Source: Escherichia phage ST2. Taken from it: DNA of 64,000 nucleotides. A program made the position numbers and the translations under genes. Positions 1 through 64,000 of the stretch are shown in pieces. The stretch is taken from the sequence record OM982647. The stretch is one strand, 5' to 3'. Positions within the stretch are counted from its first letter, which is position 1. Every line of letters starts with the position of its first letter. The notes beneath the pieces are model-generated. The model did not search any database, was not told the DNA's origin, and saw only the letters and a program-made list of their open reading frames with translations.

Positions 1-116
1 TGACGCGTGATAGTACAAAATACATTCAAGAGGTACACCGTAAAACTGCCGGGGTCTTAAAACTATAATGATTCGCAAATCATTAATCAGACAGTTCGAC
101 GGCTCCTCGATTTAAC

Positions 117-365
117 TTACTTCAGGGTAATAACAAAATGACGTACTGCTTTACGAGCCGCAGAAGCCAAAGGCTTAGCATATTTCAGTTCATCTTTTGC
201 TTCCAGTTCAGAGGCCAATACAGCTTGGGCAGGGTTCAGATGTTTGAAATAACGCAGGATTTCCAATGCTTCGGCTTCAACATCAATAGATGCACCGTAG
301 TTTTCGTGACCATTATTCCATGCGTTTCGTTGCAGTTCAAGAGCGTGTTGTAATTGTTTAATCAT
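117..365 (-). CDS. rIII: rIII-like lysis-inhibition accessory protein (82 aa)
   Basis: 82-aa ORF directly downstream of gene 31 as in T4; length equals T4 RIII; TATAAATA late-promoter motif just upstream on the same strand. Confidence 0.55.
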   Translation of the reverse strand: MIKQLQHALELQRNAWNNGHENYGASIDVEAEALEILRYFKHLNPAQAVLASELEAKDELKYAKPLASAARKAVRHFVITLK

Positions 366-481
366 TTTAAATTCTCAATTCGAGATAATATTTAGTAGCC
401 ACGTTCGTCTGAATTTCACCTTCTTTCGACAAGTCTCTCAGTTGTAGGCTACCGCTTAGAAGAGTGTTCTCTTCATATAGT

Positions 482-489
482 TATTTATA
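482..489 (-). promoter_or_regulatory. T4-type late promoter core TATAAATA (minus strand) upstream of rIII
   Basis: plus-strand tatttata = TATAAATA on minus strand, adjacent to gene 31 stop. Confidence 0.4.
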
Positions 490-822
490 TCACTTATAAA
501 GACACGGAATAGCTTTATAGTGGCATGTTACGAATTTCTGTTTAATTTCTTTAGGTTGTTTAAGTCCCAAAGCCACAAATGGATGTGGAACATTTCGAAT
601 TTGTCCAACTGGTAGTGGAGTCAAATCACCGACTTCAACAAAACCTTCAGGAACATCAGGACCTACAGAATGAACTACACATAGTTCAGGAACTTCACCT
701 TGAACACGTTTACCAATCACAAGTCCTGATTCGGTAACTTCTTCATCACCTGCTTGAGCGGGTTCAGAAACCAGAATAACATATTCACCAACAGCACGAA
801 TTGGGAGTTGTACTTCAGACAT
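490..822 (-). CDS. 31: gp31 head-assembly co-chaperonin (GroES-like)
   Basis: 110-aa translation [28 protein letters not shown]... matches recalled T4 gp31 nearly throughout. Confidence 0.9.
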
Positions 823-879
823 CTTATTTCCTTGTTGTTTGACGATAGATTAATAATACCATACTATTCGTAAAGCATA

Positions 880-1188
880 TTACATAAGAAGCAAACGTTC
901 AACCGGAGTACCATCAACCGAAATTACTTTATCAAGGCGGAAAGAACGCCACTGACCTAACTCGGTATCGAATGCTCGAACTGATTCACGAGGTTCATAA
1001 CGAACTTCTGTTGCCGGATTGTTATTTTCATATTTGACTTCAAGTTCATCGCGCGAAGCAAACATAGTGCGTACCTCGCCGTTAGCCTTTTCAAATACAA
1101 CACAATGAACGCCTACAGACAGAATAGTTTTAATACGTTCACGAAGAACCATAGTTTCTTGTTCAGTTAAAATCATATTATTCACCAC
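880..1188 (-). CDS. hypothetical early protein (31.1-like position)
   Basis: 102-aa ORF between gene 31 and cd; tight packing, same strand. Confidence 0.45.
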   Translation of the reverse strand: MVNNMILTEQETMVLRERIKTILSVGVHCVVFEKANGEVRTMFASRDELEVKYENNNPATEVRYEPRESVRAFDTELGQWRSFRLDKVISVDGTPVERLLLM

Positions 1189-1759
1189 AAAAGTTTCGAA
1201 TTTGTTCCCAATTCAGAGAACGAAGATTATTACGAGAGTACTGAATTACTTCAATACCAGCTTGTTTTAGAATGTCGGCCCAATTTTCAGGAGATCTGTC
1301 ATATAATTCTGCGTATACAACCTTTTTAATACCTGACTGCGTAATAGCTTTAGTGCAATCAGGACACGGAGAAAGCGTAGTATATAACGTAGCACCTTCA
1401 ATAGAATTACCTTTACGAGCTGCAAACAAAATTGCATTCAATTCCGCATGGATTTCATTATTAGCAGACCATGCACTATGAGCGGCCCGATGTTCTTTAG
1501 CCAAAACAAAATTATCCACCCGTCCAAATGCTGTAGTGCCTTCTTTATGCCCAGCAACGATGACCGGGCTTGGTTTATTCTTCAACCAACCGTTTTCGGA
1601 TGCATGTTCGCAACAGTTTGTACCACCTGAAGGAGAGCCATTATAACCTGTAGAAATAATGCGTCCATCTTTTTCAATGACGGCACCAACTTTCCATGAA
1701 CAACATTTTGATTCTTGAGAAATCAGATATGCAATCTGAAGGTATGTGCTAGCTTTCAT
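1178..1759 (-). CDS. cd: dCMP deaminase
   Basis: 193 aa with cytidine/dCMP deaminase zinc motifs HAE...PCPDC (EIHAELNAI...SPCPDC); T4 cd position. Confidence 0.9.
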   Translation of the reverse strand: MKASTYLQIAYLISQESKCCSWKVGAVIEKDGRIISTGYNGSPSGGTNCCEHASENGWLKNKPSPVIVAGHKEGTTAFGRVDNFVLAKEHRAAHSAWSANNEIHAELNAILFAARKGNSIEGATLYTTLSPCPDCTKAITQSGIKKVVYAELYDRSPENWADILKQAGIEVIQYSRNNLRSLNWEQIRNFCGE

Positions 1760-2751
1760 TATTGAACCTTATTAATATAAGTTAACAGCTCTTTAGTTTG
1801 TTCCCAACTGATGCACGCATCGGTAATGGAAACGCCATAGGACATATTATCAGAAATTTTTTGATTTCCTTCATGTAGGAATGATTCTATCATAATTCCT
1901 TTGACCAAATCATTAGCTGCTAAATTTTTACCAATACCAATTTGATTGCTATAATGCCCATCAGCGTTTGCATGGCTACAGTCAACCATTACATAATGAT
2001 TCAGACCTACTGCCCTTGCTTTGTTAGAAGCTTCTTGAATATCAGAAGAATGATAGTTCGGGCCGTTGGTCCCGCCACGCAATACGATATGCGTATTCTG
2101 ATTACCTTCAGCTTCAACAATGCCTACAGTACCATCGACGTCCATACCCATATACCGATGAGGCCAGGCGGCACTATACATCGCGTCTGTAGCTACTTTA
2201 ATAGAACCATTGGTTGCGTTCTTGAAGCCTACGCACATCGGTAGACCTGAAGCAATTTCACGATGTGTCTGACTTTCAGTCGTACGGGCGCCAATAGCAA
2301 CCCATGAGAAAATACCAGAAAGATACTTAATCGTGAATGGGTCTAATACTTCAGTTGCTAATGGAAGTCCCATACGTAGAAGTTTACGACACAATGTTCG
2401 TGCAACTATAAGACCGTGGTTCATATCAAAACTTCCGTCAAGATATGGATCATTTACAAGACCTTTCCAACCTACGGTAGTTCGAGGCTTTTCAAAATAA
2501 ACGCGCATCACTAACAGAACATTAGGAAGACGAGTTTGAAGTTCAGCCAGACGTTTGCCGTATTCAACAGCAGCAATAGGGTCATGAATTGAACAAGGAC
2601 CTACAACAATAAGTTTGCGTGGGTCTTCACCATTCATAATCGAATTAACTTGTTCGCGATGAGAAGCCACTTGTGATGCGTAAGCTTCCGACAAAGGAAT
2701 AATCTCAGCCAGTTCTTTTGGAGAAATAAGTTTTCCGACGACAGGTAACAT
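1759..2751 (-). CDS. 3-deoxy-D-arabino-heptulosonate-7-phosphate (DAHP) synthase, class I alpha (AroG/AroF-like)
   Basis: 330 aa; LIVVGPCSIHD, VMRVYFEKPRTTVGWKGL, IGARTTESQ(T)HRE, GFKN motifs align with recalled E. coli AroG over the whole length. Confidence 0.85.
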   Translation of the reverse strand: MLPVVGKLISPKELAEIIPLSEAYASQVASHREQVNSIMNGEDPRKLIVVGPCSIHDPIAAVEYGKRLAELQTRLPNVLLVMRVYFEKPRTTVGWKGLVNDPYLDGSFDMNHGLIVARTLCRKLLRMGLPLATEVLDPFTIKYLSGIFSWVAIGARTTESQTHREIASGLPMCVGFKNATNGSIKVATDAMYSAAWPHRYMGMDVDGTVGIVEAEGNQNTHIVLRGGTNGPNYHSSDIQEASNKARAVGLNHYVMVDCSHANADGHYSNQIGIGKNLAANDLVKGIMIESFLHEGNQKISDNMSYGVSITDACISWEQTKELLTYINKVQ

Positions 2752-2871
2752 AACAATCCTTAGGAGATATAAACAGATTCTGATTCAACAATACCTTTAA
2801 CCGGATTAGACAGGCTAAGTTGGTAGTGCTCAGATTTATGACCATTCTCGATAGTAATTAGATAGCTCTCA

Positions 2872-3108
2872 TTATAGTGTTCCATATACTCGAGTTGCTT
2901 CAACAAGACCATCACTGCCTAATTTAAGATTAGTAATTTGGTCACCATCTTTAGGATTAACGATTATGAGAAAAGAACGTGGAGATTCTTGAATAACTCG
3001 TAATGTTGCATCCTGGAAACGTTCAGATACTTTATTAATCAAAGTCTGAGCGAACTCTTTTACTTTAACATGAAATTCTTGAAGCGTGATAGGTTTTTCA
3101 CTTAACAT
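2872..3108 (-). CDS. hypothetical small early protein
   Basis: 78-aa ORF in compact minus-strand early gene array. Confidence 0.4.
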   Translation of the reverse strand: MLSEKPITLQEFHVKVKEFAQTLINKVSERFQDATLRVIQESPRSFLIIVNPKDGDQITNLKLGSDGLVEATRVYGTL

Positions 3109-3167
3109 TCTGTTTTCCTCATTGTGTTGGTAGAGTCATAGTATCACAACTCCACCATGTTGTAAAC

Positions 3168-3443
3168 TTAAATTGCAAAACATTTAATTTCTTGTGAATC
3201 GAAATCAACTTCGCACTGAATTACTAGTTCAGCATCAAGTCCAAACACAACAATCACATGAGCCGAGCTGGGCAACAGTGTAACAGACACAGAATCCACT
3301 TGGTCAGGCACCAGCGTATTCAAAACGTAGAGTAGTTCAGAGTGGATCTTAAGCTCGGTAGCCGTGTCCAGCTTATCAAAGAAATGATTTGCGATAATCT
3401 GACTAAAAACGACCTTTACAATTTCAGAATATTTAGGGAACAT
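3168..3443 (-). CDS. hypothetical small early protein
   Basis: 91-aa ORF, same strand array. Confidence 0.4.
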   Translation of the reverse strand: MFPKYSEIVKVVFSQIIANHFFDKLDTATELKIHSELLYVLNTLVPDQVDSVSVTLLPSSAHVIVVFGLDAELVIQCEVDFDSQEIKCFAI

Positions 3444-3450
3444 AATTACC

Positions 3451-3675
3451 TCAGTGTACAGTATTTACTTTAACTCGAACAACAAATTGCTCGGTCGGTT
3501 CGCCTACAGGAACAAACTCTACATGATATTCGCCTTTGTAACGAGTATTCAGGTCGTTACGAATTTCGGTAAGCTTGTTGATTAATGTAGAACTCATATT
3601 AAGTCCCACTAGTTTACGAAGCATTTTGTATGCTTCATCTTCGATTTCATGATGTTTATCGCACATAGTTTTCAT
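3451..3675 (-). CDS. hypothetical small early protein
   Basis: 74-aa ORF, same strand array. Confidence 0.4.
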   Translation of the reverse strand: MKTMCDKHHEIEDEAYKMLRKLVGLNMSSTLINKLTEIRNDLNTRYKGEYHVEFVPVGEPTEQFVVRVKVNTVH

Positions 3676-3846
3676 TTAACCATTCAATTGCCTGGTCGAC
3701 GTTATCAAATATACCACCGTCCAAACGTTCTTCATACTCATAGTCCAGCACATCAATACCGAACTGTCCATTTACTAAAGGCCAGGCTACAAACAAATAT
3801 TCTTTATGCTGTTCGATGGCCTCAATCACTTCATATAATCGTTTCA

Positions 3847-3847
<1 letters not shown>
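3656..3847 (-). CDS. hypothetical small early protein
   Basis: 63-aa ORF abutting pseT start. Confidence 0.35.
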
Positions 3848-4933
<1,086 letters not shown>

Positions 4934-4934
<1 letters not shown>

Positions 4935-5233
4935 TATTTTATTCCTAAGAAAGTTTCAAGAATACGAATGTTATGCTCGCGCCGGTCTTTATTAATTTCA
5001 GCAACGTTTTTATTAATTGACGTACTTCTAACGTTTGAAGAAATAAATTTAATCATATGACTTTTGAGTTGTTGCAAATCCAACCCTTTTTCTTTAGCAG
5101 CTTTACGAAGAGCTTTACCTGCTTCATCTAGTGCCTTTGCTGCATCTTTATCATAATTGCCAAGTGACATTCCACGGCAGATATCAATATACTCATCCGA
5201 CCGTTTGATGTAATTCTCTAGTAATGTTTTCAT
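4934..5233 (-). CDS. hypothetical protein
   Basis: 99-aa ORF; promoter-like element upstream. Confidence 0.4.
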
Positions 5234-5290
5234 TTAGATTTCCTCAATTATCCATAGGAGCATTATACTCTGCTCCCGAGAGTTTGTAAA

Positions 5291-5515
5291 CTATTTTACT
5301 AAAGATTCAATATACTCATGAAGAGCTTTAGTCGCTACTGCCCACTTATTCTGATATTCATTTTTCAGATTAGCACGAGACTGAACTAACAAGCGGTCAT
5401 TAGTCGGAGGCAAAGATTCTAATCGTTGAATCTGGCGCCCATAAATCATAGCCGCCATTTCAGATTCATAGATAAGCCCTTTAATGTATTCATGCTGTTC
5501 TTTAGTCATTGGCAT
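5291..5515 (-). CDS. hypothetical protein
   Basis: 74-aa ORF. Confidence 0.4.
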   Translation of the reverse strand: MPMTKEQHEYIKGLIYESEMAAMIYGRQIQRLESLPPTNDRLLVQSRANLKNEYQNKWAVATKALHEYIESLVK

Positions 5516-5796
5516 TTTTCCTCTTTTAAACCACTACGATAATAACATATCATAGTCTTCTGGTCATGTACATATCTTTTTACGTCATTTAACCAGATAC
5601 GAAATTCTTGAGAGTCTTCAAACGGCATTCCAACCCATGGATTACCATCAATAACCTTTACTTGCCATTTCTGGTTATATTCAACAATAGATTCAGGCCA
5701 TGACGGATGTAAAGTTTCTTTAGGGCTTAAGGGCACATCCTGGGCACATCCAGCCAAAATGCCAATAGATAATACAACTGCGGTTAATTTAATCAT
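5506..5796 (-). CDS. putative o-spanin (outer-membrane lipoprotein)
   Basis: 96 aa with signal peptide and lipobox LAGC; immediately downstream of and overlapping (ATGA) the i-spanin-like ORF; T4 pseT.2 position. Confidence 0.55.
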   Translation of the reverse strand: MIKLTAVVLSIGILAGCAQDVPLSPKETLHPSWPESIVEYNQKWQVKVIDGNPWVGMPFEDSQEFRIWLNDVKRYVHDQKTMICYYRSGLKEEKCQ

Positions 5797-6149
5797 TCTG
5801 AGAGCTTCCTGAGGTCTTCTGCAAAGGAATCGAAGGACTTGTTGATTTGTTTTTCGACCAATCCTGGTTTACTTGCCACCACGTTCTTCTTCTTCGAATC
5901 CTTACGGAGCTTTTCATTTTCGGCCTTAAGTTGGTCAACTAAAACACGGTTCTTATAAGTCATTTCTTCGATTGACTGATATTGAACCTTGAAGTCGTCT
6001 AATACTTTAGCATTGTTTTTAGCGGTCTCTTTGACAGAAGCTAATTCAGTATTCAACGAATCAACTTTGTTGTTTAAGACAACTATTGTTACCGTAGAAA
6101 CTAGAGCAAAAGCTGCTACTATAGCATAAATCGGATTTACTTTAAGCAT
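5793..6149 (-). CDS. putative i-spanin (inner-membrane anchored, coiled-coil periplasmic domain)
   Basis: 118 aa; N-terminal TM helix IYAIVAAFALVSTVTIVVL then charged coiled-coil-like region; T4 pseT.3 position next to alc. Confidence 0.55.
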   Translation of the reverse strand: MLKVNPIYAIVAAFALVSTVTIVVLNNKVDSLNTELASVKETAKNNAKVLDDFKVQYQSIEEMTYKNRVLVDQLKAENEKLRKDSKKKNVVASKPGLVEKQINKSFDSFAEDLRKLSE

Positions 6150-6637
6150 GTTTTAATAATCTCAATGATTTCATCTCGGGATAATCCATTGATAAGAACG
6201 GTTTTCAAACCATCACACTGGATTTTGTACGATTCAAACAATACACACAACTCTTCTGCTGTATGATACGGACTTGAAATTCCGAGGCGGTTGAATTTGT
6301 CGGTAAGAGGGTCGCAAATAATGTAGAATTTTATACCTGCGATATGTACGTTTGGTTGACTAATATTAATGAACACATTAGCGTCATATTTAGTCAAATT
6401 GTTTTGAAGAAATTCTACCATGGCATTAACTGCTTCCGGCATTGCTTCACGTTTCTCTTCAGCGTATCGGGTGGAATACTCTTTTTGTTTTACTTTCTTT
6501 TTAAGATTTTTGGCCAGTGTAACACGTAGGTCAGTAAGATAACCAACTGGACGTCCTTTCTTAAAGACCCGGATTCCGTCAGTTGTATCTCCAAAAGCGG
6601 TTACGACCATATCGTTAGTAATCAATTGCATATTCAT
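6137..6637 (-). CDS. alc: Alc-like protein (blocks transcription of unmodified cytosine DNA)
   Basis: position between spanins and rnlA as in T4; start chosen at internal Met (MNMQLIT...) giving 166 aa, close to T4 Alc (167 aa); the track ORF extends to 6700. Confidence 0.6.
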   Translation of the reverse strand: MNMQLITNDMVVTAFGDTTDGIRVFKKGRPVGYLTDLRVTLAKNLKKKVKQKEYSTRYAEEKREAMPEAVNAMVEFLQNNLTKYDANVFINISQPNVHIAGIKFYIICDPLTDKFNRLGISSPYHTAEELCVLFESYKIQCDGLKTVLINGLSRDEIIEIIKTCLK

Positions 6638-6699
6638 AATTTTCTCCTCGTGTTGTTGATAAAAGCCATAGTAACACCTTCCTTGGTGTTTGTAAACCA

Positions 6700-7833
<1,134 letters not shown>

Positions 7834-7847
7834 TCAGTTAGTTTTTT

Positions 7848-7883
7848 TTAAATTGTACCACAATCCTTGTGGTGTGTAAACTA
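7848..7883 (-). promoter_or_regulatory. early sigma70-type promoter (GTTTAC -35, TACAAT -10) with palindrome CCACAAGGATTGTGG in the spacer, upstream of rnlA
   Basis: minus-strand reading GTTTAC-N17-TACAAT about 30 nt upstream of rnlA ATG. Confidence 0.4.
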
Positions 7884-8291
7884 CTTTTTCTTATGTTGGA
7901 TATTCCAAGGCGGGTTGAACTTTTTGATAAAAAGCGGTTCTTCAAGGTCCATTGTTGCGATGGTCATTGAACCAAGTTCGTTGGTGACTGAAAGGTCAAA
8001 ACATTGGCGGGCCCAGAATTCAACCTTTTTTCCTTGCATTAAGGCATCCAAAATCATAAGTGATTTTCTTGAATCTGAAGTCTGGTCTTTTCGATTTATG
8101 GCTGTTCGATAATAGTTAATGCGTTTCTTTAAATTCTTGGTTTTACCAATATACACAAGTTCGTCATCTATAGCAATAGCGTATATGACATTTTTCTTAT
8201 TAGGGACATCAACTGTTTTAATTGTTGCATCTTCTAATAGCTCCAATTCTGTATATTTAATAAAGGAATATTCGGCGGCAATATCTTTCAT
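7881..8291 (-). CDS. denA: endonuclease II
   Basis: 136 aa (same as T4 DenA); GIY-YIG-like VIYAIAIDDELVYIGKT...; position between rnlA and nrdB. Confidence 0.8.
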   Translation of the reverse strand: MKDIAAEYSFIKYTELELLEDATIKTVDVPNKKNVIYAIAIDDELVYIGKTKNLKKRINYYRTAINRKDQTSDSRKSLMILDALMQGKKVEFWARQCFDLSVTNELGSMTIATMDLEEPLFIKKFNPPWNIQHKKK

Positions 8292-8299
8292 AATAAAGT

Positions 8300-8313
8300 G
8301 GGACCGAAGTCCC
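8300..8313 (-). terminator. tetraloop hairpin GGGACttcgGTCCC between nrdB and denA
   Basis: perfect 5-bp GC-rich stem with UUCG-type loop on transcribed strand. Confidence 0.35.
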
Positions 8314-8317
8314 GTCC

Positions 8318-9493
8318 TTAGAAATATTTTTTGTATGAATTGATTACATTTTGGTCTACATCATTATCAATTTGTGCGACAAGATAAGAACTGATTTCAA
8401 CTTCCTGAGGAGCTGCTTGAACTAAATCAGAGTTCAGATATTCACGAATCCAAGGATACGGATGTTTGGTCGGAGCATCAGTGATTGGGCATGGCAAACC
8501 ACACTGTTTCATACGAGACACAGTCAAGTAATCAACAAAAGCACACATACTCTGCGTATTGATACCCGGACATGTACCATCTTTAAAGAGGTGTGCAGCC
8601 CATTCCTTCTCTTGTCTATTTACTTCCATAAAAATGTCAACTGCTTCTTGTTCACATTCTTTAGCAATTTGAACCCACTCATCACCATCGGTACCGGACT
8701 GAAGTTGACGGATAATGTACTGAGTACCCTTGAGGTGGAGTTGTTCGTCGCGAGCAATGAACTTCATAATCTTTGCATTACCTTCCATAATTTCCATATT
8801 TTTATGGAAGTTGAAAGTACATGCAAATGATACGTAAAAACGAATAGCTTCTAAGGCGTTGATAACATGCAAACAGAGATAAAGAGACTTCATTAAATCA
8901 CGCTTGGCGTTAAACATTATTTCTTCGTACATCTCAATATCATTCTGCTGGCATGAGCCTATTGAATACTCATAATTTTCCTTAGCATTTTCCCAATGAC
9001 GAGTCTTGACTAGAACATCATCATAATATTTGCCGATTGATTCCGCACGTTTCATAATTGCTTCATCTAATACAATCTCATCAAATACCTTCGATGGATC
9101 AGTATAAAGATTTCGCATGATATGAGTATATGAACGAGAGTGAATGGTTTCACTGAATGTCCATGTAGCAACCCATGTATCTAATGAAGGGTCGGAAAGC
9201 AATGCCATAAGTACCGCAGATGGTGCCCTGCCTTGGATAGAATCCAATAATGATTGATACTTAAGGTTGTTCGTAAAGATGTTCTGTTGGAACTGTGGAA
9301 GCTTATTGAACTGCGCAGAGTCCAACATCAAGTTTACCTCTTCAGGGCGCCAAAAAAACGACAATTGCTTTTCAATAAGCTCTTCAAAAACTTTATGGCG
9401 TTGAATATCGTAACGCGCCAGACCAAGACCGGAACCGAAGAACATTGGTTCATTCAAAACATCAACTTTTTGGGTATTAAAAACTGTACTCAT
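8318..9493 (-). CDS. nrdB: ribonucleotide reductase small (beta) subunit, intronless
   Basis: 391 aa continuous ORF with di-iron/tyrosyl radical class Ia R2 features; T4 position; no interrupting intron. Confidence 0.9.
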   Translation of the reverse strand: MSTVFNTQKVDVLNEPMFFGSGLGLARYDIQRHKVFEELIEKQLSFFWRPEEVNLMLDSAQFNKLPQFQQNIFTNNLKYQSLLDSIQGRAPSAVLMALLSDPSLDTWVATWTFSETIHSRSYTHIMRNLYTDPSKVFDEIVLDEAIMKRAESIGKYYDDVLVKTRHWENAKENYEYSIGSCQQNDIEMYEEIMFNAKRDLMKSLYLCLHVINALEAIRFYVSFACTFNFHKNMEIMEGNAKIMKFIARDEQLHLKGTQYIIRQLQSGTDGDEWVQIAKECEQEAVDIFMEVNRQEKEWAAHLFKDGTCPGINTQSMCAFVDYLTVSRMKQCGLPCPITDAPTKHPYPWIREYLNSDLVQAAPQEVEISSYLVAQIDNDVDQNVINSYKKYF

Positions 9494-9543
9494 TATATTC
9501 TCTCAATAGTGACTCATCCATGAGTCAATTATAAACAAAATTC

Positions 9544-11799
9544 TTAAAGCTTACAAGCGGAGCAATCTTCAGCTTTAGGCGTTTCTAACTCATAGTCATC
9601 TGTACCAGAACCATCTCGAGTGTTATGATAGTAAAGGTTCTTACCACCAAAGTACCAGAAGTAAAGCAAGTCATCAAGCATTACAGACATTGGCACTTTG
9701 CCTTTCTCAAAGACTGAAGGGTCGTAGTATGTATTAGCAGAAGCAGATTGGCACACCCATTTTAACATGATAACAACTTGTGTCAGATAAGGCTTATTAC
9801 CTTTCTTAGCGAGTTTCCACGCATAGTCATAAAGACCCATGTTGTGTTCAATATTAGGAACTACTTGACGGAAATTACCTTCTTTAGATTCTTTAATACT
9901 TACTGGGCCACGAGGTGGTTCAATACCATTTGTGCTATTTGAGACCTGGCTGCTTGATTCGCATGGCATGAGAGCACTGAGTGTACTGTTACGAATCCCG
10001 TGTTCTTTAAGTTCGGCTCGTAGTTCTTCCCAATCACATACATAGTTTGGGGCTGCGATTTGGTCAATCTTTTTATTGTACCAGTCGATAGGTAATTCGC
10101 CTCGAGACCATTTAGTGTCTGAATAATACTCGCAACGTCCTTTTTCTTTGGCAAGTTTGATTGACGCTTTGATAAGGCCATATTGTAATCTCTCAAACAA
10201 TTCATGAGTCAAATCGTTAGCATCTTCATATGAAGCAAAGTTAGAAGCTAACCAGGCTGCATAGTTAGTAACACCAACACCTAGGTTTCGACGCTTTTTA
10301 GCTTTTAAAGCTTCTGGAACCGGATAATCTTGATAGTCTAACAAGTTATCAAGTGCACGTACTTGCACTTCAGCAAGTTCATTAATTTTATCTTGGTCTT
10401 GCCAATCAAATTTATCAAGAACAAAAGCAGAAAGAGTGCAAAGTCCAATTTCTGCGTCAGGACTATTAACATCATTAGTTGGAATAGCTATTTCACAACA
10501 TAGATTGCTCTGACGAATAGGAGCTTTTTCACGAATAAATGGAGTGTAGTTATTTGTGTTATCAACAAACTGTGGATAAATTCGAGCAGTGCCAGAACGT
10601 TCAGTCATGAACAATTCAAAGAGTTCTAGTGCTTTGATTCTTTTCTTTCTGATTGTTGGATCTTTTTCAGCTTTCTCATAAAGCTCACGGAATTTATCTT
10701 GATCTTCAAAGAACGAGTAGTATAGTTCGCCTGACATTTCGTGAGGGCTAAATAAAGTAATATAATCATTTTTACCAAGGCGTTCCATCATAAGGTCATT
10801 AATCTGAATTCCGTAGTCCATATGTCGAATACGGTTTTCATCCACGCCTTTGTTATTTTTCAGAACTAATAGGTTCTCTACTTCTAAGTGCCACATCGGA
10901 TAATACGCTGTAGCAGCACCGCCACGAATACCACCTTGAGAACAAGATTTTACTGCAGTTTGGAAATGTTTCCAGAATGGAATAACACCCGTATGTCGAA
11001 CTTCACCCATACCGATCTTAGAACCTTCCGCACGAAGCATACCAACGTTGATACCGATACCAGCTCGTTTAGAAATATATTCGATAATTGATGCTGAAGT
11101 TTTGTTAATAGATTTTAACGAATCACCAGCTTCAATAACTACACAACTAGAGAACTGGCGAGTCGGAGTACGAGCACCTGCCATAATTGGAGTAGGCAAT
11201 GAAACTTGATGAGTAGAAACGGCATCATAAAAACGAATAATATGTTTCAAACGGTCACGAGTTTCGTCTTGATGTAAAGCCATGCCAATAGCCATAATAG
11301 CAAACTGTGGAGTTTCATAAATCTTCCCAGTTGTTTTATCTTTAACTAGATATTTTTCTTTAAGCTGCATAGCGCCAGCATAAGTCAGGTCAAAGTCTCG
11401 TTCATGTTTAATCTGTGAATCGAGATAAATGATTTCTTCTGCAGAATATCTAGACAACAACTCAGGGTCGTATTTGCCTTCATTAACACAATAAGAAATA
11501 TGGTCGATAAAAGCAGGCGGTTCAAACTGCCCATATACATCTTTACGAAGTGCAAACATTAGCCCTTTGGCGGCGACATACTGATAATCAGGTTCTTCGA
11601 CAGAAATCGAGTTAGCTGCAACTTTAATACAAATCTTCTGGATATCTTTGGTGCTCATCCCATCAACAAGATGGGTCTTAATTTCTTCGTACAATTCATA
11701 TGGGTCAATTTGTGTTCCTTCACATTGCCAAGTTAATACTTGAATAATTTTCTGTGCATCAAAATTTTGGGATACACCACTGCTCTTAGTTACTTGCAT
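9544..11799 (-). CDS. nrdA: ribonucleotide reductase large (alpha) subunit
   Basis: 751 aa class Ia R1-like; C-terminal CxxC tail; T4 NrdA about 754 aa. Confidence 0.95.
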   Translation of the reverse strand: MQVTKSSGVSQNFDAQKIIQVLTWQCEGTQIDPYELYEEIKTHLVDGMSTKDIQKICIKVAANSISVEEPDYQYVAAKGLMFALRKDVYGQFEPPAFIDHISYCVNEGKYDPELLSRYSAEEIIYLDSQIKHERDFDLTYAGAMQLKEKYLVKDKTTGKIYETPQFAIMAIGMALHQDETRDRLKHIIRFYDAVSTHQVSLPTPIMAGARTPTRQFSSCVVIEAGDSLKSINKTSASIIEYISKRAGIGINVGMLRAEGSKIGMGEVRHTGVIPFWKHFQTAVKSCSQGGIRGGAATAYYPMWHLEVENLLVLKNNKGVDENRIRHMDYGIQINDLMMERLGKNDYITLFSPHEMSGELYYSFFEDQDKFRELYEKAEKDPTIRKKRIKALELFELFMTERSGTARIYPQFVDNTNNYTPFIREKAPIRQSNLCCEIAIPTNDVNSPDAEIGLCTLSAFVLDKFDWQDQDKINELAEVQVRALDNLLDYQDYPVPEALKAKKRRNLGVGVTNYAAWLASNFASYEDANDLTHELFERLQYGLIKASIKLAKEKGRCEYYSDTKWSRGELPIDWYNKKIDQIAAPNYVCDWEELRAELKEHGIRNSTLSALMPCESSSQVSNSTNGIEPPRGPVSIKESKEGNFRQVVPNIEHNMGLYDYAWKLAKKGNKPYLTQVVIMLKWVCQSASANTYYDPSVFEKGKVPMSVMLDDLLYFWYFGGKNLYYHNTRDGSGTDDYELETPKAEDCSACKL

Positions 11800-11886
11800 A
11801 TATTCCTCAGTATAGGTTGATAGACATTACTCCAAACGGGATAGTATTTATCCCGTTAATTTATTATACACTTTTAAACTGAAGCG

Positions 11887-12141
11887 TTAATTATCCTCAG
11901 CAATAATTTCTTTATATTCTTTAGGAGTCAAGACCGTGATATCGAAATAAACCAATGGTTCTTTTTCCATACCGTAACCACCACAAAATTCACGATATTC
12001 ATAAATTCGTTCGTGTGAATGACAAATGAATCGTTCACCTTTAACTGTGATTTCACTATTCGGTGAAGGGATATCTAGTTCGGTAGGATTTTTCATTTCA
12101 AAAATTGTGGTGCCATATGAATTAATAAAACGTAAAATCAT
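11887..12141 (-). CDS. hypothetical protein (nrdA.1-like position)
   Basis: 84-aa ORF between nrdA and td. Confidence 0.4.
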   Translation of the reverse strand: MILRFINSYGTTIFEMKNPTELDIPSPNSEITVKGERFICHSHERIYEYREFCGGYGMEKEPLVYFDITVLTPKEYKEIIAEDN

Positions 12142-13852
<1,711 letters not shown>

Positions 13853-13857
13853 TTTTA

Positions 13858-13905
13858 TTTGATAGGGCTACTATAACATAGCCCTATCTTGTTATAAACT
13901 ACTTT
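13858..13905 (-). promoter_or_regulatory. early promoter-like element with inverted repeat GATAGGGCTA/TAGCCCTATC around the -10
   Basis: minus strand GTTTAT-N17-TTATAGT. Confidence 0.35.
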
Positions 13906-14291
13906 TTAAAAGTTTTTTGCAAAAGTTCGATGATTTCGTCGACGTTGGTTTCATCTACGATACAATGGATTTTTGTTACACCTAAAGTTATACCTTCGTT
14001 AGAAGGTTGAGGCTTTACTAAATCTACCTCAGTAAAGTATTTGAACTCGTCAGGATAAATCTCAAAATAAGTTTCAATTTCACCACCGGCAGAACATACA
14101 GTACCATCTTCCATAGTTACACTTACTACGTTTGACGTATCGCTATCATAATCAGGTTCCATTCCGTTTACAACAAAACTAGGCCCGTGGAGTTCAATCA
14201 ATTTTAACATCTTAGCGTTATTGTGTGGTGCTTCTTGAACAAAGTCATCTTTAAATAAAGGGTTAATGATATAAGATTTTCCGATTTCCAT
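13899..14291 (-). CDS. hypothetical protein
   Basis: 130-aa ORF. Confidence 0.4.
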   Translation of the reverse strand: MEIGKSYIINPLFKDDFVQEAPHNNAKMLKLIELHGPSFVVNGMEPDYDSDTSNVVSVTMEDGTVCSAGGEIETYFEIYPDEFKYFTEVDLVKPQPSNEGITLGVTKIHCIVDETNVDEIIELLQKTFKK

Positions 14292-14307
14292 TTTGATTTC
14301 CTCATGT

Positions 14308-14352
14308 TGTTGATAAGTCTATACTAACACATCCAGGGAAGAAGTAAACAAC
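14308..14352 (-). promoter_or_regulatory. early promoter-like element (GTTTAC -35, TAGTAT -10)
   Basis: motif read on minus strand upstream of ORF 13899..14291. Confidence 0.35.
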
Positions 14353-14380
14353 TTTTTAGGCAATTTACAGATACTCAAAA

Positions 14381-14399
14381 GGGAGACCGAAGTCTCCCG
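14381..14399 (-). terminator. rho-independent terminator hairpin GGGAGACttcgGTCTCCC plus U-run downstream of gene 32
   Basis: 7-bp stem, UUCG-type loop, TTTTGAG follows on minus strand. Confidence 0.55.
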
Positions 14400-14404
14400 A
14401 TTTA

Positions 14405-15304
14405 TTATAGACCAGCTAACAGGTCATCGAGGTCGCCATCATCAGAGGATGAGGTAGAGCTCATGAAGTCGTCTTCAGTTTTTGCAGAACTAAAGGCTTC
14501 CATGTCTTTATCAAAATCGTCAAGGTCAGAAGCAACTTTATCTGCAACAGAAGCTGCGGCTGCTGCACCACCAAGAGCGGCAGTACCAAGAACCTTAGCG
14601 AAAGATTCATTTAATTTTTCAAAGGATTTAAACTGGTCTTTAGCCGTCAAAGTAGTAAGATCTACCATCTGGTCATATAGTTCTTTCTGGAATGCTTCAT
14701 CATTAATACGAGGAATTTCAGATTGACCCAAGAATTTAGATTCATCATAGTTGCTAAAACCGGAAACCTGCTTAGCTTTCAGAACGAAGTTAGCACCTTC
14801 AAACGGACAAGTAACATCAACTGGAGTTTCACCCATTTCGGTATCAACTGCAATCATTGCATTGATTTTGTCCCAAATCTTTTTACCGAAACGATATTTA
14901 AATACTTTACCTTCGTTATCTGGAGCTTGAGGGTCTTTAACAACCAGAATATTAGCCCAATAAGAAGTTTTACGTTTCAGTTGAGAATATTCATTTTTGT
15001 TGGTATTGTACAGGTCATTTTTACTAATGTACTGACATACAGGACAAGAGTCGTAATCACCGTGTGTAGAAGAGCAATTTTCAATATACCATTTACCATT
15101 TTTCTTGAAACCATGGTTAACAAGAATTGCAAATGGTAGTGCATCATCAGTTTTTGCTGGCAAGAAACGAATTACCGCTTGACCATTACCTGATGCATCT
15201 AGCTTCAGCTTCCATTCGCCTTTATCTTCTGAAGAGAAACCTTTGTTACCGTTCAGTTTAGCCATTTGAGCAGCGAGGTCAGCAGTAGATTTACGTTTAA
15301 ACAT
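14405..15304 (-). CDS. 32: single-stranded DNA-binding protein gp32
   Basis: 299 aa; [36 protein letters not shown]..., zinc site [11 protein letters not shown], acidic Ser/Asp-rich C-terminus; matches T4 gp32. Confidence 0.95.
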
Positions 15305-15373
15305 TATATTTACCTTTATTTAGATTATTTAATTTATTTACAGTTGGTTGCTACGACACTTATACCTCGTAGC
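15305..15373 (-). promoter_or_regulatory. gene 32 translational operator: hairpin/pseudoknot GCUACGAgguauaaguguCGUAGC followed by A/U-rich unstructured leader
   Basis: perfect 7-bp inverted repeat and reiterated UAAAUAA motifs between the hairpin and the gene 32 AUG, as in the T4 autoregulatory site. Confidence 0.5.
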
Positions 15374-15383
15374 TGGTACGATT

Positions 15384-15391
15384 TATTTATA
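15384..15391 (-). promoter_or_regulatory. late promoter core TATAAATA upstream of gene 32
   Basis: plus-strand tatttata at this position. Confidence 0.35.
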
Positions 15392-15420
15392 AAGTAATTT
15401 TAACACACAAGAAATAAAGC

Positions 15421-16074
15421 TTAATACTTACACGATTTGATTGTTTCTATGAACAATTTCTTAGCAGCATTTCCATCGATTTGAAGTATTTTTCGATATG
15501 CCTTTAATTTGGTAGAATAATTTTGCCAGACTAAGTTATCGGTGAGTTCGTCGTGCTTATCTATAATATTCAAGAATGAATCCAACAACAAGAAGGTTTC
15601 AAACGAAATTATATTGCTTTGTAGCAATTTAAATATGTAGCTCGACTGAACTTTATTATTATAATCAAATATCTCTTGAAGCGCACTAACTTCAACTTTC
15701 TTACTGAAATAGTAGATGTTACGTACATCTTCAGCAAACGTCTCCTTGGCTTGTTTGAGACGTCCAATATATTCCCTATAGAAAACTAATGCATCAGCGT
15801 CTGATATCTCACCAATCCATGCATCTTGGTTAGCAACTAAGTTACTGATGAATATCAAAGTGAGTTCCTTTAACTTATATTTCTCTGCTAGTTTCTCAAA
15901 GAAATATTTATCTCGGCGTTTTTGATACGCATTATCCGAAACACGCATGCACCAGTTATATTTGATTACGTCATACCGACCATTAAAATGTTGTTTGCAC
16001 ATCAAGTATAGTTTGTATACCGATTTTCCGTTAATATAACGTTCTCCATCAGGAGGCATGCGTATTTTAATCAT
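15421..16074 (-). CDS. 59: gp59 helicase loader
   Basis: 217 aa (same as T4 gp59); KYNWCMRVSD..., FYREYIGRLKQ motifs. Confidence 0.9.
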   Translation of the reverse strand: MIKIRMPPDGERYINGKSVYKLYLMCKQHFNGRYDVIKYNWCMRVSDNAYQKRRDKYFFEKLAEKYKLKELTLIFISNLVANQDAWIGEISDADALVFYREYIGRLKQAKETFAEDVRNIYYFSKKVEVSALQEIFDYNNKVQSSYIFKLLQSNIISFETFLLLDSFLNIIDKHDELTDNLVWQNYSTKLKAYRKILQIDGNAAKKLFIETIKSCKY

Positions 16075-16409
16075 AATAAGAAATCTAACGTATTAGTTTT
16101 TTCACCACGAGCAACTGATGGGCGAAGCATGTTTTCGTCAATTGCTTCGCTTGTAATTTTTTCAACAATTCCTGTAGGAATAAATTTAGCAAATTGTGTT
16201 TCTGGAATAGAATTTTCTTCCAAGAAAGCAGTTGTTGCTTCTAAATAAGACATACCAAATTTTTCAACCATGGATTCGATAATGAATCCGTTTTCTTGTC
16301 GGTCAAGCAATTTAGCGATATCATCTTTATCGTGTTTTACTGCTAATTCTTGTTCAGATAAACCGGCCTCATCAACCGGTTTAATATCACTTAGTGAAAA
16401 CTGTGTCAT
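16071..16409 (-). CDS. 33: gp33 late-transcription co-activator
   Basis: 112 aa (T4 gp33 is 112 aa); acidic; position between 59 and dsbA. Confidence 0.75.
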   Translation of the reverse strand: MTQFSLSDIKPVDEAGLSEQELAVKHDKDDIAKLLDRQENGFIIESMVEKFGMSYLEATTAFLEENSIPETQFAKFIPTGIVEKITSEAIDENMLRPSVARGEKTNTLDFLL

Positions 16410-16656
16410 AAAGCTCGACTACCTCTTCGTTTTCAGCTTCAAATTGGTCACGAGCGTCTTTATGATAAAGAGCTAACAAACGATTAAACATTTTTCCATC
16501 GACACCAAGCTCTTCTTTAGCACGAGTACGAATGTCTTTAATCAGTTCGTTATAACCAGAAATTTTAAGTTTGTTATCGGAAGCTTCCTTGACTAGTTTA
16601 GCCAGTTCTTCACCATGCACATCTTGATTAAATTCAACTGCTTCTTTCTTAGCCAT
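16387..16656 (-). CDS. dsbA: dsDNA-binding protein DsbA-like
   Basis: position between 33 and rnh; start taken at internal Met to give 89 aa as in T4 DsbA (track ORF extends to 16674). Confidence 0.55.
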   Translation of the reverse strand: MAKKEAVEFNQDVHGEELAKLVKEASDNKLKISGYNELIKDIRTRAKEELGVDGKMFNRLLALYHKDARDQFEAENEEVVELYDTVFTK

Positions 16657-16663
16657 GTTTACC

Positions 16664-17581
16664 TCAGAATTCATTAATTACACTTGTTAATTTAGAAAGA
16701 CCAGATTTTACAAAGTATGAATAAATCTTGCCTTTAGGTTGTTGTTTATATGAGTTATAATACTCTATAATGGTTGAAGCAATATTATCAGGGATATAAT
16801 CAAAATCAATGAGAACCAAATTTTCTTGGTACCGTTTATATTCTTCTGCACTTAATAATACTTCAGCTTGAGAACGATCATTGGCAATTGCTTCAATGAT
16901 CGTTGTTTTCATGCTTGGAGTTCGTTCGCCTTCAACTCGAGTAAACCAGAAATCACCACGAACTCGAACAGACGCAACACCATCTTTACGGTCGCCTTTA
17001 AGAATTTTAGTCATGCAATCAATTTCGGCAGAACCATTCTTAATTTTAACCCATTTTTTCTGCGGTGGTGACCACTGTTTAACGTTAGGGTATTTGTGTA
17101 ATTGTGTAAAGTCACCATCTGATGCAACAATACATACCTTATGACCAGCTAATGACAAATATTTAGTTAATACACCGATATGGTCATCCGCTTCATACTT
17201 GTCAATATCCATTACAACGTATGGCATGTATTTCTTAATCTCATCAACAACTTGACGGAGCGCAGTAAAATATCCTTCCCAATCCCACTTTGAAGCTTCA
17301 CGATCGGTTTTACGATTTTTCTTGTAATAGTAAGCAAAGTCACGACGCCAATAACCTGAAGTAGCATTATCCATACACAATACAAATTTTGTATAGCCTT
17401 GCTTACGGAACATCACTACGTTTTTACGAATTGAATTCAAGATTACATGGCGAACCATCGGAACAGTAATTTTATCGCCGTCTTCAAAGTTGTTTAATGC
17501 AGCTGCCAATGCAATGTTACTAAAGTCGGCAAGTGCAATACCTTCTTTGTAATCTTCATCCAACATCATTTCTAAATCCAT
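16664..17581 (-). CDS. rnh: RNase H / 5'-3' flap exonuclease
   Basis: 305 aa equal to T4 Rnh; FEN-family acidic clusters (MDIDKYEADDHIG, VASDGDF). Confidence 0.9.
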   Translation of the reverse strand: MDLEMMLDEDYKEGIALADFSNIALAAALNNFEDGDKITVPMVRHVILNSIRKNVVMFRKQGYTKFVLCMDNATSGYWRRDFAYYYKKNRKTDREASKWDWEGYFTALRQVVDEIKKYMPYVVMDIDKYEADDHIGVLTKYLSLAGHKVCIVASDGDFTQLHKYPNVKQWSPPQKKWVKIKNGSAEIDCMTKILKGDRKDGVASVRVRGDFWFTRVEGERTPSMKTTIIEAIANDRSQAEVLLSAEEYKRYQENLVLIDFDYIPDNIASTIIEYYNSYKQQPKGKIYSYFVKSGLSKLTSVINEF

Positions 17582-17659
17582 ATGAACCTCTTGTTCAGTT
17601 AGTCAACTTGGACTATAGTAACATACTAGTTCGAAAGCGTAAATAGTCTTTTACTCATT

Positions 17660-17667
17660 TATAAATA
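17660..17667 (+). promoter_or_regulatory. late promoter TATAAATA for gene 34
   Basis: exact TATAAATA about 35 nt upstream of gene 34 ATG, followed by AAGAGGA ribosome-binding site. Confidence 0.6.
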
Positions 17668-17701
17668 GTAAAATAGAACACATAATGATAAGAGGACTAC
17701 C

Positions 17702-20700
17702 ATGGTTGACATCAAACGTAAGTTCAGGGCCGAAGATGGTCTTGACGCAGGCGGTGATAAGATAGTTAACGTTGCGCTTGCTGACCGCACAGTTGGCACC
17801 GATGGCGTGAACGTTGACTTTTTGGTGCAAGAAAACACCGTACAGAATTATGACGATACGCGCGCGTATACAAAAGATTTTATTGTTCTTTATGATAATC
17901 GTTTTTATCAAGCTTTAAGCGATATTCCAGCTCCGGCAGGCCCTTTCTCTTTGGCTAAATGGAAGGCAACTCGTACAGATGCAGAATGGATTACAGTTCA
18001 AGGCGGAGATTTCCAATTATCAGTAGGTAACTCTATTGCGGTTGATACTTCAGCTGGCACTGATATTAATTTCACTTTGCCTCAAAATCCTTTAGATGGC
18101 GATACAGTTATTTTGTCTGATATTGGCGGTAGAGTAGGCTATGTAAAAGTTCAAATTACTGCAGCGGCTCAAAGTATTGTAGACTTTAGAGGACAACAGG
18201 TTCGTTCAGTTTTAATGACGCACCCAAAATCTAAAATGGTCTTCATTTTTAGCAACCGCCTATGGCAAATGTATGTTTCTGATTACGAACGTAATGCAGT
18301 CACAGTAACTCCTGCCACGCCATATCAAGCGCAACCTAATGATTTTATCATTCGACGTTTTACATCAGCCGCTCCTATTAATATTACATTGCCTCGTAAT
18401 GCTAATAATGGCGATATTATTAATTTAGTGGATTTAGACAAATTAAACCCATTATATCACACAATTGTCAAAACTTACGATGAAACAACTTCTATACGAG
18501 AAGCTGGTGTTCATGTAGCAGAAGGACGTAATACTGCGGAAGCATTCTTTGTTTATGATTCTGCCAATAGTTTATGGCGTGTTTGGGAAGGTGACCAGAA
18601 ATCTCGTTTACGTATAGTTCGTAATGATACTGATTTACGCCCTAATGAAGAAGTTCTTGTTTTTGGAACTAATAATGATACAATCTCGACGGTAAATCTT
18701 ACTTTGCCTACAGATATTTTGTCTGGCGATACTGTTAAAATATCGTTGAATTATATGCGTAAAGGGCAAACTGTAAAAATTAAAGCTGCTGAAGGCGATA
18801 CAATTGCTAGCAGTATTTCTTTATTACAGTTCCCAAAACGTTCGGAGTATCCACCTGATGCACAATGGGTTTCTGTTAGTGAGCTGGAATTTAATGGTGA
18901 TACTTCGTATGTACCTGTACTTGAGTTATCTTATATAGAAGATTATTCATCTGAAACAAAATATTGGGTAGTTCAACAAAACACCGTAACCGTCGAACGA
19001 GTCGATGCATCGAGCAATACCACTCGAGCTCGTTTAGGTGTTATTGCTCTTGCTTCTCAAGCGCAAGCAAATGTCGATTTAGAAAATGCTCCTGGTAAAG
19101 AACTGGCTATTACTCCGGAAACATTAGCAAATCGTACAGCAACTGAAACTCGTCGTGGTATTGCTCGTATTGCAACAACTGCACAAGTTAACCAGAATAC
19201 CGATTTTGCATTCCAAGACGACTTGATTATTTCTCCTAAGAAATTGAACGAACGTACAGCAACCGAAACCCGTAGAGGTGTTGCTGAAGTTGCAACTCAG
19301 GCTGAAACTAATGCCGGAACAGATGACACCACTATTATTACTCCTAAGAAATTGGATGCCCGTCAAGGTTCTGAAGTTTTATCTGGTATTGTAAAATACA
19401 CATCTACGACTGGTACTACAGCTGCTACTATTCGTGGTAATGCTGGGACTAACGTTTATAACAAAGCCGTAGATAATTTAACTATTTCTCCAAAGGCCCT
19501 TGACCAATATAAAGCTACCCCTACTCAGCAGGGTGCAGTAATTCTTGCTATTGAAAGTGAAGTTATCGCTGGCGAATCACAGGCCGGTTGGGCTAATGCT
19601 GTAGTGACCCCTGAAACTCTGCATAAGAAAACTTCTACTGATGGACGTATTGGTTTAATTGAAATTGCTACGCAAGCAGAAACTAACACTGGAACTGATT
19701 ATACTAGAGCAGTAACGCCTAAGACGTTAAACGATAGGAAAGCTACGGAAGGATTATCTGGCATAGCCGAAATTGCTACGCAAGTTGAATTTGATACTGG
19801 AACTGATGATACTCGTATCTCGACTCCACTGAAAATTAAAACTCATTTTGATTCTTCTGACCGTACCAGTGTTAATTCTGATTCCGGACTTATTGAAGAA
19901 GGAACCTTGTGGAACCATTATACTCTTGATATTTCTAAAGCAAATGAAACACAACGTGGTACACTTCGCGTAGCGACCCAGGCAGAATCTAATGCAGGAA
20001 CTTTAGATGATGTTCTTATTACTCCTAAAAAGCTTTTAGGGACTAAGTCCACTGAAACGTCTGAAGGCGTAATTAAGGTTGCTACTCAGGCTGAAACTGT
20101 AACAGGAACTTCTGCTAATACTGCTGTATCACCTAAGAATTTAAAATGGATTGTTCAATCAGAACCATCATGGACTGCTACTACGGCAATTCGTGGATTC
20201 GTTAAAACTTCATCTGGTTCTATTACATTTGTTGGTAATGATACAGTTGGTTCAACACAATCTTTAGAATCATATGAGAAAAATAGCTATGCGGTATCAC
20301 CATATGAATTAAACCGTGTACTTGCTAACTACTTACCGTTGAAAGCTAAAGCAGCTGATAGTAATTTGTTAGATGGTCTAGATTCTCTTCAGTTCATCCG
20401 TAGAGACATCGACCAGACGGTTAATGGTTCTTTAAGTCTTACTAAACAGACCAACCTGAGTGCTCCTTTAGTATCTACAAGCACTGCTTCTTTTGGTTCC
20501 GAAGCATCTGTTACTCGTAGATTAACTCTTAATGATTCTAGCGGTTCTGAAATAATTTTCACTAAAGGAACCCAATCTCTTAGTAATAAAGAGAATTTCG
20601 TTGTTAGAGCATGGGGTAATAGCGCTACAGATGGTGCCCGTGATACAGTATTTGAAGCGGGTGATGAAACCGGATACCATTTCTATTCTCAGCGCGCTGC

Positions 20701-21535
20701 TGATAATAGAGTATCATTTAATATTAATGGAACACTTTATTCAACAGGTATTGTTTCTACAAATGGATTAAATGTTACAGGTGTTTCTACCTTTACAGGG
20801 CCTATTAGTGCTACAGGCGAAATTGTTTCTAGTTCTCCTATTGCATTCAGAGCTATTAACGGTAACTATGGTGTTATGCTTTATAATGCTGGTAACAGTT
20901 CTTATATTGCATTAACTAACTCAGGTGACCAGACCGGGACGTTTAATAACTTACGCCCGATCACGATTAACAACGCCACAGGCTTAGTTCGTCTTGACAA
21001 TGGTGTTCAAATCACGAGTGGTGCAACAATAACTACCGGTGGATTAACTGTAAATAACAGAATTATTTCTAACGGCGTTAAAACTGCCACTGTTTATACC
21101 GATAAACCAACAGCTTCTACTGTAGGTTTTTGGTCTATTGACATTAACGATTCTGCTGTATATAGCCAATTCCCTGGATACTGGACGCGTGATAACAAAG
21201 GTAACCGTGACCAAGAAATTAAATATCCTGGTACTTTGACTCAATTCGGTAATAGCTTAGATTCACTTTATCAGGATTGGATTTGTTATCCTACAGGTGC
21301 AAATGGTGGTAGCATTCGATATACTCGTACCTGGCAGAAAAATAAAGATGCTTGGACTTCATTTGCAATGGTATTTGATAGTGGCAACCCACCTTCACCT
21401 AGCGATGTTGGTGCTATACCATCTGATAATGCTGTTATTGGAAACCTTACTATTCGAGACTTCTTACAATTAGGAAATGTGAGAATTGTTCCAGACCCGG
21501 TTAACAAAACAGTTAAATTTATATGGGTTGAATAA
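17702..21535 (+). CDS. 34: long tail fibre proximal subunit gp34
   Basis: 1277 aa; N-terminal MVDIKRKFRAEDGLDAGGDKIVNV...; internal reiterated fibre repeats; T4 gp34 about 1289 aa. Confidence 0.95.
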   Translation: MVDIKRKFRAEDGLDAGGDKIVNVALADRTVGTDGVNVDFLVQENTVQNYDDTRAYTKDFIVLYDNRFYQALSDIPAPAGPFSLAKWKATRTDAEWITVQGGDFQLSVGNSIAVDTSAGTDINFTLPQNPLDGDTVILSDIGGRVGYVKVQITAAAQSIVDFRGQQVRSVLMTHPKSKMVFIFSNRLWQMYVSDYERNAVTVTPATPYQAQPNDFIIRRFTSAAPINITLPRNANNGDIINLVDLDKLNPLYHTIVKTYDETTSIREAGVHVAEGRNTAEAFFVYDSANSLWRVWEGDQKSRLRIVRNDTDLRPNEEVLVFGTNNDTISTVNLTLPTDILSGDTVKISLNYMRKGQTVKIKAAEGDTIASSISLLQFPKRSEYPPDAQWVSVSELEFNGDTSYVPVLELSYIEDYSSETKYWVVQQNTVTVERVDASSNTTRARLGVIALASQAQANVDLENAPGKELAITPETLANRTATETRRGIARIATTAQVNQNTDFAFQDDLIISPKKLNERTATETRRGVAEVATQAETNAGTDDTTIITPKKLDARQGSEVLSGIVKYTSTTGTTAATIRGNAGTNVYNKAVDNLTISPKALDQYKATPTQQGAVILAIESEVIAGESQAGWANAVVTPETLHKKTSTDGRIGLIEIATQAETNTGTDYTRAVTPKTLNDRKATEGLSGIAEIATQVEFDTGTDDTRISTPLKIKTHFDSSDRTSVNSDSGLIEEGTLWNHYTLDISKANETQRGTLRVATQAESNAGTLDDVLITPKKLLGTKSTETSEGVIKVATQAETVTGTSANTAVSPKNLKWIVQSEPSWTATTAIRGFVKTSSGSITFVGNDTVGSTQSLESYEKNSYAVSPYELNRVLANYLPLKAKAADSNLLDGLDSLQFIRRDIDQTVNGSLSLTKQTNLSAPLVSTSTASFGSEASVTRRLTLNDSSGSEIIFTKGTQSLSNKENFVVRAWGNSATDGARDTVFEAGDETGYHFYSQRAADNRVSFNINGTLYSTGIVSTNGLNVTGVSTFTGPISATGEIVSSSPIAFRAINGNYGVMLYNAGNSSYIALTNSGDQTGTFNNLRPITINNATGLVRLDNGVQITSGATITTGGLTVNNRIISNGVKTATVYTDKPTASTVGFWSIDINDSAVYSQFPGYWTRDNKGNRDQEIKYPGTLTQFGNSLDSLYQDWICYPTGANGGSIRYTRTWQKNKDAWTSFAMVFDSGNPPSPSDVGAIPSDNAVIGNLTIRDFLQLGNVRIVPDPVNKTVKFIWVE
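19126..20145 (+). repeat. protein-level tandem fibre repeats inside gene 34 (T-x-E-T-R-R-G ... A-T-Q-A-E-x-N-x-G-T-D ... I-T-P-K-K-L)
   Basis: about 8-9 reiterations of a roughly 40-aa motif seen in the translation. Confidence 0.7.
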
Positions 21536-21543
21536 GAGGTTAT

Positions 21544-22668
21544 ATGGAAAAATTTATGGCAAGGTTTGGACAGGGATACGTCCAAACGCCGTTTTTATCG
21601 GAAAGCAATTCAGTTAGATTTAAGCTAAGTATAGCGGGTTCATGCCCGCTTTCAACAACTAATCCGTATATTTTGTTCCAAAACGAGCCTTTAGGGTTGC
21701 AGTCTTTTGGTATTGGACTAAATGTTAGGGTGATAAATCCGGAAAATGGAACTATAGTTGATAGTAAATTATACAATTTTGCGCCTACAAATAATGCAAC
21801 TTCGGCCGCGTTTATTTCGTTTGTTAATACATACGCGGATAATTTCATTTTCGCATTTATTTCTAATAACAAATTTAATTTGCCGCCAGAAATAATTGAA
21901 TGGTTTAAAGCTGCTGGGAGTTCAGTTATACCGTCAATTGAAGTTGCTAGTCTTGTTGATATTTCATATTCAGCGTTTTATGTTTCAGGTAAAAATACTA
22001 TTGCATTAGAACACATAAAATACAGTAATAAGAAAACAATTTCTGATTACGCAACTCCATTAGATATTGTATATGACTCTATTGCTGATATAGGTGCTAC
22101 CGGCTATCCTAGACGTACATATGAAGCTTTAGAAACGTTTTTATCTCCTATTGGAGAAACTAACAATGAAATAAAAAGGATGCCTACATCATCCCTTGTT
22201 ACTCCTATCGCAAACTATGGATTAAAGCCTACAGATTTTCTTTATTTGAAATTTCAATTAATGGCTGATGAAGAATTATTAGAGGAAGGAACCACAAGAC
22301 TTTCAATTCGTTTCTTTAAGTCTCCATCTAGCTCTCCTATATCATCTAAAGATATAAACTTTGATGGAACTGCCGGGGAGTGGAAGCTATATGAAGAATA
22401 CGTTGAAATACCAGCTGAAGCTGATGGCTTTACAGTATATTGTTACCGTACGGCCTCAGTCGGTCAAGGTGGACTAAGAAATGTTATTTTCACTGAAGTA
22501 TCATGTAACGGAAGTATAGCAAAACCCGCCGAGTTTGGTATAAACGGTATTCGTGTTAATTACATTGATGAATCATTAACCGGTAATGATATAATGGACT
22601 TGCCTACTCAGTTATCTAACGACACAGGTAAGGTATTTGGGCAGGAATTTAAAGAGTACACAGAATAA
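21544..22668 (+). CDS. 35: long tail fibre hinge connector gp35
   Basis: 374 aa, position and length as T4 gp35 (372 aa). Confidence 0.8.
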   Translation: MEKFMARFGQGYVQTPFLSESNSVRFKLSIAGSCPLSTTNPYILFQNEPLGLQSFGIGLNVRVINPENGTIVDSKLYNFAPTNNATSAAFISFVNTYADNFIFAFISNNKFNLPPEIIEWFKAAGSSVIPSIEVASLVDISYSAFYVSGKNTIALEHIKYSNKKTISDYATPLDIVYDSIADIGATGYPRRTYEALETFLSPIGETNNEIKRMPTSSLVTPIANYGLKPTDFLYLKFQLMADEELLEEGTTRLSIRFFKSPSSSPISSKDINFDGTAGEWKLYEEYVEIPAEADGFTVYCYRTASVGQGGLRNVIFTEVSCNGSIAKPAEFGINGIRVNYIDESLTGNDIMDLPTQLSNDTGKVFGQEFKEYTE

Positions 22669-22670
22669 AG

Positions 22671-22690
22671 GAGACTTCGGTCTCCTTTTC
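22671..22690 (+). terminator. rho-independent terminator GGAGACttcgGTCTCC-TTTT after gene 35
   Basis: perfect hairpin followed by T-tract on plus strand. Confidence 0.55.
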
Positions 22691-22693
22691 GCG

Positions 22694-22701
22694 TATAAAT
22701 A
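22694..22701 (+). promoter_or_regulatory. late promoter TATAAATA for gene 36
   Basis: exact TATAAATA about 27 nt upstream of gene 36 ATG with AAGGAG ribosome-binding site. Confidence 0.55.
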
Positions 22702-22727
22702 CTTTAATATTAATAAGGAGACACGAA

Positions 22728-23384
22728 ATGGCCGATTTAAAAGCCGGAAGTACAGTTGGTGGTTCCGTCATATGGCATCAAGGCAATTTTCCTTTAATGC
22801 CAGCTGGCGATGACATCCTATATAAAACATTTAAATTATACACCGAATATAACAAGCCAAAAGCGGCTGATAATGATTTCGTATCTAAAGCAAATGGTGG
22901 GACATATCTCAAAAAGGTAATCTTTAACGAAGGTATTGCAGTCAAAACAGCAGATGACCAAACGAATGGTATTTTTTCTGGTGGTGGTGACGCCGCGACA
23001 TTCGACCAAACAAACATGGATATTGTTTCGTGGTATGGTATTGGGTTTAAATCATCTCAAGGTACAGGTGAAAGAACTGTTGTAATTGATACTCGCACCG
23101 GTAATATAAGTTCTAAAGGTGTTATTGAAGCATCTCAATTCAGAGCCACAACGTTAGCACCTTTAAATAATTACGACCTTACTCGCAAAGATTATGTTGA
23201 TAGTCAAATAAATACAGTTAATGCTAATGCAAACAGTCGTGTACTCCGTTCAGGAGATACGATGACCGGCGCGCTAACAGCCCCAAACTTTTTCTCACAG
23301 AATCCTGCATCTCAACCCTCGCATGTTCCACGATTTGACCAAATTGTTATTAAGGATTCTGTTCAAGATTTCGGCTATTATTAA
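22728..23384 (+). CDS. 36: long tail fibre distal connector gp36
   Basis: 218 aa; position between 35 and 37. Confidence 0.8.
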   Translation: MADLKAGSTVGGSVIWHQGNFPLMPAGDDILYKTFKLYTEYNKPKAADNDFVSKANGGTYLKKVIFNEGIAVKTADDQTNGIFSGGGDAATFDQTNMDIVSWYGIGFKSSQGTGERTVVIDTRTGNISSKGVIEASQFRATTLAPLNNYDLTRKDYVDSQINTVNANANSRVLRSGDTMTGALTAPNFFSQNPASQPSHVPRFDQIVIKDSVQDFGYY

Positions 23385-23392
23385 GAGGACTT

Positions 23393-26300
23393 ATGGCTAC
23401 TTTAAAACAAATACAATTTAAAAGAAGCAAAACTGCAGGAGCACGTCCTGCCGCTTCAGTATTAGCCGAAGGTGAATTGGCTATAAACTTAAAAGACCGT
23501 GTACTTTTTACTAAAGATGACCAAGGAAATATTATTGATCTGGGTTTTGCTAAAGGCGGTAGTATTGACGGGAATGTTATTCATACAGGCAATTATAACC
23601 AAACTGGCGATTATACTTTAAATGGGGTCTTCACTCAGACTGGTAATTTTAATTTAACCGGTATTGCTCGAGTAACTCGTGATATTATTGCCGCTGGGCA
23701 GATTATGACTGAAGGCGGAGAACTTATTACAAAAAGTTCGGGTACAGCGCATGTTCGTTTTTTCGATGGCAATAGTCGCGAACGTGGAATCATTTATGCC
23801 CCGGCTAATGATGGATTAACTACACAAGTACTTAATATCAGGGTTCAAGACTACGCCGCTGGTAGCGAAAGCACTTATGCATTTTCAGGCAGTGGCCTAT
23901 TTACTTCACCTGAAGTATCAGCATGGAAATCTATGTCAACTCCTCAGATTTTGACTGACAAAGTCATTACAGACGGGAAGAAGACAGGCGATTATGATAT
24001 CTATTCATTATCAAATAACACTCCAATGGCAGAAGGCGAAACGGCTATTAACCACCTCCGTGTTATGCGAAATGCTGTAGGAGCAGGTATTTTCCACGAA
24101 GTTAATGTTAATGACGGAATAACCTGGTATTCCGGAGATGGACTTGACACTTATCTTTGGTCGTTTAACTGGGCCGGTGGATTGAAAGCCGGTCATTCTA
24201 TTTCTGTAGGTCTTCCAGGCGGCCCCAAAGGATATTCTGAATTAGGAACGGCCTCAATTGTTCTTGGGGATAATGATACCGGGCTAAAATGGCATCAGGA
24301 CGGATATTTCTATACAGTAAACAACGGAACAAAAACTTTCATCTATGGTCCAGGAGAAACGCAAAGCCTTAGAAAAATGGTTATGGCTTATTCTCCAGAT
24401 GGGCTTCTTATGACAACGCCGCCGACAGAAAACTATGCTTTGGCTACTGTTGTTACTTACCATGATAATAATGCGTATGGTGACGGTCAAACTCTTTTAG
24501 GATATTATCAAGGTGGTAATTATCATCATTATTTCCGCGGCAAGGGTACCACAAACATTAATACTCATGGCGGTTTGTTAGTTACTCCAGGTAATATTGA
24601 TGTTATTGGCGGTTCTGTTAATATAGATGGTAGAAATAATTCTTCTACACTAATGTTTAGAGGCAACACAACAGGATACAGCTCGGTTGATAATATGGAT
24701 ATTAAAGTTTGGGGTAATACGTTTGTTGATCCAAGCGGAGGTATCCGTAAAAACATTATGGAAATTTCTGATGCAACTAGCTGGATGAGCTATATTCAAA
24801 GACTTACTACTGGCGAAGTAGAAATGAACGTTAATGGTTCATTTGAATCATCTGGTGTTACTGCTGGAGATAGAGGAGTTCACACAACAGGTGAAATTTC
24901 ATCTGGAGCAGTGAATGCTCTTCGTATTTGGAACGCAGATTATGGAGCCATTTTTAGACGTTCAGAAGGAAGTCTTCATATTATTCCAACTGCTTATGGC
25001 GAAGGCAAAGATGGCGATATCGGTCCACTTCGCCCGTTTAGTATGGCTTTAGATACCGGTAAAGTTACTATTCCAGATTTACAATCAAGTTACAATACGT
25101 TCGCTGCGAACGGCTATATTAAATTTGTTGGCCATGGTGCAGGCGCAGGTGGATATGATATTCAATATGCCCAAGCGGCTCCTATTTTCCAAGAAATTGA
25201 TGATGCTGAGGTAAGCAAATATTATCCTATTGTTAAGCAGAAATTTTTACAAGGAAAAGCAGTTTGGTCTTTAGGTACTGAAATTAATTCAGGTACATTC
25301 GTGATACACCATATCAAAGAAGACGGGACTCAAGCTCATACATCAAGATTTAATGCTGACGGTACAGTTAATTTCCCTGATAATGTTCAGGTTGGTGGCG
25401 GTGAAGCTACTATTGCTCGAAATGGTAATATCTTCTCCAACATTTGGAACGTATTTACCTCTGCTGGTGATATAACCAACATTCATGATGCCATTGCCTC
25501 CCGTGTGGCTAAAGAAGGCGACACGATGACAGGTAAGTTGAGTATTAATGCCCCAGACGATGCTTTAGTATTAAATGCTCCTAGTGCAACTAACTCATCT
25601 CATATTCGTTCGACTGTCGCTGGAGCAAATAGCTGGTTCATAGGTAAAGGTGGAGTGTCAGACACCGTATCTTTTTATAACTATAAGTCCCAGACAGGTA
25701 TAGATATATCAGCAGAAGGTAATATTTCATTTAACCCACAATCGGGTAACCTGGTCAGCATGAGCCAGAACCGTATGTATGTTAACGGCGAAAGATGGGT
25801 GGCCACAAACCAAGGTGCAATTAATGTGCAATACGGCGTTGAAGCTCCAGTATTTGTTAACTTAGGCGAGTTAAATGGTAACGTATACTATCCATTGATA
25901 AAGGGTCGAAGCTCTTCCACCGGATATGGTTACCTAAGTAGTGTTGAGCTTGGCCAATTACGTACAGGTGACAATAACTGGGGTATTGGTTGTATAATTG
26001 TTCGCTCGGCTGAAAATACACCAGAACAAGGACATCCGGCAGCAGTATACCAGTTTGACGCTAGAGGTAACTTTAGTGCTCCAGCCGGGGTTTATTCGAA
26101 CGTTAATATGGGCATTGGCACTATTCCTGTATGGGGTGGTCCATCTCTTGCAATCGGCGACAATGATACTGGATTTGTATGGGAAGCAGACGGTATTTTC
26201 AACGCATATGCAAACGGCCAAGGTGTGTTTAGTTTTAGACCTGGTTTAGCTCAGACATTCGGTAATGTTAACTTCCACTGTAATGCAGGTATGTATGTTC

Positions 26301-26656
26301 GTGATAACATTGATGTTAACGACGTTTATATTCGTTCTGATATTCGTTGTAAGTCGGAAATTAAGCTTATTAAGAACGCTCAAGAGAAATCTAAACTATT
26401 GGGCGGTTATACTTATCTGCTTAAAAACTCTGTTACAGACGAAGTTAAACCGTCCGCAGGTTTAATTGCTCAGGAAGTTCAAGAAGTATTACCTGAACTT
26501 GTTTCTGAAGATAAAGAGACCGGACTGCTTCGTTTGAACTATAACGGTATTATTGGTTTAAATACAGCTGCAATAAACGAGCATACAGATGAAATCAAGG
26601 AATTGAAATCTGAAATTACCGAATTGAAAGCATTAATTAAATCATTGATAAAATAA
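23393..26656 (+). CDS. 37: long tail fibre distal subunit gp37 with C-terminal intramolecular chaperone (S74-like) domain
   Basis: 1087 aa; N-terminal MATLKQIQFKRSKTAGARPAASVLAEGELAINLKD...; last ~115 aa carry the autoproteolytic chaperone signature (SDIRCKSEIK ... GGYTYLLK ... GLIAQEVQEVLPELV ... LRLNYNGIIGL). Confidence 0.9.
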   Translation: MATLKQIQFKRSKTAGARPAASVLAEGELAINLKDRVLFTKDDQGNIIDLGFAKGGSIDGNVIHTGNYNQTGDYTLNGVFTQTGNFNLTGIARVTRDIIAAGQIMTEGGELITKSSGTAHVRFFDGNSRERGIIYAPANDGLTTQVLNIRVQDYAAGSESTYAFSGSGLFTSPEVSAWKSMSTPQILTDKVITDGKKTGDYDIYSLSNNTPMAEGETAINHLRVMRNAVGAGIFHEVNVNDGITWYSGDGLDTYLWSFNWAGGLKAGHSISVGLPGGPKGYSELGTASIVLGDNDTGLKWHQDGYFYTVNNGTKTFIYGPGETQSLRKMVMAYSPDGLLMTTPPTENYALATVVTYHDNNAYGDGQTLLGYYQGGNYHHYFRGKGTTNINTHGGLLVTPGNIDVIGGSVNIDGRNNSSTLMFRGNTTGYSSVDNMDIKVWGNTFVDPSGGIRKNIMEISDATSWMSYIQRLTTGEVEMNVNGSFESSGVTAGDRGVHTTGEISSGAVNALRIWNADYGAIFRRSEGSLHIIPTAYGEGKDGDIGPLRPFSMALDTGKVTIPDLQSSYNTFAANGYIKFVGHGAGAGGYDIQYAQAAPIFQEIDDAEVSKYYPIVKQKFLQGKAVWSLGTEINSGTFVIHHIKEDGTQAHTSRFNADGTVNFPDNVQVGGGEATIARNGNIFSNIWNVFTSAGDITNIHDAIASRVAKEGDTMTGKLSINAPDDALVLNAPSATNSSHIRSTVAGANSWFIGKGGVSDTVSFYNYKSQTGIDISAEGNISFNPQSGNLVSMSQNRMYVNGERWVATNQGAINVQYGVEAPVFVNLGELNGNVYYPLIKGRSSSTGYGYLSSVELGQLRTGDNNWGIGCIIVRSAENTPEQGHPAAVYQFDARGNFSAPAGVYSNVNMGIGTIPVWGGPSLAIGDNDTGFVWEADGIFNAYANGQGVFSFRPGLAQTFGNVNFHCNAGMYVRDNIDVNDVYIRSDIRCKSEIKLIKNAQEKSKLLGGYTYLLKNSVTDEVKPSAGLIAQEVQEVLPELVSEDKETGLLRLNYNGIIGLNTAAINEHTDEIKELKSEITELKALIKSLIK

Positions 26657-26661
26657 TAAAA

Positions 26662-26675
26662 GGGCCTTCGGGCCC
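26662..26675 (+). other. GC hairpin GGGCCttcgGGCCC between genes 37 and 38 (no T-tract; overlaps gene 38 ribosome-binding site)
   Basis: perfect 5-bp stem with tetraloop immediately before TGGAGG ribosome-binding site. Confidence 0.4.
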
Positions 26676-26686
26676 TGGAGGTTTAT

Positions 26687-27466
26687 ATGGCAGTAGTAGG
26701 AATCCCTGGTTGGATTGGGACCTCAGCCGTTGCTGAAACGGGTCAAAGATGGATGACGGCTGCTTCAAGGGAACTTCGTTTAGGAAACCCTTCATGGATG
26801 TCCCAATTCGCGGGCCGTTCAAGAGAAATAATTCATACACTTGGTGCAGACCATAACTTTAACGGACAATGGTTCCGAGATAGATGTTTTGAGGCAGGTA
26901 GTACACCTATAGTGTTTAATATCACTGGAGATTTAGTATCATATTCTAAAGATGTTCCTTTATTCTTCATGTACGGAGATACACCGAATGAATATGTTCA
27001 GTTGAATATACACGGCGTAACGATGTATGGACGTGGGGGTAATGGCGGTAGCAATAGTCCTGGCTCAGCTGGAGGTCATTGTATTCAAAACGATATTGGT
27101 GGGAGACTAAGAATTAATAATGGTGGAGCTATTGCAGGCGGCGGTGGCGGCGGTGGCGGCGGTATATATGGCAGACTATCATTTGGTGGTGGCGGTGGTC
27201 GTCCATTTGGTGCTGGTGGGTCTTCCTCTCATATGGGTGCTGGTGCAACCGCTGGCACCATTTCCGCTCCGGGTGCAGGATCTGTCGGTGAGGGGTCTCT
27301 TTGGGTATATACAGGCGGGAATGGCGGCGAAGTTGGCTCTGCAGGAGGAAGATGTAATATTCATGGTAACGGCACAGAATATAACGGCGGCGGTGCTGGT
27401 TATGCTGTTATAGGGTCTGCTCCAACGTGGATAAATGTTGGAGCAATATATGGTCCAAGAGTATAA
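26687..27466 (+). CDS. 38: gp38 receptor-recognising adhesin (T2-type, glycine-rich motifs flanking variable segments)
   Basis: 259 aa; conserved N-terminal gp37-binding region then multiple Gly islands ([61 protein letters not shown]). Confidence 0.85.
27137..27163 (+). repeat. (GGC/GGT)9 simple codon repeat encoding poly-Gly in gene 38
   Basis: ggcggcggtggcggcggtggcggcggt seen directly. Confidence 0.8.
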
Positions 27467-27496
27467 TTTGAATAAATATCCTTAAAAGGAGGTATT

Positions 27497-28156
27497 ATGG
27501 CAACACCAAAAGTGTCATTTTCGCCTAGTGATATTCTATTTGGGTTGCTAGATCGTATTTTCAAAGATAACGCTACTGGAAAGGTTTTAATGTCTCGAGT
27601 AGCGGTAATTATTCTTTTGTTCCTAATGGCACTAATATGGTACAAAGGAAGTATTTTGCTGGATTATTATGTAAGAGCTAAGTATGATACTTATACTGAA
27701 ATAATCCAAAAAGAACGAGCTTTACGTTTTGAATCTGCGGCTCTAGAACAACTGCAAATAGTTCATATCTCATCTGGTGCAGATTTTAGTGCTGTGTATT
27801 CTTTCAGACCTAAAAACTTAAATTATTTCGTCGACCTTATAGCTTATGAAGGCAAACTACCTAGCACAATTTCTGAAAAGTCCCTTGGCGGATTCCCGGT
27901 GGATAAAACGGCTAATGAATATATAATTCATTTAAGTGGCCGTCATTTCTCATCTAAATCAGAATTTGCATTTTTGCCTACAAAATCTAAGACCGCCGAA
28001 CTTTCTTATATGTATAGTTGCCCATACTTTAATTTGGATAACATCTACGCTGGAACTGTGACGATGTATTGGTATAAGGGGAATAATATACTTGAGGAGG
28101 AACGCTTAGCGGCTATATGCAACCAAGCGGTCCGAATACTAGGAAGGGCTAAATAA
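27497..28156 (+). CDS. t: holin T
   Basis: 219 aa; single TM (VAVIILLFLMALIWY) and large periplasmic domain; strong match to recalled T4 T (218 aa). Confidence 0.9.
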   Translation: MATPKVSFSPSDILFGLLDRIFKDNATGKVLMSRVAVIILLFLMALIWYKGSILLDYYVRAKYDTYTEIIQKERALRFESAALEQLQIVHISSGADFSAVYSFRPKNLNYFVDLIAYEGKLPSTISEKSLGGFPVDKTANEYIIHLSGRHFSSKSEFAFLPTKSKTAELSYMYSCPYFNLDNIYAGTVTMYWYKGNNILEEERLAAICNQAVRILGRAK

Positions 28157-28429
28157 TTAGTTGTTAGAATACATCGCTAAATGACGATAAATATTTTCAA
28201 AACCTTCATTGAATTCACTAATCAGTGTTTTCTTTTCTTCGGCAGTTAAATTTGTAATTAGTTTTCTGAACGAATTCTGATTTAGCTGCCGACCATCTTT
28301 TTTAATTCCAATCTCATTCAAGAATCCGATGAAACTTGCTCGGTCTTCAACAATATCTTCCCTAGAGAATTTAATCAAAATAGAAGCAATAGTAATAATT
28401 TCACGTACGATTTCAATGTCTTTATTCAT
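28157..28429 (-). CDS. asiA: anti-sigma70 factor AsiA
   Basis: 90 aa; MNKDIEIVREIITIASILIKFSREDIVE... matches recalled T4 AsiA. Confidence 0.9.
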   Translation of the reverse strand: MNKDIEIVREIITIASILIKFSREDIVEDRASFIGFLNEIGIKKDGRQLNQNSFRKLITNLTAEEKKTLISEFNEGFENIYRHLAMYSNN

Positions 28430-28457
28430 AACGTTTTATTCATTCCACTTAGTTGAT

Positions 28458-28495
28458 ATGGATATAGTACCATTATCAGTGTTGATTGTAAACAG
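28458..28495 (-). promoter_or_regulatory. early promoter (GTTTAC-N17-TACTATA) upstream of asiA
   Basis: motif on minus strand about 30 nt upstream of asiA ATG. Confidence 0.45.
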
Positions 28496-28637
28496 CTTTT
28501 TCTACGCTTTTAACGTAATTGGTATAGTCTTCCTGTTCATACGAGTGTAAGGCCAAGAATGTGGCTAATAGTTCATTATAAACTAAAGCCTCACGCTCAC
28601 GTTCGGCCTCTACTACGTTCTGAAGATTATGACTCAT
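28476..28637 (-). CDS. hypothetical small protein
   Basis: track ORF 28476..28691 trimmed to internal Met with AAGGAA ribosome-binding site, avoiding a 65-nt overlap. Confidence 0.35.
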   Translation of the reverse strand: MSHNLQNVVEAEREREALVYNELLATFLALHSYEQEDYTNYVKSVEKAVYNQH

Positions 28638-28926
28638 ATCGTTCCTTATAACTATCAATGTAGTCCTGTATGTCAAAGAATGACATTTCATATTCTAGGA
28701 CATTAAGAGCCTGTTCTTCAGTGTAGTCAGAACCAAATACGATAGTGATTTCACCTGGTTTAGAATGACTGAAATCAACACTAAACTCAATTCGAGAGCA
28801 GACTTCATCTTCCATATCTATGACAACACTACGATACACTTCTCGGTTAACCTGATAAAGCTCTGCAAGTTCTTCACATTGAATAACAAGTTCAGTGGCA
28901 GGATTTTCTTTGATTTTAGTAAGCAT
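28627..28926 (-). CDS. hypothetical acidic protein
   Basis: track ORF 28627..29013 trimmed to Met with AAGGG ribosome-binding site (about 99 aa). Confidence 0.4.
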   Translation of the reverse strand: MLTKIKENPATELVIQCEELAELYQVNREVYRSVVIDMEDEVCSRIEFSVDFSHSKPGEITIVFGSDYTEEQALNVLEYEMSFFDIQDYIDSYKERYES

Positions 28927-29009
28927 AGTCTTTACCCTTATGTTTTTGTTTGCGTTTAGATTGAAGTTCTGATTTCTTTTTGTCCTTATGGACGGAAGCC
29001 TTATTGAAA

Positions 29010-29228
29010 TCATGTTTTGCTACAAGATTGTTCATAATGATTTATAACCTCATTTAAACATTTATCGGTAAAAGAAAACTTTTTAGCCACAGAACATTCG
29101 ATAATGTGCTCTTTCAAATCTTTAGAGTCGGTATAACCCATCTCAGTAATAAAGTGGCGAATTAAAGCTTTATTCTTATCATTAACAGAATTAAAATAAT
29201 CTGCTTTAGAATCAATTATTCTCATCAT
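29010..29228 (-). CDS. hypothetical protein
   Basis: 72-aa ORF. Confidence 0.4.
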   Translation of the reverse strand: MMRIIDSKADYFNSVNDKNKALIRHFITEMGYTDSKDLKEHIIECSVAKKFSFTDKCLNEVINHYEQSCSKT

Positions 29229-29493
29229 CTAATTTCCTTAATTGATATTGCAACGAGCTAATAATTTCTTCATTCATTTTAATATACATGTCGCGCAAGA
29301 AAGGTTTTAACCCATCACGAATAATTGCTAACGTATCACCTTTACATAGATTGACCAAATAAGGATGATCTAAAGCATCCCAACCAGGCTGATTAGCATA
29401 CATACCATAGTTTTCTTCCATCATATGATTAAGGCGTTTGATATCTTGGATACGTGATTCAATAGCATCTTTCTGGAGTTGTTTAATATTCAT
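29212..29493 (-). CDS. hypothetical protein
   Basis: 93-aa ORF in the asiA-motA interval (T4 arn/arn.x region). Confidence 0.4.
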   Translation of the reverse strand: MNIKQLQKDAIESRIQDIKRLNHMMEENYGMYANQPGWDALDHPYLVNLCKGDTLAIIRDGLKPFLRDMYIKMNEEIISSLQYQLRKLDDENN

Positions 29494-29954
29494 TAATAAA
29501 GGTCCTCTGAATAAAGTTCTTTCTCACTTCCGCCACGTTCAATACGTACCTGTCCAGCATATGTTGCAATAATCATTGCTTCTTCACGAGTCCAGTAATT
29601 AGAGTATTGGTCGATAAAGCCTTGGTCGTCACCACAAACCTGTTGCGAGACTAATTGAGGACCAACTATATCAAGTACTTCAGCCATATCTTTAGAGTAA
29701 TGACGAACTCCAGGAATAACCAGAGTTCCACCGCTCTTCAATTTAAACCTATTAGCTGCACATACTATAACACGTTGAACTTTTTGGTCATTATTCCAAT
29801 AGCACGTTTGCCAACAGATTTCAGGAACTTCATTCGTTACATCATCAGCAGAATAATTATAACCGTAGGACTGGAATTTTTCTGCTAGACTTTCAGGAGT
29901 CTCACGAGACAAGGCCAGATCTAATAGCTCTAAACGTTCTTTAAATGATTTCAT
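29493..29954 (-). CDS. hypothetical protein
   Basis: 153-aa ORF. Confidence 0.45.
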
Positions 29955-30280
29955 TTAAACCATTCCTTAATACGTTGCCAAATAGATTTTTGTGCTTGTT
30001 TATTTACACCAATCGAACGAATAACCGGTTGTGACTGCTGATATTCTTTATAATCTTCTTTATAGATTTCGTAAGCTACATCAACAAATGAACTGATCGC
30101 TGCCATGTAGTTTTTACGAAGGCCAAATGGCGCGTCATTATTTTCACGAATAACCGTATATTGACCTGCTTTAATCTTTACAATTGTCCCTAAATAAGCC
30201 CCGTGGTACCAAATATCCCATCCTTCCTGAGTAGGTTCTGCACATTTACGAAGTTCGTTAATAATATTCAGCTTATTCAT
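29951..30280 (-). CDS. hypothetical protein
   Basis: 109-aa ORF. Confidence 0.45.
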
Positions 30281-30290
30281 TATGTATTCC

Positions 30291-30923
30291 TCACAGTACG
30301 TTAGTTACAAGGGTAATGATTTCTTTGGACACATTAGGGAAGTCAATGTAAGTATATTTACCACCGATCTTAATCTTAACATCATTTTCAAGAGAAGTAA
30401 ACAGCTTTGATTCAGTTTCTGACATGTTGTATGCAAAGATTCTAAGAGAACCATCTCGACGAATTTCGATCTGACGAATACCTAGAACTCGTTTTGCAAA
30501 TCGAACTTCTAAGTTACTACGGTTTTCGCCAATTTCTTTAACTTCAACTTTATCTTTAATATTTTCAAAAACAAAGTTTGCTAATTCATGCATTTCAGGA
30601 GTAACTCCACGTGCTTTTCTAGTGTTACGTTTCTGAAGAAGTTCTGGAGCATTTTCTTGGGCAAAGAGGTCTGCAGCTTTTTGGATAATATCCATTGCTT
30701 CGCCTGTTGCTACAAGTCCATCACCGGATTTTTCGACTAAACCTTTCTTAATCAATACACCAATGTTAGAGTTAACAACCGATGCATTGTATTCCGCTTC
30801 TAGAGCTTCACGGACATTGGCAGCAGTGGTGAAGTTGTTCTTAATGATATAAACCATTATTGCAGCAGTTTTTTCATTCAGAGCGTTTTCAGAAGCTTTG
30901 ATGATGTAAGTAACTTTAGACAT
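30291..30923 (-). CDS. motA: middle-promoter transcription activator MotA
   Basis: 210 aa; MSKVTYIIKAS...NSNIGVLIKKGLVEKSGDGL... matches recalled T4 MotA (211 aa). Confidence 0.9.
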   Translation of the reverse strand: MSKVTYIIKASENALNEKTAAIMVYIIKNNFTTAANVREALEAEYNASVVNSNIGVLIKKGLVEKSGDGLVATGEAMDIIQKAADLFAQENAPELLQKRNTRKARGVTPEMHELANFVFENIKDKVEVKEIGENRSNLEVRFAKRVLGIRQIEIRRDGSLRIFAYNMSETESKLFTSLENDVKIKIGGKYTYIDFPNVSKEIITLVTNVL

Positions 30924-30983
30924 TTTATTTCTCCAAATTAGTATTTGTTTTGATAGGTCTATAATATCATGTTTGAAGCAAAA
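30918..30983. repeat. 66-bp direct repeat copy 1 (promoter + leader + ribosome-binding site + ATG TCT AAA of motA)
   Basis: identical string tttagacattttatttctccaaattagtatttgttttgataggtctataatatcatgtttgaagca occurs again at about 31237..31302. Confidence 0.85.
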
Positions 30984-30992
30984 GTAAACTTT
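30955..30992 (-). promoter_or_regulatory. early promoter GTTTAC-N17-TATTAT upstream of motA
   Basis: read on minus strand inside repeat copy 1. Confidence 0.5.
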
Positions 30993-31026
30993 ATTTTGGG
31001 CTCTTTTTCAAAAGCCCTGGTAAAAT

Positions 31027-31242
31027 TTACAAACTCATTTCTTTAATAAGGCTAATAAGTTTTGCCTTTTTAGAACGAAGCTTTTCTAAATGATGACCAT
31101 TCGAACCGCGAACCACTAAAGAATTGATTTCAACTTCTAAGAAATTTAATTCTTCAACAAGTGCTTTACGGAGAGCATTCATACCAGGTTTGACTTTACC
31201 GAAACGAGTAGTTGTGTTTTGGGTTAATTTCATTTTAGACAT
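31027..31242 (-). CDS. hypothetical protein sharing the first three codons (MSK) and leader with motA
   Basis: track ORF 31027..31332 trimmed to the Met lying in the duplicated leader (MSKMKLTQN..., 71 aa). Confidence 0.45.
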   Translation of the reverse strand: MSKMKLTQNTTTRFGKVKPGMNALRKALVEELNFLEVEINSLVVRGSNGHHLEKLRSKKAKLISLIKEMSL

Positions 31243-31302
31243 TTTATTTCTCCAAATTAGTATTTGTTTTGATAGGTCTATAATATCATGTTTGAAGCAC
31301 AT
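31237..31302. repeat. 66-bp direct repeat copy 2
   Basis: see copy 1. Confidence 0.85.
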
Positions 31303-31310
31303 GTAAACTG
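31276..31310 (-). promoter_or_regulatory. early promoter GTTTAC-N17-TATTAT (duplicate)
   Basis: inside repeat copy 2. Confidence 0.5.
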
Positions 31311-31334
31311 TTTTGTGAGAAAAAATGCACAAAA

Positions 31335-31350
31335 GGGAGCCGAAGCTCCC
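31335..31350 (-). terminator. terminator hairpin GGGAGCttcgGCTCCC + U-run downstream of gene 52
   Basis: perfect stem with tetraloop, T-run follows on minus strand. Confidence 0.5.
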
Positions 31351-31426
31351 TAATCATGTTTGTCCAACCAATACAGCCAAATCACTAGTGCAGCTATTGC
31401 ACCGAGAAATCCTAAGGCTAGGGCAC

Positions 31427-32752
31427 TCAAAGTGCCTCCAAGTCTTTAGTGTACTCTGTCACAACATCAGTAGACTTCCAATACTCATTTTCTTCTTTCT
31501 TAGCTTTAGCTTCTTCTGCTAGTTTACGTGCTTCGTCGGAAGTGATATGGAAGATGTTAAGACCTACCAGTTTATCGACATGTTCTTTATACATTTCGAT
31601 TTGTGCTAGCTCTTCAGTCAAAGCTTTACGAGTCTTGCCCTGAATCACAATTTCGCCACTGATAACTTTTTTGATGAAGTGTGCCTTAGCAAAAGCAAGT
31701 TTAAATGCTTTTTCAGATTCAAGGATTTTGTTATCAATACGTTTCTGAACGTAAGTCTTACGGACTTCAACAAAATCTTTGATTAAGTCCACTACGTTAT
31801 CGTAGACCGCTAATTTACCCTTTTCATTAATCACTGTGATGTTTTGTGAACGACGTTCGATGAGACTAAAATCTTTCATGATTTTTTCATGACGTAGCTC
31901 TTCATCATCAGGAAGCGAGTACTCTTTACGGAACTTCACCTTAAACCCAAAGCCATGTTCACCACAATCATCTTCCCATGAGATTAGACCTTTGTCTTCC
32001 AACGGGTCAAGAACCTTACTCACATACGTTTCACGGTCGAATTTATATGGGATTTCAGTTATCTGCATTTGAGTGCGAGATGTGAACTTATATGTTCCGT
32101 GAATCTCATAACGCCCATCAACTTCATGTACTTCACCACGGAATTCTGGGAATTCAACTTTTGGCTTAGTGACATTTTTACCTTGAAGAGCTTGTAATAC
32201 GGCCTTTTTGACTGATTTAAAACTATGAGGCAGAATATTTGTTGCGTAACCGGTTGCAATACCAGAGACGCCATTCAAAAGAACTGTCGGAATAATAGGA
32301 AGATAGAATTTTGGTGGAATATGTTCTTTATCTTCATGAGCTGGAGCATATTCAGTATCTTTATATACGTTATAGAAATTTTTACTTACACGAGCAAAAA
32401 TATAACGAGATGCTGCAGCTTTTTGGACTGTTCGAGAACCAAAGTTGCCTTGGCCATCTAACAGTGGATAGTTGTTGTTCCATGTGTTAGCCATCAATGC
32501 ACCTGCATCTTGTGCAGAAGATTCACCATGGTGATAACCTAAATCTGCAACACCTCCTGCAATTGACGCAAGTTTATGAAATTTTTCTTTATTACCACGA
32601 GCCAAATCTAACGCACGATGAACCACAAAACGTTGAACCGGCTTAAATCCATCAATCATGTTTGGGATTGCACGGTTTTCAACGGTGTACATCGCATATG
32701 CTAAGGCTTCGTTATCAATAATACTTTTTAGATTACGAGAATTCAATTGCAT
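31427..32752 (-). CDS. 52: DNA topoisomerase II medium subunit gp52 (GyrA-like)
   Basis: 441 aa; MQLNSRNLKSIIDNEALAYAMYTVENRAIPNMIDGFKPVQRF... matches recalled T4 gp52 (442 aa). Confidence 0.95.
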   Translation of the reverse strand: MQLNSRNLKSIIDNEALAYAMYTVENRAIPNMIDGFKPVQRFVVHRALDLARGNKEKFHKLASIAGGVADLGYHHGESSAQDAGALMANTWNNNYPLLDGQGNFGSRTVQKAAASRYIFARVSKNFYNVYKDTEYAPAHEDKEHIPPKFYLPIIPTVLLNGVSGIATGYATNILPHSFKSVKKAVLQALQGKNVTKPKVEFPEFRGEVHEVDGRYEIHGTYKFTSRTQMQITEIPYKFDRETYVSKVLDPLEDKGLISWEDDCGEHGFGFKVKFRKEYSLPDDEELRHEKIMKDFSLIERRSQNITVINEKGKLAVYDNVVDLIKDFVEVRKTYVQKRIDNKILESEKAFKLAFAKAHFIKKVISGEIVIQGKTRKALTEELAQIEMYKEHVDKLVGLNIFHITSDEARKLAEEAKAKKEENEYWKSTDVVTEYTKDLEAL

Positions 32753-32760
32753 ATTTTCAC

Positions 32761-32897
32761 CATATTAATGAACGAATAACCATTATAACATCTGAAATGA
32801 AAAGCACTACTTGGATTAGTCCAAACATCACACCGTAGTACAGAACCGTAAGCAACAACAAGAGCCCGAAGGCTCCTGCTAAGATTTTCTTAATCAT
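32761..32897 (-). CDS. small hydrophobic membrane peptide (about 46 aa; ac/52.1-like position)
   Basis: ORF below the 60-aa track cutoff, MIKKILAGAFGLLLLLTVLYYGVMFGLIQVV...; stop adjoins the gene 52 start. Confidence 0.35.
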
Positions 32898-32899
32898 TA

Positions 32900-33043
32900 C
32901 TCGCCTTTTAACACGTTAACAAGAGCTAAGACCGCTAAGGTGCCTTGTGATACGGCCTGTTGAAATACCGTTGTTTCGCCTGTAACTAAAGTGCTAACGA
33001 ATAAAAACGACCAACACAGCAATGCAATAATCCATGCCACCAT
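32900..33043 (-). CDS. small hydrophobic membrane peptide (about 47 aa)
   Basis: MVAWIIALLCWSFLFVSTLVTGETTVFQQ...; stop overlaps start of next small ORF (TAATG). Confidence 0.35.
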
Positions 33044-33095
33044 TTTAATTACCTCAAAAATAAATTAAAGGCCCAACTTAATAGGCCCGTATAAA

Positions 33096-33542
33096 TTAGT
33101 AACTCTGCAGAATGAATTTGAAATTATCTGCCAGAAGACGGTTCATTTCAGTGAGTGTTTGATATTCTGATGTATGGTTGCGAGTGAATGCCAGAGCCAA
33201 TTGTCCTTTACCATAACCAGTAGTCAGTGGTTTCATGTTCTTAGCTGCAACAAAGATTACATCATATTCAATATTGTTAGTGCCCATAGTGCGAGCTAGT
33301 TGCGAACGGCCTTGACGAATGTGAGAAAGAATTGCATCCAACCCTTGTTTAGAACGTTGACGTCCTACAAAGAATCGTGCTGCTACTTGTCGCCAATCAG
33401 ATGAACCTTTAACAAAGAAGTAAAAACCTTCACGAGAACGAAACTCTTTAGAAACTTCAGAACCGTATTCGCCATTGCGAACTACTGCAACAACTTCACC
33501 GCCAACTGCCAGAAGGTCTTTACGAGTTAAATATTTAGACAT
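33096..33542 (-). CDS. ndd: putative nucleoid-disruption protein Ndd
   Basis: 148 aa, close to T4 Ndd (151 aa) and in the expected 52-to-rIIB interval; assignment by synteny and length only. Confidence 0.45.
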
Positions 33543-33618
33543 GCTAATTTCCTCAATTGATTAATGTTTTTGTAATCCATGAGAGCATTATACTCTGCTC
33601 TCAAGAGTTTGTACAATT

Positions 33619-33819
33619 TTATTCGGTCATATCAGAACGTTCAAAAAGCTCTTCAACGGTTAAACATTCGGTGTCATCCTCAATAAAGAATCGGGTCCAA
33701 CACGTTGGGGCGATGCAGTTATGAGTTTGTCCGGCTATAGAAGCTACACGAATAAGCTGCTGACCATTATTCAGGACAAATTTTTCACCAATTTCAACAT
33801 CTTTAAAAAGCTTAGCCAT
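33619..33819 (-). CDS. hypothetical protein
   Basis: 66-aa ORF with early promoter-like element upstream. Confidence 0.4.
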   Translation of the reverse strand: MAKLFKDVEIGEKFVLNNGQQLIRVASIAGQTHNCIAPTCWTRFFIEDDTECLTVEELFERSDMTE

Positions 33820-33835
33820 TTTGTGTTCCTCATAT

Positions 33836-33886
33836 TTTGATAGGACTACTATACCATAATCCTACCTTGATGTAAACAATTAAATT
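33836..33886 (-). promoter_or_regulatory. early promoter-like element (GTTTAC ... TATAGTAGTCCTATCAA)
   Basis: read on minus strand. Confidence 0.35.
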
Positions 33887-34069
33887 ACATTAAAATATGT
33901 TAAAGCCAACCATGTTCCAGTGAACGAACATGCGATGTAAAAACCCGTATCACAAATTGTTCTTAGTACAATAAGAAGTGCATTTTTCATAAGTACCTCA
34001 ATACAATTGAAAATATTATACAAATCATAGGGATACTAAGCAACCATATTCCGATCCACATTTTAGAGC

Positions 34070-34333
34070 TCATATCTCAACTTCCGCGAGTTCCATATAT
34101 CCTTTGTTGATAACCTCTTTAAGGTCTTTAGAAAGAATGACATTAAAATGGTCGTTCATATGTCCATTAACTAAACGAGTTATTTCGGCTTCAGATGACA
34201 TATAAGGCACGTCTGAGTCCCAATGAGATAGACCTAAATGGGTATAAATCATCCCTTCGTCGTCTGCAGTGTTGTACATTGAAACAAATTCGCCTGTTAC
34301 TTTATGTTTTGCGTAGAAAAATTTAAATTTCAT
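34070..34333 (-). CDS. hypothetical protein
   Basis: 87-aa ORF. Confidence 0.4.
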   Translation of the reverse strand: MKFKFFYAKHKVTGEFVSMYNTADDEGMIYTHLGLSHWDSDVPYMSSEAEITRLVNGHMNDHFNVILSKDLKEVINKGYMELAEVEI

Positions 34334-34337
34334 GATG

Positions 34338-34392
34338 TTATCCTCTTTTAGATAGGACTACTATATCATAGTCCTACTTAGTTGTAAACACT
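34338..34392 (-). promoter_or_regulatory. early promoter-like element with inverted repeat TAGGACTA/TAGTCCTA
   Basis: read on minus strand upstream of ORF 34070..34333. Confidence 0.35.
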
Positions 34393-34401
34393 TTTATGAA
34401 A

Positions 34402-34878
34402 TTAAAGATGAAGATACCACCCGTTGTAGTTGCTCTTGCGGACGATTTTCTTTAGGTCTTCATGGTCTCCCACGAACTTTATAGAATAGGAGAAGACGTC
34501 AGGTGAGGTTTCTTTGACATCTAATATAATAATGCAATCTGCGACTCGATGGTTCAAGAAGGGCCCTATATTGATTCCATTACCACCAGGATAATCACCA
34601 CTGTATCCTGTGGTAACCGAAATCCATTTAGAATCTATCTGGTGCGTCTTGACTTCGACACGCAACCCGCAATATTTAGGATGAGCTAACACGTCCCATG
34701 CATACGTGTACGGGTCTTCGACGTCTTCAATACCTTTATTAACATATCCGTCTAGCCAATTTGCTACTACATACTCTGCAAAGACTGCAACCTTACAACG
34801 TCGAACAACGTCTTCTTTTATTTGACCTGGATCTTGTTTCAACGAATACCGAGCAGTATCAGCGATCTTAACCTTCAT
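34402..34878 (-). CDS. putative endonuclease IV (DenB) or unrelated protein
   Basis: ORF in the denB position upstream of rIIB; start trimmed to internal Met to avoid overlap (track 34402..35010); no motif-level confirmation. Confidence 0.35.
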   Translation of the reverse strand: MKVKIADTARYSLKQDPGQIKEDVVRRCKVAVFAEYVVANWLDGYVNKGIEDVEDPYTYAWDVLAHPKYCGLRVEVKTHQIDSKWISVTTGYSGDYPGGNGINIGPFLNHRVADCIIILDVKETSPDVFSYSIKFVGDHEDLKKIVRKSNYNGWYLHL

Positions 34879-34894
34879 TTCGCTAGTCAAAAAC

Positions 34895-35182
34895 TCATTC
34901 GACAGGATAAATGTCGGAAGACTCTTCAGCCTCAACAGTCCCAAGTTCGTCTTTACCATAGATACCTCTGATGTGTAGTTCACCAAAATAAATGCGGTCA
35001 CCTTCTTCAAGATATTCTGCGTCTACAGGCGGAATTTCAATAACAACTTCGTCGCATTCTAACCAGCCGTAGTGTGCATCACCAGGATGTTTTACCAATT
35101 TAGCACAATAAACTGATTTACACTTATGATGACCACGAAGATTAGCAATTTTGGATTCTGATACGTCAAATGGATGAATCAT
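34895..35182 (-). CDS. hypothetical protein
   Basis: 95-aa ORF. Confidence 0.4.
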   Translation of the reverse strand: MIHPFDVSESKIANLRGHHKCKSVYCAKLVKHPGDAHYGWLECDEVVIEIPPVDAEYLEEGDRIYFGELHIRGIYGKDELGTVEAEESSDIYPVE

Positions 35183-35202
35183 AATTACCCCTAAAGAAAA
35201 AA

Positions 35203-35218
35203 GGGGACCGAAGTCCCC
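35203..35218 (-). terminator. terminator hairpin GGGGACttcgGTCCCC + U-run downstream of rIIB
   Basis: perfect 6-bp stem, T-run on minus strand. Confidence 0.5.
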
Positions 35219-35223
35219 AATTA

Positions 35224-36171
35224 TTATTCTGCAAATAATTCAGTAACGTCTGAAATTACTTCATAACGACAAGTACGCATCTTAGCATCACCATAGTCAA
35301 CTGGGATGGATACAACATCACGTGGATGAACTTTAACCTTAACAACTTTATCTGAGCTAGAACCAAAGTAACGAATATATGATTTAGCACAAACATGTAG
35401 ACCGCTGGAGCAGGTTTGAGTATCATCATCGTTAACACGAGTACGAGGCATTGAAACAACTTTACCAGGCGAGTTATCAAATGTACCACTATAACAGTCT
35501 AAATAGTCCTTACGAACTACTTTCCATGCATAGAAATGTCCGTCTTCAGTGATTTCAATATCATTTGCAACCAAGAAGTCGAATAAACGTTGTACAGCTT
35601 TTTCGCTTGGGTTTTCTAACAGGTTTTCAAGGAACGGCAGATAGAATTTAAAGTCTTCGCCTTTTTCCATGGAATCAATAATACGGTTAACCAGCCCTGA
35701 ACGAATCTCTATACCTTGATAAAATAAACTACCACCTTCAATAGTAACATTACCATCAACAAACTTAGTAATAGCTTTCTTGATGTTAATAAGTTCGACA
35801 GCTTTACTAAGGTTTCCTGCGACCAGATTAGCTTTAATTTCTTCAAAATTTGCATGACTTGATGGAGTCGCATTGTATGCTACGCGTCCTTCAATAATTG
35901 AAATAAATTTAGATGACGCGTTCCATATGATTTCAGGACGATGTCCGCCGATAATAGGTTCATTATTTTCTGGAACTTCTTCGATTACATAAGAGGCATC
36001 GTTTGCTTCAGGGACAACGCCTTCTGCTTTAAAATTCTTAACAATCTTACGAAGAGTATCTGTTGAAATGTCAAAGTAATCGGCAATTTCTTTACGGGTC
36101 CATTGACCTGATTTAACCAGGCCATAAGCTTCTAACTGTTCTTCTTGGGACAAGCATTTGATATTGTACAT
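35224..36171 (-). CDS. rIIB: rIIB membrane-integrity protector
   Basis: 315 aa; MYNIKCLSQEEQ..., GGSLFYQGIEIRSGLVNRIIDSMEKGEDFKFYLPFLENLLENPS, KVVSMPRTRVNDDDTQTCSSGLHVC match recalled T4 rIIB. Confidence 0.9.
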   Translation of the reverse strand: MYNIKCLSQEEQLEAYGLVKSGQWTRKEIADYFDISTDTLRKIVKNFKAEGVVPEANDASYVIEEVPENNEPIIGGHRPEIIWNASSKFISIIEGRVAYNATPSSHANFEEIKANLVAGNLSKAVELINIKKAITKFVDGNVTIEGGSLFYQGIEIRSGLVNRIIDSMEKGEDFKFYLPFLENLLENPSEKAVQRLFDFLVANDIEITEDGHFYAWKVVRKDYLDCYSGTFDNSPGKVVSMPRTRVNDDDTQTCSSGLHVCAKSYIRYFGSSSDKVVKVKVHPRDVVSIPVDYGDAKMRTCRYEVISDVTELFAE

Positions 36172-36180
36172 AATGTTTCC

Positions 36181-38394
36181 TTATTTGGCCGCTTCCACGG
36201 CCTTCATGAATTTAACGATTTGAGCGACCTGTTCTTTGGAAAGAGTACCACGTCGTCCCATGTATTCTGACACAATATGATAATTGGTTTCGAATTCAAT
36301 AACCATTTTATCATCATTATCGTAAGCATTATCTTTAAGCTTATCGAAAATTTTGGCACACAATTCTAACTTCCTGTTCAGGTCTCTGTTATCAGCGCCT
36401 GCGAATCGATTCCATCCCCAACGATTATTTACTGTTGAAAGTTTTGCGAAATCTTTACTGATTTCTTTGTTCTTAGAGCTAAAATACTTACTAAGGAAGT
36501 TAAGTTCTTCATTACGAGTAATATGATTCAAATAAGGCTGTGCTCTACGACTTGGTGATACATACTCATCATAATCCACTTTATCAATTAGCGTAATATA
36601 GTCGTTAATTGATTTTTCAAACAAGCATTCTACTTCACCAAGTTTACGAACTTTCTTAGCAATCTGTGGGCGAACTACAGTGAACTCTTTAATACCTGAC
36701 AAATCAGCAATACGGGTCAAAAAATTGGAGTCATAGTTCAACCAACCTTTATCTGCGTCAAGACATTCAGCGTTAGAACGATTACGAATTACAACATAAC
36801 CTTGAATCTCATCAGCTTTACTGGCCGGAATAAAAAGGTCTTCTGATACCCAAACATCTTTTTCGTTCTTGAAGAAACGATGGGCACTCGGTGATTTAGG
36901 GCGAGGCTGCGATGAACGTTCTTTAACTTCAATCCACGGTTTAACTAATGCAAGAATTTCAGAGGTCTTATAAAATTTAAGGCTATCACCAGCGAAAATA
37001 ACCTTTAATCGTTCCAGAAGTTTCATTGCAACTTCATCTTCTGGGTTAATGAATAATACGCTACTACCCCATCCGGAAGGAACCTTATCAACGAGTGTTG
37101 ATGCATCTGTGGAAGTCAAAGCATCGTTCAGAGCACGCATCATTGGTACGCGGCCTTTCACATCGTCAATAACAATATCAATATGCTTACGACTAATACC
37201 TAGCAGGCTATTAATTGAAATAGTTGCAGACGAGCTTCCGCTTTCACGAATACGACGAAGTCGTGGGTCTGAAACGATATCATATACAACACCAAGGTTG
37301 CACCATTCGGGACCCATTTTAAAACGTTTGTACAACTCGGAATAAGTTAGTTGTTCTTTAGAGTATTTCAGTGATTCAATATTAGAACCGGCTTTTTCCA
37401 TGTATTTACGAGCAGAGTAACCAAGAGAATCGATTTCACGGAATACATGACGTGGATATTCACAATCAATCCATTTCTTAGAATCTTCAGCAAATAATTT
37501 TGCATCGATTTCTGCAACACGTTTATGGATATTTGCTACTGTGCGTTTATCAAATGACAATGCTTCACGAGACGGGGCTACATCTAGTTCACCCATAGGG
37601 AATTTAATATAAGCTGTAGTGCATCGCGTCATCATCCATGTTTGTTCTTTAATAACACTTCCGATTGGATATACAATACCACCATAAACAGCCATGATAT
37701 TACCACGTTCACCCCATGGAGCTTCCTTGGCCAAATATACATCGTCAAATTCAGGAAAGTATTTAATATCTTTAACACCGCGAACTTCTGCAATATCACC
37801 TAGAGGACGCATAACATATGCAATTTCAGATGCGAACTTTTCAAAATCTTCTGGGTTAACCGGCACAACTACTTCTACACCCGTACGGTCATCAGGACCC
37901 ATCTTATCTACAAAGGTTGGCTTAATTTGTGGACCCGTGTCATCTTGGTAGATTACGTAACCACGAACTTCACCGTTGTGATAAGACGTAAGGTTAAACG
38001 TATCGGTATATGCTAGTGGAGCTTTAGAGCCGAGTCCGAATCCACCAATGAAATCATTACTCGATGTTTTAGTTGAAGCAAAATATGAGTTATAGATTCC
38101 TGGCTCTTCGTCATTACCTCGAATGGTGAAATCACTCATACCAGGACCAAAGTCTCGAACTACAAAACGTGGGTCTAAACGACCTGGAGCCTGAACAATA
38201 AACTTATCAGTGCAACCATTAAGAATTTGACCATCGATACAGTTTGTGATTAATTCACGTACACAAGCCAATTCTTTGTTTGTATAAAGGTCATTAGACA
38301 AAATCTTATAAACTTTGCTATTGCCTTGAATAGTGAATGCTGTGCTCTTACCGCCTGAACCAATAATCGTTTCTTTAGCCGTTTCAATAATCAT
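36181..38394 (-). CDS. rIIA: rIIA protein (N-terminal GHKL-like ATPase domain)
   Basis: 737 aa; VRELITNCIDGQ..., RLDPRFVVRDFGPGMSDF..., FIGGFGLGSK, IYGGIVYPI motifs as in T4 rIIA (725 aa). Confidence 0.95.
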   Translation of the reverse strand: MIIETAKETIIGSGGKSTAFTIQGNSKVYKILSNDLYTNKELACVRELITNCIDGQILNGCTDKFIVQAPGRLDPRFVVRDFGPGMSDFTIRGNDEEPGIYNSYFASTKTSSNDFIGGFGLGSKAPLAYTDTFNLTSYHNGEVRGYVIYQDDTGPQIKPTFVDKMGPDDRTGVEVVVPVNPEDFEKFASEIAYVMRPLGDIAEVRGVKDIKYFPEFDDVYLAKEAPWGERGNIMAVYGGIVYPIGSVIKEQTWMMTRCTTAYIKFPMGELDVAPSREALSFDKRTVANIHKRVAEIDAKLFAEDSKKWIDCEYPRHVFREIDSLGYSARKYMEKAGSNIESLKYSKEQLTYSELYKRFKMGPEWCNLGVVYDIVSDPRLRRIRESGSSSATISINSLLGISRKHIDIVIDDVKGRVPMMRALNDALTSTDASTLVDKVPSGWGSSVLFINPEDEVAMKLLERLKVIFAGDSLKFYKTSEILALVKPWIEVKERSSQPRPKSPSAHRFFKNEKDVWVSEDLFIPASKADEIQGYVVIRNRSNAECLDADKGWLNYDSNFLTRIADLSGIKEFTVVRPQIAKKVRKLGEVECLFEKSINDYITLIDKVDYDEYVSPSRRAQPYLNHITRNEELNFLSKYFSSKNKEISKDFAKLSTVNNRWGWNRFAGADNRDLNRKLELCAKIFDKLKDNAYDNDDKMVIEFETNYHIVSEYMGRRGTLSKEQVAQIVKFMKAVEAAK

Positions 38395-38406
38395 ATTTTT
38401 CTCTCA

Positions 38407-38607
38407 TCACAAGTTACGTTTAAAAATTTCTGCTACTTCAAGAAGTTCTTCTTTAGTAGCTGTATCGGTTTGTATTTTATATCGAATTTCTTTAAAGCGT
38501 TCTTTAAAGGCTTCAGCTGATTCGATATCAAAAAATCTTTGGATAAGACGGAATTCCCGGAGCACTGCTTTATCAAAAAGTTCCAAGTCCACGTTATATG
38601 TTCTCAT
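38407..38607 (-). CDS. hypothetical protein (rIIA.1 position)
   Basis: 66-aa ORF immediately upstream of rIIA. Confidence 0.45.
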   Translation of the reverse strand: MRTYNVDLELFDKAVLREFRLIQRFFDIESAEAFKERFKEIRYKIQTDTATKEELLEVAEIFKRNL

Positions 38608-38632
38608 AATATTCTCTTCAGTAGATTGCTAG

Positions 38633-38683
38633 GGCACTATTACTAAAGACCATATAATTTATCATCTTATATGTAATAGTGCC
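38633..38683. promoter_or_regulatory. 11-bp perfect inverted repeat GGCACTATTAC / GTAATAGTGCC separated by a 29-nt AT-rich spacer
   Basis: seen directly between the glycosyltransferase-like gene stop and the rIIA.1 start. Confidence 0.3.
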
Positions 38684-38699
38684 TCAGGCTATTCAGGAT

Positions 38700-39800
38700 T
38701 TACGCTGTGAAGATTTTATCCCACATCGCAACAACTGCATCTCGATTATACTTCTTCCATACTGCTTCAGCACGTTTAACTCGAGCTTCGTATGTGTCAG
38801 TGAATTCTAATACAGCTTTTGTGTAAAGCGCAACTACTTCTTTCTTAGGAGTAGAGGAATCAATTTCTACACGCACAGTATCTGGGTCGTATTCGAATGT
38901 CGCATGAGGATAATCCTTAAAAACTAACTGGATTACAGGGACACCTTTAGAGATGGCTTCAATAGAACTATTCTCTACCGTACCTGTGTCAGGACACGTA
39001 TTAATAAGTGCTTTAGCTGTTTTAAGACGTTCCATGATTTCACTGTGTGGAGCATCAATAATAACAGGATATTTAGCTGGTGGTGCCCATTTGCTTGGAC
39101 AATAACCAATACCATTTTCGCCTAGTGCTTTAATCGCTTCGAGAGCAACATCAGTACGACGCATTTTAGTGTCATAACGTTGTGCACTAATAATCAGATC
39201 AGTCGCCGGAAGAACTTCAGGTTTCTCATTCAAACAAATAACCGGATAATCTTCGGCTTCAAACAACGGATTTGCTCGCCAATAATCATAATCAATTTTG
39301 TCAGTCAGACCTGAAGTCATATAACAATATTTGCGTTCAAATTCACGGAAGGCTTTAGTAGGAGCATAACTCTTACCACCATTCTTATGAATTTGAATAG
39401 TCTGGTCCCAAATTTGAACAATGCCACGAGATACCGGTTCAAATGGTGTTGCCATAAAATTCTTATGAACTTTAGAGAGACCTGCGTCTTTAATTGCCTG
39501 AACGGTTAGTTTAGTCGGTTCCATAGTAACAACAAAATCGTATTCATGGATGCCGGCTAGTTCAACAATCTTACGAGCCATAGTATAACTCATACCTAGA
39601 CTGAATTTTGTCAGATGACCAACAGGATGGTGTGTAACTTTCCAATCACCAAACGTGTCATTATCAAAGCCGATATAATCAATATCAGCACCGATGGATA
39701 CAAGATATTTCAACACATTTAAATGTACTGCTTCAAGACCACCTTGTACACGGTCAGGGTTAAATGGGACTGCACGAGATGGGATAAACATAACTTTCAT
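38700..39800 (-). CDS. GT-B fold glycosyltransferase-like protein (candidate DNA hydroxymethylcytosine sugar transferase)
   Basis: 366 aa; N-terminal MKVMFIPS...GG.EAV..N.L..L pattern and C-terminal E-x7-E motif TVENSSIEAISKGVPVI typical of GT4-like enzymes; occupies the rIIA.1-to-gene 60 interval. Confidence 0.65.
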   Translation of the reverse strand: MKVMFIPSRAVPFNPDRVQGGLEAVHLNVLKYLVSIGADIDYIGFDNDTFGDWKVTHHPVGHLTKFSLGMSYTMARKIVELAGIHEYDFVVTMEPTKLTVQAIKDAGLSKVHKNFMATPFEPVSRGIVQIWDQTIQIHKNGGKSYAPTKAFREFERKYCYMTSGLTDKIDYDYWRANPLFEAEDYPVICLNEKPEVLPATDLIISAQRYDTKMRRTDVALEAIKALGENGIGYCPSKWAPPAKYPVIIDAPHSEIMERLKTAKALINTCPDTGTVENSSIEAISKGVPVIQLVFKDYPHATFEYDPDTVRVEIDSSTPKKEVVALYTKAVLEFTDTYEARVKRAEAVWKKYNRDAVVAMWDKIFTA

Positions 39801-39826
39801 AATTAAGCCTTATTAAAATTAAAATG

Positions 39827-39844
39827 AAGCTCCCGAAGGAGCTT
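39827..39844 (-). terminator. hairpin AAGCTCCttcgGGAGCTT downstream of topoisomerase gene
   Basis: perfect 7-bp stem with tetraloop followed by U-rich run on minus strand. Confidence 0.45.
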
Positions 39845-41660
39845 AGGACATCCATTCTTTACGAAGTTCTGAATCATCACCCATCAACATTTCAAAGAGT
39901 TCTTTCCAATTTTCAGGAAGTTTAACTACGTCGTACACAGGGTTCTGAATCATTTCACGATATTCTGACTTTTCAAGGGAGCCTAATCCCTTGATGTATC
40001 GAATACTATGCTTAGGCAGTGTATCTTTAACTTCTTCATACTCAGCTACAGTATAAAACCATTTTTGAGTTTTGCCAATTTGTGCAATAATTACAGGCGT
40101 TTTAACAAAGCGAATACGTCCTTGTTCAAACAATTCAGGCCAATTACTAAAGAAAGCAAGCAAAGCCGGATAGATACTTCCAAGACCGTCATGATCGGCA
40201 TCGGTCATAATTGCAATATTACGATAGTTCGTATTCTCTGCCTTTTCACCAAGAATAAGACCTGTGATAGCACAGATATCAAAGAGCTCTTTGTTCTTCA
40301 TCATATCGGCATATGACATACCCCAGCTATTCATCACCTTACCACGTAATGGGAATCCGCCATGTAGTTCACGGTCACGAACATCAATGAGATAACCAAT
40401 TGCCGAATCACCTTCTGTTAAGAACAATGTCGTATCTGCATCTTTACCACATTGGTTAGCTTTAATATGCTTATGAACCTTAGCTTTAGTTGCCTTTTTA
40501 GCTGCTTTAGTTTCTGCAGCCTTTTCTGCTGCCAATTTACGAGCTAATGCTGCTTCAACAATAGGCATAATCAAGGCTTCGTTTTTAAGAAGTGCCTGAG
40601 CAATTTTCTTAGCATCTAATTGGATATGATTACGAATATCACCGTACGTTGACGTTAAACGTTCTTTAGTCTGAGAATCAAAACGCATGTTGCTCATGTC
40701 TCTAATAAACATCAACATTGTGAGGCATTCTTTAACACGAGCTTTAGTGACTTCAATACCCTTATATTTCTTTTTAATACCGGGCAAAAGATGTTCGCAG
40801 ATATCATCCATTACGCATTCAACATGATGACCACCATTTTTAGTATGGATGTTATTCACATAAGTTAAATGTCGGAAGCCATCTGGTGATGTTGTGAATG
40901 CTATAGAGACTTTATCATTTTCTTGAATGATGTTATCTTCGCCAAATTGTTTAGCAAATCGTTTAAAATTACCATCAACCTTTTTACCATTAAATGTGAA
41001 CTTGATATCAGGATAAACGACTGCCAATGTTTGAAGTCGGTCTAAAGTAATATCTAAATAAACTTGAGATAAATTATGCTCTTCAAATGAAGAGAAATCA
41101 GGAGTGAAGATTACTTTAGTGCCTTTACCTTTAGATTTCTTAGAAGACCATGATTTGTTTTCCATTCCATTTGAACAGTTAACAGTGATTTCATTTTCGC
41201 CATCTGACGTGATGCCTGTAAACAACGTAGAGAAGATATTAGTTAAACTACTCCCGACGCCATTCATACCACCAGTCTTGCGTTCAGAGTCATCACCAAA
41301 GTTACCACCTGCCTTTGGAATAGTCCAGGCTGCTACAGGCCCAGGAATTTGTTCACCTGTTTGGTCGGTAACTAAACCTTGAGGAATACCACGTCCGTTA
41401 TCTTCCACCGAAACTTGATTATTTTTAATTTGCACATCAATTTTATTTGCAAACTTAAATGATGTACGAATAGCTTCATCAACCGAGTTGTCAATAATCT
41501 CATCGATTAATTTAACCAGACCAGGAACATATTCAACTTGTTGATATTTACCAAACAAAAAACGCTCGTGGGCTTCTTTAGCCGAAGAACCAATATACAT
41601 ACCACTACGTTTCTTAATATGTTCTACATCTGACAATACCTTAATTTCATTTTTAATCAT
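39843..41660 (-). CDS. 39: DNA topoisomerase II large subunit, uninterrupted gene 39 + gene 60 fusion (GyrB-like)
   Basis: 605 aa; N-terminal GHKL ATPase (IDEIIDNSVDEA, EDNGRGIP, GGMNGVGSS), C-terminal Toprim; no split or bypass element. Confidence 0.9.
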   Translation of the reverse strand: MIKNEIKVLSDVEHIKKRSGMYIGSSAKEAHERFLFGKYQQVEYVPGLVKLIDEIIDNSVDEAIRTSFKFANKIDVQIKNNQVSVEDNGRGIPQGLVTDQTGEQIPGPVAAWTIPKAGGNFGDDSERKTGGMNGVGSSLTNIFSTLFTGITSDGENEITVNCSNGMENKSWSSKKSKGKGTKVIFTPDFSSFEEHNLSQVYLDITLDRLQTLAVVYPDIKFTFNGKKVDGNFKRFAKQFGEDNIIQENDKVSIAFTTSPDGFRHLTYVNNIHTKNGGHHVECVMDDICEHLLPGIKKKYKGIEVTKARVKECLTMLMFIRDMSNMRFDSQTKERLTSTYGDIRNHIQLDAKKIAQALLKNEALIMPIVEAALARKLAAEKAAETKAAKKATKAKVHKHIKANQCGKDADTTLFLTEGDSAIGYLIDVRDRELHGGFPLRGKVMNSWGMSYADMMKNKELFDICAITGLILGEKAENTNYRNIAIMTDADHDGLGSIYPALLAFFSNWPELFEQGRIRFVKTPVIIAQIGKTQKWFYTVAEYEEVKDTLPKHSIRYIKGLGSLEKSEYREMIQNPVYDVVKLPENWKELFEMLMGDDSELRKEWMS

Positions 41661-41710
41661 GTTGTCTCCTCGTTATGAAGGTATTCTATCATCCGAAATC
41701 TAAAGCAAAA

Positions 41711-41722
41711 AGGGCCGAAGCC
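41711..41722 (-). terminator. hairpin GGGCttcgGCCC + U-run
   Basis: between ORF 41724..42161 and the topoisomerase start. Confidence 0.4.
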
Positions 41723-41723
41723 C

Positions 41724-42161
41724 TTATTTAAATTTAATTTTCTGAAGTGTATCAATTGCAGCTAAACGCCCTTGTTCACTTTTAACTGTAATGACCACAT
41801 CGCCTGATACAATCACCGAACCATCAACAAATTCTATAGAGCCTTTTTTGAAATCGACAGCTGTATCTGGTTCCGGAACTTCTTCAAAGAATTTGAATTC
41901 TGCACCATAAATCAGAATATCACCTTGCATACTATGAATAGTTCGGCCATAATCGCCTACGGCTTCTACAGCAATCACTGAAACACCATAACCAATCATC
42001 TCTTCCACAATAAAATCTTTGGACAATAAAGTAGTATGCAGATTAGTATTAAGACGTTTACCAGTCGTATTAAGAATTCTCAAGAAATTATCTTCTTGTC
42101 CTTTGATAATACGATATTTCTTACCAACTTCAAAACCTTTAAAAGCCGTATTAAAAGCCAT
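41724..42161 (-). CDS. hypothetical protein
   Basis: 145-aa ORF. Confidence 0.45.
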   Translation of the reverse strand: MAFNTAFKGFEVGKKYRIIKGQEDNFLRILNTTGKRLNTNLHTTLLSKDFIVEEMIGYGVSVIAVEAVGDYGRTIHSMQGDILIYGAEFKFFEEVPEPDTAVDFKKGSIEFVDGSVIVSGDVVITVKSEQGRLAAIDTLQKIKFK

Positions 42162-42163
42162 AA

Positions 42164-42343
42164 TTAACCCTTCTTAAGTAAGTCGTAAAAACCACCGTTC
42201 ACATGTTTAGGAGCAGAAACCCGACGAGTAGACAGGCGATGACATTCAGGGCAAACATCGTTTTCTCGTTCAGAAATTCTTTTAATTTTTTCGTATTCAT
42301 GGCCACAATCTTCAGATTGGCATTTATAGTCGTATAACGGCAT
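42164..42343 (-). CDS. small zinc-ribbon protein (CxxC...CxxC, FmdB-like)
   Basis: 59-aa ORF missed by the 60-aa track cutoff: MPLYDYKCQSEDCGHEYEKIKRISERENDVCPECHRLSTRR...; start 3 nt after the upstream gene stop. Confidence 0.5.
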   Translation of the reverse strand: MPLYDYKCQSEDCGHEYEKIKRISERENDVCPECHRLSTRRVSAPKHVNGGFYDLLKKG

Positions 42344-42345
42344 TA

Positions 42346-42774
42346 TTATTCCTTAAAATGTGCTTTCAACATTTGATACAAAGACCATGCCTGGTCATTA
42401 TTTTCGATAGTAATCGTCATCACAGGAAATTCAGTCAATTCATCAAGTTCACCAGAATCTTGCTCTTCAGACGCTTGATACGGATTTCCAACTTCGTCAA
42501 AGAACTCTGCTTCATTCGTGGAGAGCCAGATAAAGTTTTCATCAAGGATATCACCGCCTGTTGCGTATCCAACCATGCCAGTAGATGTCACAATTTTAGT
42601 AGGACGACCAAGATGGTCAACATCTAATACTTTAAATGGTTCCATGCCAAGACGTCGTGCATAAATCCCATTATCAGTGTGGTTTTTAATAAACTCTTCT
42701 TGGACACGTTTATCTTTAAATTGGTACCATGAGTTAACGCGGAATTTATTAGCCATTAGTAAGTTTCCTTCCAA
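42346..42774 (-). CDS. hypothetical protein
   Basis: 142-aa ORF. Confidence 0.45.
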
Positions 42775-42983
42775 TAAGTTGTACCATTTTCAGTGATTTC
42801 ACGGAAGATACCATAGATAGGCATTTCATCACCGAGTTTTTCGTAAACGTAAACCACTTCAGTGTAGCATAAAAATTCAGTCCAGTTTTTCTGTACAACA
42901 ACTAAATCAGGATTAAACAGAACATCTTCAAACTCATCGATGTTTGAATCAGTAGTTACGTTTTTAATGATTTGACGTTTCAT
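42756..42983 (-). CDS. hypothetical protein
   Basis: track ORF trimmed to Met with GAGGAG ribosome-binding site (75 aa); early promoter element lies upstream. Confidence 0.4.
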
Positions 42984-42994
42984 AATATTCTCCT

Positions 42995-43045
42995 CTTGTT
43001 TTGATAGGTCTATAGTATCATAAACCAGAGGAGAAGTAAACAACT
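42995..43045 (-). promoter_or_regulatory. early promoter-like element (GTTTAC ... TACTATAGACCTATCAA)
   Basis: read on minus strand. Confidence 0.4.
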
Positions 43046-43465
43046 TTATGCAAAAGATGCTGGACAATATTTTTTGATTTGGAACTCAGGAACTACCATG
43101 AACTGTCCAGCAAAAACAATGTTATAAAGCTTGACGCCATCTTCAACCCATTGGTCCGAAATAAAACCAGCAACTTTATTCGTTGTCCATGGAGACCCGT
43201 CAGTTGCAGCAGCAATAGTAAATTCATGGTCTTTTACAACTAAAACAGATCTGCACAGTTTCCATTTGAACGCACGTTCTTCTGGCTCAATGAACTGGCT
43301 TGAGACGTAGCCAATGTTGCCATCAGCATCACGAACTTTAACTTGATGTGGACTAAAGAGTCCACAACTTACAGAAAGAACTTCAACCAACTTCCCGGCA
43401 ACTTTAGAGCGAGAAGCAACAGATACATATACGTAATCACCTGTAGAGAGATTTACAATATTCAT
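43046..43465 (-). CDS. hypothetical protein, tandem paralogue A (KOW-like N-terminus)
   Basis: 139 aa; shares VSRSK(V/A)AG(K/R)LVEV and GFISDQWVEDG(V/E)KLYNIVF with the adjacent ORF. Confidence 0.5.
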   Translation of the reverse strand: MNIVNLSTGDYVYVSVASRSKVAGKLVEVLSVSCGLFSPHQVKVRDADGNIGYVSSQFIEPEERAFKWKLCRSVLVVKDHEFTIAAATDGSPWTTNKVAGFISDQWVEDGVKLYNIVFAGQFMVVPEFQIKKYCPASFA

Positions 43466-43474
43466 AATAATTCC

Positions 43475-43930
43475 TTAAGCTTTAAGAGGAGACACATAGC
43501 GAGTGATTTCAGATTCTTTAACAACTCGGAAGTCACCTAAGAATACGATATTGTATAACTTTTCACCATCTTCAACCCATTGGTCACTAATGAAGCCACA
43601 CATAGTATCAGTTTTGCTTGGATAACCGTGTTCGTCGATGTAATCAAATTCTTTATCGGTTATAAATTCAACGCCTTTGCAAAGGGCCCATTTGAACTGT
43701 ACATTAGGTTTGGTAGAAGCAAAATGAGCGCTCACAGGAGTTTCCAAGAATTTAGGACTTACATAAGCGAACTGAACATCTTTTTGCCCAAAGTTATGAA
43801 TGATTCGAACTTTAACTTCTTTAATGCGTCCCATGCCATTTGTGCGAAGTCCCACCACTTCAACCAATCGTCCTGCAGCTTTAGAACGAGATACAGGCGA
43901 TACATACTTAATTTCACCAATAGTAATCAT
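43475..43930 (-). CDS. hypothetical protein, tandem paralogue B
   Basis: 151 aa; see paralogue A. Confidence 0.5.
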   Translation of the reverse strand: MITIGEIKYVSPVSRSKAAGRLVEVVGLRTNGMGRIKEVKVRIIHNFGQKDVQFAYVSPKFLETPVSAHFASTKPNVQFKWALCKGVEFITDKEFDYIDEHGYPSKTDTMCGFISDQWVEDGEKLYNIVFLGDFRVVKESEITRYVSPLKA

Positions 43931-43997
43931 AATTTCTCTCTCTCTTTGTTTAAATTTAATTCATTATACTCCAACCATCCTTGGTTGTAAACTGGTT

Positions 43998-44675
43998 TTA
44001 TCGCTGTTTTACACTTAACGGGTCAGGATTCTCAGGGACATCTTCAAGGCCAAGCGCATAACGCTGAGCATATTTTAACATCAAAATATCTTTAGCACAA
44101 TCATGAATACTATCATGGGCAACGAATCCTTTTAGCGTACCCATCGGTAATGGACACATACTTAATCCTCGTGTCAACGAGTAAGCTTCGATTGCCGTAC
44201 GAATATCGCGTTGAGCCCAGAATTTAACCGGTTCTAATTTATCAGTATCAATATCTGGTTCAAGAACACCTTCATCACGATAGAGGTCACGAATCAAATC
44301 GACCAAGATCGGGAAGTCAAAGCTCATACCACGGCACCACATCTGTGATTTCCATTGGTCAACTTTATTATCTCGGCAATAGTCTAAAAAGATTTTAATG
44401 CCTTCAAGCGTAGTGACATCGTCTTCAGACGGGGCCAAGTTTTTACGCGCTTCAGCCGATTGTTCTTTCCACCATTTCATAGTGGATTTAGCGAAAACTC
44501 TCTTCCCTTTCTGAGAAGCTAAATTAAATTTAATTCGCTTACCACGTTGAACAAGTTCTTCAAATGATTCAACAACTTCAGGGTCGGAATTATATGCAAT
44601 AACCGCAAGGTCAATAACGGCCGCTTTTGATGTATTGCCGAATGTTTCAAAATCTATAATAACATCAGTGCTCAT
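43998..44675 (-). CDS. dexA: exonuclease A (DnaQ-like 3'-5' exonuclease)
   Basis: 225 aa; N-terminal IIDFETFG exonuclease motif; T4 DexA position and length (227 aa). Confidence 0.85.
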   Translation of the reverse strand: MSTDVIIDFETFGNTSKAAVIDLAVIAYNSDPEVVESFEELVQRGKRIKFNLASQKGKRVFAKSTMKWWKEQSAEARKNLAPSEDDVTTLEGIKIFLDYCRDNKVDQWKSQMWCRGMSFDFPILVDLIRDLYRDEGVLEPDIDTDKLEPVKFWAQRDIRTAIEAYSLTRGLSMCPLPMGTLKGFVAHDSIHDCAKDILMLKYAQRYALGLEDVPENPDPLSVKQR

Positions 44676-44684
44676 AATTTTCTC

Positions 44685-45998
44685 TCAAATAAAATGGACG
44701 TCAAAACGACCACGAGTCGTGCCGACATACAATAACTGTTTAGCTAATTCTGAATCGGCATAATGGATACACGGTGTATAAACAAAGGCCGTGTCAACAG
44801 ACATACCCTGGGCCTTATGGAAGGTTGATACTGGTAGCGCCTTCACCTTAGTGAACATACGTTTAGCATCCCAGAATTCGCTCCATGGAGCTTTACCACC
44901 TTTATTCCAGAATTTATATGTTTCTGCGGCCTTAGCCAAAAACAAATTGAATTTATAAAGCTCTTCTTCAGAAGAAATAACCTTTATATCTTCTCGGATG
45001 TATTCTTCATCATCCCCATATGTTTCTACTGTAAGATTCCAGTATCGTATCATATATTCGCCTGAAACGCCACGTGCTTTAACGAATGTAGACGTTTCTA
45101 CAGCATCTCGAATACGAACGAATTGCCCATTATTGAAAAGCATTTCGGTCATATTTTTACCATCTAGCTTGTACGTCTTAGTAAACGGCTCTTGTAGAAC
45201 AATGACTTCGTCTTTAATAAATGGTTTTTCTGTTTCAAGAAGTTTTCGGCGAATAATTGAATTTAACTTGTCCACCGACTTATTTGTGAATGCCATCATT
45301 CGATTTTCGAAAAGGTCTTCAGGAGTTTTAACGACGTTAAAATAGTTCATCATATACGATTTAAGGTCTGTATATCCGTGAACACCGTGTCCATCAACTA
45401 CTTTATCGTAAATCCATTTGCCATTACGAATATCAGTCGCAACATCAATAATTGGTGCATTGCTACGTTTAACTTCTGTAAGGTTGCATTGCACGAAGTC
45501 TTTGTGAGTGAAGAAAGGACTTAGATACGCAGTTGATTCGCCTGGGTCTACCGGACGAATCTGGCATCGGTCGCCGATTCCAATTACTGTACACCATTTA
45601 GGGATACTAGCTAACATTATTTTAAACAGAGAACGGTCGCACATTGACGCTTCATCAAATAACAGTACACGACACAAGGCTAAGTCGGGAACCTTTTTCT
45701 GTTCAAACAATACGTTTTCTTCGTATGTAGTTGGGTTGATTTTAAGAATGCTATGAATAGTCGATGCTTCTTGGCCCGCAAGTTTGCTTAGAACCTTTTT
45801 AGCAGCATGTGTAGGGGCTGCTAAAATAATACCTGATTCTCCAGAAGAAATAAGGGCTTCAACGATGAATCTAGTAAGGGTTGTTTTACCTGTACCAGCA
45901 GGCCCATTAATAGTTACGTGATGTTTCTTTTCTTTAATAGCTTTCATAACAACGTTGAAGGCGTTTTTCTGGCCTTCAGTCAAATCATCAAATGTCAT
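44685..45998 (-). CDS. dda: Dda DNA helicase (SF1B)
   Basis: 437 aa; Walker A GPAGTGKTT and strong overall match to recalled T4 Dda (439 aa). Confidence 0.95.
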   Translation of the reverse strand: MTFDDLTEGQKNAFNVVMKAIKEKKHHVTINGPAGTGKTTLTRFIVEALISSGESGIILAAPTHAAKKVLSKLAGQEASTIHSILKINPTTYEENVLFEQKKVPDLALCRVLLFDEASMCDRSLFKIMLASIPKWCTVIGIGDRCQIRPVDPGESTAYLSPFFTHKDFVQCNLTEVKRSNAPIIDVATDIRNGKWIYDKVVDGHGVHGYTDLKSYMMNYFNVVKTPEDLFENRMMAFTNKSVDKLNSIIRRKLLETEKPFIKDEVIVLQEPFTKTYKLDGKNMTEMLFNNGQFVRIRDAVETSTFVKARGVSGEYMIRYWNLTVETYGDDEEYIREDIKVISSEEELYKFNLFLAKAAETYKFWNKGGKAPWSEFWDAKRMFTKVKALPVSTFHKAQGMSVDTAFVYTPCIHYADSELAKQLLYVGTTRGRFDVHFI

Positions 45999-46306
45999 CG
46001 TAAAGTCCCTGCAATTGGAATACTAACAATACGGCCTGTGTCCAGGATTCGTTGATACAATCTTTGCGTCTCCGCATCTAGTTTAATGTGTTTCATTTCG
46101 AGCTTATTAAACCAGAACTTACGCGGAGTTTCGACCATTCTTAGAACTCCCATTTTTAAATCTGTTTTATACTGTGTTTTCAAAGTATCGAAAACTTTAT
46201 CTGCAATATCCTTTCTAAAAAATACTGCAGGACGATGCTCATCAAGTGGAACCGGGACAGTAAATCCTTCCATATCTCGATAAACTATTGCATATACATA
46301 AACCAT
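45995..46306 (-). CDS. hypothetical protein (dda.1 position)
   Basis: 103-aa ORF. Confidence 0.4.
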   Translation of the reverse strand: MVYVYAIVYRDMEGFTVPVPLDEHRPAVFFRKDIADKVFDTLKTQYKTDLKMGVLRMVETPRKFWFNKLEMKHIKLDAETQRLYQRILDTGRIVSIPIAGTLR

Positions 46307-46308
46307 AA

Positions 46309-47055
46309 TTAACCTTTAATCAGTTGGAATAATGATGCGCTAAGTGGTAAGCCACGTTTCAATTTTAATTTACCAATGAAACCAATCTTTTCAAAACGTT
46401 GCAGACCTTGGATAACTTTATCATATGTATCGAAAAGCGATTCAGCGTCAGTTAATTTAGTTTTAGTTTTCCAGTCAGAGCCTTTAAGAAGAACGTTGAG
46501 TTTAGTAAGTTCATGGCCTTCTGCTTGATGTGAGCCATTAATGCGTGCTTTCAAAGCAACAATTCTAAGTTTAGATTCGTTAGATAAAGGTTGATTTTTC
46601 ATCATGTTTGCCATATGCTTAACACGATTTTCACGTTTTGCTCGGATTTTTAAAATAGTACCATAAACCTTTTTAATTTGGGCCCATTTCTTCTCGTCGA
46701 GATTAAGTTTCTCTACTTTACGGGCAGAAGGATTAGCGATACGTCTTGCAACGGCATCACGTTTCTCAATAAGTTCTTCTAATGTTAAATCAGAACGAGC
46801 CGTGTTATATTTTTTCTTAACTGGGATGACATTACCTTTAATGTAGCCTATATCATTATTAAAACGTTCTAAGGATAATTTCTCACCTTCAACAGAGTTA
46901 TTAAAAGATTCACCTGAGTAAGCGCAGACCTTTTGATCAAGAATGTTTTTAAGGTAATTAAAGTCTAAGTTAAAATCCTTAGAGCGTCTCTTCGCAGAAG
47001 CTCTGGTGTGATCAAGACGACGATTAATTTTGTTAATTTTATTATTTGATAACAT
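46309..47055 (-). CDS. hypothetical basic protein (Srd-like position)
   Basis: 248-aa ORF between dda and modA; assignment by synteny and size only. Confidence 0.35.
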   Translation of the reverse strand: MLSNNKINKINRRLDHTRASAKRRSKDFNLDFNYLKNILDQKVCAYSGESFNNSVEGEKLSLERFNNDIGYIKGNVIPVKKKYNTARSDLTLEELIEKRDAVARRIANPSARKVEKLNLDEKKWAQIKKVYGTILKIRAKRENRVKHMANMMKNQPLSNESKLRIVALKARINGSHQAEGHELTKLNVLLKGSDWKTKTKLTDAESLFDTYDKVIQGLQRFEKIGFIGKLKLKRGLPLSASLFQLIKG

Positions 47056-47208
47056 AATATTTTCCTCTGTCTTACGGACGTTAAGGTCATTTAGCTGATA
47101 AGCTTATAATATCATGCCCTCAGGTAGTGTACACTCTTTTTTCATAAAATGCTTTAATTTTTTATGTGTTATAATGGTTCTGAGTTCCATCCGGTTATTC
47201 CAATTCAG

Positions 47209-47817
47209 TCAGTAACTGACAATAGTCAGATTCCAGATTGTATAACGTCCATCTTGAATAATAGAATCTACACGCAGTGTAGTCCCTATAGGGAGCATAA
47301 ATTCACATTCGTCAGATATAAGTCTAGCATTAGACCGTCTTGTCGCTTCAGGGAAAGCTCCATTGAACTCACAAGATGGCGCAGCCAGAATCATGTTAAG
47401 CATATGTTCACGGAAGTTGAAAGCAAATGGTGCATCTTTGATGCAGAACATATTAAATGTTCCGTAAAAATTATACGAAGCAAAGTTACGTGCTACACCG
47501 AACACTGGGCTGAAGCTCATTACTCTGTCAAATTTAATAATACTACCAATGCCTTTATCATCGAGTGTGGCCATAGTTTTCTTAGAGATTCCACGATACA
47601 TTGTCTCAGGAACAGAAGACGACCAATTTCTACGAACAATTGCACTTAAATCTTGTTGGATGCTATCGGGCTTGTTTTCCATACACTGCCATAGTACACT
47701 TTGTTCAATGTCGCTGAATTGCTCATCGATTTTGTACTGAAGCATATCTTGATAATCCGGGCATTGAGCACGACGAACCATTTCCTCAATTTCACATTCA
47801 TTATACGGCATAAACAT
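47209..47817 (-). CDS. modA: ADP-ribosyltransferase ModA-like
   Basis: 202 aa; paralogous to next ORF (shared YRG(I/V), NAPF, NMxNI(V/I)LA motifs); order and sizes as T4 modA/modB; which copy is A or B is uncertain. Confidence 0.6.
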   Translation of the reverse strand: MFMPYNECEIEEMVRRAQCPDYQDMLQYKIDEQFSDIEQSVLWQCMENKPDSIQQDLSAIVRRNWSSSVPETMYRGISKKTMATLDDKGIGSIIKFDRVMSFSPVFGVARNFASYNFYGTFNMFCIKDAPFAFNFREHMLNMILAAPSCEFNGAFPEATRRSNARLISDECEFMLPIGTTLRVDSIIQDGRYTIWNLTIVSY

Positions 47818-47874
47818 TTATGTTTCTCCTGTGGTTGATAAAGATATAGTATCATCATCGGAAGAGTTTGTACA

Positions 47875-48456
47875 CTAAAAATTCAACATTTTCAAATGAA
47901 TGATTTTGTATAATCGAGATAAAGGGTCATATTCTAAGTCTTCAATTTCCACAATCTCAAATCTAGAGATACCTGAGACCATGTACTCTTGTTCAGATTC
48001 AATCATATCTAGGACGTCAACACGCTTTTCTTCCATAACATGCTTAGGGTTCTTTCCGGCGAGTACAATGTTAACCATGTTTTGGTAGTAATCAAAAATG
48101 AATGGAGCATTCCTGAGACTAAGAATAGTGTACGTCTGATATTCCCATATCCCGGAGAATTGACGAGCTGTACTGAAATCAGTTGTGAACGATGTTACTC
48201 GTCCAGGAGACCAATGGCATCCAACAGAAAGAAGGGAAAGACGTTCTGCTTCTTCTGGAGTTACACCACGGTAGAGTTCTACTGGTACTGTAGAAGTCAT
48301 ATGCTTACGAACAAGATGGTCTAATTCATAGTGGAAATCCGGGTCTTCCTTAGAATCGGTGCAAGCCCAGAGAATGTTTTGTTCTTGGCGGGTGAATTTG
48401 CTATCAATCAGATTTGTTAGGTATTCACGTTCTTGAAGTTCAGATTGACATGTCAT
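47875..48456 (-). CDS. modB: ADP-ribosyltransferase ModB-like
   Basis: 193 aa paralogue of previous ORF. Confidence 0.6.
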   Translation of the reverse strand: MTCQSELQEREYLTNLIDSKFTRQEQNILWACTDSKEDPDFHYELDHLVRKHMTSTVPVELYRGVTPEEAERLSLLSVGCHWSPGRVTSFTTDFSTARQFSGIWEYQTYTILSLRNAPFIFDYYQNMVNIVLAGKNPKHVMEEKRVDVLDMIESEQEYMVSGISRFEIVEIEDLEYDPLSRLYKIIHLKMLNF

Positions 48457-48487
48457 GATAGACCTCCATTTAAAGATAAGCCTATCA

Positions 48488-48524
48488 TAACACGAGAGGA
48501 GGGAATGTAAACTACTTTTTAAGC
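48488..48524 (-). promoter_or_regulatory. early promoter GTTTAC-N17-TATGATA upstream of modB-like gene
   Basis: read on minus strand. Confidence 0.45.
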
Positions 48525-48660
48525 TTTCCTACTAAAGGTCCATCAGGACCAGGTTGTTCTAACATGAATAAGGATGCTTTAAAAAGCAATGTCAACCCTT
48601 TCACCATTCGATACCATGTCTCAAAGTCTTTTTCCTTGATTTCTAGTAAGAATTTCTCTT

Positions 48661-48849
48661 TCATTTCCAAGGACTCCATGGTGGTGGGTCGTCATAATAA
48701 GAGGCAAGGTCTTTCAGGGCTTCGACAGGTAAACTAAAGCCGTGTCGTTGTATAATACTATCTAGTTCATCAACAAGTTCACTACGATGCACTTTAGGAG
48801 CCTTGACTTCAGGCTCATCAAACATACTCATCAAGTCCATATTATTCAC
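48661..48849 (-). CDS. hypothetical protein
   Basis: 62-aa ORF. Confidence 0.35.
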   Translation of the reverse strand: MNNMDLMSMFDEPEVKAPKVHRSELVDELDSIIQRHGFSLPVEALKDLASYYDDPPPWSPWK

Positions 48850-49306
48850 CGAGATAAAAACTAGCAGGTTCAGAGAACGTTTCTAGTGCTACACCTTTTG
48901 TCTTAAAAAATTTCCAAATAGCTCGTTGCAAATGGATTAAATCTGCTAATGATGTAATAAAGTATTTTTTGGCAAAATACTTGTGGTCTCGCTTTTCAAA
49001 CAAGTCTAAACGCTTTTCAGGATTCACATAAACGGCATTTTCCGTAGATTCATAACCTAAGTCCTTTATGCCTTCTTCAAGACTAAACGGAGAATTTTTA
49101 GAACGAGTAATAGCTCCAACTCGCTCTACACGAATTTTGTAACCTTTAGGAATCTGTAATTTGCAGAATTCTTCTACGATATATTGCGGATTATTTAGAC
49201 TTTTGTTAATGAGAATAGCTATTTCTAGTGGAGTCTTATCTTCCACTGGTATATGTTTAAATGACTTGGCTTCAAGCAAATACATTTTAAATAGCATAGC
49301 ATCCAT
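48842..49306 (-). CDS. hypothetical protein
   Basis: 154-aa ORF. Confidence 0.45.
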   Translation of the reverse strand: MDAMLFKMYLLEAKSFKHIPVEDKTPLEIAILINKSLNNPQYIVEEFCKLQIPKGYKIRVERVGAITRSKNSPFSLEEGIKDLGYESTENAVYVNPEKRLDLFEKRDHKYFAKKYFITSLADLIHLQRAIWKFFKTKGVALETFSEPASFYLGE

Positions 49307-49481
49307 TATAATTTCCTCGATGGTTCACCCATATAAAGTTTTACAATACGTTCGCCTTCATCTTCGACGAGCTTTTCTTCATGTTTCTGGAATTCTTTAG
49401 CCATATTCTCTTCAAGAACATCCAGCCAATCTTCTGGACCGACGCCATCATTCCAGCTTTTAAACCATTTTACTATTCTGT

Positions 49482-49682
49482 TCATTCACAGCTCCCTGAG
49501 CTTGAACCACAATCAGAATAACTTGACCCAGAATCACCAGGCCAAGACGATACGTATGAATGATTATAACTTGAAGAGTTTGAAGCATTAACATGTTTTG
49601 TTTTTGGACGAACAACTTCTTCCATCATGCCGTCACCAATGTATTCCCAACTTTTTTCGTGTGTATCAGGAATAGGCATCAT
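49482..49682 (-). CDS. hypothetical Ser-rich protein
   Basis: track ORF 49482..49805 trimmed to internal Met pair to avoid overlap with the upstream ORF. Confidence 0.3.
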   Translation of the reverse strand: MMPIPDTHEKSWEYIGDGMMEEVVRPKTKHVNASNSSSYNHSYVSSWPGDSGSSYSDCGSSSGSCE

Positions 49683-49695
49683 ACCTTCGCCAGGT

Positions 49696-49923
49696 TTAGC
49701 AGCAAACAACTTCTTCAGCATCGTAAGCATTAATTGTTCCTCGAACAAAACGAACATCGCCATCATCCCAACGAATTTCGGCATTAAATTTGACGTCTTC
49801 ACCATCCATCATGAATGAGTGTACGACTACATCATCATAATATCCAAGACCGTATTTCAACGAAACTTCTTGAGCAATCAAAGCACCTAATGTGTTATTA
49901 GGTTTAATCCAACGATTTAACAT
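49696..49923 (-). CDS. hypothetical protein
   Basis: track ORF trimmed to Met with AGAGGAG ribosome-binding site (75 aa). Confidence 0.4.
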   Translation of the reverse strand: MLNRWIKPNNTLGALIAQEVSLKYGLGYYDDVVVHSFMMDGEDVKFNAEIRWDDGDVRFVRGTINAYDAEEVVCC

Positions 49924-49999
49924 ATTGTTCTCCTCTTGAGTAAGTAAGAATATCTTAACACAGTTTTTAGTGGTTGTAAACTGTAGAAACAAAAAAAAA

Positions 50000-50017
50000 G
50001 GAATCCCGAAGGATTCC
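50000..50017 (-). terminator. terminator hairpin GGAATCCttcgGGATTCC with T9 run downstream of soc
   Basis: perfect 7-bp stem; nine A on plus strand = U-run on minus transcript. Confidence 0.55.
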
Positions 50018-50026
50018 TTAAATTAT

Positions 50027-50263
50027 TTAACCGCTTACTGGTGTAGGGGTAAACATTGCAGCATTCTTAGTTTTCCAAGTTGCTGCATCAGAAACGACAT
50101 CAGAATAAGCTGCCTTTTCTGACGGAAAGATTTGATAATGAGAATCTGCAATCCGATGTTCGTTTGAATAAATCTCAAACGGTACAGAAACTTCCATACC
50201 TTTAACTTCTTTGCCTTCACCAGCCGGACGTGTAAAGGTTTTGATATTAACGTAACCACCCAT
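50027..50263 (-). CDS. soc: small outer capsid protein Soc
   Basis: 78 aa; GYVNIKTF ... YQIFPSEKAAYS match recalled T4 Soc. Confidence 0.85.
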   Translation of the reverse strand: MGGYVNIKTFTRPAGEGKEVKGMEVSVPFEIYSNEHRIADSHYQIFPSEKAAYSDVVSDAATWKTKNAAMFTPTPVSG

Positions 50264-50308
50264 AATTAACTCCTTTGTTGTTTAATTACAGGTGTATTTA
50301 TAACTTAA

Positions 50309-50845
50309 TCAGTAACCATTATCCTGACGTTCAAAGTTGTGTTGGTTTTTCAAGTAGTAAAGTTTAAAGATTTCTTCAGCAGAAAGACCCAGACCTTGGA
50401 ACATATTTAGAACGAAATGCAGAATATCAATCATTTCAAATTTAATTTCAAGTTGGTCTTCAGGAGACAGTTCATCGATACGACGATTTCGATATTCAGC
50501 ATGTTGTGCTTTCCATGGCTTCCAAACACTGCTAGCGGCTTTCTCACCATTGCTCATACCGCCAAGTGAAGTCAACAGTTCACGGAATTCATCATCAATA
50601 TAATCTTTCTGATTACGCAGCCAATCAACAACATCGCCAGCAGTGGCCAATTCATCAGGATGTTTGTTATGTTCAGGCTTGTCATTTGCCAGACGAACCT
50701 GTAAAGATTTCTGCATATCAAGCATTACCTGCAGTGGGTCTTTATCTTCGTGAATCAGAGCATTAAAATAAGCTTCTTCTGCTTTATCAACACCAGAAAT
50801 AAGTTGTGAACATTCGTTAAAGTGTGCCATTATTTTTCCTTTCAA
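50309..50845 (-). CDS. 56: dCTP pyrophosphatase gp56 (MazG-like)
   Basis: 178 aa; position upstream of soc, size near T4 gp56 (171 aa). Confidence 0.7.
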   Translation of the reverse strand: MKGKIMAHFNECSQLISGVDKAEEAYFNALIHEDKDPLQVMLDMQKSLQVRLANDKPEHNKHPDELATAGDVVDWLRNQKDYIDDEFRELLTSLGGMSNGEKAASSVWKPWKAQHAEYRNRRIDELSPEDQLEIKFEMIDILHFVLNMFQGLGLSAEEIFKLYYLKNQHNFERQDNGY

Positions 50846-50919
50846 TTCAGTATAAGAGAGTTAATTCTAACATTAATTTTATAAAGCGTAATAAATAATA
50901 AGGTAACTAAGGAGATATT

Positions 50920-51117
50920 ATGTTTAAACTTCCATCGTTAATCAACGCTATTAAAGGCAATAAAAAGAAAACTGCTATCGCCGCAATAGTTGTAGGTGGC
51001 ATTATTTCATGGAACTTCGGTATCGCACCATTATTAGTTGCTAATGGTATTATAGTTCCTTCTGTTCCATTGGATACTGTAGTTGATTTGGCCTTTGCTT
51101 TAGTTGGGCTTGTTTAA
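50920..51117 (+). CDS. small membrane protein (two predicted TM helices), convergent with flanking genes
   Basis: 65-aa ORF with strong AAGGAG ribosome-binding site 7 nt before ATG; hydrophobic segments AIAAIVVGGIISW and VVDLAFALVGLV. Confidence 0.5.
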   Translation: MFKLPSLINAIKGNKKKTAIAAIVVGGIISWNFGIAPLLVANGIIVPSVPLDTVVDLAFALVGLV

Positions 51118-52136
51118 ATCTTAGAATAATGAGATAATCTCATTTTAGCATGCAACCCACTTGAAATATTCTGTTTCATATATTCTAAAATTTCTTGTGG
51201 TGTTGCATTTTCTTTCATTACCATATCATTCACATCCTTTGATCTCCATGGAGCTCGATCCCAGAACATGACACGTTCGCCTGCATCAACTAATCGCTTC
51301 ATACGAGCTATAGTATCCGGATGCCTAGGTTCATTATCCATTACCCATACCCGACGTTCTTTAAATGGTACCACATCTAAATCTATTGAGCCGCCTGTAA
51401 TAGCGATTGCGTTTGGTATGAATAAACTATCAATAGGACCTTCCATTACCCAGACGTCCCCTTCCTTAACACGTTCAACACCATAAATTTTTGTTGCAGA
51501 CTCAAACGCTTTAATAGTGATATATTTCTGAGGAGCATCTTTACGAAGTGCACGTCCTTGGAACGACTCGGCCTTCCCATCTTTATTAAAAATAGGAATC
51601 ACTAAACGCGGTTCAGGAATCTCTTTCTTATACGTACCCGGTTGAATCTTGTTGACCAATTTGGGCCATTCTAATGTGAACCATAATCTGTTCCATGATT
51701 CTTTAGGAATACACCGAGACTTAACATATTTCACAATAGGATGCTCTTCAGGCAACTTGTCTAGACGAGAACAAGACGGCAAAGAATTTATAGTCTTTTT
51801 CTCTGGCTCCGGTTTAGCTTCAGGAACCTTTTCAATCTTTGGTTCCATTCTAGCTTTTTCTTTACGAACTTCCATTAGATATTCGCGATAAAGCTCTTCA
51901 TCATACTCTTTTAAGTATCCGGAAATTGTATTGTGGTATTGACAGTTATAGCAATGCACATTACCAGGAGTACCGCCATAATACCATCCGCGAGCTTTCA
52001 TTGCATCTGTCTGGGAGTCGCCACAAACTGGACATCGAAATGTTAATTTAAATGTGCTTGAATTATTGATTTGTCTAAAACGAGGTAGGTGAGAAAACGC
52101 ACGATAAGCAAATTCATTATCTATCCATTCAGCCAT
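51114..52136 (-). CDS. 61: DNA primase gp61
   Basis: zinc ribbon FRCPVCGDSQTD...CYNCQYH and Toprim region; start set at internal Met (AEWIDNEFAYRA) giving 341 aa as in T4 (track ORF extends to 52172). Confidence 0.95.
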   Translation of the reverse strand: MAEWIDNEFAYRAFSHLPRFRQINNSSTFKLTFRCPVCGDSQTDAMKARGWYYGGTPGNVHCYNCQYHNTISGYLKEYDEELYREYLMEVRKEKARMEPKIEKVPEAKPEPEKKTINSLPSCSRLDKLPEEHPIVKYVKSRCIPKESWNRLWFTLEWPKLVNKIQPGTYKKEIPEPRLVIPIFNKDGKAESFQGRALRKDAPQKYITIKAFESATKIYGVERVKEGDVWVMEGPIDSLFIPNAIAITGGSIDLDVVPFKERRVWVMDNEPRHPDTIARMKRLVDAGERVMFWDRAPWRSKDVNDMVMKENATPQEILEYMKQNISSGLHAKMRLSHYSKI

Positions 52137-52176
52137 AGTATTCTCCAGAGGCCTTAAATTAATAAGGCCCATCTTA

Positions 52177-52671
52177 TCACAACTTATTAATATTTACTTT
52201 AATTCGCTTTCTTTTCTTGGAAGGAATTTGTTCGGGACCTTTATTTACGACTGCACCTGTAGTTGTTCCTGATGCAATAGCTTGAGGGCTGCCACCTGAA
52301 TCGCCAGCAACCATATCCTCAAATAAAGGGAGCTCTTTAAATATTTCTTTCTGTTGTTCTTCCGTAATGTTATAGCGTGAAGCTACAGCACTCCAGGCAG
52401 ACATCATTGAGGCCATTCCATTAAGACCCGGAACAGTGCTCATCATTCGCTTCATTGAACGAACTGAAGCATGAAAAGGTGTATACGCCGCTTTTTCTTC
52501 GGGAGTAGAAGGACGTTTAAGAACACTTCCACGTTCATCGATGATTTTGGCGTCGTATGCTTTCCATTCGGTAAAAGGTTTTTGCATTAGTCGAATAAAC
52601 TTATATGCGTAAACAGAATCTATTGCAGTGTTAATAATACCCATAGGTACCTCCTGAGTATATTTAATCAA
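52177..52671 (-). CDS. hypothetical protein (61.1-like position)
   Basis: 164-aa ORF with basic C-terminus. Confidence 0.45.
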   Translation of the reverse strand: MIKYTQEVPMGIINTAIDSVYAYKFIRLMQKPFTEWKAYDAKIIDERGSVLKRPSTPEEKAAYTPFHASVRSMKRMMSTVPGLNGMASMMSAWSAVASRYNITEEQQKEIFKELPLFEDMVAGDSGGSPQAIASGTTTGAVVNKGPEQIPSKKRKRIKVNINKL

Positions 52672-52861
52672 TTACAAAGATTGCTTTGTCACCATTTATA
52701 TCTGTGACTTCATACGTAGTGCCTTCATACTGTGGAATATTCCAAATTACACCATCATTAGCTTTTACGCTAATATGGCATTGGTGTTTTGAAACAACTT
52801 CATAATCTTCAAAACTTGTAAAAACACTAATTTTAGAACCAGTGCAAATTGCAGTAGTCAT
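52664..52861 (-). CDS. hypothetical small protein
   Basis: 65-aa ORF. Confidence 0.35.
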   Translation of the reverse strand: MTTAICTGSKISVFTSFEDYEVVSKHQCHISVKANDGVIWNIPQYEGTTYEVTDINGDKAIFVID

Positions 52862-52862
52862 T

Positions 52863-53522
52863 TTAACCTCGATTCATAAATGCATTAAATATTTGGTCAT
52901 CAACAGAAATTTCTAATTCGACTTCAATTGCTTCGGCCTTTTCTTCAGGTGGTAATTCGTATCCACACACTACAATTTTTTCATCAATATCAAAATATAC
53001 AGAAGCAATACGATTAATGTTATTTTCGGTTAAGTCCAAATCAACATCAACATCTTTTTGACCTACACTTAAAGGATAACTAATACGGGTTATTTTATTA
53101 TCTTTAACAAAGAGTCCACCAACATACTCTGTACTACGTTTGAAGTCTACACGTTTCCGAAATGAAAGATATGATGCATCTTTACCGTGAGCTCGGCTCA
53201 TAGGACATAATGAATAGCTAGAATAAGAGATGTCAAATCCTACACCTTCAATATGAGCCAACGTGTCATGGTTAAACCAATTATAATCATATGCCAAATC
53301 CATTAAATTATAATATGTGAAAGGCACTGGATTAACATCGTACGTTGTACCTTTAAAATCTGCCCAGGCAACGATTTCGTTATCTTTAACAATTACAAAA
53401 ATTACACCAAGATGGTATCCGTTATTATTTTCATTCGGCGTTATATTATAACATTGTGCATTAGGAAATTTACCATATTTAAATGGTGCGTTTTTGTGCA
53501 TGTAATAAATCATATTATTCAC
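52863..53522 (-). CDS. hypothetical protein (61.2-like position)
   Basis: 219-aa ORF. Confidence 0.45.
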   Translation of the reverse strand: MNNMIYYMHKNAPFKYGKFPNAQCYNITPNENNNGYHLGVIFVIVKDNEIVAWADFKGTTYDVNPVPFTYYNLMDLAYDYNWFNHDTLAHIEGVGFDISYSSYSLCPMSRAHGKDASYLSFRKRVDFKRSTEYVGGLFVKDNKITRISYPLSVGQKDVDVDLDLTENNINRIASVYFDIDEKIVVCGYELPPEEKAEAIEVELEISVDDQIFNAFMNRG

Positions 53523-53808
53523 CTGTGATTTCGGTTACGATATCTTTGTTATCGAAATTAGGGTCACAATACAAGACATAGTTGTACTGCATGATACCGC
53601 CGGACTTAAGTTGGTCAACAACTTTATTAACCATATTAGGACGGTCTCGTTTAGTGATGTTCATGATATCAGAGAAGATTTGTTGTTCAACATCTTCTTG
53701 ATTTGCAGTCATTGACCACTCACAGAGGTCTTTATCATAACCTGCCGTAACTGGAGCTGGTGCACATGATACTGCAAGTAAGATTGCTGCCAATGATAAC
53801 TTTTTCAT
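53515..53808 (-). CDS. secreted periplasmic protein, Spackle-like (superinfection exclusion candidate)
   Basis: 97 aa with N-terminal signal peptide MKKLSLAAILLAVSCAPAPVTA; position matches T4 sp (61.3); size matches. Confidence 0.45.
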   Translation of the reverse strand: MKKLSLAAILLAVSCAPAPVTAGYDKDLCEWSMTANQEDVEQQIFSDIMNITKRDRPNMVNKVVDQLKSGGIMQYNYVLYCDPNFDNKDIVTEITGE

Positions 53809-53834
53809 TTTAGCTCCTTAGTTGATTTGATAGG

Positions 53835-53869
53835 ACTACTATACTATAGTCCATCTATAATGTAAACAA
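53835..53869 (-). promoter_or_regulatory. early promoter-like element (GTTTAC ... TATAGT) with GGACTA/TAGTCC inverted repeat
   Basis: read on minus strand upstream of the Spackle-like gene. Confidence 0.35.
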
Positions 53870-53871
53870 GT

Positions 53872-54120
53872 TTATTCTTTTTCGCTAATAATAATTACTT
53901 GTTGAGGCGGCTGAGCAGATTTCTTTTCGGCAACGATAGACCAAATTAAAGTTCCAATCCAACCGACCATCGTCCAGTTAAAGAGTAAAGATACAAAGAA
54001 GATTGCTGTTGTGCTTTTTGTGCCACGAATAAGTGCGATTACCCAAGGCAACATGTAAATGATGATTGAACCAATACCTGCAATTAAAACTGCTACTGAA
54101 CTAGCTACGAATAATTCCAT
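53872..54120 (-). CDS. small integral membrane protein (two TM helices)
   Basis: 82 aa; hydrophobic segments VAVLIAGIGSIIIYMLPWVIALI and AIFFVSLLFNWTMVGWIGTLIWSI. Confidence 0.45.
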   Translation of the reverse strand: MELFVASSVAVLIAGIGSIIIYMLPWVIALIRGTKSTTAIFFVSLLFNWTMVGWIGTLIWSIVAEKKSAQPPQQVIIISEKE

Positions 54121-54181
54121 GTTAATTTCCTCTTGATTTGTTATGTTTATAATATCTTGTTTTAACTTTGGCGTAAACCAA

Positions 54182-54550
54182 TTAATTAAATTTGTTTAAA
54201 CGTTCAATACACTGGATGTAGTTATTCGCGATTTGTTTCTGGGTAGGCTCTTTACCAGTTGTTTCAACATAGCGAATGAATGCGATTTCAGTAGCCTGTA
54301 AACAATGCTCTTTAACACGTTGTTCTTTTGTCATAGCTACAGTATCAGAATCACGATAACGTTGAGCATGAGCATCAGCTTGAATCATTCGATTACCTAC
54401 AGTAACCGGGTCTTCCACTTCAACTTTAGGTTGGTCATATTGTTTAACATTCGGATTGTAAATCAGTTGGCCAACGTTATTAGGGATAAAGCCATGAGCA
54501 CCACATCCGGTTAATCCGAATACCATTGCTAAAGCGATTAATTTTTTCAT
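54182..54550 (-). CDS. lipoprotein (signal peptide + lipobox LTGC)
   Basis: 122 aa; MKKLIALAMVFGLTGC... Confidence 0.5.
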   Translation of the reverse strand: MKKLIALAMVFGLTGCGAHGFIPNNVGQLIYNPNVKQYDQPKVEVEDPVTVGNRMIQADAHAQRYRDSDTVAMTKEQRVKEHCLQATEIAFIRYVETTGKEPTQKQIANNYIQCIERLNKFN

Positions 54551-54620
54551 TTCAATTTCCTCTGTAGTTGATAAAAAGATAGTAACACAGTATGTGGTGC
54601 TTGTAAACAGTTATTTAAAA

Positions 54621-54830
54621 TTATCGAAAATCTGCTTCGAAAACTTTCTCGTCATTAACAAATGCTTTAACCAGTGCACTGTTCACTTCAGCAAGTTGTA
54701 CCGCAACCCACTCGATTTCTTCACGGTCGCCTGATAACATGATATCTTTAGTGAACATCTCACCACTTTTAAACCAACCGATAAAAGTAACTTTAGTTAA
54801 TTTGCTCATATTTCCTCGCAAAATGCCCAT
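54621..54830 (-). CDS. hypothetical small protein (dmd/61.5-like position)
   Basis: 69-aa ORF (probably starting at an internal Met, about 62 aa) adjacent to the helicase-proximal end of the 61.x array. Confidence 0.3.
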   Translation of the reverse strand: MGILRGNMSKLTKVTFIGWFKSGEMFTKDIMLSGDREEIEWVAVQLAEVNSALVKAFVNDEKVFEADFR

Positions 54831-55123
54831 TCAGCGTGATAAACTGTAGCGCCTTTAGTATCATTCATTTGAACTACATCTACCGGAGAAATTACTCGAT
54901 AGAGACGTGGTTCACCTCCATAAGAGCGTGCTGCTCGTCCTGCATAAATCTTTGCTAAACCGATATCTTCAGTAAAGAATACACGATTCAGGTTTTTCTT
55001 ACGTCCAGTTTCAGACAGAACTCCTGTTTCCTCAGGAGGACAAAGCATGTTTTCGATGTTAGCTGAACTGCTTGAACCGTGATAAAAAATCTTAAATTCT
55101 GCTTTACAATCGATGGTTTTCAT
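54806..55123 (-). CDS. hypothetical protein
   Basis: 105-aa ORF with own early promoter. Confidence 0.4.
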   Translation of the reverse strand: MKTIDCKAEFKIFYHGSSSSANIENMLCPPEETGVLSETGRKKNLNRVFFTEDIGLAKIYAGRAARSYGGEPRLYRVISPVDVVQMNDTKGATVYHAEWAFCEEI

Positions 55124-55145
55124 TTTGTTCTCCAGTAGTTGATAG

Positions 55146-55180
55146 GTCTATAATAACACAACTACTGGAGAAGTAAACTT
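55146..55180 (-). promoter_or_regulatory. early promoter GTTTAC-N17-TATTATA flanked by 10-bp inverted repeat CCAGTAGTTG/CAACTACTGG
   Basis: seen directly. Confidence 0.4.
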
Positions 55181-55553
55181 AAAAACGTAATTTAGATACG
55201 TCTGCGTTGATTTCGTTTTGGTTTGCATCGTACGCAATTAAACGAACCGCTTTAGATGGGTCATTCAATGCATAGAAATGATGGAACATTGCTCGAACGA
55301 TATCACCATTTACGAGTTCTACTTGGATAGGAGAACCTTTTTCGAGTTGGAAATGTTCATAAGCTTTGATGGTTCGTAGATAATCAAGTTTTTGATTTCC
55401 AGCTCCAACTATTTGTACGATACGTTTGCCCATGTTTTCCATACGAGATACAATAGTTTTAGGAGCAAGAATAACGTAGGTTGCCAGCGGAGAAACTACT
55501 TCAACAGTTGTGTTTTCGGTGATTGCAGTAAAAATTGCTTGAGACATATTCAT
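55179..55553 (-). CDS. hypothetical protein
   Basis: 124-aa ORF. Confidence 0.4.
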   Translation of the reverse strand: MNMSQAIFTAITENTTVEVVSPLATYVILAPKTIVSRMENMGKRIVQIVGAGNQKLDYLRTIKAYEHFQLEKGSPIQVELVNGDIVRAMFHHFYALNDPSKAVRLIAYDANQNEINADVSKLRF

Positions 55554-55619
55554 AATGTTTTCCTCTTGGTTAGTGTAAGTACATCATATCATGCCTAGAG
55601 GAAGATGTAAACCCCGAAA

Positions 55620-55635
55620 GGAGACCGAAGTCTCC
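55620..55635 (-). terminator. terminator hairpin GGAGACttcgGTCTCC + U-run downstream of gene 41
   Basis: perfect stem; TTTTTATTA follows on plus strand, another complementary segment precedes. Confidence 0.5.
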
Positions 55636-55641
55636 TTTTTA

Positions 55642-57084
55642 TTAAAATTTTAACTCATTGGCTAAGCTATCTAGGTCAGCACGTGTTGCTTTGGCTTTAC
55701 CTACGCGTTCCGTACGATTCACCTCTGCCTGACGCATCTGAGCACCTGCGTTTTCATTTACTGTGTTAGGTGTGTTCATGCCTTCTTGCTCAATCTCAAT
55801 CCATTTCTGGTTGCCTTTACGTACACCCATCAGGAATTTATTCCACTTATTCTTATCGCCGTATCGTGATTTGATTTGTTTGATAAGTTGTTGTTCAGCT
55901 TGTGCAAGTTCTTCGGTTTCAATTACAGCCAACATGAAATCTGCCGTTGCTGGTAAACCTGCTGATTCTGCAATATCACTCATGTTCATATCCGAAGCAT
56001 CCCATGCTGCACGTCCTACTTGAGCTGCAGTCCATAGAACTGTTTCAGATTCTACTGCTAATGCACGAAGTTCTTCTGCGATAGCTTTAACTAATGTGTA
56101 GCTATTTTCAGTGTAAACTCTGATACGACAAGACCCACAAATACCTAAGTAATCAACCATGATTACAGATGGCACAAAGTTCTTCTTGAGTTTCAATTCA
56201 TTAAGCAATGCACGGAATGTATTAGCATTAGCTCCGCCAGTAGGATACTGTTTAACTACTAAACGTCCTAATGTGGATTTTGAACGCCATTTTTCCATCT
56301 TGGCTTTATATTCGGCATAAGATACGTTACCATCATCGATATCATCAAGTGATACGTCAAGCATGTTTGCATCTATACGCTTAGCACAAACTTCTTCAGC
56401 CATTTCCATGGAAATATAAAGAACGTTATGACCTGTTTGAAGATAATCTGCAGCAAGTGAACAAAGGCCTAAAGATTTACCAACGTTAACACCGGCCATT
56501 AAAACATTCAGTGTACCGGTTTCAGCACCACCTTTAGTGATTTTATTCAGAATGTTTAATTTGAACGGGACCTTACGTGCTTTATTTAGATAAGAAAGCC
56601 AGCGTGCTTCGTAGTCTTCCATCCAGTCATGTCCAACATAACTATCAAACGAAATTGAAAGTGCTTGACGCATAATATCAGGAATAGCTCCTACATCAGG
56701 CATTTTCTTGTTACGTTGTTCTGGAGGTAGTTCAGCATTAGACTGAATCTCAATGATTTTGGATGTAGCATTATACATCGCTTTTTGCTGGACATATTTC
56801 TCAGTTTCTTTAACCAACCATTCATGGTCTTCAGGAGTATCAGCCAATTTTTCAATTAGGTCTGAAGTTCCTTTATATTCGGCTTCAGTTAAAGAACTGT
56901 TATCTAAAGCCACCTTTAATGCATTGATAGATGGCATTGCATTATATTCGTTAACGTGGCTCTTTATAATTTTAAAGACATTTTTTGCCGGTCCACGCTC
57001 AAAATACTCAGAATCCATATAAGGCCAGACCTTAGAAAAATAAGCCTGGTCGTATACTAGATGAGACAAAATAATTTCTACCAC
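55642..57084 (-). CDS. 41: replicative DNA helicase gp41 (DnaB-like)
   Basis: 480 aa; Walker A GVNVGKS, RecA-like helicase domain; T4 position. Confidence 0.95.
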   Translation of the reverse strand: MVEIILSHLVYDQAYFSKVWPYMDSEYFERGPAKNVFKIIKSHVNEYNAMPSINALKVALDNSSLTEAEYKGTSDLIEKLADTPEDHEWLVKETEKYVQQKAMYNATSKIIEIQSNAELPPEQRNKKMPDVGAIPDIMRQALSISFDSYVGHDWMEDYEARWLSYLNKARKVPFKLNILNKITKGGAETGTLNVLMAGVNVGKSLGLCSLAADYLQTGHNVLYISMEMAEEVCAKRIDANMLDVSLDDIDDGNVSYAEYKAKMEKWRSKSTLGRLVVKQYPTGGANANTFRALLNELKLKKNFVPSVIMVDYLGICGSCRIRVYTENSYTLVKAIAEELRALAVESETVLWTAAQVGRAAWDASDMNMSDIAESAGLPATADFMLAVIETEELAQAEQQLIKQIKSRYGDKNKWNKFLMGVRKGNQKWIEIEQEGMNTPNTVNENAGAQMRQAEVNRTERVGKAKATRADLDSLANELKF

Positions 57085-57093
57085 GATAACTCC

Positions 57094-57456
57094 TTAAAAG
57101 AATTTAAATTTTTTCTTGGTTCGTTCATTAAAAGCTTGTTGTACTTGCATTGTAACACATTTTTCAACATGCTGTGCAAGTTCTGCTTTTCTGTCCTGGT
57201 CAAGAACTGCAAAGTCCATTACGATTTTACCATCAACCCAGTCTAGTTTTGTAATATAGACTATATGATGGGAACCGTCTTCAAGTGTAATCAGAATCTC
57301 TTGAATGACATTTTCCATTGCTGAACGGATAATTTTAAGAGATTCATTAAACACTCGTTCTTTGCGAATGTCTTCCCCTTCCGAAGAAGGGGATTCATCA
57401 ACGATTTCTATATTTAAATCATCGAGATTATTCATCGAAATCTTCCATTTCGTCAA
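57094..57456 (-). CDS. 40: gp40-like head vertex assembly protein
   Basis: 120-aa ORF between 41 and uvsX, as gene 40 in T4. Confidence 0.5.
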   Translation of the reverse strand: MTKWKISMNNLDDLNIEIVDESPSSEGEDIRKERVFNESLKIIRSAMENVIQEILITLEDGSHHIVYITKLDWVDGKIVMDFAVLDQDRKAELAQHVEKCVTMQVQQAFNERTKKKFKFF

Positions 57457-58600
57457 GGTCGTTTTCTATATCTGCTGCAGATGGAGCATCAGAAGTTTTA
57501 ACCGGAACTTTAGTTGTTGCTTTGCAATTAATAAGGTCGTTAACAGCGTCATCAACTTCTTTAATAGAAGAGATAGCACCTAGTTTATATTTAGTTTCAA
57601 TTGCATCTCGGAAAGGTTTGTGTTTAAACAAAGGTCCCCAGAATTCTACACAATCAGTAGCTTTAGCACGCCATGATTTTTCTTCACGAATCATTTCACC
57701 TGTTTCTTCGTCAAGGAATTCACGAGCATACCAACCGGCTTTAGGCTTAACTACAAAACCAATTTCAGTTGCCATTTCTAGCAAGCCGCTGAATGGGTCG
57801 ATACCACCATCAAAATTAACTGTGATTGGGAAAGTAGATTTTTCTTTAACTGTACGAGATTTTTCTGCTTTCAACGTGAAGTCATAACCGGTCAATTCTG
57901 TACCTTCTTTAACCTGACGTTTAGAGATAAAGAATACAGTGTTAGCAGAGTAAAGAATACCTGTACCACCACCCATAATCTCTTTAGGATATAGTCCGCC
58001 GATTTCCATTGCTGTATGGTTGATTGCAACACACGGAATATCTTTAATAGTCAGATAAGGAGTCACAATACGGAACAGAGATTTAAGTGCCTTAGCACGA
58101 GACATATCACCTACGACTTTCTCGTTCAATGCATCTTCGGTTTCTTTCTTAGATGCAGTATTACCGATCGAGTCAATAAAGATAATAACTTTATCACCGC
58201 GTTCAATAGCGTCAAGCTGATTAGTCATATCAACTTTAAGTTGTTCGACAGATTGAATCGGAGTATGAACTACACGGTCTAAATCAACACCCATCGAACG
58301 GAAGTAAGATTCTGAAGCACCGAATTCTGAGTCATAAAACAAACAGATTGCATCTTTATATTTCTTCATATACGCTGCAACCATAGTCAGCCCAAACAAC
58401 GTTTTAAAGTGTTTAGAAGGAGCAGCAAAAATAGTTAAGCCTGATTGCAACCCTGCATTCAGTGCACCACCTAATGCAATATTCAACATCGGAATACGAG
58501 TAGGGACTTCATCACGATTATTAAACAGCTTAGACTTAGTCAAGTCTGCAGTCATTTTAGAAGTAGAAGCTTTAATCAGACGAGATTTTAAATCAGACAT
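57428..58600 (-). CDS. uvsX: UvsX recombinase (RecA-like)
   Basis: 390 aa; RecA fold motifs (FAAPSKHFKT, IFIDSIGN) and length of T4 UvsX (391 aa). Confidence 0.95.
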   Translation of the reverse strand: MSDLKSRLIKASTSKMTADLTKSKLFNNRDEVPTRIPMLNIALGGALNAGLQSGLTIFAAPSKHFKTLFGLTMVAAYMKKYKDAICLFYDSEFGASESYFRSMGVDLDRVVHTPIQSVEQLKVDMTNQLDAIERGDKVIIFIDSIGNTASKKETEDALNEKVVGDMSRAKALKSLFRIVTPYLTIKDIPCVAINHTAMEIGGLYPKEIMGGGTGILYSANTVFFISKRQVKEGTELTGYDFTLKAEKSRTVKEKSTFPITVNFDGGIDPFSGLLEMATEIGFVVKPKAGWYAREFLDEETGEMIREEKSWRAKATDCVEFWGPLFKHKPFRDAIETKYKLGAISSIKEVDDAVNDLINCKATTKVPVKTSDAPSAADIENDLDEMEDFDE

Positions 58601-58698
58601 TGTATTTTTCCATAGGCATCATTATATTTTACTCATGTTTAAAAGATAAGACGATTATATACTAAGGGTTATACAGCATTTAAAACTTTAAATGGCTC

Positions 58699-59247
58699 TT
58701 AACGAGCCCATTTGATGATTTCTGTAATCAAACCATTACGTTCGCTTGCATTAAATCCTATAACTTTGTTAGCACCATCATGATTAAGTAATTGATACGT
58801 TTGGATTTTGTTATGAATTGCAAACTCTTCAAAATGTGAAATGACTGTATTAAAACCGAATGAAGACAAAGTAATAAGGTCGTCTTCAAAACTTTCAGTC
58901 ATTTCGTTACGTGTTAAAATAATTGTGAACACATCATGGTTTTGGCAAAGACGAACATAATCCTGTTCATAAACGTCAAGAACAGAGTCCGCATCTTGTC
59001 GAATACGTCCGTAAACCCAGTTACTAATATATCCACGATCTAACAGATAAATCTTAGTAGGGTCTAAATAATTCAACATCGTTTCGAAACAGCCAACTTC
59101 GTTTCGAGACTTAACATCGAAACGTCCATCAACTGTTCGTTTAGGGAAATCAATCTTTACATATCTTTCACTAATTTCCATTATGTCATTAATGAAAGTT
59201 GTTTTACCAGCATTATCCGGGCCATCTACTAAAATAATTTTAGCCAT
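58699..59247 (-). CDS. P-loop NTPase / nucleotide-kinase-like protein at the T4 bgt locus
   Basis: 182 aa; Walker A ILVDGPDNAGKTT at residues 5-17; small size typical of (d)NMP or sugar kinases; no similarity to T4 beta-glucosyltransferase. Confidence 0.55.
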   Translation of the reverse strand: MAKIILVDGPDNAGKTTFINDIMEISERYVKIDFPKRTVDGRFDVKSRNEVGCFETMLNYLDPTKIYLLDRGYISNWVYGRIRQDADSVLDVYEQDYVRLCQNHDVFTIILTRNEMTESFEDDLITLSSFGFNTVISHFEEFAIHNKIQTYQLLNHDGANKVIGFNASERNGLITEIIKWAR

Positions 59248-59248
59248 T

Positions 59249-60148
59249 TTATTCCTCGATTACGACATCTTCATATTTAGGTATATTATACGGTGAAGAA
59301 ATTAAAGCATTAAAGTAGATGAACTCACCAAGACCTGGATGGAATACTTCTTCAGGATTTTCGAAATATTGAATCTTCGGACGTCCTTTAAGAATTTGAT
59401 AGTACTCAGTTTTAGTTGGATTAAAAATTCGAATCAGCGCTTCTTCAGGATACTTATTTCTGTCGAAACTATTATTTGGATCAGTTATATAAAGCGGTTG
59501 ACCTAATTGAATTGCACATTCAACCACTTGTTCAAAACGATAGCACGGGTCACTAATTCGAAATGGATGAAAAATACCATCTAGATGAATAGGAGCCAAA
59601 TCACCTACAAGACGCTGCATGATGGAAGGACGTATAACTTTCTGCGTTACGATAATCTTATTACCATCTGCACCGGCGTTAACCAGCACTTCTTTTTGAC
59701 GTTCATTCAACACAGTAGTTTGAAGTGAACGATTAACCGACAACATATCGGTTTTTAAGAATTCATCAATATAAAAACGTGGTTTATTAGGGTCTGCAGT
59801 GATATTGAAATTGAATTCTACATCAAAAGCACCATCATATCCAGTGATATCTGTGATTAGAAAATCACAATCATAATAAGCAATTAATGAATCAACCACA
59901 AATTCATTTTCAGACCAGAAATATTTACGAGTGTTATACGCGTTATCTTTATACCATAATGGAACAAACTTAAATTCTGGGAAAAGACGTTCACATTCTT
60001 TAATATCAGATGCATTACGTGGATATGTAATCACATCACCTGGATTAGCACGGTGCAAATGAAGTTGGAAGTTGCCATCCTTAAGGATAGCATACTGTCC
60101 AGTTTCATAAGACCGCATACTCAAAATAGGTACGCGGAAAATAGCCAT
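59249..60148 (-). CDS. hypothetical protein, translationally coupled upstream partner of the P-loop protein
   Basis: 299-aa ORF ending 1 nt before the next start; AT-rich T4-like composition; its 5' flank is the abrupt junction with T7-like sequence. Confidence 0.5.
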   Translation of the reverse strand: MAIFRVPILSMRSYETGQYAILKDGNFQLHLHRANPGDVITYPRNASDIKECERLFPEFKFVPLWYKDNAYNTRKYFWSENEFVVDSLIAYYDCDFLITDITGYDGAFDVEFNFNITADPNKPRFYIDEFLKTDMLSVNRSLQTTVLNERQKEVLVNAGADGNKIIVTQKVIRPSIMQRLVGDLAPIHLDGIFHPFRISDPCYRFEQVVECAIQLGQPLYITDPNNSFDRNKYPEEALIRIFNPTKTEYYQILKGRPKIQYFENPEEVFHPGLGEFIYFNALISSPYNIPKYEDVVIEE

Positions 60149-60151
60149 TAG

Positions 60152-60259
60152 TCAAAGCTGCGGAGTTCGGCGTTCCTCGCTCTGGAGGTCAGCAAGCATA
60201 CGCTGTGCCATCTCCGTATCCAGCATCTCCAGCAGCTTGATTAAAGTCTTGTCGCTCAT
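60152..60259 (-). pseudogene. T7-like gene 18 (terminase small subunit) N-terminal fragment, truncated at the chimeric junction
   Basis: MSDKTLIKLLEMLDTEMAQRMLADLQSEERRTPQL then stop; preceded by AGGAGT ribosome-binding site; follows the holin gene as in T7. Confidence 0.5.
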
Positions 60260-60262
60260 AGG

Positions 60263-60466
60263 TTACTCCTTATTTGCACGTTTCCAGTCAATAATCTTAT
60301 CGACTACCTTGGCACCAATCTGAACCACTGTGTAGGCGATAGCTGCAACGTAGAACCATTCGTTGAGTGACAGACCCCAAAAGAGCCTTGCCACACCATC
60401 AGCGCCAGCCACGCCAGCAATCGGTGCAGCCTTTACGATTTCATTGTTAAAATCCAACGACAACAT
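60263..60466 (-). CDS. T7-like class II holin (gene 17.5)
   Basis: 67 aa; MLSLDFNNEIVKAAPIAGV...LSLNEWFYVAAIAYTVVQIGAKVVDKIIDWKRANKE closely matches recalled T7 gp17.5. Confidence 0.85.
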   Translation of the reverse strand: MLSLDFNNEIVKAAPIAGVAGADGVARLFWGLSLNEWFYVAAIAYTVVQIGAKVVDKIIDWKRANKE

Positions 60467-60503
60467 TGTGTCCTCCTAGTGTGAGCCATCCGTGGCCTTG
60501 TTA

Positions 60504-60890
60504 TTAATCCATGTTCTTAAGTTCAGCTAAGAGAGCCTTGAGGTCTTTCTCAATATCCTCTTTGGTTCTCGCATTGACTTCTTCTGGTTTCCTATAGAAC
60601 TTGGAGCCATCCCATAGAACAGTCCCAAGCGGTAAGTCTTCTGGATAAGAGTCCGTAACGATTACATCACCGTGTTCATATGGGGCATAGATGCCATTAA
60701 CGCTTCCCTTAGTGAACCAAGTAACATGACCAGACTCTTGTGTCCCAACCACGTATTTCTCGTCCCTATCGTCCAGTTCAGCCATCAGTTCATACCAATC
60801 TGTACCATCAGAACTCTTTACATCATAGAACTTAGTTCCAGTTTCAGGGTCGGAAACAACCTTAAACTCCCACTTCATGTATTTTCTCAT
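60504..60890 (-). CDS. hypothetical protein in T7-like block
   Basis: 128-aa ORF with AAGGAG ribosome-binding site between tail-fibre remnant and holin. Confidence 0.45.
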   Translation of the reverse strand: MRKYMKWEFKVVSDPETGTKFYDVKSSDGTDWYELMAELDDRDEKYVVGTQESGHVTWFTKGSVNGIYAPYEHGDVIVTDSYPEDLPLGTVLWDGSKFYRKPEEVNARTKEDIEKDLKALLAELKNMD

Positions 60891-60911
60891 TATACATTCT
60901 CCTTATAGTCA

Positions 60912-61620
60912 TCATTCAGTGACCGCCAATCGTCGAGTACCATTCATTGATACACTCCACAGCGGTGAATAGTAAGCGCCGTTAACGCCATGCCCTTGGT
61001 TAAGGTTTAGTCCTTGCAGAATGTGACCAGCGGGAGGGATGGCATCGTACCAACCACCCGGAATTGTAGTCATACTGCGTGCACCAATAACAAGGTTAGT
61101 CGTGAAGTTAGTCTTGCACCAAGTCGTCAAGAAGCCACCATACGCAGACCCCCGGATGTCACCATCACGAGTTAGAGAGAAACCTCTAGACACACTGATT
61201 GCGCCATTATAGTTGAAGTCAAACTGTGCCTCATCCTGTCCACTATTAAATACCCAAAGTCTAGCCAATGGCAGATTAGTAGAGCCTCCGCGAACACCAC
61301 CCAGCTTCCACCAGCAGTCGTACCAGTCACCATTAACAGCGTTAATGAAAGTCCCTTCACCACCAGTGTCCGTAATGAGCCTCATCTCGTTCCTTTCTGT
61401 TCCACCGATATAAACAGTGTGTGAGGTAAGTCCGTCCTTTGGTTTAGAGCGGAAAGCGCCATCGAATGTGTGAGCAGGTGCTTTATAGTCGATACCTACA
61501 GGTGCAACGGCGATTTCTGTTGAGCCGTGTCGAAGGCGCGTGTTTGTGCCAAAATCCACAGAACCACCGTTTCGTCTAGCCAATTGCTCTGGAGACAGAG
61601 CCGGGTGCCGTTGTGTTGCC
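60912..61620 (-). pseudogene. C-terminal portion of a podovirus tail-fibre-like protein (5'-truncated)
   Basis: Gly/Asn/Thr-rich beta-type sequence upstream of the holin in a gene 17-like position; N-terminal codons of the track ORF run into antisense of the gp16 fragment. Confidence 0.35.
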
Positions 61621-61633
61621 TCAAGGTCAAATC

Positions 61634-62992
61634 CTGAGCGACACCAACCCACTGAACCCTCAGACTCTTAGCGAGTTCGAGGCGGTCAACCCTGAGCGTG
61701 CCGCGCGTGGTATCTCTTTGAGTGGTTTCACTGAGATTGGCTTGAAGACTCTCCGCTCTGAGAACCCGACTGTTCGCTCCATTGCAAGTGACCTTGTGCG
61801 TTCTCCAACAGGGATGGAATCAGGCTCTAATGGTAAGTTCGGTGCGACAGCTTCTGACATTAAGGAGCGACTCCATGCGAACAACCAGCGCACCTACAAT
61901 CAGCTTTATGATGCTGTGCGTACTGCAATGAAAGACCCTGAGTTCTCCACAGGTGGTGCCACAATGAGCCGTAAGGAAATCCGACAGGAAATCTACAAGC
62001 GTGCAGCCTTGGCGATTGAGCGACCTGAGCTTCAAGCAAACCTGACAAAGGGTGAGCGGAACGTGATGAACATCCTCAAGCAGCACTTTGACCTCAAACG
62101 TGAAATCATGGAGAACCCGTCAATCTTCGGCAACACCAAGGCGGTCAGCATCTTCCCCGGCTCACGCCACAAGGGAACCTACGTGCCAAACGTGTACGAC
62201 CGCGCTATCAAGATTGAGATGGTTAAACGTTACGGTAATGATGGCTTGCAGCGAGCAATCGCGGAGTCATGGTTGACGTCTTATCGTGCTCGTCCAGAAG
62301 TCAAGGCGAGGGTCGATGAGTACCTGATGGAACTTAACGGTCTCAAATCCGTGCAGGAAGTTACGCCTGAGATGGTGCAGAAGCACGCGATGGATAAGGC
62401 GTATGGTATTTCACACACTGACCAGTTCTCTGCCTCCTCTGTCATTGATGATAAACTTGAGGGTCTGACGGGTATCGAGAACAACAACTTCTTGGAAGCC
62501 CGTAACATGTTCGACAGTGACATGGCGGTGACTCTCCCTGATGGTAACACGTTCTCTGTGAATGACCTGCGTACCTATGACATGGCTGACATTCTGCCTG
62601 CATATGACCGCCGAGTTGATGGGGATGTTGCAATCATGGGTGGTTCCGGTAAGACTACCAAAGACCTGAAAGATGAAATCATGGCGCTGGATGCGCAGTC
62701 AGAGGGCAACGGCACATTGAAAGGTGAAGTGGAAGCTCTCAAGGACACCGTGAAGATTCTGACTGGTCGTGCTCGTAGGAACCCGGAAGGCGCTTGGGGC
62801 ACAGCCCTGCGCTCCGTCAATGACCTTACGTTCTTCGCTAAGAACGCCTACATGGGTGCGCAGAACCTTACTGAAATCGCTGGTATGCTGGCGAAAGGTA
62901 ACGTCTCTGCGATAACTCATGGCATCCCTATGATTAACGATTGGGTCAACCGTGGTAAACCGCTTCGTGCCTCTGAGATTAATACGTCATAG
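61634..62992 (+). pseudogene. internal fragment of T7-like gp16 (internal virion protein D), truncated at both ends
   Basis: NPLNPQTLSEFEAVNPERAARGI...VRSPTGMESGSNGKFGATASDI...AIMGGSGKTTKDLKDEI...FFAKNAYMGAQNLTEIAG matches the middle of recalled T7 gp16; no lytic-transglycosylase N-terminus or C-terminus. Confidence 0.8.
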
Positions 62993-63213
62993 CTCATAGG
63001 CTTACTGCCTCCTGTACGTCTTCTCGTTGATAACTTTGCTTCACGCTCTTTGTTTGCGGGTACTCGATGTTCACACACGAAGCACCATTCATGCCCGTCA
63101 GAGTACACAGAGTTACCATCAGAAGACCCACAGTTTTCACATGGAGCATGAAACAGAAAGATACTATCGTCTTCTCGTTCCATTGTACATTCCTTAATCA
63201 GTTGCGAGAACAA
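62982..63213 (-). pseudogene. T7-like gp4 primase-helicase N-terminal zinc-ribbon fragment, truncated after about 77 codons
   Basis: IFLFHAPCENCGSSDGNSVYSDGHEWCFVCEH matches T7 gp4 N-terminus; similarity ends where the gp16 fragment begins. Confidence 0.8.
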
Positions 63214-63228
63214 AGGGAAACCGTTAAG

Positions 63229-63251
63229 TCTCCCTTTAGTGAGTGTTAATT
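63229..63251 (-). promoter_or_regulatory. T3-type single-subunit RNA polymerase promoter AATTAACACTCACTAAAGGGAGA
   Basis: one mismatch to recalled T3 consensus AATTAACCCTCACTAAAGGGAGA; between gene 3.5 and gene 4 remnants. Confidence 0.55.
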
Positions 63252-63361
63252 ATTCCTCGGTGTGTTCCTCCGCCTTGATTGGGTCTTTGCACTGACACTG
63301 ACGTGACGGTACACGACTCTTCAACGGCTTATCACAGCGAATACAAATCATCCTCATGGTA

Positions 63362-63817
63362 TCACCCTCGGTCAGATGTAACCAGTTCGTTCTTCTCCCA
63401 CCAGCGCTTCAAGTCGAAGGACGGGCAGGCTTTGGGTGCAACGTCATGGTGAGCACGAAGGACTGAACCCTCATACTTCACCAGCAGCGTGACCAGCAGA
63501 CTACGCAGCGCTTGCATTTGCGCAGGTGTAAAGTTGGCGTCGAACTTGCCTTTATCATCAATCCCACCCACGAGGCATACGCCTACGGAGTTGTGGTTGT
63601 AACCTTTAACGTGGGAACCTACAGCCAGTTCATCGCGGCCTGCTTCCACAGTGCCATCACGCTTGATGATGAAGTGATATCCTACGTCTAACCAGCCCTG
63701 CTCTTTGTGCCACTGACGAATCTCACGAACGCCAATGTTCTGGCTTGGCTTGGTTGCTGAGCAATGCACAAAGATTGCCTCCGTGGTTTCTCGTGGTTTG
63801 AATTGAACTTTAGCCAT
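63362..63817 (-). CDS. T7-like lysozyme / N-acetylmuramoyl-L-alanine amidase (gene 3.5)
   Basis: 151 aa; AIFVHCSATKPSQN, GYHFIIKRDGTVEAGRD, APKACPSFDLKRWWEKNELVTSDRG match recalled T7 gp3.5 at roughly 90 percent. Confidence 0.9.
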   Translation of the reverse strand: MAKVQFKPRETTEAIFVHCSATKPSQNIGVREIRQWHKEQGWLDVGYHFIIKRDGTVEAGRDELAVGSHVKGYNHNSVGVCLVGGIDDKGKFDANFTPAQMQALRSLLVTLLVKYEGSVLRAHHDVAPKACPSFDLKRWWEKNELVTSDRG

Positions 63818-63989
63818 TTTTCTTTACTCCTTTCTTAGTCTTAAATTTATCGAACGGAACCTCCTTCTTGGGTTCTTTGAGCCACTCCACCGGAATTAGC
63901 TTGTCAGCAAACAGAATGCCATGCTTCTCACACCACTCGGCGTAGCTTGTCGGACTACCCTTGTAGAGCTTTGAGCGGCTGCTTGTGCT
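63810..63989 (-). pseudogene. T7-like endonuclease I (gene 3) C-terminal fragment
   Basis: KLYKGSPTSY..CEKHGI.FADKLIP.EW.KEPKKEVPFD matches T7 gp3 C-terminus; overlaps gene 3.5 start; in-frame TAG at about 63990..63992 then window ends. Confidence 0.6.
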
Positions 63990-64000
63990 CTAGTTTCTAC

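What the first reader, a model, noticed from the sequence alone, without database searches (positions are those of the whole stretch)
1759..2751. Phage-encoded class I DAHP synthase (AroG-like) adjacent to dCMP deaminase
A full-length 330-aa ORF carries the hallmark DAHP synthase motifs (GPCSIHD, KPRTTVGWKGL, IGARTTESQ) and aligns end to end with bacterial AroG/AroF/AroH. It sits in the cd.x interval where T4 has only small ORFs. This looks like an auxiliary metabolic gene for the first committed step of the shikimate/aromatic pathway; a divergent stretch (about residues 245-275, MVDCSHANADGHYSNQIGIGKNLAAND) relative to E. coli AroG could affect regulation or substrate handling.
Basis: partly seen in the sequence, partly recalled or inferred. 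Interest (0 to 1): 0.6.

Follow-up and report, generated by a model that had tools for sequence, protein, structure and literature searches.

The report
Phage DAHP synthase, regulatory pocket rebuilt
A T4-like E. coli phage carries an intact copy of the enzyme that opens the aromatic-compound (shikimate) pathway; the gene is already annotated in public phage genomes, but its feedback-control pocket has been specifically rewritten, so it probably runs without the host's normal brake.

Summary
Window 1759-2751 (minus strand) encodes a 330-aa type I-alpha DAHP synthase between pseT and cd, where T4 has only cd.1-cd.5. It is not new. The protein is 100% identical to one in phage PhAPEC2 and is annotated in many GenBank/RefSeq records. 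It belongs to PHROG 5045 (AMG category), and two genome papers list it as a putative AMG. I found no experimental work on it.

All metal, PEP and E4P-phosphate ligands are conserved in 29/29 phage-clade proteins. The model superposes on solved DAH7PS structures (TM 0.96). Between-genus dN/dS is 0.14-0.22. The phage clade is monophyletic, AroF-like and syntenic in five or more Straboviridae genera. RB69 lacks the gene.

The added finding concerns regulation. Of 101 columns conserved in both phage and cellular enzymes, only five are fixed differently: Q151K, D155G, S180P, F209Y and T223A (AroG numbering). All lie in or beside the aromatic-amino-acid inhibitor pocket. The N-terminus is also 8-10 residues shorter.

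The most likely reading is an early-expressed, catalytically normal DAHP synthase that escapes Tyr/Phe/Trp feedback. Interest is modest.

The parts
1759..2751 (-). CDS of a 330-aa type I-alpha DAHP synthase (AroF-like; phrog_5045)
   Evidence: ORF. Pfam and NCBIfam matches; PHROG match. Best PDB sequence match is AroF 6AGM at 7e-105. AF2 model has pLDDT 93.5, and Foldseek gives TM 0.96.
2757..2761 (-). Shine-Dalgarno AAGGA, 5 nt upstream of the ATG at 2751
   Evidence: Read directly from the sequence.
1757..1761 (-). TAATG: the DAHPS stop codon (1761-1759) overlaps the cd start codon (1759-1757). Translational coupling is inferred.
   Evidence: Sequence; ORF coordinates.
3138..3166 (-). Early-promoter-like site (TTTACA-17-TACTAT with an upstream TG). 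It is orthologous to the T4 early promoter between cd.3 and cd.2 and would drive cd.2 -> 41-aa ORF -> DAHPS -> cd.
   Evidence: Promoter scan. The T4 sequence and its misc_feature align almost base for base. Function is inferred by homology, not shown.
2593..2595 (-). Codon for Cys53 (AroG Cys61), a metal ligand. The other metal ligands are His260 (1972-1974), Glu289 (1885-1887) and Asp311 (1819-1821).
   Evidence: Invariant in 29/29 phage-clade and 98/98 cellular homologues.
2314..2328 (-). Codons for Lys142 to Gly146. K142 replaces the inhibitor-contacting AroG Q151 / AroF Q152, and G146 replaces D155/D156. Ile141 (2329-2331) replaces P150.
   Evidence: residue roles from PMC9529685 and PMC5791370.
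2239..2241 (-). Codon for Pro171, which replaces the inhibitor-contacting AroG S180 / AroF S181
   Evidence: P in 29/29 phage-clade proteins against S in 96/98 cellular ones. S180F is the classic feedback-resistant variant.
2110..2154 (-). Beta6a/beta6b hairpin region, including Tyr200 (AroG F209), Gly202 (AroG S211 / AroF G212) and Ala214 (AroG T223)
   Evidence: strands E198-203 and E209-214.
1178..1759 (-). cd, dCMP deaminase (193 aa), the downstream neighbour
   Evidence: Pfam dCMP_cyt_deam_1 at 1.7e-26; annotated as cd in related records.
2872..3108 (-). cd.2 homologue (DUF7320, phrog_1504), first gene of the early unit
2760..2885 (-). 41-aa ORF (phrog_15876) between cd.2 and DAHPS
   Evidence: Match at 1.9e-32; annotated only in phage AV116.

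Best explanation
The gene encodes a catalytically competent type I-alpha DAHP synthase that condenses PEP and erythrose-4-phosphate into DAHP. It derives from an AroF-like gammaproteobacterial enzyme, captured once by an ancestor of several enterobacterial T4-like phage genera and kept at one genomic position, between pseT and cd.

It is transcribed from the early promoter upstream of cd.2 and is translationally coupled to cd, so it is made early with the nucleotide-metabolism genes.

Its active site is unchanged. The aromatic-amino-acid inhibitor pocket has been rewritten (Q151K, D155G, S180P, F209Y, T223A, P150I in AroG numbering), and the first 8-10 N-terminal residues that complete that pocket are missing. 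The enzyme should therefore no longer be shut off by Tyr, Phe or Trp. It would keep carbon flowing into the shikimate/chorismate pathway in infected cells, even in amino-acid-rich surroundings where the host's own AroF/G/H are inhibited and repressed.

Shown: identity, fold, conserved catalytic residues, the pocket substitutions and their conservation, synteny and purifying selection.
Inferred: enzyme activity, loss of feedback, early expression, and the benefit to the phage (aromatic amino acids versus chorismate-derived cofactors such as folate or quinones).
For: Family and fold:
- Pfam, TIGR00034 and PRK12755 scores are above their cutoffs.
- The best PDB sequence match is E. coli AroF at 7e-105.
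- The AF2 model has pLDDT 93.5 and matches solved DAH7PS structures with TM 0.96 and rmsd 1.3 A.

Catalysis: Cys/His/Glu/Asp metal ligands, the Arg/Lys PEP ligands and the KPRTT motif are identical in 29/29 phage-clade proteins.

Selection: between-genus dN/dS is 0.14-0.22, similar to cd and pseT.

Regulatory pocket:
- An unbiased scan found only 5 fixed differences among 101 doubly conserved columns.
- 4 of those 5 fall on the 7 literature-named pocket positions in that set (P = 4e-5).
- None of 98 cellular homologues has K at Q151, and 1 of 98 has P at S180.
- There are 48-52 residues before the catalytic Cys in the phage clade, against at least 58 in cellular enzymes.
- Literature: Q151/Q152 and S180/S181 bind the inhibitor main chain; S180F and P150L are feedback-resistant; D155 forms a stabilising salt bridge (PMC9529685).
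- Literature: Tyr-insensitive AroF arises by replacing Gln152 or Pro148 or deleting Ile11 (PMC5791370).
- Control: other viral-contig DAHPS copies keep the canonical pocket.

Phage ownership and expression:
- GC3 is 0.29 against 0.50-0.57 for host aroF/G/H.
- There is a Shine-Dalgarno site and a TAATG overlap with cd.
- The upstream promoter is orthologous to a T4 early promoter.

Synteny holds in Kanagawavirus, Marfavirus, Winklervirus, Bragavirus and an uncultured T4-like contig.
Against: - No enzyme assay or inhibition data exist for any member that I could find.
- The substituted pocket residues are themselves highly conserved in the phage clade: 13/15 positions against 40% of all columns. 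That fits a pocket that still does something (another ligand, or the dimer interface) at least as well as simple loss of regulation.
- Other pocket residues are retained: D146, the AroF-type Pro at 147, L179, and the Tyr-type Gly at 211.
- None of the natural substitutions (K, P, G, Y, A) is the exact change tested in the mutagenesis literature.
- The gene is dispensable. RB69 and about 10 other records lack it.
- Within Mosigvirus, polymorphism is 12 non-synonymous to 4 synonymous codons. The counts are small and the time-scale short.
Confidence: 0.6

Rival explanations
1. It is an ordinary Tyr-regulated AroF-type DAHP synthase. It simply adds enzyme dosage and remains feedback-inhibited like the host enzyme.
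For: Its closest relatives are AroF-type enzymes. It keeps the Gly at the position that distinguishes Tyr- from Phe-type enzymes, the AroF-type Pro at 147, D146 and L179. It also keeps the beta6a/beta6b hairpin that forms the regulatory site.
Against: The two residues that hold the inhibitor main chain (Q151/152 and S180/181) are replaced in 29/29 phage proteins, while cellular enzymes keep Q in 98/98 and S in 96/98. D155 is lost and the N-terminal segment is missing. Replacement of Gln152 or deletion of Ile11 alone makes AroF Tyr-insensitive.
Confidence: 0.13
2. The allosteric pocket has been retuned rather than lost. It now binds a different effector, plausibly anionic given the net gain of positive charge, and so couples shikimate-pathway entry to some infection-specific metabolite.
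For: - The new pocket residues are fixed across a clade that has diverged to about 56% identity (K 28/29, P 29/29, G 28/29, Y 29/29, A 29/29).
- The pocket is more conserved than the protein overall (P = 2e-4).
- The charge shift comes from gaining Lys and losing D155 and the N-terminal segment. That the lost segment is acidic (AroG Asp6/Asp7) is my recollection of Shumilin et al. 2002, not checked here.
- The gene sits beside dTMP-pathway genes in T4-like phages (cd), and beside thymidylate kinase in an unrelated 262-kb viral contig.
Against: The pocket lies at the tight-dimer interface, so its conservation may be structural. No candidate ligand is indicated by any result. Adjacency in T4-like early regions is weak evidence for functional linkage.
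Confidence: 0.17
3. The protein has a different catalytic role (for example KDO8P-like condensation with arabinose-5-phosphate or another aldose phosphate), or a non-catalytic role such as a PEP sink or a binding partner for a host protein.
For: The DAHPS and KDO8PS families are homologous, and the phiC120 paper mentions lipopolysaccharide loosely. Mosigviruses carry unusual sugar-modified DNA (from my own knowledge, not tested here).
Against: All E4P-phosphate and PEP ligands and the DAHPS-type KPRTT motif are invariant. The protein is 51% identical to AroF over its full length. No fixed difference maps to the active site. RB69, an arabinosyl-hmC phage by my recollection, lacks the gene.
Confidence: 0.05
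4. It is a decaying or neutral passenger gene in this particular phage genus, retained by hitch-hiking in a recombination block.
For: - Among five Mosigvirus alleles there are 12 non-synonymous and 4 synonymous polymorphic codons, and pairwise dN/dS is 0.5-1.2.
- The gene lies in a ~1.3-kb low-divergence mosaic block.
- RB69-type phages lack it.
Against: - All 212 tblastn hits cover at least 80% of the protein, and every copy I translated is intact.
- No catalytic or pocket residue is polymorphic.
- Long-term dN/dS is 0.14-0.22.
- dN/dS is known to be inflated at very short divergence (dS = 0.013).
Confidence: 0.05

Closest known systems
E. coli AroF (Tyr-sensitive type I-alpha DAHP synthase; PDB 6AGL/6AGM)
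   Same: It is 51% identical along the full length. It has the same metal, PEP and E4P ligands, the same (beta/alpha)8 barrel with the beta6a/beta6b hairpin, Gly at the Tyr-type specificity position, and Pro at position 148. It falls in the sister group in the tree.
   Different: It is 26 residues shorter: about 9 at each end, a 5-residue deletion after helix alpha7 and a 3-residue deletion before the last strand. Q152K, D156G, S181P, F210Y, T224A and P151I are fixed in the phage clade. GC3 is 0.29 against 0.50.
Engineered or selected feedback-resistant DAHP synthases (AroG S180F, P150L, D146N; AroF Q152I, P148L, delta-Ile11)
   Same: The same positions are altered: 150, 151/152, 180/181 and the N-terminal segment. 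The catalytic core is untouched.
   Different: The natural substitutions are different residues (K, P, G, I). Several occur together and are evolutionarily fixed. Their effect has not been measured.
PHROG 5045 and GenBank/RefSeq 'phospho-2-dehydro-3-deoxyheptonate aldolase' of Straboviridae (PhAPEC2, phiC120 ORF64, Klebsiella phage KLB31, F48, X20, PM2)
   Same: The window protein is a member. It is 100% identical to the PhAPEC2 protein, scores 2.8e-182 against phrog_5045, and shares the pseT-cd synteny. It has already been proposed as an AMG.
   Different: Nothing differs. This is the same gene family. Published mentions are annotation-level only.
Other virus-associated DAHP synthases in IMG/VR (giant-virus MAG contigs and others)
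   Same: They belong to the same enzyme family and their catalytic residues are intact.
   Different: They are 41-52% identical and keep the canonical pocket residues (PQDSFGT or near variants). Only L026/L027 share S180P and F209Y.

Membership tests
Type I-alpha DAHP synthase (Pfam PF00793 / TIGR00034 aroFGH) | Profile match above the curated cutoff over the full domain | tested here: met
   PF00793 scores 252.6 bits (cutoff 25.5). TIGR00034 scores 427.9 bits (cutoff 173.2). NF009395 scores 455.3 bits (cutoff 343).
Type I-alpha DAHP synthase (Pfam PF00793 / TIGR00034 aroFGH) | Metal-binding tetrad Cys-His-Glu-Asp (AroG C61, H268, E302, D326) | tested here: met
   C53, H260, E289 and D311 are invariant in 29/29 phage-clade proteins.
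Type I-alpha DAHP synthase (Pfam PF00793 / TIGR00034 aroFGH) | PEP ligands (R92, K97, R165, K186, R234) and the KPRT(T/S) E4P-phosphate motif | tested here: met
   R83, K88, R156, K177, R225 and K88-P-R-T-T92 are all invariant.
Type I-alpha DAHP synthase (Pfam PF00793 / TIGR00034 aroFGH) | (beta/alpha)8 barrel with an N-terminal extension and an inserted beta6a/beta6b hairpin | tested here: met
   The AF2 model gives TM 0.96 and rmsd 1.3 A to 4HSO/1GG1/1KFL. The hairpin strands are at 198-203 and 209-214. The N-terminal extension is present but 8-10 residues shorter.
Type I-alpha DAHP synthase (Pfam PF00793 / TIGR00034 aroFGH) | Catalysis of PEP + E4P -> DAHP + Pi | not testable with these tools
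   Needs an enzyme assay or complementation of an aroF aroG aroH triple mutant.
Feedback-regulated isozymes AroF / AroG / AroH | Canonical aromatic-amino-acid inhibitor pocket (Q151, S180, D155, P150, F209 and the N-terminal segment of the neighbouring subunit) | tested here: not met
   K142, P171, G146, I141 and Y200 replace them in 28-29 of 29 phage proteins. The first 8-10 residues are absent.
Feedback-regulated isozymes AroF / AroG / AroH | Score above the isozyme-specific NCBIfam cutoffs (AroG NF006723, AroH NF009396) | tested here: not met
   AroG model: 363 bits against a cutoff of 568. AroH model: 387 bits against a cutoff of 463. No AroF-specific equivalog model was returned. The tree places the clade next to AroF-type enzymes.
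Phage auxiliary metabolic gene (AMG) | A host-type metabolic gene encoded inside a bona fide phage genome, with phage-like composition and expression signals | tested here: met
   The window is 98% identical to Mosigvirus genomes. GC3 is 0.29, like cd and pseT. There is a Shine-Dalgarno site, a TAATG overlap with cd and an orthologous T4 early promoter. phrog_5045 is in the AMG category.
Phage auxiliary metabolic gene (AMG) | Expression during infection and an effect on host metabolism | not testable with these tools
   Needs infection transcriptomics or proteomics and metabolomics, comparing wild type with a deletion mutant.

The most novel reading that the evidence does not exclude
The rebuilt pocket is not a dead regulatory site but a new one. 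The phage enzyme would be allosterically controlled by a non-aromatic, probably anionic, infection-specific metabolite (for example a nucleotide or a folate/chorismate-branch intermediate). That would link entry into the shikimate pathway to the phage's early nucleotide-synthesis programme.
Probability: 0.12. Interest if true: 0.6.

Novelty: already known. Interest (0 to 1): 0.3.

Why it matters
DAHP synthase sets how much carbon enters the shikimate pathway, and it is normally throttled by Tyr, Phe and Trp. A widespread, conserved phage copy whose only lineage-specific fixed changes sit in the inhibitor pocket would be a natural counterpart of the feedback-resistant enzymes that metabolic engineers build by mutagenesis. 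It would also suggest that enterobacterial T4-like phages actively deregulate aromatic/chorismate supply during infection, an AMG class so far discussed mainly for marine viruses. The prediction can be tested directly with one purified protein. It could provide a ready-made deregulated DAHPS for strain engineering, and it poses a clear question: which chorismate-derived product limits phage yield? The gene itself is already catalogued, so the value lies in the regulatory hypothesis rather than in the discovery of the gene.

Tried and rejected
- Host contamination or a recent capture from E. coli was rejected. Identity to AroF/G/H is only 44-51%. The nearest cellular hits (51-55%) come from mixed phyla. 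GC3 is 0.29 against 0.50-0.57. The phage clade is monophyletic at 100/100 bootstraps.

It is helix alpha7, which varies in all isozymes, plus a 5-residue deletion. No fixed-difference column lies there.

- A link to arabinosyl-hmC DNA modification in Mosigvirus was considered from memory and rejected. RB69 lacks the gene, and the enzyme keeps its E4P-type motifs.

- I first thought the very low synonymous divergence of DAHPS within Mosigvirus (dS 0.013 against 0.16 for cd) signalled a special sweep. The sliding-window comparison shows it is one of several near-identical blocks in a mosaic region. It is therefore not peculiar to this gene.

- I tried to obtain many Mosigvirus alleles from IMG/VR and got only two. 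Within-genus dN/dS stays underpowered.

- AF2 coordinates are not exposed to scripts. I could not measure pocket geometry or spatial clustering and relied on literature residue roles instead.

- Literature searches for experimental work on phage DAHPS found only annotation-level mentions.

- BLASTP found no similarity between the 41-aa ORF and cd.2. Only a weak profile hit exists.
Full report
**1. Observation**

The window holds an ORF at 1759..2751 on the minus strand. It is 330 aa and starts at the first ATG after an in-frame stop. The ORF matches Pfam DAHP_synth_1 (4e-75). It also matches NCBIfam TIGR00034 aroFGH (428 bits, cutoff 173) and PRK12755 (455 bits, cutoff 343). It falls below the AroG- and AroH-specific cutoffs.

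The neighbours are:
- dCMP deaminase, 1178..1759; its start codon overlaps the DAHPS stop as TAATG
- a cd.2 homologue (DUF7320), 2872..3108
- polynucleotide kinase pseT, 3847..4746
- the gp31 co-chaperonin, 490..822

T4 has only the small ORFs cd.1-cd.5 in this interval. The only slip is that the quoted 'divergent stretch' is residues 255-281, not 245-275.

**2. Provenance and prior knowledge**

The first 6 kb of the window are 96-98% identical to many Mosigvirus-type Escherichia/Shigella phages, including ChristianSchoenbein, PhAPEC2 and phiC120. The protein is 100% identical to the PhAPEC2 product. It is annotated in GenBank/RefSeq as phospho-2-dehydro-3-deoxyheptonate aldolase, DAHP synthase or 'aroF'.

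PHROGs v4 already holds the family (phrog_5045, category 'moron, auxiliary metabolic gene and host takeover', 2.8e-182). Two genome papers mention it:
- phiC120 ORF 64, as a DAHP synthetase domain (PMC8022965)
- Klebsiella Kanagawavirus KLB31, as a proposed amino-acid AMG (PMC11845039)

Six literature searches found no biochemical or genetic study. The library searched does not cover subscription journals.

**3. Distribution, origin and evolution**

tblastn finds the gene in 212 phage records:

| Identity to window protein | Records or hosts |
|---|---|
| >=97.9% | 139 Escherichia/Shigella records |
| 77% | Enterobacter Entb_45, Edwardsiella PEi26 (Kanagawavirus) |
| 67-70% | Klebsiella F48 (Marfavirus), Serratia X20 (Winklervirus), Erwinia |
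| 58-59% | Proteus (Bragavirus) |

In each of these genera the gene lies between pseT and cd, with 0-2 small ORFs intervening. The same holds on an uncultured T4-like contig carrying the divergent member P0020.

T4 lacks the gene. So does RB69, the type Mosigvirus, where cd abuts cd.2. Only 11 records have that gene-less junction. The gene is therefore common but dispensable.

In a search of 5.8 billion proteins, the first ~24 hits are phage-type proteins of 319-343 aa. Below them come cellular enzymes of 341-385 aa at only 51-55% identity, from mixed phyla. A spot check shows the best of these (P0024) has bacterial neighbours.

A neighbour-joining tree recovers the 29 phage-clade sequences as monophyletic in 100/100 bootstraps. 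The sister group includes E. coli AroF and Pasteurellaceae enzymes. GC3 is 0.29, like cd (0.26) and pseT (0.33), and unlike host aroF/G/H (0.50-0.57). Together these results indicate one old capture of an AroF-like gene, followed by vertical descent and recombinational spread, with occasional loss.

Between genera dN/dS is 0.14-0.22, in the range of cd and pseT.

Within Mosigvirus the gene sits in a ~1.3-kb near-identical block (about 3016-1742), bounded by divergent patches. This is one of several such blocks in a mosaic region. Five alleles show 12 non-synonymous and 4 synonymous polymorphic codons, none at catalytic or pocket positions. At dS = 0.013 this is too shallow to interpret.

**4. 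Is the enzyme intact?**

Alignment with E. coli AroF, AroG and AroH, taken from MG1655, gives 51, 47 and 44% identity.

The following equivalents are invariant in all 29 phage-clade proteins. I assigned the residue roles from my knowledge of the AroG structures.

| Role | AroG residues | Window-protein residues |
|---|---|---|
| Metal ligands | C61, H268, E302, D326 | C53, H260, E289, D311 |
| PEP ligands | R92, K97, R165, K186, R234 | R83, K88, R156, K177, R225 |
| E4P-phosphate motif | K97-P-R-T-T101 | K88-P-R-T-T92 |

An AlphaFold2 model built on a 58-sequence alignment has mean pLDDT 93.5 and pTM 0.92. It superposes on solved type I-alpha DAH7PS structures (N. meningitidis 4HSO, E. coli 1GG1 and 1KFL) with TM 0.96 and rmsd 1.3-1.5 A. 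The model retains the beta6a/beta6b hairpin. Nothing suggests a pseudo-enzyme or a change of substrate.

**5. What is different**

I split a 127-sequence alignment into 29 phage-clade and 98 cellular proteins. I then listed every column conserved at >=90% in both groups. In 96 columns the residue is the same. Only 5 columns are fixed for different residues:

| AroG position | Phage residue | Phage clade | Cellular homologues |
|---|---|---|---|
| Q151 | K142 | K 28/29 | Q 98/98 |
| D155 | G146 | G 28/29 | D 96/98 |
| S180 | P171 | P 29/29 | S 96/98 |
| F209 | Y200 | Y 29/29 | F 98/98 |
| T223 | A214 | A 29/29 | T 98/98 |

P150 is also replaced by Ile in 28/29 phage proteins.

The review PMC9529685 documents the roles of these positions:
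- Q151/Q152 and S180/S181 contact the main chain of the bound Phe or Tyr.
- D155/D156 makes a salt bridge that stabilises the site.
- S180F, P150L, F209A/S and V221A are feedback-resistant variants.

Four of the five fixed differences fall on the seven literature-named pocket positions among the 101 columns (hypergeometric P = 4e-5). T223 is two residues from V221.

The phage proteins have 48-52 residues before the catalytic Cys, against at least 58 in every cellular homologue. They therefore lack the first 8-10 residues. In AroF, deletion of Ile11 or replacement of Gln152 or Pro148 gives Tyr-insensitive enzyme (PMC5791370; PMC10729320). In AroG, by my recollection of Shumilin et al. 2002 (not checked here), Asp6 and Asp7 of the neighbouring subunit complete the Phe site.

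As a control, most of the 67 DAHPS copies recovered from IMG/VR contigs, largely giant-virus MAGs, keep the canonical pocket pattern. Only the T4-like clade carries I-K-G-P-Y-G-A.

**6. Expression signals**

An AAGGA Shine-Dalgarno lies 5 nt before the ATG, and the stop codon overlaps the cd start. A sigma-70-like site at 3166..3138 (TTTACA-17-TACTAT with TG) aligns almost base for base with the T4 sequence carrying the annotated early promoter between cd.3 and cd.2. No late-promoter TATAAATA lies upstream of the gene.

I infer that the gene is part of an early transcription unit: cd.2, the 41-aa ORF, DAHPS, then cd.

**7. Mechanism**

The best-supported reading is a catalytically normal DAHP synthase, made early in infection, whose aromatic-amino-acid feedback site has been disabled or repurposed.

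[quoted passage not shown] An insensitive phage enzyme would therefore keep DAHP and chorismate synthesis going regardless of amino-acid supply.

None of my results discriminates among the possible beneficiaries: aromatic residues for phage protein, or chorismate-derived folate, quinones or siderophore. The recurrent adjacency to dTMP-pathway genes (cd here, thymidylate kinase on the unrelated contig L026) is only suggestive of a folate link.

One caveat applies. The new pocket residues are themselves more conserved than the protein at large (13/15 against 40% of columns, P = 2e-4). This fits a retuned site or a constrained dimer interface as well as it fits a locked-open site.

**8. Comparison and verdict**

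The protein meets every sequence and fold criterion of type I-alpha DAHP synthase. It fails the criterion of a canonical Tyr/Phe/Trp pocket. In the altered positions it resembles engineered feedback-resistant AroG and AroF.

The gene itself is already known: it is identical to deposited sequences, belongs to a PHROG family and has been flagged as an AMG. The analysis adds a specific, statistically supported and directly testable hypothesis about its regulation. Interest is therefore modest (0.3).

Noticed in passing
window 2760-2885 (-): A 41-aa ORF (MEHYNESYLITIENGH...) lies between cd.2 and DAHPS. It matches phrog_15876 (1.9e-32) and, weakly, the C-terminal half of the cd.2 family phrog_1504 (1.8e-5). 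BLASTP finds no similarity to the adjacent cd.2 protein. Among the records I inspected it is annotated only in phage AV116. It may be a remnant of the recombination that placed DAHPS here.
   Followed up: partly
window ~1517-1741, 3017-3460, 3900-4500 compared with L011, L012, L014, L015: The region shows a strongly mosaic divergence pattern among Mosigvirus genomes. Blocks with 0-4 mismatches per 150 nt alternate with patches of 24-56 mismatches per 150 nt. These patches include the 5' part of cd, the cd.3/cd.2 area and, in AV116, the 3' half of pseT. DAHPS lies in a ~1.3-kb near-identical block.
   Followed up: partly
L010 (RB69) 6743-7503, compared with window 1178-3108: RB69, the type Mosigvirus, lacks the DAHPS gene: cd abuts cd.2. 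Its annotated cd is 169 aa, against 193 aa here and in T4. Only 11 phage records share this gene-less junction.
   Followed up: partly
L026 (IMGVR_UViG_3300028829_003504, 262-kb contig) 2956-4005, and L027: A second viral DAHPS lineage is 49% identical and carries a partly similar pocket (Q151N, D155H, S180P, F209Y, T223S). It shares the one-residue 'GGTNGPNY' insertion. It is flanked by a topoisomerase-IB-like protein and a thymidylate kinase. Its relation to the T4-like clade is unresolved (37% bootstrap). It could be a deep branch or a case of convergence.
   Followed up: partly
L031-L088 (IMG/VR GVMAG contigs): Dozens of giant-virus metagenome-assembled contigs carry a type I-alpha DAHPS at 41-47% identity, with canonical catalytic and allosteric residues. 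I did not examine whether these are truly viral or come from contaminating cellular DNA.
   Followed up: no
window 1759-2751, alleles in L011, L012, L014, L015: Among five Mosigvirus alleles there are 12 non-synonymous and 4 synonymous polymorphic codons (for example G6R, W196R, R246S, V248L, H266Y, S315G). The adjacent cd gene has dN/dS 0.03-0.04. The sample is too shallow to distinguish relaxed selection from unpurged polymorphism.
   Followed up: partly
window 880-1188 (-) and public records L005, L011, L012, L004: There are annotation inconsistencies in public records. The gp31.1 homologue (WYL_2 / SH3 barrel) is labelled 'tail fibers protein' in several genomes. cd is labelled 'ribD' in phi25-307 and 'tRNA-specific adenosine deaminase' in Entb_45. 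The DAHPS gene is 'hypothetical protein' in the original PhAPEC2 and phiC120 entries and 'DHAP synthase class 1' in PECP20.
   Followed up: no
L093 (Logan SRR28261677 contig, 29 kb) 477-7598: An uncultured T4-like phage carries the most divergent syntenic DAHPS (P0020; R at Q151 and N at D155). In this phage frd (DHFR) and td (thymidylate synthase) lie just upstream of rnlA-alc-pseT-DAHPS-cd, which clusters the folate and dTMP genes within 6 kb of DAHPS.
   Followed up: no

What the first reader, a model, noticed from the sequence alone, without database searches (positions are those of the whole stretch)
5506..6149. Two-component spanin pair recognisable from topology alone, far from the holin
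A 118-aa protein with one N-terminal TM helix and coiled-coil-like periplasmic domain is followed, with a 4-nt ATGA overlap, by a 96-aa lipoprotein with lipobox LAGC. This matches the i-spanin/o-spanin architecture and the T4 pseT.3/pseT.2 location, whereas the holin t is 21 kb away on the other strand.
Basis: partly seen in the sequence, partly recalled or inferred. Interest (0 to 1): 0.2.

Follow-up and report, generated by a model that had tools for sequence, protein, structure and literature searches.

The report
Known T4-type spanin gene pair
These two small overlapping genes are the RB69/T4-type spanin pair (pseT.3 and pseT.2), which breaks the host's outer membrane in the last step of phage lysis. 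It is already catalogued in the literature and annotated in databases, so the finding is correct but ordinary.

Summary
On the minus strand, 5793..6149 encodes a 118-aa protein with one N-terminal transmembrane helix and a helical, heptad-patterned periplasmic domain. 5506..5796 encodes a 96-aa lipoprotein precursor with lipobox ILAG|C17. The two genes share a 4-nt ATGA overlap.

The window is an RB69-like Mosigvirus. It is 99.4% identical to phage PhAPEC2 and 98.7% to RB69 over this stretch. In RB69 the same genes are named pseT.3 and pseT.2 and annotated as "Rz-like spanin". They match PHROG spanin families (E 5e-35 and 4e-43) and T4 PseT.3 (48% identity) and PseT.2 (70% identity).

They also show the family's cysteine pattern. 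The i-spanin has no Cys. The o-spanin has two C-terminal Cys, C84 and C95, which align with the essential T4 C87 and C98. Gene order rnlA-alc-pseT.3-pseT.2-pseT.1...pseT is conserved. Holin t lies at 27497..28156 on the plus strand, 21.3 kb away.

Kongari et al. 2018 showed that T4 pseT.3/pseT.2 complement lambda Rz/Rz1 amber mutants. They list RB69 and PhAPEC2 in both T4 spanin families.

The parts
5793..6149 (-). i-spanin gene (pseT.3 orthologue), 118 aa. It has an N-terminal transmembrane domain, a long helix alpha1, a short linker and helix alpha2, and no cysteines.
   Evidence: ORF. phrog_739 'Rz-like spanin' E 5.5e-35, full length. 48% identity to T4 PseT.3, E 3e-33. 99% identical to RB69 pseT.3. 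AlphaFold2 single-sequence model has mean pLDDT 85, with helices 6-87 and 96-117.
6075..6131 (-). Codons for the transmembrane helix of the i-spanin (residues 7-25, IYAIVAAFALVSTVTIVVL).
   Evidence: Kyte-Doolittle 19-residue mean of 2.56. It is the only hydrophobic segment in the protein.
5793..5796 (-). ATGA overlap of the i-spanin stop (TGA) and the o-spanin start (ATG), which fits translational coupling.
   Evidence: Sequence read. The same 4-nt overlap occurs in 11 of the 12 compared T4-like phages once starts are corrected. Vibrio phage VmeM-32 is the exception, with a 13-nt overlap.
5506..5796 (-). o-spanin gene (pseT.2 orthologue). The precursor is 96 aa and the mature lipoprotein is 80 aa.
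   Evidence: ORF. phrog_812 'Rz-like spanin' E 4.2e-43. 70% identity to T4 PseT.2, E 5e-52. 98% identical to RB69 pseT.2.
5746..5796 (-). Signal peptidase II signal sequence (residues 1-17), ending in the lipobox L14-A15-G16-C17 (5746..5757). Cys17 is the lipidated first residue of the mature protein.
   Evidence: PROSITE-type lipobox pattern match at residues 7-17. Cys17 is invariant in the 12-phage alignment A2. Residue +2 is Ala, not Asp.
5512..5547 (-). C-terminal segment of the o-spanin carrying Cys84 (5545..5547) and Cys95 (5512..5514). These are the counterparts of T4 PseT.2 Cys87 and Cys98.
   Evidence: Alignment with T4. Both Cys are conserved in 11 of 12 phages. Both T4 Cys are essential for lysis (PMC6139136).
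27497..28156 (+). Holin gene t, the unlinked functional partner, 219 aa.
   Evidence: phrog_860 holin E 1.4e-102. It follows the gp37 and gp38 tail-fibre genes, as in T4.

Best explanation
The two genes encode the two-component spanin of an RB69-like T-even phage (Mosigvirus) and are orthologues of T4 PseT.3 and PseT.2.

Shown from the sequence:
- The 118-aa protein has a single N-terminal hydrophobic helix. The rest of it forms a long heptad-patterned helix (alpha1), a short K-P-G linker and a second helix (alpha2).
- The 96-aa protein has a lipoprotein signal peptide with lipobox ILAG|C and no Asp at +2.
- The genes are coupled by an ATGA overlap.

Inferred from experiments on T4 and lambda:
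- The i-spanin is anchored in the inner membrane with its helical domain in the periplasm.
- The o-spanin is lipidated at Cys17 and sorted to the inner leaflet of the outer membrane.
- The two proteins bind through their C-terminal regions into a complex that spans the periplasm through the peptidoglycan mesh. The complex is held inactive by that mesh.
- Holin T triggers and the endolysin degrades the peptidoglycan. The complexes can then move laterally, oligomerise and undergo a conformational collapse that fuses the inner and outer membranes. This removes the last barrier to virion release.
- The i-spanin has no Cys, so the homotypic covalent link has to come from the o-spanin's Cys84 and Cys95. 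In T4 these are thought to isomerise from an intramolecular disulfide to two intermolecular ones.
For: - Anatomy.
- Family profiles: phrog_739 (E 5.5e-35) and phrog_812 (E 4.2e-43), both labelled 'Rz-like spanin'.
- Orthology to T4 PseT.3 and PseT.2: E 3e-33 and 5e-52.
- Near-identity to RB69 pseT.3 and pseT.2, annotated 'Rz-like spanin'.
- Conserved synteny between rnlA/alc and pseT.1/pseT.
- In a 12-phage alignment the lipobox Cys is invariant, the two C-terminal Cys are nearly invariant, and the K-P-x-L-V-E-K-Q-I-N motif of the i-spanin is conserved.
- Published experiments: T4 pseT.3/pseT.2 complement lambda Rz am/Rz1 am, C87S and C98S are lysis-defective, and RB69 and PhAPEC2 are listed as members of both T4 spanin families (PMC6139136).
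Against: - There is no direct functional data for this phage's alleles.
- No Pfam or NCBIfam model covers them. Pfam gave only sub-threshold coiled-coil hits for the i-spanin and nothing for the o-spanin, and NCBIfam gave nothing for either.
- No related solved structure exists.
- The o-spanin single-sequence model is unusable, with pLDDT 48.6.
- No late-promoter consensus TATAAATA lies within about 9 kb upstream on the coding strand. The timing of expression cannot be read from the sequence.
- The membrane-fusion step has been demonstrated only for lambda Rz/Rz1.
Confidence: 0.96

Rival explanations
1. The pair is a membrane protein plus lipoprotein with a non-lysis job, such as superinfection exclusion or receptor blocking in the manner of the Cor/Llp lipoproteins or T4 Imm/Sp. 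On this reading it only resembles spanins in topology.
For: - The genes lie in a region of early and nucleic-acid-metabolism genes (rnlA, alc, pseT), far from t.
- No late-promoter consensus lies nearby.
- A sigma70-like site precedes rnlA at 7880..7852.
Against: - The pair is orthologous to T4 PseT.3/PseT.2, which functionally replace lambda Rz/Rz1 (PMC6139136).
- The essential Cys pair is conserved.
- The same unlinked location is the norm for the whole T4 spanin family.
Confidence: 0.02
2. The pair is a genuine spanin that also has a second, earlier role in infection, for example envelope remodelling or a contribution to lysis inhibition. This would explain why it is embedded in an apparently early transcription unit.
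For: The only support is promoter context, and it is weak. There is no TATAAATA upstream and a sigma70-like site lies before rnlA. rIII (117..365) is 5 kb away on the same strand.
Against: - No data point to a second role.
- Spanins are inert until the peptidoglycan is removed, so early synthesis needs no special explanation.
- The promoter scans are consensus matches and were not enriched over shuffles.
Confidence: 0.02

Closest known systems
RB69 pseT.3 (NP_861924.1) and pseT.2 (NP_861923.1), and the same genes in phage vB_EcoM_PhAPEC2
   Same: - They are essentially the same genes. The DNA is 98.7% identical to RB69 and 99.4% to PhAPEC2 over 1.2 kb.
- The proteins are 99% and 98% identical to RB69's.
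- Lengths (118 and 96 aa), the 4-nt overlap and the neighbouring genes are all the same.
- 100% identical proteins exist in other deposited phages.
   Different: Only a few substitutions separate them. Against RB69 these are K104R in the i-spanin, and S32Q and I83L in the o-spanin.
T4 PseT.3 / PseT.2, the type members of the 'separated' T4 spanin families (Kongari et al. 2018; first proposed by Summer et al. 2007)
   Same: - The TMD-alpha1-linker-alpha2 i-spanin has no Cys.
- The lipoprotein o-spanin has two C-terminal Cys.
- The ATGA overlap is present.
- The location between alc and pseT.1, unlinked to t and e, is the same.
   Different: - Identity is 48% for the i-spanin and 70% for the o-spanin.
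- The o-spanin is 3 residues shorter in the linker and first-strand region, so the Cys numbering is 84/95 instead of 87/98.
Lambda Rz / Rz1
   Same: - The functional class is the same. An inner-membrane type II protein with a coiled-coil periplasmic domain is paired with an outer-membrane lipoprotein.
- The i-spanin gene comes first.
- The T4 pair can replace Rz/Rz1 in lambda.
   Different: - The gene architecture is separated (4-nt overlap), not embedded.
- The i-spanin has no cysteines.
- The o-spanin is larger, is predicted to be structured (beta-alpha-beta in T4) and has no penta-proline stretch.
- The genes are not in a lysis cassette with the holin and endolysin.

Membership tests
Two-component spanin (functional class) | i-spanin has a single N-terminal transmembrane domain, with the bulk of the protein on the periplasmic side | tested here: met
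   There is one hydrophobic segment, residues 7-25, with a Kyte-Doolittle mean of 2.56 and nothing comparable downstream. It lies within the continuous helix 6-87 of the model. The N-in/C-out orientation is inferred, not measured.
Two-component spanin (functional class) | The periplasmic domain of the i-spanin is helical with coiled-coil propensity | tested here: met
   The AlphaFold2 model has helices 6-87 and 96-117, with pLDDT above 90 for residues 21-80. The a/d heptad pattern in residues 27-87 is reached by 2 of 2000 shuffles.
Two-component spanin (functional class) | o-spanin has a signal peptidase II signal with a lipobox Cys and an outer-membrane sorting signal (no Asp at +2) | tested here: met
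   VVLSIGILAGC matches the PROSITE-type lipobox pattern. The mature N-terminus is C-A-Q-D, so +2 is Ala. Cys17 is invariant in 12 phages.
Two-component spanin (functional class) | The i-spanin gene lies immediately upstream of, overlapping, or embedding the o-spanin gene | tested here: met
   There is a 4-nt ATGA overlap with the i-spanin first.
Two-component spanin (functional class) | Loss of either gene blocks lysis at the outer-membrane step when divalent cations stabilise the outer membrane, and the two proteins form a complex | not testable with these tools
   This needs genetics and biochemistry. It has been done for lambda. For T4 it was done by complementation (PMC6139136).
T4 PseT.3 i-spanin family | Full-length sequence homology to T4 PseT.3 | tested here: met
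   BLASTP gives 48% identity over 108 residues, E 3e-33. phrog_739 matches at E 5.5e-35 over residues 1-117. RB69 and PhAPEC2 are listed as family members.
T4 PseT.3 i-spanin family | There are no periplasmic cysteines, and the periplasmic domain consists of alpha1, a short linker and alpha2 | tested here: met
   The protein has no Cys. The model shows H6-87, a break at 88-95 and H96-117. This matches the description in PMC6139136.
T4 PseT.2 o-spanin family | Full-length sequence homology to T4 PseT.2 | tested here: met
   BLASTP gives 70% identity over 99 columns, E 5e-52. phrog_812 matches at E 4.2e-43.
T4 PseT.2 o-spanin family | Two conserved C-terminal cysteines (T4 C87 and C98), both essential | tested here: met
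   C84 and C95 align with T4 C87 and C98. They are conserved in 11 of 12 phages. Essentiality was shown only in T4.
T4 PseT.2 o-spanin family | The mature protein has a beta1-alpha-beta2 organisation | tested here: inconclusive
   The single-sequence AlphaFold2 model has mean pLDDT 48.6. Its elements (E46-49, E52-55, H63-75, E84-86, E93-95) roughly fit the expected layout but are not reliable.
T4 spanin locus | Position between alc and pseT.1/pseT, unlinked to holin t and endolysin e | tested here: met
   The neighbours are rnlA 6700..7824, alc 6137..6700, pseT.1 5291..5515 and pseT 3847..4746. T4 and RB69 have the same order. Gene t is at 27497..28156 on the plus strand. No T4 e homologue is in the window.
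Lambda Rz/Rz1 family | Embedded gene architecture, Cys-containing i-spanin and proline-rich unstructured o-spanin | tested here: not met
   The overlap is only 4 nt. The i-spanin has no Cys. The 79 residues after the lipid-modified Cys contain 6 Pro and no poly-Pro run. The pair therefore works like Rz/Rz1 but is not a member of that sequence family.

The most novel reading that the evidence does not exclude
The spanin pair may be transcribed with the early genes rnlA and alc rather than from a late promoter. It might then have an additional pre-lysis role in the envelope, such as superinfection or lysis-inhibition physiology. The evidence here does not exclude this, but the only support is the lack of a nearby TATAAATA motif.
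Probability: 0.03. Interest if true: 0.3.

Novelty: already known. Interest (0 to 1): 0.05.

Why it matters
It matters little beyond correct annotation. The call confirms that a reader working from topology alone can recover a spanin pair that is unlinked to the rest of the lysis genes. Many deposited T4-like genomes still label these genes 'hypothetical protein' or give them wrong start codons. The biology itself has been published since 2007-2018. That includes the separated T4-type spanins, the Cys-free i-spanin, the two essential Cys in the o-spanin and the location far from t and e.

Tried and rejected
- Pfam and NCBIfam: no family reaches threshold for either protein. The i-spanin gets only sub-threshold coiled-coil or DUF hits. 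Homology rests on PHROGs and direct comparison with T4 and RB69.
- PDB sequence search: nothing meaningful, best E about 0.5.
- AlphaFold2 on the o-spanin as a single sequence: pLDDT 48.6, so it was not used and no fold search was run. Alignments built from phage-record loci could not be submitted to the predictor. I judged the capped large-database protein searches unnecessary for an already annotated gene pair.
- Promoter search: there is no exact TATAAATA on the minus strand between 6150 and 15383. The one-mismatch hits and the single relaxed MotA-box hit are uninformative. Sigma70-like hits are not enriched over shuffles, at 23 against 18.1 +/- 4.0. Expression timing is left open.
- Other ORFs in 5506..6149: 5789..5938 on the minus strand (49 aa, TTG) and 5989..6129 on the plus strand (46 aa, TTG) are short alternative-frame ORFs inside the spanin genes. 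I treated them as spurious.

Full report
**Observation.** On the minus strand, the ORF listing gives an ATG ORF of 118 aa at 5793..6149 and an ATG ORF of 96 aa at 5506..5796. The junction on the coding strand reads ...TCA GAA TGA overlapping ATG ATT AAA. The i-spanin stop and the o-spanin start therefore share ATGA at 5793..5796. A Shine-Dalgarno-like AGGAAG lies 8 nt upstream of the second ATG.

The 118-aa protein has one hydrophobic stretch. The best 19-residue Kyte-Doolittle window is residues 7-25, IYAIVAAFALVSTVTIVVL, with a mean of 2.56. The protein has no cysteine.

The rest of that protein is helical. A single-sequence AlphaFold2 model (mean pLDDT 85) gives one helix from residue 6 to 87, a break at 88-95 (K-N-V-V-A-S-K-P) and a second helix at 96-117. 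Residues 27-87 have hydrophobic residues at 65% of a/d heptad positions against 14% elsewhere, which only 2 of 2000 shuffles reach.

The 96-aa protein matches the PROSITE-type lipoprotein pattern at residues 7-17 (VVLSIGILAGC). Its mature N-terminus is C-A-Q-D, so there is no Asp at +2. Further Cys residues lie at positions 84 and 95.

The holin gene t is at 27497..28156 on the plus strand (phrog_860, E 1.4e-102). It lies directly after the gp37 and gp38 tail-fibre genes, 21.3 kb from the spanin pair.

**What the window is.** A 1.2-kb stretch around the finding is 99.4% identical to Escherichia phage vB_EcoM_PhAPEC2 and 98.7% to RB69 (genus Mosigvirus). It matches 210 phage records in all.

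In the RefSeq RB69 record the corresponding genes are pseT.3 and pseT.2, both with the product 'Rz-like spanin'. They have the same lengths and the same 4-nt overlap. The gene order there is rnlA - alc - pseT.3 - pseT.2 - pseT.1 - two small ORFs - pseT.

The window has the same neighbours:
- rnlA at 6700..7824 (PF09511/PF20819).
- alc within 6137..6700 (PF17527, E 1.6e-42). The annotated RB69 start corresponds to 6631.
- pseT.1 at 5291..5515.
- pseT at 3847..4746 (PNKP domains).

**Homology.** The i-spanin matches phrog_739 ('Rz-like spanin') at E 5.5e-35 over its whole length. The o-spanin matches phrog_812 at E 4.2e-43.

Against T4, the i-spanin is 48% identical to PseT.3 (E 3e-33) and the o-spanin is 70% identical to PseT.2 (E 5e-52). 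Window C84 and C95 align with T4 C87 and C98.

tblastn finds 996 phage records for the i-spanin and 1169 for the o-spanin, including 100% identical copies. Pfam and NCBIfam have no model for either protein, and no related structure has been solved.

**Conservation across T4-like phages.** I took the locus from eleven other phages:
- RB69
- T4
- Bp7
- Edwardsiella PEi20
- Erwinia Gravdalen
- Enterobacter fGh-Ecl01
- Klebsiella Roth20
- Escherichia MIZ2
- Aeromonas Asswx_1
- Citrobacter IME-CF2
- Vibrio VmeM-32

Several deposited start codons cut off the transmembrane helix or the signal peptide, and I corrected them. After correction every i-spanin has an N-terminal hydrophobic segment and every o-spanin has a lipobox. 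The 4-nt overlap is present in 11 of the 12 phages including the window, and VmeM-32 has a 13-nt overlap.

In the o-spanin alignment, M1, C17, P31, P34, S62, R66 and W68 are invariant. C84 and C95 are present in 11 of 12 sequences.

In the i-spanin alignment, the K-P-x-L-V-E-K-Q-I-N-x-S-F motif at the linker/alpha2 boundary is the conserved core. In that call the window row lacks its initiator Met because I trimmed the wrong end, so the positions printed there are one lower than the true ones.

**Published knowledge.** Kongari et al. 2018 (PMC6139136) report the following:
- T4 PseT.3 has two periplasmic helices joined by a very short linker, and only alpha1 is coiled-coil-prone.
- PseT.2 is a beta1-alpha-beta2 lipoprotein.
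- The genes are 'separated' in architecture and lie far from t and e.
- pseT.3/pseT.2 complement lambda Rz am/Rz1 am.
- C87S and C98S in PseT.2 abolish lysis.
- A disulfide-linked PseT.2 dimer forms only when PseT.3 is present.
- RB69 and vB_EcoM_PhAPEC2 are listed in both the T4 i-spanin family (40 members) and the T4 o-spanin family (47 members).

The paper's reference list cites Summer et al. 2007 on Rz/Rz1 equivalents.

**Mechanism.** The following is shown from the sequence: the topology signals, the lipobox, the outer-membrane sorting residue, the helical heptad-patterned periplasmic domain, the coupled genes and the conserved Cys pair.

The rest is inferred from work on T4 and lambda:
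- The i-spanin sits in the inner membrane and the lipidated o-spanin in the outer membrane.
- They bind through their C-terminal regions and thread the peptidoglycan.
- Holin T triggers and the endolysin removes the peptidoglycan. The freed complexes then oligomerise and collapse, fusing the two membranes.
- Covalent homodimerisation must come from the o-spanin Cys pair, because the i-spanin has none.

**Rival explanations.** One rival is a non-lysis membrane-protein/lipoprotein pair. Another is a spanin with an extra early role. Both rest only on the genomic context and on the lack of a TATAAATA late promoter within about 9 kb upstream on the coding strand. A sigma70-like site lies before rnlA at 7880..7852, but such sites were not enriched over shuffles. 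Orthology to experimentally validated proteins outweighs these points.

**Verdict.** The feature is an already known and already annotated member of the T4 spanin families, and interest is low.

Noticed in passing
window 1759..2751 (-): A 330-aa DAHP synthase (PF00793 E 4.3e-75; phrog_5045 phospho-2-dehydro-3-deoxyheptonate aldolase) sits between cd and cd.2. RB69 has no gene at this spot. The stretch is 100% identical in PhAPEC2 and matches 145 phage records in all, mostly Escherichia and Shigella phages. It is a known, already annotated auxiliary metabolic gene.
   Followed up: partly
window 117..365 (-): An 82-aa ORF matches the rIII lysis-inhibition accessory protein (phrog_1457, E 3.9e-43). 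It is another lysis-related gene on the same strand, about 5 kb from the spanins.
   Followed up: partly
L011 827..1509 (Vibrio phage vB_VmeM-32) and L009 827..1500 (Aeromonas phage Asswx_1): The cysteine pattern is swapped in distant relatives. The VmeM-32 o-spanin lacks both C-terminal Cys, while its i-spanin has two C-terminal Cys (118 and 126). Asswx_1 has a Cys pair in both subunits. This suggests the homotypic disulfide requirement can move between subunits within one family.
   Followed up: no
L004 1551..1844, L005 1554..1853, L008 710..1482, L010 878..1204: Deposited annotations of the spanin pair in PEi20, Gravdalen, MIZ2 and IME-CF2 have wrong start codons. In PEi20 and Gravdalen the o-spanin starts inside the signal peptide. 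In MIZ2 and IME-CF2 the i-spanin starts after the transmembrane helix. In MIZ2 the o-spanin is extended about 40 codons upstream. In-frame upstream starts restore the transmembrane helix in MIZ2 and IME-CF2, and the signal peptide and 4-nt overlap in PEi20 and Gravdalen. The MIZ2 o-spanin instead needs an internal downstream start.
   Followed up: partly
window 6150..15383 (-), and 7852..7880 (-): There is no exact T4 late-promoter motif TATAAATA on the coding strand for about 9 kb upstream of the spanin genes. A sigma70-like site (TTTACA-17-TACAAT with TG) precedes rnlA. The promoter that drives the spanins is not evident from the sequence.
   Followed up: partly
window 5506..5515 (-): pseT.1 has two candidate ATG starts. 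The one at 5515 overlaps the o-spanin by 10 nt. The one at 5509 gives an ATGA overlap, is the start used in RB69, and has better spacing from the GAGGA Shine-Dalgarno sequence.
   Followed up: no

What the first reader, a model, noticed from the sequence alone, without database searches (positions are those of the whole stretch)
38700..39800. Glycosyltransferase-like gene between rIIA.1 and the fused topoisomerase gene: candidate non-canonical DNA sugar-modification enzyme
The 366-aa product has the N-terminal pattern and the C-terminal E-x7-E signature (TVENSSIEAISKGVPVI) of GT-B/GT4 sugar transferases. The phage carries the genes that imply cytosine-modified DNA (alc, denA, gene 56 dCTPase, cd), yet the T4 bgt position after uvsX holds unrelated genes (58699..60148), and T4 has no glycosyltransferase at this locus. 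RB69-type phages are reported to arabinosylate hmC with a non-T4 transferase; whether this ORF is that enzyme or something new cannot be decided from sequence alone.
Basis: partly seen in the sequence, partly recalled or inferred. Interest (0 to 1): 0.75.

Follow-up and report, generated by a model that had tools for sequence, protein, structure and literature searches.

The report
Known phage DNA arabinosyltransferase (RB69 gp3)
This gene is a near-identical copy of phage RB69's ORF003c, an already described and crystallised sugar-transferring enzyme that most likely adds a second arabinose to the phage's modified cytosines, so the finding is real but not new.

Summary
The ORF is real: window 38700..39800, minus strand, 366 aa, between rIIA.1 and the fused topoisomerase gene. 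It is 363/366 identical to RB69 ORF003c (gp3) and about 99% identical to the crystallised "phage HY126 glycosyltransferase" (PDB 9IQZ; 9IR0 with UDP). Beyond those two structures, every other listed fold-search hit is a GT-B glycosyltransferase.

The gene was proposed as the RB69 arabinosyltransferase in 2018. Work from 2025-26 revised the chemistry. The base is 5-hydroxycytosine, not hmC, and RB69 DNA carries beta-D-Araf-(1->3)-alpha-D-Araf-O5-dC. gp3 is now proposed to add the second arabinose. Its Acinetobacter phage paralogues, DLP3 gp76 and gp77 (40-43% identical), together extend arabinosylated DNA in vitro using UDP-Araf.

- The C-terminal motif is E-x4-E, with Gly at the first Glu position, not E-x7-E.
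- The acceptor is not hmC.
- The "unrelated genes" after uvsX are the pathway partners: a nucleotide kinase and the proposed first arabinosyltransferase.

The window is also a composite. Mosigvirus sequence stops at about 60155 and scrambled T3-like fragments follow, so the rest of the pathway is not visible here.

Verdict: already known, low interest.

The parts
38700..39800 (-). 366-aa gp3-type GT-B glycosyltransferase, orthologue of RB69 ORF003c and of the phage HY126 glycosyltransferase. Proposed second DNA arabinofuranosyltransferase.
   Evidence: ORF. 363/366 identical to RB69 ORF003c. About 99% identical to PDB 9IQZ/9IR0. phrog_8302, full length, E 1e-222. 43% identical to DLP3 gp77 and 40% to gp76. 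Apart from 9IR0/9IQZ, all listed Foldseek hits are GT-B enzymes.
39808..39811 (-). Shine-Dalgarno-like AAGG, 7 nt upstream of the ATG at 39800
   Evidence: Read directly from the sequence.
39827..39844 (-). UUCG-tetraloop hairpin (AAGCUCC-UUCG-GGAGCUU) that starts in the topoisomerase stop codon, in the 42-nt spacer before the glycosyltransferase gene. Possible terminator or RNA-stabilising element.
   Evidence: Terminator-like site in the consensus scan and the sequence itself. Function not tested.
59249..60148 (-). 299-aa partner enzyme, orthologue of RB69 ORF046c+047c and DLP3 gp79. Proposed first (alpha) arabinosyltransferase acting on 5-hydroxycytosine.
   Evidence: DNA 98.5% identical to the RB69 ORF045c-048c region. 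46% identical to DLP3 gp79. phrog_3891, E 1.5e-155. Role as proposed in PMC13326640.
58699..59247 (-). 182-aa thymidylate-kinase-like nucleotide kinase, orthologue of RB69 ORF045c and DLP3 gp78, part of the arabinosylation cluster
   Evidence: phrog_761 thymidylate kinase, E 5.7e-45. Synteny with RB69 and Bas46.
50309..50845 (-). dCTPase (gene 56), which removes dCTP so that only modified dC enters phage DNA. The exact start codon is uncertain.
   Evidence: phrog_173 nucleoside triphosphate pyrophosphohydrolase, E 1.8e-45. Synteny with Bas46 dCTPase/dCDPase.

Best explanation
The ORF encodes the Mosigvirus gp3-type DNA arabinofuranosyltransferase. It is a two-domain GT-B enzyme that binds a UDP-sugar in its C-terminal Rossmann domain. 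It most likely transfers D-arabinofuranose from phage-made UDP-Araf onto O3 of the alpha-arabinose already attached to 5-hydroxycytosine in replicated phage DNA. That converts 5-ara-dC into the disaccharide beta-D-Araf-(1->3)-alpha-D-Araf-O5-dC, which shields the genome from DNA-targeting host defences. The first arabinose would be added by the 299-aa transferase encoded after uvsX.

Shown here: orthology, GT-B fold neighbourhood, conserved motifs, synteny and phyletic pattern.
Taken from the literature: the product chemistry, the UDP co-crystal of a 99%-identical protein, and the in vitro chain-extending activity of the 40-43% identical paralogues.
Inferred: that this particular protein performs step two, and which residues bind the donor.
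For: - Identity: 363/366 identical to RB69 ORF003c, about 99% identical to PDB 9IQZ and 9IR0, 'phage HY126 glycosyltransferase', apo and with UDP, and 100% identical in phage vB_EQ1.
- Fold: the AlphaFold2 model matches 9IR0/9IQZ with TM 0.70-0.72. All other hits listed (ranks 3-50 of 355 with E<=0.001) are GT-B glycosyltransferases such as PimA, BshA, MshA and BH4 glucosyltransferase, from E 3e-9.
- Motifs: G20-G21 loop, R208 and R214, and N267-T-C-x-[DN]-T-G-T-V-E276-N-x-S-x-E281-A-I-S-x-G286-x-P-V are conserved across the family.
- Chemistry: RB69 and Mosigvirus NP DNA contain mono- and di-arabinosylated 5-hydroxy-dC, and the NMR structure is beta-D-Araf-3-alpha-D-Araf-5hodC (PMC13326640; PMC13390438).
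- Role: the NAR 2026 authors assign gp46:47 as transferase 1 and gp3 as 'beta-arabinosyltransferase 2'.
- Paralogue biochemistry: DLP3 gp76 plus gp77 add a third arabinose to RB69 DNA from UDP-Araf in vitro. In DLP3 these genes sit inside the arabinosylation cluster.
- Phyletic pattern: the 299-aa transferase occurs in 348 phage records across many host genera, including the mono-pentosylated Shewanella phage Thanatos. The gp3 type occurs in 211 records, all from Mosigvirus (Escherichia and Shigella, one copy, di-arabinosylated) or Acinetobacter phages (two copies, tri-arabinosylated) apart from a handful labelled only 'phage' or 'Tegunavirus'.
- Genetics: deleting 'the arabinosyltransferase Aat' in Bas46 gave a viable phage that became sensitive to a defence system (as cited in PMC13216743). 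This fits a non-essential add-on enzyme, but the accessible text does not say which gene was deleted.
Against: - In the text I could read, no direct assay of the Mosigvirus gp3 protein is reported. The NAR 2026 table marks only the DLP3 paralogues as experimentally confirmed.
- The two papers most likely to hold the direct data, He et al. 2026 (Nat Chem Biol) and Mahler et al. 2025 (Cell Host Microbe), are not held in the library.
- In DLP3, neither the gp3-type enzymes nor gp79 alone modified 5hoC-DNA, so the first step is itself unproven.
- The protein fails sequence-model membership of GT4: no Pfam hit at E<=10, and no detectable similarity to T4 alpha-GT or beta-GT with a shallow profile.
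- My model has low confidence (mean pLDDT 58.9).
- The window does not contain the 5hodCMP synthase or the UDP-Araf genes, because the Mosigvirus sequence ends at about 60155.
Confidence: 0.75

Rival explanations
1. It is the primary transferase, attaching the first arabinose directly to the modified cytosine. This was the original 2018 proposal and is how Bas46 and Bas47 are annotated ('putative hmC-arabinosyltransferase').
For: Thomas et al. [quoted passage not shown] The BASEL annotations follow this. The first-step enzyme has not been shown biochemically in the accessible literature: DLP3 gp79 alone was inactive on 5hoC-DNA.
Against: The 299-aa gp46:47-type transferase is the one conserved in all arabinosylating lineages, including a phage with a single pentose. 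The gp3 type is missing from about 137 of the records that carry it. gp3-type copy number tracks the number of extra arabinoses: one in di-arabinosylated RB69, two in tri-arabinosylated DLP3. The DLP3 gp3-type paralogues act on DNA that is already arabinosylated. The 2018 proposal predates the discovery that RB69 ORF046c and 047c are one gene encoding a glycosyltransferase.
Confidence: 0.15
2. It is a GT-B glycosyltransferase acting on a non-DNA acceptor such as a host envelope glycolipid or a protein, or it uses a sugar other than arabinose. On this view its link with DNA modification is coincidental.
For: The nearest structural neighbours outside phages are lipid or small-molecule glycosyltransferases: PimA, BshA, MshA. 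In Mosigvirus the gene lies about 20 kb from the arabinosylation cluster.
Against: In Acinetobacter phages the homologues are embedded in the arabinosylation cluster and act on DNA with UDP-Araf in vitro. In the phage collection the family occurs almost only in Mosigvirus and Acinetobacter phages, the two groups that also carry the first transferase. It is extremely narrow: 5 clusters among 5.8 billion proteins and 11 of 1.84 billion representatives.
Confidence: 0.05
3. It is a diverged T4-type hmC glucosyltransferase (alpha-GT or beta-GT class) making glucosyl-hmC.
For: It shares the GT-B fold class with T4 alpha-GT and beta-GT. Some Acinetobacter phage records annotate the homologue as 'putative DNA alpha-glucosyltransferase'.
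Against: No profile similarity to T4 alpha-GT or beta-GT. RB69-type DNA contains arabinose on 5-hydroxycytosine and no glucosyl-hmC. The RB69 thymidylate synthase homologue gp48 makes 5hodCMP, not hmdCMP.
Confidence: 0.01

Closest known systems
RB69 ORF003c / gp3 (NP_861693.1), 'beta-arabinosyltransferase 2' in Lee et al., NAR 2026; first proposed by Thomas et al. 2018
   Same: Same length (366 aa), 363/366 identical, and the same position between rIIA.1 and the fused gene 39. This is the same gene in a sister phage.
   Different: Three substitutions (T56N, I231A, T327I, window residue first). None falls in a family-invariant column.
Phage HY126 glycosyltransferase, PDB 9IQZ (apo) and 9IR0 (UDP complex), released 2025-07-16
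   Same: About 99% identical over all 366 residues. My model superposes with TM 0.70-0.72. The structure gives experimental support for the fold and for UDP binding.
   Different: Four substitutions. I could not read the associated paper, probably He et al. 2026, so I do not know what activity was shown.
Acinetobacter phage DLP3 gp77 and gp76 (arabinosyltransferases 2/3)
   Same: Full-length homologues, 43% and 40% identical, sharing the G-G loop, R208/R214 and the T-G-T-V-E-N-x-S-x-E-A-I-S-x-G-x-P-V motif. Together they add arabinose from UDP-Araf to already arabinosylated DNA in vitro.
   Different: Two tandem copies inside the arabinosylation cluster, against one copy at a remote locus here. 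The DLP3 product is a trisaccharide. Both proteins were needed together for activity.
T4 alpha- and beta-glucosyltransferases (a-gt, b-gt)
   Same: GT-B fold class. They use a UDP-sugar donor and act after replication on a hydroxylated cytosine derivative in phage DNA, with an anti-restriction role.
   Different: No sequence or profile similarity detected here. They use glucose rather than arabinofuranose, and hmC rather than 5hoC or a sugar acceptor. They lie at different genomic loci.
T2/T6 beta-1,6-glucosyl-alpha-glucose transferase (ba-gt, 'TAGT'), which makes gentiobiosyl-hmC
   Same: A functional analogue: a second transferase that extends a monosaccharide already on phage DNA into a disaccharide. 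This comes from established knowledge and PMC13216743.
   Different: Different sugar, linkage and protein. The sequence relationship was not tested here.
Bacterial GT4-type GT-B enzymes (PimA 2GEJ/4NC9, BshA 3MBO, MshA 3C4Q)
   Same: The best non-phage structural neighbours (E 3e-9 to 7e-7, TM about 0.5, 12-13% identity). They share the E-A-x-x-x-G-x-P-V half of the C-terminal motif.
   Different: No Pfam GT1/GT4 hit. The first Glu of E-x7-E is replaced by Gly273, with an invariant Glu276 three residues later. The acceptor is DNA-linked sugar, not a lipid or small molecule.

Membership tests
gp3-type phage DNA arabinosyltransferases (RB69 ORF003c / HY126 GT / DLP3 gp76-77; PHROG 8302) | Full-length sequence homology to RB69 ORF003c | tested here: met
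   363/366 identical. phrog_8302 E 1e-222 over residues 1-366. PDB 9IQZ E 6e-251.
gp3-type phage DNA arabinosyltransferases (RB69 ORF003c / HY126 GT / DLP3 gp76-77; PHROG 8302) | Mosigvirus synteny: the gene lies between rIIA.1 and the fused gene 39 topoisomerase subunit | tested here: met
   Bas46 and RB69 have the same gene order.
gp3-type phage DNA arabinosyltransferases (RB69 ORF003c / HY126 GT / DLP3 gp76-77; PHROG 8302) | GT-B two-Rossmann fold with a UDP-binding C-terminal domain | tested here: met
   Apart from 9IR0/9IQZ, all listed Foldseek hits are GT-B enzymes. The 99%-identical 9IR0 entry is a UDP complex. My own model has low confidence (pLDDT 58.9), so this rests mainly on the solved structure.
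gp3-type phage DNA arabinosyltransferases (RB69 ORF003c / HY126 GT / DLP3 gp76-77; PHROG 8302) | Co-occurrence with the 5-hydroxycytosine arabinosylation pathway (first transferase, kinase, 5hodCMP synthase, UDP-Araf genes) | tested here: inconclusive
   The first transferase (59249..60148) and the kinase (58699..59247) are present. The 5hodCMP synthase and sugar-nucleotide genes cannot be seen because the Mosigvirus sequence ends at about 60155. They are present in every close relative examined.
gp3-type phage DNA arabinosyltransferases (RB69 ORF003c / HY126 GT / DLP3 gp76-77; PHROG 8302) | Transfers arabinofuranose from UDP-Araf to arabinosylated 5hoC in DNA | not testable with these tools
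   In the accessible literature this is shown in vitro only for the DLP3 gp76+gp77 pair.
CAZy GT4 / Pfam Glycos_transf_1 (PF00534) retaining glycosyltransferases | Match to the Pfam GT1/GT4 models above the gathering threshold | tested here: not met
   No Pfam families at E<=10. Diverged family members give only sub-threshold GT4-conflict or Glycos_transf_1 hits of 12.6-17.1 bits, against cut-offs of 26-27.
CAZy GT4 / Pfam Glycos_transf_1 (PF00534) retaining glycosyltransferases | C-terminal E-x7-E motif | tested here: not met
   Only the second Glu (E281) is present. Gly273 sits at the first-Glu position and E276 gives E-x4-E. The distant borderline hit P0015 does carry a literal ETAGYAVFE at the aligned position.
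CAZy GT4 / Pfam Glycos_transf_1 (PF00534) retaining glycosyltransferases | GT-B fold, closest to GT4 structures | tested here: met
   PimA, BshA, MshA and PglA are among the best non-phage Foldseek neighbours.
T4-type DNA hmC glucosyltransferases (alpha-GT, beta-GT) | Sequence or profile homology to T4 a-gt or b-gt | tested here: not met
   hhalign probability 0.2% for both. The family profile is shallow (Neff 1.6). Thomas et al. report a remote HHpred match to 1XV5 at the fold level.
T4-type DNA hmC glucosyltransferases (alpha-GT, beta-GT) | Acts on 5-hydroxymethylcytosine with UDP-glucose | not testable with these tools
   Published nucleoside analyses of RB69 and Mosigvirus NP find arabinosyl-5-hydroxy-dC, not glucosyl-hmC.

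The most novel reading that the evidence does not exclude
The gp3-type proteins may be a distinct glycosyltransferase family: GT4-like in fold, but with the catalytic E-x7-E rebuilt as G-x2-E-x4-E, making a beta-(1->3)-arabinofuranosyl linkage onto a sugar that projects from duplex DNA. If so, their mechanism (inverting versus retaining, with or without base flipping) could differ from both GT4 enzymes and the T4 DNA glucosyltransferases. This would be new only if He et al. 2026 and the 9IQZ/9IR0 structures have not already settled it.
Probability: 0.1. Interest if true: 0.35.

Novelty: already known. Interest (0 to 1): 0.15.

Why it matters
Arabinosylated 5-hydroxycytosine lets Mosigvirus phages escape restriction enzymes and DNA-targeting CRISPR systems, and the number of arabinoses changes which defences work. 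That matters for choosing therapeutic phages and for sequencing or engineering them. This gene is the likely determinant of the second sugar. All of that is already in the literature. This copy only shows that the source phage is a typical RB69/PhAPEC2-like Mosigvirus that should carry di-arabinosylated DNA. The practical lesson for the scan is that the sequence-only reader correctly spotted a highly diverged glycosyltransferase that Pfam misses.

Tried and rejected
- Pfam scan of the protein: no hits at E<=10. Sequence models cannot place it.
- hhalign of the six-sequence family profile against T4 a-gt, T4 b-gt and the window's 299-aa transferase: no similarity. I treat this as weak negative evidence because the profile is shallow (Neff 1.6).
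- Broad homologue searches, to find a bridge to bacterial GT families. Only 5 clusters and 11 representatives were found. The one borderline outlier, P0015 (E 5.6e-4), has sub-threshold Glycos_transf_1 hits and a literal E-x7-E. It is suggestive but not proof.
- AlphaFold2 on the shallow alignment gave a low-confidence model (pLDDT 58.9). It was usable only because the solved 9IR0/9IQZ chains came back as an internal control.
- A full-text search for the PDB codes returned only unrelated chemistry papers. A search for the Afh gene names returned only the NAR paper and noise.
- He et al. 2026 and Mahler et al. 2025 are not held. I therefore could not establish which HY126 Afh protein or which Bas46 Aat gene corresponds to this ORF.
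- I considered whether the junction at 60155 could be a real recombinant that lost the 5hodCMP synthase. I rejected this as unlikely because the tail is three scrambled T3-like fragments on both strands.

Full report
**1. The observation**

An ATG-initiated ORF of 366 codons lies at exactly 38700..39800 on the minus strand. It has an AAGG Shine-Dalgarno sequence 7 nt before the start codon. Downstream lies rIIA.1 (38407..38607; Pfam T4_RIIA1, E 3.7e-30) followed by rIIA. Upstream lies a 605-aa GyrB-like topoisomerase subunit (39843..41660), the fused 39/60 form.

GC content across the gene is 0.38-0.40, like its surroundings. T4 has nothing but genes 60, 60.1 and mobA between rIIA.1 and gene 39.

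**2. Identity of the phage and the gene**

The DNA at 38300-41700 is 99.2% identical to Escherichia phage vB_EcoM_PhAPEC2, and 151 phage records carry the whole locus. The window is collinear with BASEL phage Bas46, where the gene is annotated "putative hmC-arabinosyltransferase".

The protein is 100% identical in phage vB_EQ1 and at least 95% identical in about 155 Mosigvirus records. It is 363/366 identical to RB69 ORF003c. It is about 99% identical over its whole length to a solved structure, listed as "phage HY126 glycosyltransferase": 9IQZ (apo) and 9IR0 (with UDP), released July 2025.

**3. Is it a glycosyltransferase?**

Simple sequence models say nothing. Pfam gives no hits even at E<=10, and PHROGs places the protein in a family of unknown function. 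The family is tiny and isolated: 5 clusters among 5.8 billion proteins, and 11 of 1.84 billion representatives with a profile search. A shallow family profile shows no similarity to T4 alpha-GT, T4 beta-GT or the window's other transferase.

**4. The motif claim**

The quoted peptide is at residues 274-290. It is the GT4-like C-terminal motif only in part. The family conserves N267-T-C-x-[DN]-T-G273-T-V-E276-N-x-S-x-E281-A-I-S-x-G286-x-P-V.

E281 aligns with the second Glu of E-x7-E, but Gly273 occupies the first-Glu position, and an invariant Glu276 lies three residues further on. The spacing is therefore E-x4-E. A distant borderline relative, P0015, which has sub-threshold Glycos_transf_1 hits, carries a literal ETAGYAVFE at the aligned position. 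This shows what the ancestral motif probably looked like.

R208 and R214 are invariant just after the first strand of the C-terminal domain. I infer from general GT-B knowledge, not from a test, that they contact the diphosphate and that E281 contacts the ribose of UDP.

**5. What the literature now says**

- Thomas et al. 2018 found arabinose in RB69 DNA and proposed ORF003c as the arabinosyltransferase (PMC6024577).
- Lee et al. 2026 showed that the base is 5-hydroxycytosine, made as 5hodCMP by the thymidylate synthase homologue gp48. RB69 DNA carries mono- and di-arabinosylated forms, the latter being beta-D-Araf-(1->3)-alpha-D-Araf-O5-dC (PMC13326640).
- The same authors found that RB69 ORF046c and 047c are one gene encoding a glycosyltransferase. 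They propose it as transferase 1 and gp3 as "beta-arabinosyltransferase 2".
- He et al. 2026 characterised the HY126 pathway (Afh proteins), and Mahler et al. 2025 named the transferases Aat. Neither paper is accessible here.

**6. Evidence for the chain-extending role**

First, the closest relatives outside Mosigvirus are DLP3 gp77 (43% identity) and gp76 (40%). They sit inside the arabinosylation cluster, next to the kinase, the first transferase and the 5hodCMP synthase.

Second, together these two proteins add a third arabinose to RB69 DNA from UDP-Araf in vitro. Individual transferases did nothing on bare 5hoC-DNA.

Third, the phyletic pattern fits. The 299-aa transferase occurs in 348 phage records from Escherichia, Acinetobacter, Klebsiella, Serratia, Enterobacter, Proteus, Yersinia, Edwardsiella and Shewanella phages, including the mono-pentosylated Thanatos. 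The gp3 type occurs in only 211 records, all from Mosigvirus (Escherichia and Shigella) and Acinetobacter phages apart from a handful labelled only "phage" or "Tegunavirus". It is present as one copy where the DNA is di-arabinosylated and two copies where it is tri-arabinosylated.

Fourth, an Aat deletion in Bas46 was viable but defence-sensitive. This fits a dispensable add-on enzyme, although the accessible text does not say which gene was deleted.

**7.

The ORFs at 58699..59247 and 59249..60148 are not unrelated. They are orthologues of RB69 ORF045c (thymidylate-kinase-like; phrog_761) and of ORF046c+047c / DLP3 gp79 (46% identity). They are the partner enzymes of the same pathway.

**8. 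A limit on the context: the window is a composite**

Similarity to Mosigvirus genomes stops at about 60155, 7 nt beyond the ATG of the 299-aa gene. In RB69 the 5hodCMP synthase gene follows at that point. GC content rises there from about 0.35 to about 0.5.

What follows is three pieces of a T3-like (Teetrevirus) genome in scrambled order and orientation:
- 60154-60527: holin and small terminase, reversed, continuing into a tail-fibre-like ORF.
- 61587-62982: an internal piece of gp16.
- 62982-63980: primase N-terminus, endolysin and endonuclease I, reversed.

This looks like concatenated contigs or a misassembly. It is why the rest of the pathway cannot be checked in this window.

**9. Verdict**

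The finding is a correct detection of a very diverged glycosyltransferase, but the gene is already known. It was predicted in 2018, crystallised with UDP in 2025, and placed as the probable second DNA arabinofuranosyltransferase of the 5-hydroxycytosine pathway in 2025-26.

My confidence is about 0.99 that it is the RB69 gp3 orthologue, about 0.9 that it arabinosylates DNA, and about 0.75 that it specifically performs the second step. Novelty: already known. Interest: low.

Noticed in passing
window 60155..64000: The window is a composite. RB69-like Mosigvirus sequence ends at about 60155 and GC rises from about 0.35 to about 0.5. Three T3-like (Teetrevirus, e.g. Shigella phage CT02) fragments follow in scrambled order and strand: 60154-60527 (holin and small terminase, reversed, 85% identity), 61587-62982 (internal part of gp16, 98.5%), and 62982-63980 (primase N-terminus, endolysin and endonuclease I, reversed, 88%). 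This is probably concatenated contigs or a misassembly of a mixed phage sample. It removes the 5hodCMP synthase and UDP-arabinose genes from view.
   Followed up: yes
window 60504..61652 (minus strand): Inside the T3-like tail, a 128-aa ORF (60504..60890) and a 246-aa tail-fibre-like C-terminal ORF (60912..61652) have no DNA match to phage CT02 and no Pfam hit. They may be a divergent receptor-binding tail-fibre tip plus an accessory gene.
   Followed up: partly
window 38608..38699 (minus strand): The 92-nt spacer between the glycosyltransferase stop codon and the rIIA.1 start codon folds into a long hairpin (GGCACUAUUAC...GUAAUAGUGCC). Its MFE is -25.2 kcal/mol, z = -3.4 against shuffles. It has no U-tail, so it is not a classic intrinsic terminator. 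Function unknown.
   Followed up: partly
window 1759..2751 (minus strand): A 330-aa ORF next to cd matches PHROG 5045, 'phospho-2-dehydro-3-deoxyheptonate aldolase' (a DAHP or KDO8P synthase-like auxiliary metabolic gene), with E 3e-182. Because KDO8P synthases consume arabinose 5-phosphate, a link with the phage's arabinose metabolism is conceivable. This was not examined.
   Followed up: no
L007 (Shigella phage JK45, MK962757) 601..2204; phage LH01 (PP434429) 2523..3619: JK45 carries the intact 366-aa gene plus a duplication of about 500 bp covering its 3' end and the spacer, annotated as a 136-aa ORF. In LH01 the gene aligns in two pieces over 1097 nt, which implies a 1-nt deletion or frameshift. 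If these are real rather than sequencing errors, LH01 would be a natural knock-out in which to test for mono-arabinosylated DNA.
   Followed up: partly
window 59249..60148 versus RB69 24597..25497 (L001 9650..10550): The window has one continuous 299-aa ORF where the RB69 reference record has two (ORF046c and ORF047c). This independently supports the published view that the RB69 split is a sequencing error.
   Followed up: yes

What the first reader, a model, noticed from the sequence alone, without database searches (positions are those of the whole stretch)
53515..55553. Cluster of secreted, membrane and lipoprotein ORFs between primase 61 and helicase 41, including extra genes relative to T4
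Within the 61.x interval there is a signal-peptide protein of Spackle size (97 aa), a two-TM membrane protein (82 aa), a lipobox lipoprotein (122 aa, LTGC), and further 69-, 105- and 124-aa ORFs with their own early promoters. Envelope-targeted early proteins in T-even phages are typically superinfection-exclusion or anti-defence factors; the lipoprotein and the last two ORFs have no counterpart I can place in T4.
Basis: partly seen in the sequence, partly recalled or inferred. Interest (0 to 1): 0.5.

Follow-up and report, generated by a model that had tools for sequence, protein, structure and literature searches.

The report
T-even early accessory-gene island, mostly known
This stretch of an RB69-like coliphage is its early "host-interaction" gene island: four of the six genes are well-known T4 genes, and the other two, which T4 lacks, are a small uncharacterised ADP-ribosyltransferase-like protein and an orphan protein.

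Summary
The six ORFs exist at the stated coordinates, all on the minus strand. The window is a Mosigvirus (RB69-like T-even phage, 98% identical to PhAPEC2).

Four ORFs are known T4 genes:
- The 97-aa ORF is Spackle (66% identical to T4 Sp).
- The 82-aa ORF is Imm itself (61%), not gp61.4.
- The 122-aa lipoprotein is Imm.1/DUF5481 (33%; T4 Imm.1 also has a lipobox).
- The "69-aa" ORF is Dmd. It is really 62 aa, and its start overlaps the stop of the 105-aa ORF.

So the lipoprotein does have a T4 counterpart. The imm.1-imm cassette has simply moved from T4's 42-43 interval to sit beside sp, as the RB69 record already annotates.

Only the 105- and 124-aa ORFs are absent from the whole T4 genome.
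- The 105-aa protein is a minimal ADP-ribosyltransferase fold closest to Tpt1/KptA, Arr and AcrF11. It occurs in 609 phage records and is more conserved than helicase gp41. It is very probably the "p0068-family ART + Dmd" pair predicted computationally in 2022, and no experimental study turned up.
- The 124-aa protein is a Mosigvirus/Dhakavirus orphan with no detectable fold or family.

Five T4-type early promoters are confirmed. The anti-ToxN gene tifA (61.4), present in RB69, is missing here.

Overall: mostly ordinary and already annotated, with one worthwhile enzyme candidate.

The parts
55620..55635 (-). GGAGAC-UUCG-GUCUCC hairpin just after the gp41 stop codon and ahead of the first early promoter
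   Evidence: Read directly from the sequence. It has no T-run, so the terminator scan did not call it. Its function is inferred: an RNA-stabilising hairpin or a weak terminator.
55583..55612 (-). T4-type early promoter ahead of the 124-aa ORF (GTTTACA...TATGAT)
55179..55553 (-). ORF124: an orphan cytoplasmic protein, the homologue of RB69ORF041c. Function unknown.
   Evidence: Matches phrog_10668 only, with no Pfam, NCBIfam or PDB match. Found in 134 phage records, nearly all Mosigvirus. Only 3 true relatives among 1.84 billion representative proteins. The AF2 model is unusable, pLDDT 35. Absent from T4.
55150..55178 (-). T4-type early promoter ahead of the 105-aa ORF and Dmd (GTTTACT...TATTAT)
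54806..55123 (-). ORF105: a minimal Arr/Tpt1-like ADP-ribosyltransferase-fold protein, the homologue of RB69ORF040c
54621..54809 (-). dmd (62 aa): antitoxin against RnlA/LsoA, translationally coupled to ORF105 by an ATGA overlap
   Evidence: PF17587 E 3.3e-19. 54% identical to T4 Dmd. SD and overlap shown.
54579..54608 (-). T4-type early promoter ahead of imm.1. It fills the 70-bp gap where RB69 carries tifA/61.4.
54182..54550 (-). imm.1: a lipoprotein of family DUF5481 (lipobox LTGC, Cys16, Gly at +2)
   Evidence: PF17578 38.6 bits against a cut-off of 27. 33% identical to T4 Imm.1, E 3e-19, with the lipobox and two Cys aligned. Lipobox located.
54149..54178 (-). T4-type early promoter ahead of imm
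53872..54120 (-). imm: inner-membrane superinfection immunity protein
   Evidence: PF14373 E 1.9e-15. 61% identical to T4 Imm over its full length. Two hydrophobic segments.
53838..53867 (-). T4-type early promoter ahead of sp
53515..53808 (-). sp (Spackle): periplasmic inhibitor of the gp5 tail lysozyme
   Evidence: PF25676 E 1.2e-42. 66% identical to T4 Sp. Matches PDB 6X6O, 6XC0 and 7CN6.
52863..53513 (-). adfA (gp61.2, anti-DarT factor A). It lies just outside the finding but belongs to the same island.
   Evidence: PF23813 E 2.8e-121. 67% identical to T4 gp61.2. The ATG at 53513 was read and agrees with the phage mogra annotation.

Best explanation
The region is the plastic, early-transcribed accessory-gene island that T-even phages carry between the replication genes 41 (helicase) and 61 (primase). 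It is built from small cassettes, each read by host RNA polymerase from its own T4-type early promoter within minutes of infection.

In this Mosigvirus the island holds the following.
1. Both classical T-even superinfection-exclusion functions, side by side.
   - Spackle is exported to the periplasm, where it blocks the gp5 tail lysozyme of a second phage.
   - Imm sits in the inner membrane and blocks DNA entry.
   - Imm.1 is Imm's constant upstream partner. It is a lipoprotein predicted to be lipidated at Cys16 and sorted to the outer membrane.
   - The imm.1-imm cassette has been moved here as a unit from the 42-43 interval it occupies in T4.
2. Counter-defence genes against toxin-antitoxin systems: Dmd (against RnlA/LsoA) inside the region and AdfA (against DarT) directly downstream. 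TifA (against ToxN) is missing.
3. Two genes T4 lacks.
   - ORF105 is a 105-aa minimal ADP-ribosyltransferase domain of the H-Y-[EDQ] clade. It shares a promoter with Dmd and is translationally coupled to it. I infer that it is an active NAD+-using enzyme that modifies a highly conserved target in the infected cell, because it is more conserved than the replicative helicase.
   - ORF124 is a fast-evolving orphan that precedes the transferase gene wherever it occurs.

Shown here: gene identities, the ORF105 fold, promoter motifs, synteny and absence from T4. Inferred: catalytic activity and target of ORF105, outer-membrane location and role of Imm.1, and any role for ORF124.
For: Gene identities: Pfam, PHROG and direct T4 comparisons, PDB Spackle, and the RB69 and phage mogra annotations.

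Relocation: T4 imm/imm.1 lie at 26373-27013 between genes 42 and 43, in the same order.

Promoters: 5 of the window's 21 early-promoter motifs fall in this 2 kb, against about 3 expected by chance in the whole 64 kb.

Anti-defence character of the interval: AdfA family hit; dmd and tifA experiments (PMC9391042).

ORF105:
- Confident model, pLDDT 86.
- Foldseek top PDB hit is Arr, and a 94-aa siphovirus 'Arr-ms' protein matches at 38% identity.
- hhalign pairs H15 with the catalytic His of Arr (H19 in Arr-ms numbering), and the E-x-G-R loop with Arr's.
- 4 of 25 family members hit PF12120, best E 2.6e-6.
- Identity exceeds that of gp41 and gp61 in the same genomes, for example 90 vs 68 vs 61% and 74 vs 58%.

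Absence of ORF105 and ORF124 from T4.
Against: - ORF105 has an invariant Phe (F49) where Arr and PARPs have the motif Tyr.
- Its third catalytic residue is ambiguous (D88 by spacing, or D82).
- It scores below Pfam's Arr threshold (13.5 vs 25 bits) and lacks Arr's C-terminal ~55 residues. Activity is therefore not assured and the substrate cannot be read from homology.
- No conserved neighbour points to a target.
- Imm.1 has, to my knowledge, no published function, so its role in exclusion rests only on constant linkage with imm.
- ORF124 has no structural or family information at all.
Confidence: 0.85

Rival explanations
1. ORF105 and Dmd form a phage-borne type II toxin-antitoxin pair. The ADP-ribosyltransferase is the toxin (perhaps modifying RNA) and Dmd neutralises it. 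This was proposed computationally for the 'p0068-family ART + Dmd' pair by Iyer et al. 2022.
For: - The ORF105 stop and the Dmd start overlap (ATGA) and share one promoter.
- The same adjacency occurs in 11 independent IMG/VR loci, in a Dhakavirus and in a metagenomic contig.
- The published prediction is in PMC9503650, section 3.7.1.
Against: - In 54 of 65 IMG/VR loci that carry an ORF105 homologue, no Dmd lies within 3 kb, and the downstream gene differs between lineages.
- T4 has Dmd directly after gene 41 with no transferase anywhere in its genome.
- Dmd has an experimentally established, sufficient role against host RnlA.
- Extreme conservation of ORF105 across hosts fits an enzyme with a conserved target better than an addiction toxin.
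Confidence: 0.12
2. ORF105 is not an enzyme. It is an ART-fold binder or decoy, for example a sponge for NAD+-derived immune signals, or a mimic that titrates a host ART-binding factor.
For: - The motif Tyr is replaced by an invariant Phe, and no clearly placed catalytic Glu/Asp can be assigned.
- The protein is very small (105 aa) and lacks the substrate-binding parts of Arr and Tpt1.
- It sits in an anti-defence island next to the anti-DarT gene.
Against: - The invariant Y-H-G motif, the aromatic Y60 on the helix and the E-x-G-R loop are the NAD+-site elements that active Arr keeps.
- Phe can still stack on nicotinamide (inference).
- AcrF11, a comparably small phage ART, is to my knowledge an active enzyme.
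Confidence: 0.2
3. Imm.1 acts on its own as a receptor- or envelope-masking lipoprotein, in the manner of T5 Llp, rather than as a helper of Imm.
For: - The lipobox is conserved between T4 and this phage despite only 33% identity, and two further Cys align.
- In this phage imm.1 has its own early promoter, separate from that of imm.
Against: imm.1 and imm stay adjacent and in the same order in both genome locations, which suggests a joint function. No similarity to Llp or any characterised lipoprotein was found.
Confidence: 0.2

Closest known systems
T4 Spackle (sp, gp61.3; PDB 6X6O/6XC0/7CN6)
   Same: Same length (97 aa), 66% identity, same signal peptide, and the same position upstream of 61.2/adfA.
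   Different: Nothing of note. It is an orthologue.
T4 Imm and Imm.1 (imm.1-imm cassette)
   Same: Imm is 61% identical over its full length. Imm.1 is 33% identical, with the lipobox and two Cys conserved. Gene order is the same, imm.1 then imm.
   Different: - The location differs: between dmd and sp here and in RB69, between genes 42 and 43 in T4.
- Here each gene has its own early promoter. In T4 only 11 bp separate the two genes.
T4 Dmd
   Same: 54% identity, in Pfam family PF17587, located in the 41-61 interval.
   Different: - In T4, dmd follows gene 41 directly and is followed by tifA.
- Here it is translationally coupled to an upstream ART-fold gene, and tifA is absent.
Arr (rifampin ADP-ribosyltransferase; PDB 2HW2, 9IAF, 9IBA)
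   Same: - Shared motifs: F/Y-H-G-[ST], E-x-G-R, a hydrophobic strand followed by a helix, and G-x-x-x-[IL]-[YF]-x-V.
   Different: - ORF105 lacks about 55 C-terminal residues of Arr.
- The motif Tyr is Phe.
- The Pfam score is below threshold.
- The family is phage-only and early-expressed.
A rifamycin substrate is therefore unlikely (inference).
Tpt1/KptA RNA 2'-phosphotransferase
   Different: ORF105 consists of that lobe only. From my own knowledge of Tpt1, the N-terminal RNA-binding lobe carrying the catalytic Arg-His-Arg-Arg tetrad has no equivalent in a 105-aa protein.
AcrF11 (phage anti-CRISPR ADP-ribosyltransferase; PDB 6KYF)
   Different: No sequence-level relationship was detected. 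AcrF11's target, Cas8f of type I-F CRISPR (from my own knowledge), is narrowly distributed, whereas ORF105 is conserved across phages of many genera.
'p0068-family ART + Dmd' pair of Iyer et al. 2022 (Viruses 14:1977)
   Same: Described for Escherichia, Shigella and Salmonella phages as an H-Y-[EDQ]-clade ART next to Dmd. That is exactly this arrangement.
   Different: The identity of ORF105 with 'p0068' is inferred from the description, because no accession list was available. The wider survey here does not support an obligate pair.

Membership tests
Spackle (PF25676) | Full-length match above the Pfam threshold and similarity to the solved T4 protein | tested here: met
   144.8 bits against a cut-off of 27; PDB 6X6O E 2.6e-39; 66% identical to T4 Sp.
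Spackle (PF25676) | Cleavable Sec signal peptide for periplasmic export | tested here: met
   MKK + hydrophobic segment 4-24 + VTA|G. The PDB construct 7CN6 begins at the residue aligned with query residue 23.
Spackle (PF25676) | Inhibits the gp5 lysozyme and excludes superinfecting phage | not testable with these tools
   Needs biochemistry or infection assays.
Imm superinfection immunity (PF14373) | Pfam match above threshold and orthology to T4 Imm | tested here: met
   56.9 bits against a cut-off of 27.9; 61% identity over 83 residues.
Imm superinfection immunity (PF14373) | Small membrane protein with two hydrophobic segments | tested here: met
   Kyte-Doolittle segments at 1-34 and 40-59.
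Imm.1 / DUF5481 (PF17578) | Pfam match above threshold and similarity to T4 Imm.1 | tested here: met
   38.6 bits against a cut-off of 27; 33% identity, E 3e-19.
Bacterial-type lipoprotein | Lipobox [LVI][ASTVI][GAS]C at the end of a signal peptide | tested here: met
   LTGC at 13-16 after MKK + hydrophobic core. T4 Imm.1 has LAGC at the aligned position.
Bacterial-type lipoprotein | Actual lipidation and cleavage by signal peptidase II | not testable with these tools
   Needs globomycin or palmitate labelling.
Dmd (PF17587) | Pfam match above threshold and orthology to T4 Dmd | tested here: met
   69.4 bits against a cut-off of 27; 54% identity.
ADP-ribosyltransferase superfamily, H-Y-[EDQ] clade (ORF105) | ART split beta-sheet fold | tested here: met
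   [not shown]
ADP-ribosyltransferase superfamily, H-Y-[EDQ] clade (ORF105) | Motif 1: His on strand 1 (x-H-G-[ST]) | tested here: met
   Y14-H15-G16 is invariant in 25 diverse members. H15 aligns with the catalytic His of Arr (H22 in Arr-2, H19 in Arr-ms).
ADP-ribosyltransferase superfamily, H-Y-[EDQ] clade (ORF105) | Motif 2: Tyr on strand 2 | tested here: not met
   An invariant Phe (F49) aligns with Tyr49 of Arr-ms. An invariant Tyr (Y60) lies on the following helix.
ADP-ribosyltransferase superfamily, H-Y-[EDQ] clade (ORF105) | Motif 3: catalytic Glu/Asp/Gln | tested here: inconclusive
   D88 (Asp in 20 of 25 members) matches Arr-ms D84 by spacing from the conserved Pro. D82 is an alternative. 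The automatic alignment is unreliable in this part.
ADP-ribosyltransferase superfamily, H-Y-[EDQ] clade (ORF105) | NAD+-dependent transfer of ADP-ribose | not testable with these tools
   Needs an enzyme assay.
Arr family (PF12120) | Pfam match above the gathering threshold over the whole domain | tested here: not met
   13.5 bits against a cut-off of 25, covering profile positions 1-59 of 99. Only 4 of 25 relatives match at E <= 1. The C-terminal ~55 residues of Arr are absent.
Tpt1/KptA | Two-lobe architecture with an N-terminal RNA-binding lobe | tested here: not met
   ORF105 is 105 aa and aligns to only 75 residues of a 179-residue chain.
Type II toxin-antitoxin pair (ART + Dmd) | Obligate co-occurrence of the two genes | tested here: not met
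   Dmd follows the ART in 11 of 65 IMG/VR loci (12 of 66 with this window). T4 has Dmd but no ART.
Type II toxin-antitoxin pair (ART + Dmd) | Toxicity of one partner relieved by the other | not testable with these tools
   Needs expression experiments.

The most novel reading that the evidence does not exclude
ORF105 is an active ADP-ribosyltransferase of about 100 residues, which would make it among the smallest known. On this reading it is a fourth T-even ART class, overlooked because T4 lacks it, and it modifies a universally conserved non-protein or core-machinery target early in infection: an RNA end, a nucleotide signal or a small molecule, as Tpt1 and Arr do. ORF124-ART-Dmd would then form one counter-defence module.
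Probability: 0.25. Interest if true: 0.6.

Novelty: new member of a known kind. Interest (0 to 1): 0.3.

Why it matters
Most of the cluster only re-identifies textbook T4 genes, so it adds little. What remains is ORF105.
- It is an ART-fold gene present in 609 phage records from many host genera, including Escherichia, Klebsiella, Acinetobacter, Aeromonas and Vibrio.
- It is more conserved than the replicative helicase.
- It sits in the island that has already yielded Dmd, TifA and AdfA.
- It is absent from T4 and appears never to have been tested.

If it is active, it would add a new enzyme class to the ADP-ribosylation repertoire of T-even phages (Alt, ModA and ModB in T4). It would also point to a conserved host process worth identifying. 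Many of these phages are candidates for phage therapy.

The variable presence of tifA also gives a simple predictor of ToxIN sensitivity within Mosigvirus.

Tried and rejected
1. Sequence searches of ORF105 (profile A1 and the distant member P0120) against PDB chains found nothing meaningful. Only fold comparison worked.
2. ORF124 gave nothing anywhere: no Pfam, NCBIfam or PDB match. An exhaustive HMMER search of 1.84 billion representatives returned 3 true relatives plus a 22-residue motif match to a repeat protein. The AF2 model had pLDDT 35, so no fold search was attempted.
3. I looked for a conserved partner of the ART by clustering all same-strand ORFs within +/-3 kb in 66 loci. No cluster other than the ART itself is present in more than 23 loci, and those that recur are simply 41-61 synteny. 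The downstream small ORFs in Klebsiella, Acinetobacter and Aeromonas phages are unrelated to each other.
4. The large ORFs near the ART in RB16 and in Acinetobacter phage Berthold are unrelated, and Pfam gave nothing informative.
5. In RB16-like phages the ART lies about 1.4 kb upstream of srd-rnlB (RNA ligase 2), with four genes between. That is too loose to support an RNA-repair role.
6. Rfam found no RNA family in 51000-58700. The single hit, a microRNA family at E 0.28, is noise.
7. The generic sigma-70 scan was not enriched (24 found against 19.7 expected). Only the T4-specific GTTTAC pattern is informative.
8. A second homologue search with the A1 profile listed only close relatives.
9. 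The supplement of Iyer et al. was not available, so 'p0068' membership could not be confirmed by accession. The afdb50 fold library was unavailable.
Full report
**Identity of the window.** The 2.3-kb region matches 258 phage records. Of these, 154 are at 95-99% identity, and the best is Escherichia phage PhAPEC2 at 98.3%. The annotated relative, phage mogra, is a Mosigvirus in Straboviridae, Tevenvirinae, the genus of RB69. All genes here run on the minus strand in this order: uvsX, 40, 41, ORF124, ORF105, dmd, imm.1, imm, sp, 61.2/adfA, a 65-aa ORF, 61.1, 61.

**Check of the observation.** The six ORFs lie exactly at the stated limits.
- A simple hydropathy and motif analysis confirms a signal-peptide-like N-terminus in the 97-aa protein, two hydrophobic segments in the 82-aa protein, and a lipobox LTGC (residues 13-16) in the 122-aa protein. 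The other three have no hydrophobic segment. Every gene has a Shine-Dalgarno sequence.
- The T4 early-promoter pattern GTTTAC-N16-18-TANNNT occurs 21 times in the window against 3.0 +/- 1.8 in shuffles. Twenty are on the minus strand. Five fall inside 53838-55612, one each ahead of sp, imm, imm.1, ORF105 and ORF124.
- The generic sigma-70 scan is not enriched.
- One correction: the "69-aa" ORF should start at 54809, giving 62 aa. That ATG follows GAGGAAAT and overlaps the ORF105 stop as ATGA, while the upstream ATG has no SD. This gene therefore shares the ORF105 promoter.

**What the four recognisable genes are.**
- The 97-aa protein is Spackle. It matches PF25676 at E 1.2e-42, is 66% identical to T4 Sp, and matches solved Spackle structures 6X6O and 7CN6.
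- The 82-aa protein is Imm. It matches PF14373 at E 1.9e-15 and is 61% identical to T4 Imm end to end.
- The 122-aa lipoprotein is Imm.1. It matches DUF5481 at 38.6 bits against a cut-off of 27 and is 33% identical to T4 Imm.1 (E 3e-19). T4's LAGC lipobox and two later Cys align with those here.
- The 62-aa protein is Dmd. It matches PF17587 at E 3.3e-19 and is 54% identical to T4 Dmd.

In T4, imm.1 and imm lie between genes 42 and 43 in the same order. In RB69 and in this window the pair sits between dmd and sp, and the RB69 record annotates it so. The lipoprotein is therefore not new. It is a relocated T4 gene, and the relocation places both T-even superinfection-exclusion functions next to each other.

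Immediately downstream, outside the finding, the 216-aa gene is gp61.2 = AdfA, the anti-DarT factor (PF23813, E 2.8e-121). The corresponding T4 interval holds dmd and 61.4 = tifA, an experimentally shown inhibitor of ToxN (PMC9391042).

**The two genes T4 lacks.** I loaded the complete T4 genome and searched it in six frames.
- ORF105 and ORF124 have no match: best tblastn E 2 and 0.3, best profile-HMM E 1.4 and 0.45.
- The five other genes of the island are all found at the expected places.
- RB69 names these genes ORF040c and ORF041c. In that annotation scheme an ORF number marks a gene without a T4 orthologue (PMC1524935).

**ORF105.**
- Distribution. It has more than 120 homologue clusters, essentially all on phage-sized or short metagenomic contigs. 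It occurs in 609 phage records: Escherichia 215, Klebsiella 116, Acinetobacter 68, Aeromonas 62, and also Vibrio, Enterobacter, Cronobacter and Citrobacter. A few depositors label it "putative ADP-ribosyl transferase".
- Conserved residues. An alignment of 25 diverse members has invariant Y14, H15, G16, P30, E38, R41, K43, N44, L45, F49, T51, A57, Y60, R63, G69, G70, V77 and G91.
- Sequence link to Arr. Profile-profile alignment with Arr sequences taken from the PDB gives E 8e-4. It pairs FYHGS with FYHGT, the catalytic His (H19 in Arr-ms numbering; residue numbers checked against the PDB sequence, catalytic role from my own knowledge of Baysarowich et al. 2008). It also pairs E-T-G-R with Arr's E-x-G-R, and V-F-F-T with I-Y-F-S.
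- Departures from Arr. The motif Tyr is an invariant Phe. The acidic third residue is ambiguous, D88 by spacing or D82. ORF105 lacks Arr's last ~55 residues and scores below Pfam's Arr threshold, 13.5 against 25 bits, with 4 of 25 relatives matching and a best E of 2.6e-6.

I therefore file it in the ART superfamily, H-Y-[EDQ] clade, nearest to Arr. It is not a member of the Arr family or of Tpt1.

**Context of ORF105.** Iyer et al. [quoted passage not shown] That is this arrangement, although I could not confirm it by accession. I tested the pairing in 65 IMG/VR loci that carry an ORF105 homologue.
- Dmd follows directly in 11 loci. In the other 54 no Dmd lies within 3 kb.
- Downstream genes in Klebsiella, Acinetobacter and Aeromonas phages are unrelated to one another.
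- Clustering of all neighbouring ORFs finds no universal partner.
- T4 has Dmd without the transferase.

An obligate toxin-antitoxin pair is thus unlikely. The coupling looks like co-expression within a cassette.

ORF105 is more conserved than the replication proteins of the same genomes: 90% against 68% (gp41) and 61% (gp61) in one lineage, 74% against 58% in Acinetobacter phage 133. That argues for an enzyme with a strongly conserved target rather than a fast-evolving inhibitor of one defence protein. The target cannot be inferred. Loose proximity to srd-rnlB in RB16-like phages is not convincing.

**ORF124.** It occurs in 134 phage records, 132 of them at 95% identity or more (Escherichia, Shigella), plus two distant ones.
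- The k-mer search of 5.8 billion proteins found two clusters.
- An exhaustive profile search of 1.84 billion representatives found three true relatives and one repeat protein that shares only a short "V-x-A-Y-D-A-N-G-x-E" motif.
- There is no Pfam, NCBIfam or PDB match, and the model is unusable, pLDDT 35.
- It is a real gene. It has an SD and its own early promoter, and homologues at 36-52% identity keep the same length and conserved blocks (MNxSQAI, ILAP, FHHxY).
- Wherever a homologue was found in context, it sits directly upstream of the transferase: the Salmonella Dhakavirus ABTNLsp5 and a metagenomic contig with the order ORF124-ART-Dmd-Sp.
- Its divergence (36-52%) contrasts with 90% for the neighbouring transferase in ABTNLsp5.

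Its function remains open. My best guess, an arms-race accessory factor linked to the transferase, is inference only.

**Verdict.** Four of the six genes are known and already annotated in RB69. The lipoprotein is T4 Imm.1. The only items of residual interest are an untested Arr/Tpt1-like mini-transferase, already predicted computationally, and one orphan. No RNA family was found in the region.

Noticed in passing
window 54551-54620 (gap between dmd and imm.1): tifA (gp61.4), the ToxN inhibitor that RB69 carries between dmd and imm.1, is absent here and from the whole 64-kb window (no tblastn hit at E<1). A few close relatives (e.g. vB_EQ1, TU01, UGJNEcP1) span about 207 bp more over this block, which would fit a tifA-sized insertion. 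tifA therefore seems variably present within Mosigvirus, and this phage is predicted to be ToxIN-sensitive.
   Followed up: partly
window 52863-53513 (-): Directly downstream of sp lies gp61.2 = AdfA, the anti-DarT factor (PF23813, E 2.8e-121; 67% identical to T4 gp61.2). Its ATG is 1 nt after the sp stop codon. The mechanical ORF list starts it 9 nt too early, at a GTG.
   Followed up: yes
window 52177-52671 (-): The 61.1-like gene is one intact ORF here (155 aa from Met10). In the RB69 reference record it is split into two ORFs: ORF032c (residues 10-60, 98% identical) and 61.1 (residues 73-164, 100% identical). This suggests a frameshift or sequencing error in the RB69 record. T4 61.1 matches only the C-terminal third.
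   Followed up: partly
L074 (Salmonella phage ABTNLsp5) 3254-3652: In this Dhakavirus the transferase gene is followed by two tandem Dmd paralogues (64 and 67 aa, 52% identical to each other). The first is mis-annotated as 'translational repressor protein'.
   Followed up: partly
IMG/VR loci L011-L044 versus the window: The 105-aa ART-fold protein is consistently more conserved than the replicative helicase gp41 and the primase gp61 of the same genomes (e.g. 90/68/61%, 86/66/60%, 74/58%). That is unusual for a non-core accessory gene.
   Followed up: partly
window 50920-51117 (+): A 65-aa hydrophobic ORF lies on the opposite strand between genes 56 and 61. It is the homologue of RB69ORF029w, and the equivalent ORF in a Klebsiella phage is annotated as a transmembrane protein. 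It is one of the very few plus-strand genes in this early region.
   Followed up: no
window 55620-55635 (-): A perfect 6-bp stem with a UUCG tetraloop sits right after the gp41 stop codon, followed by the early promoter of ORF124. It has no T-run, so it is probably an RNA-stabilising hairpin or weak terminator rather than a classical intrinsic terminator.
   Followed up: no
ORF124 residues 96-117 (window about 55203-55268) versus P0159: The C-terminal motif VRLIAYDANQNEINADVSKL resembles a motif (VTVVAYDANGKELDRANVPL) repeated many times in a 729-aa metagenomic repeat protein (5 matched stretches, E 3.5e-5). It may mark a shared beta-hairpin or Ig-like element, or it may be chance.
   Followed up: no
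L004 1237-1614 (T4 imm.1): RefSeq labels T4 Imm.1 'iduronate sulfatase', which looks like a spurious automated name for a 125-aa lipoprotein of unknown function.
   Followed up: no
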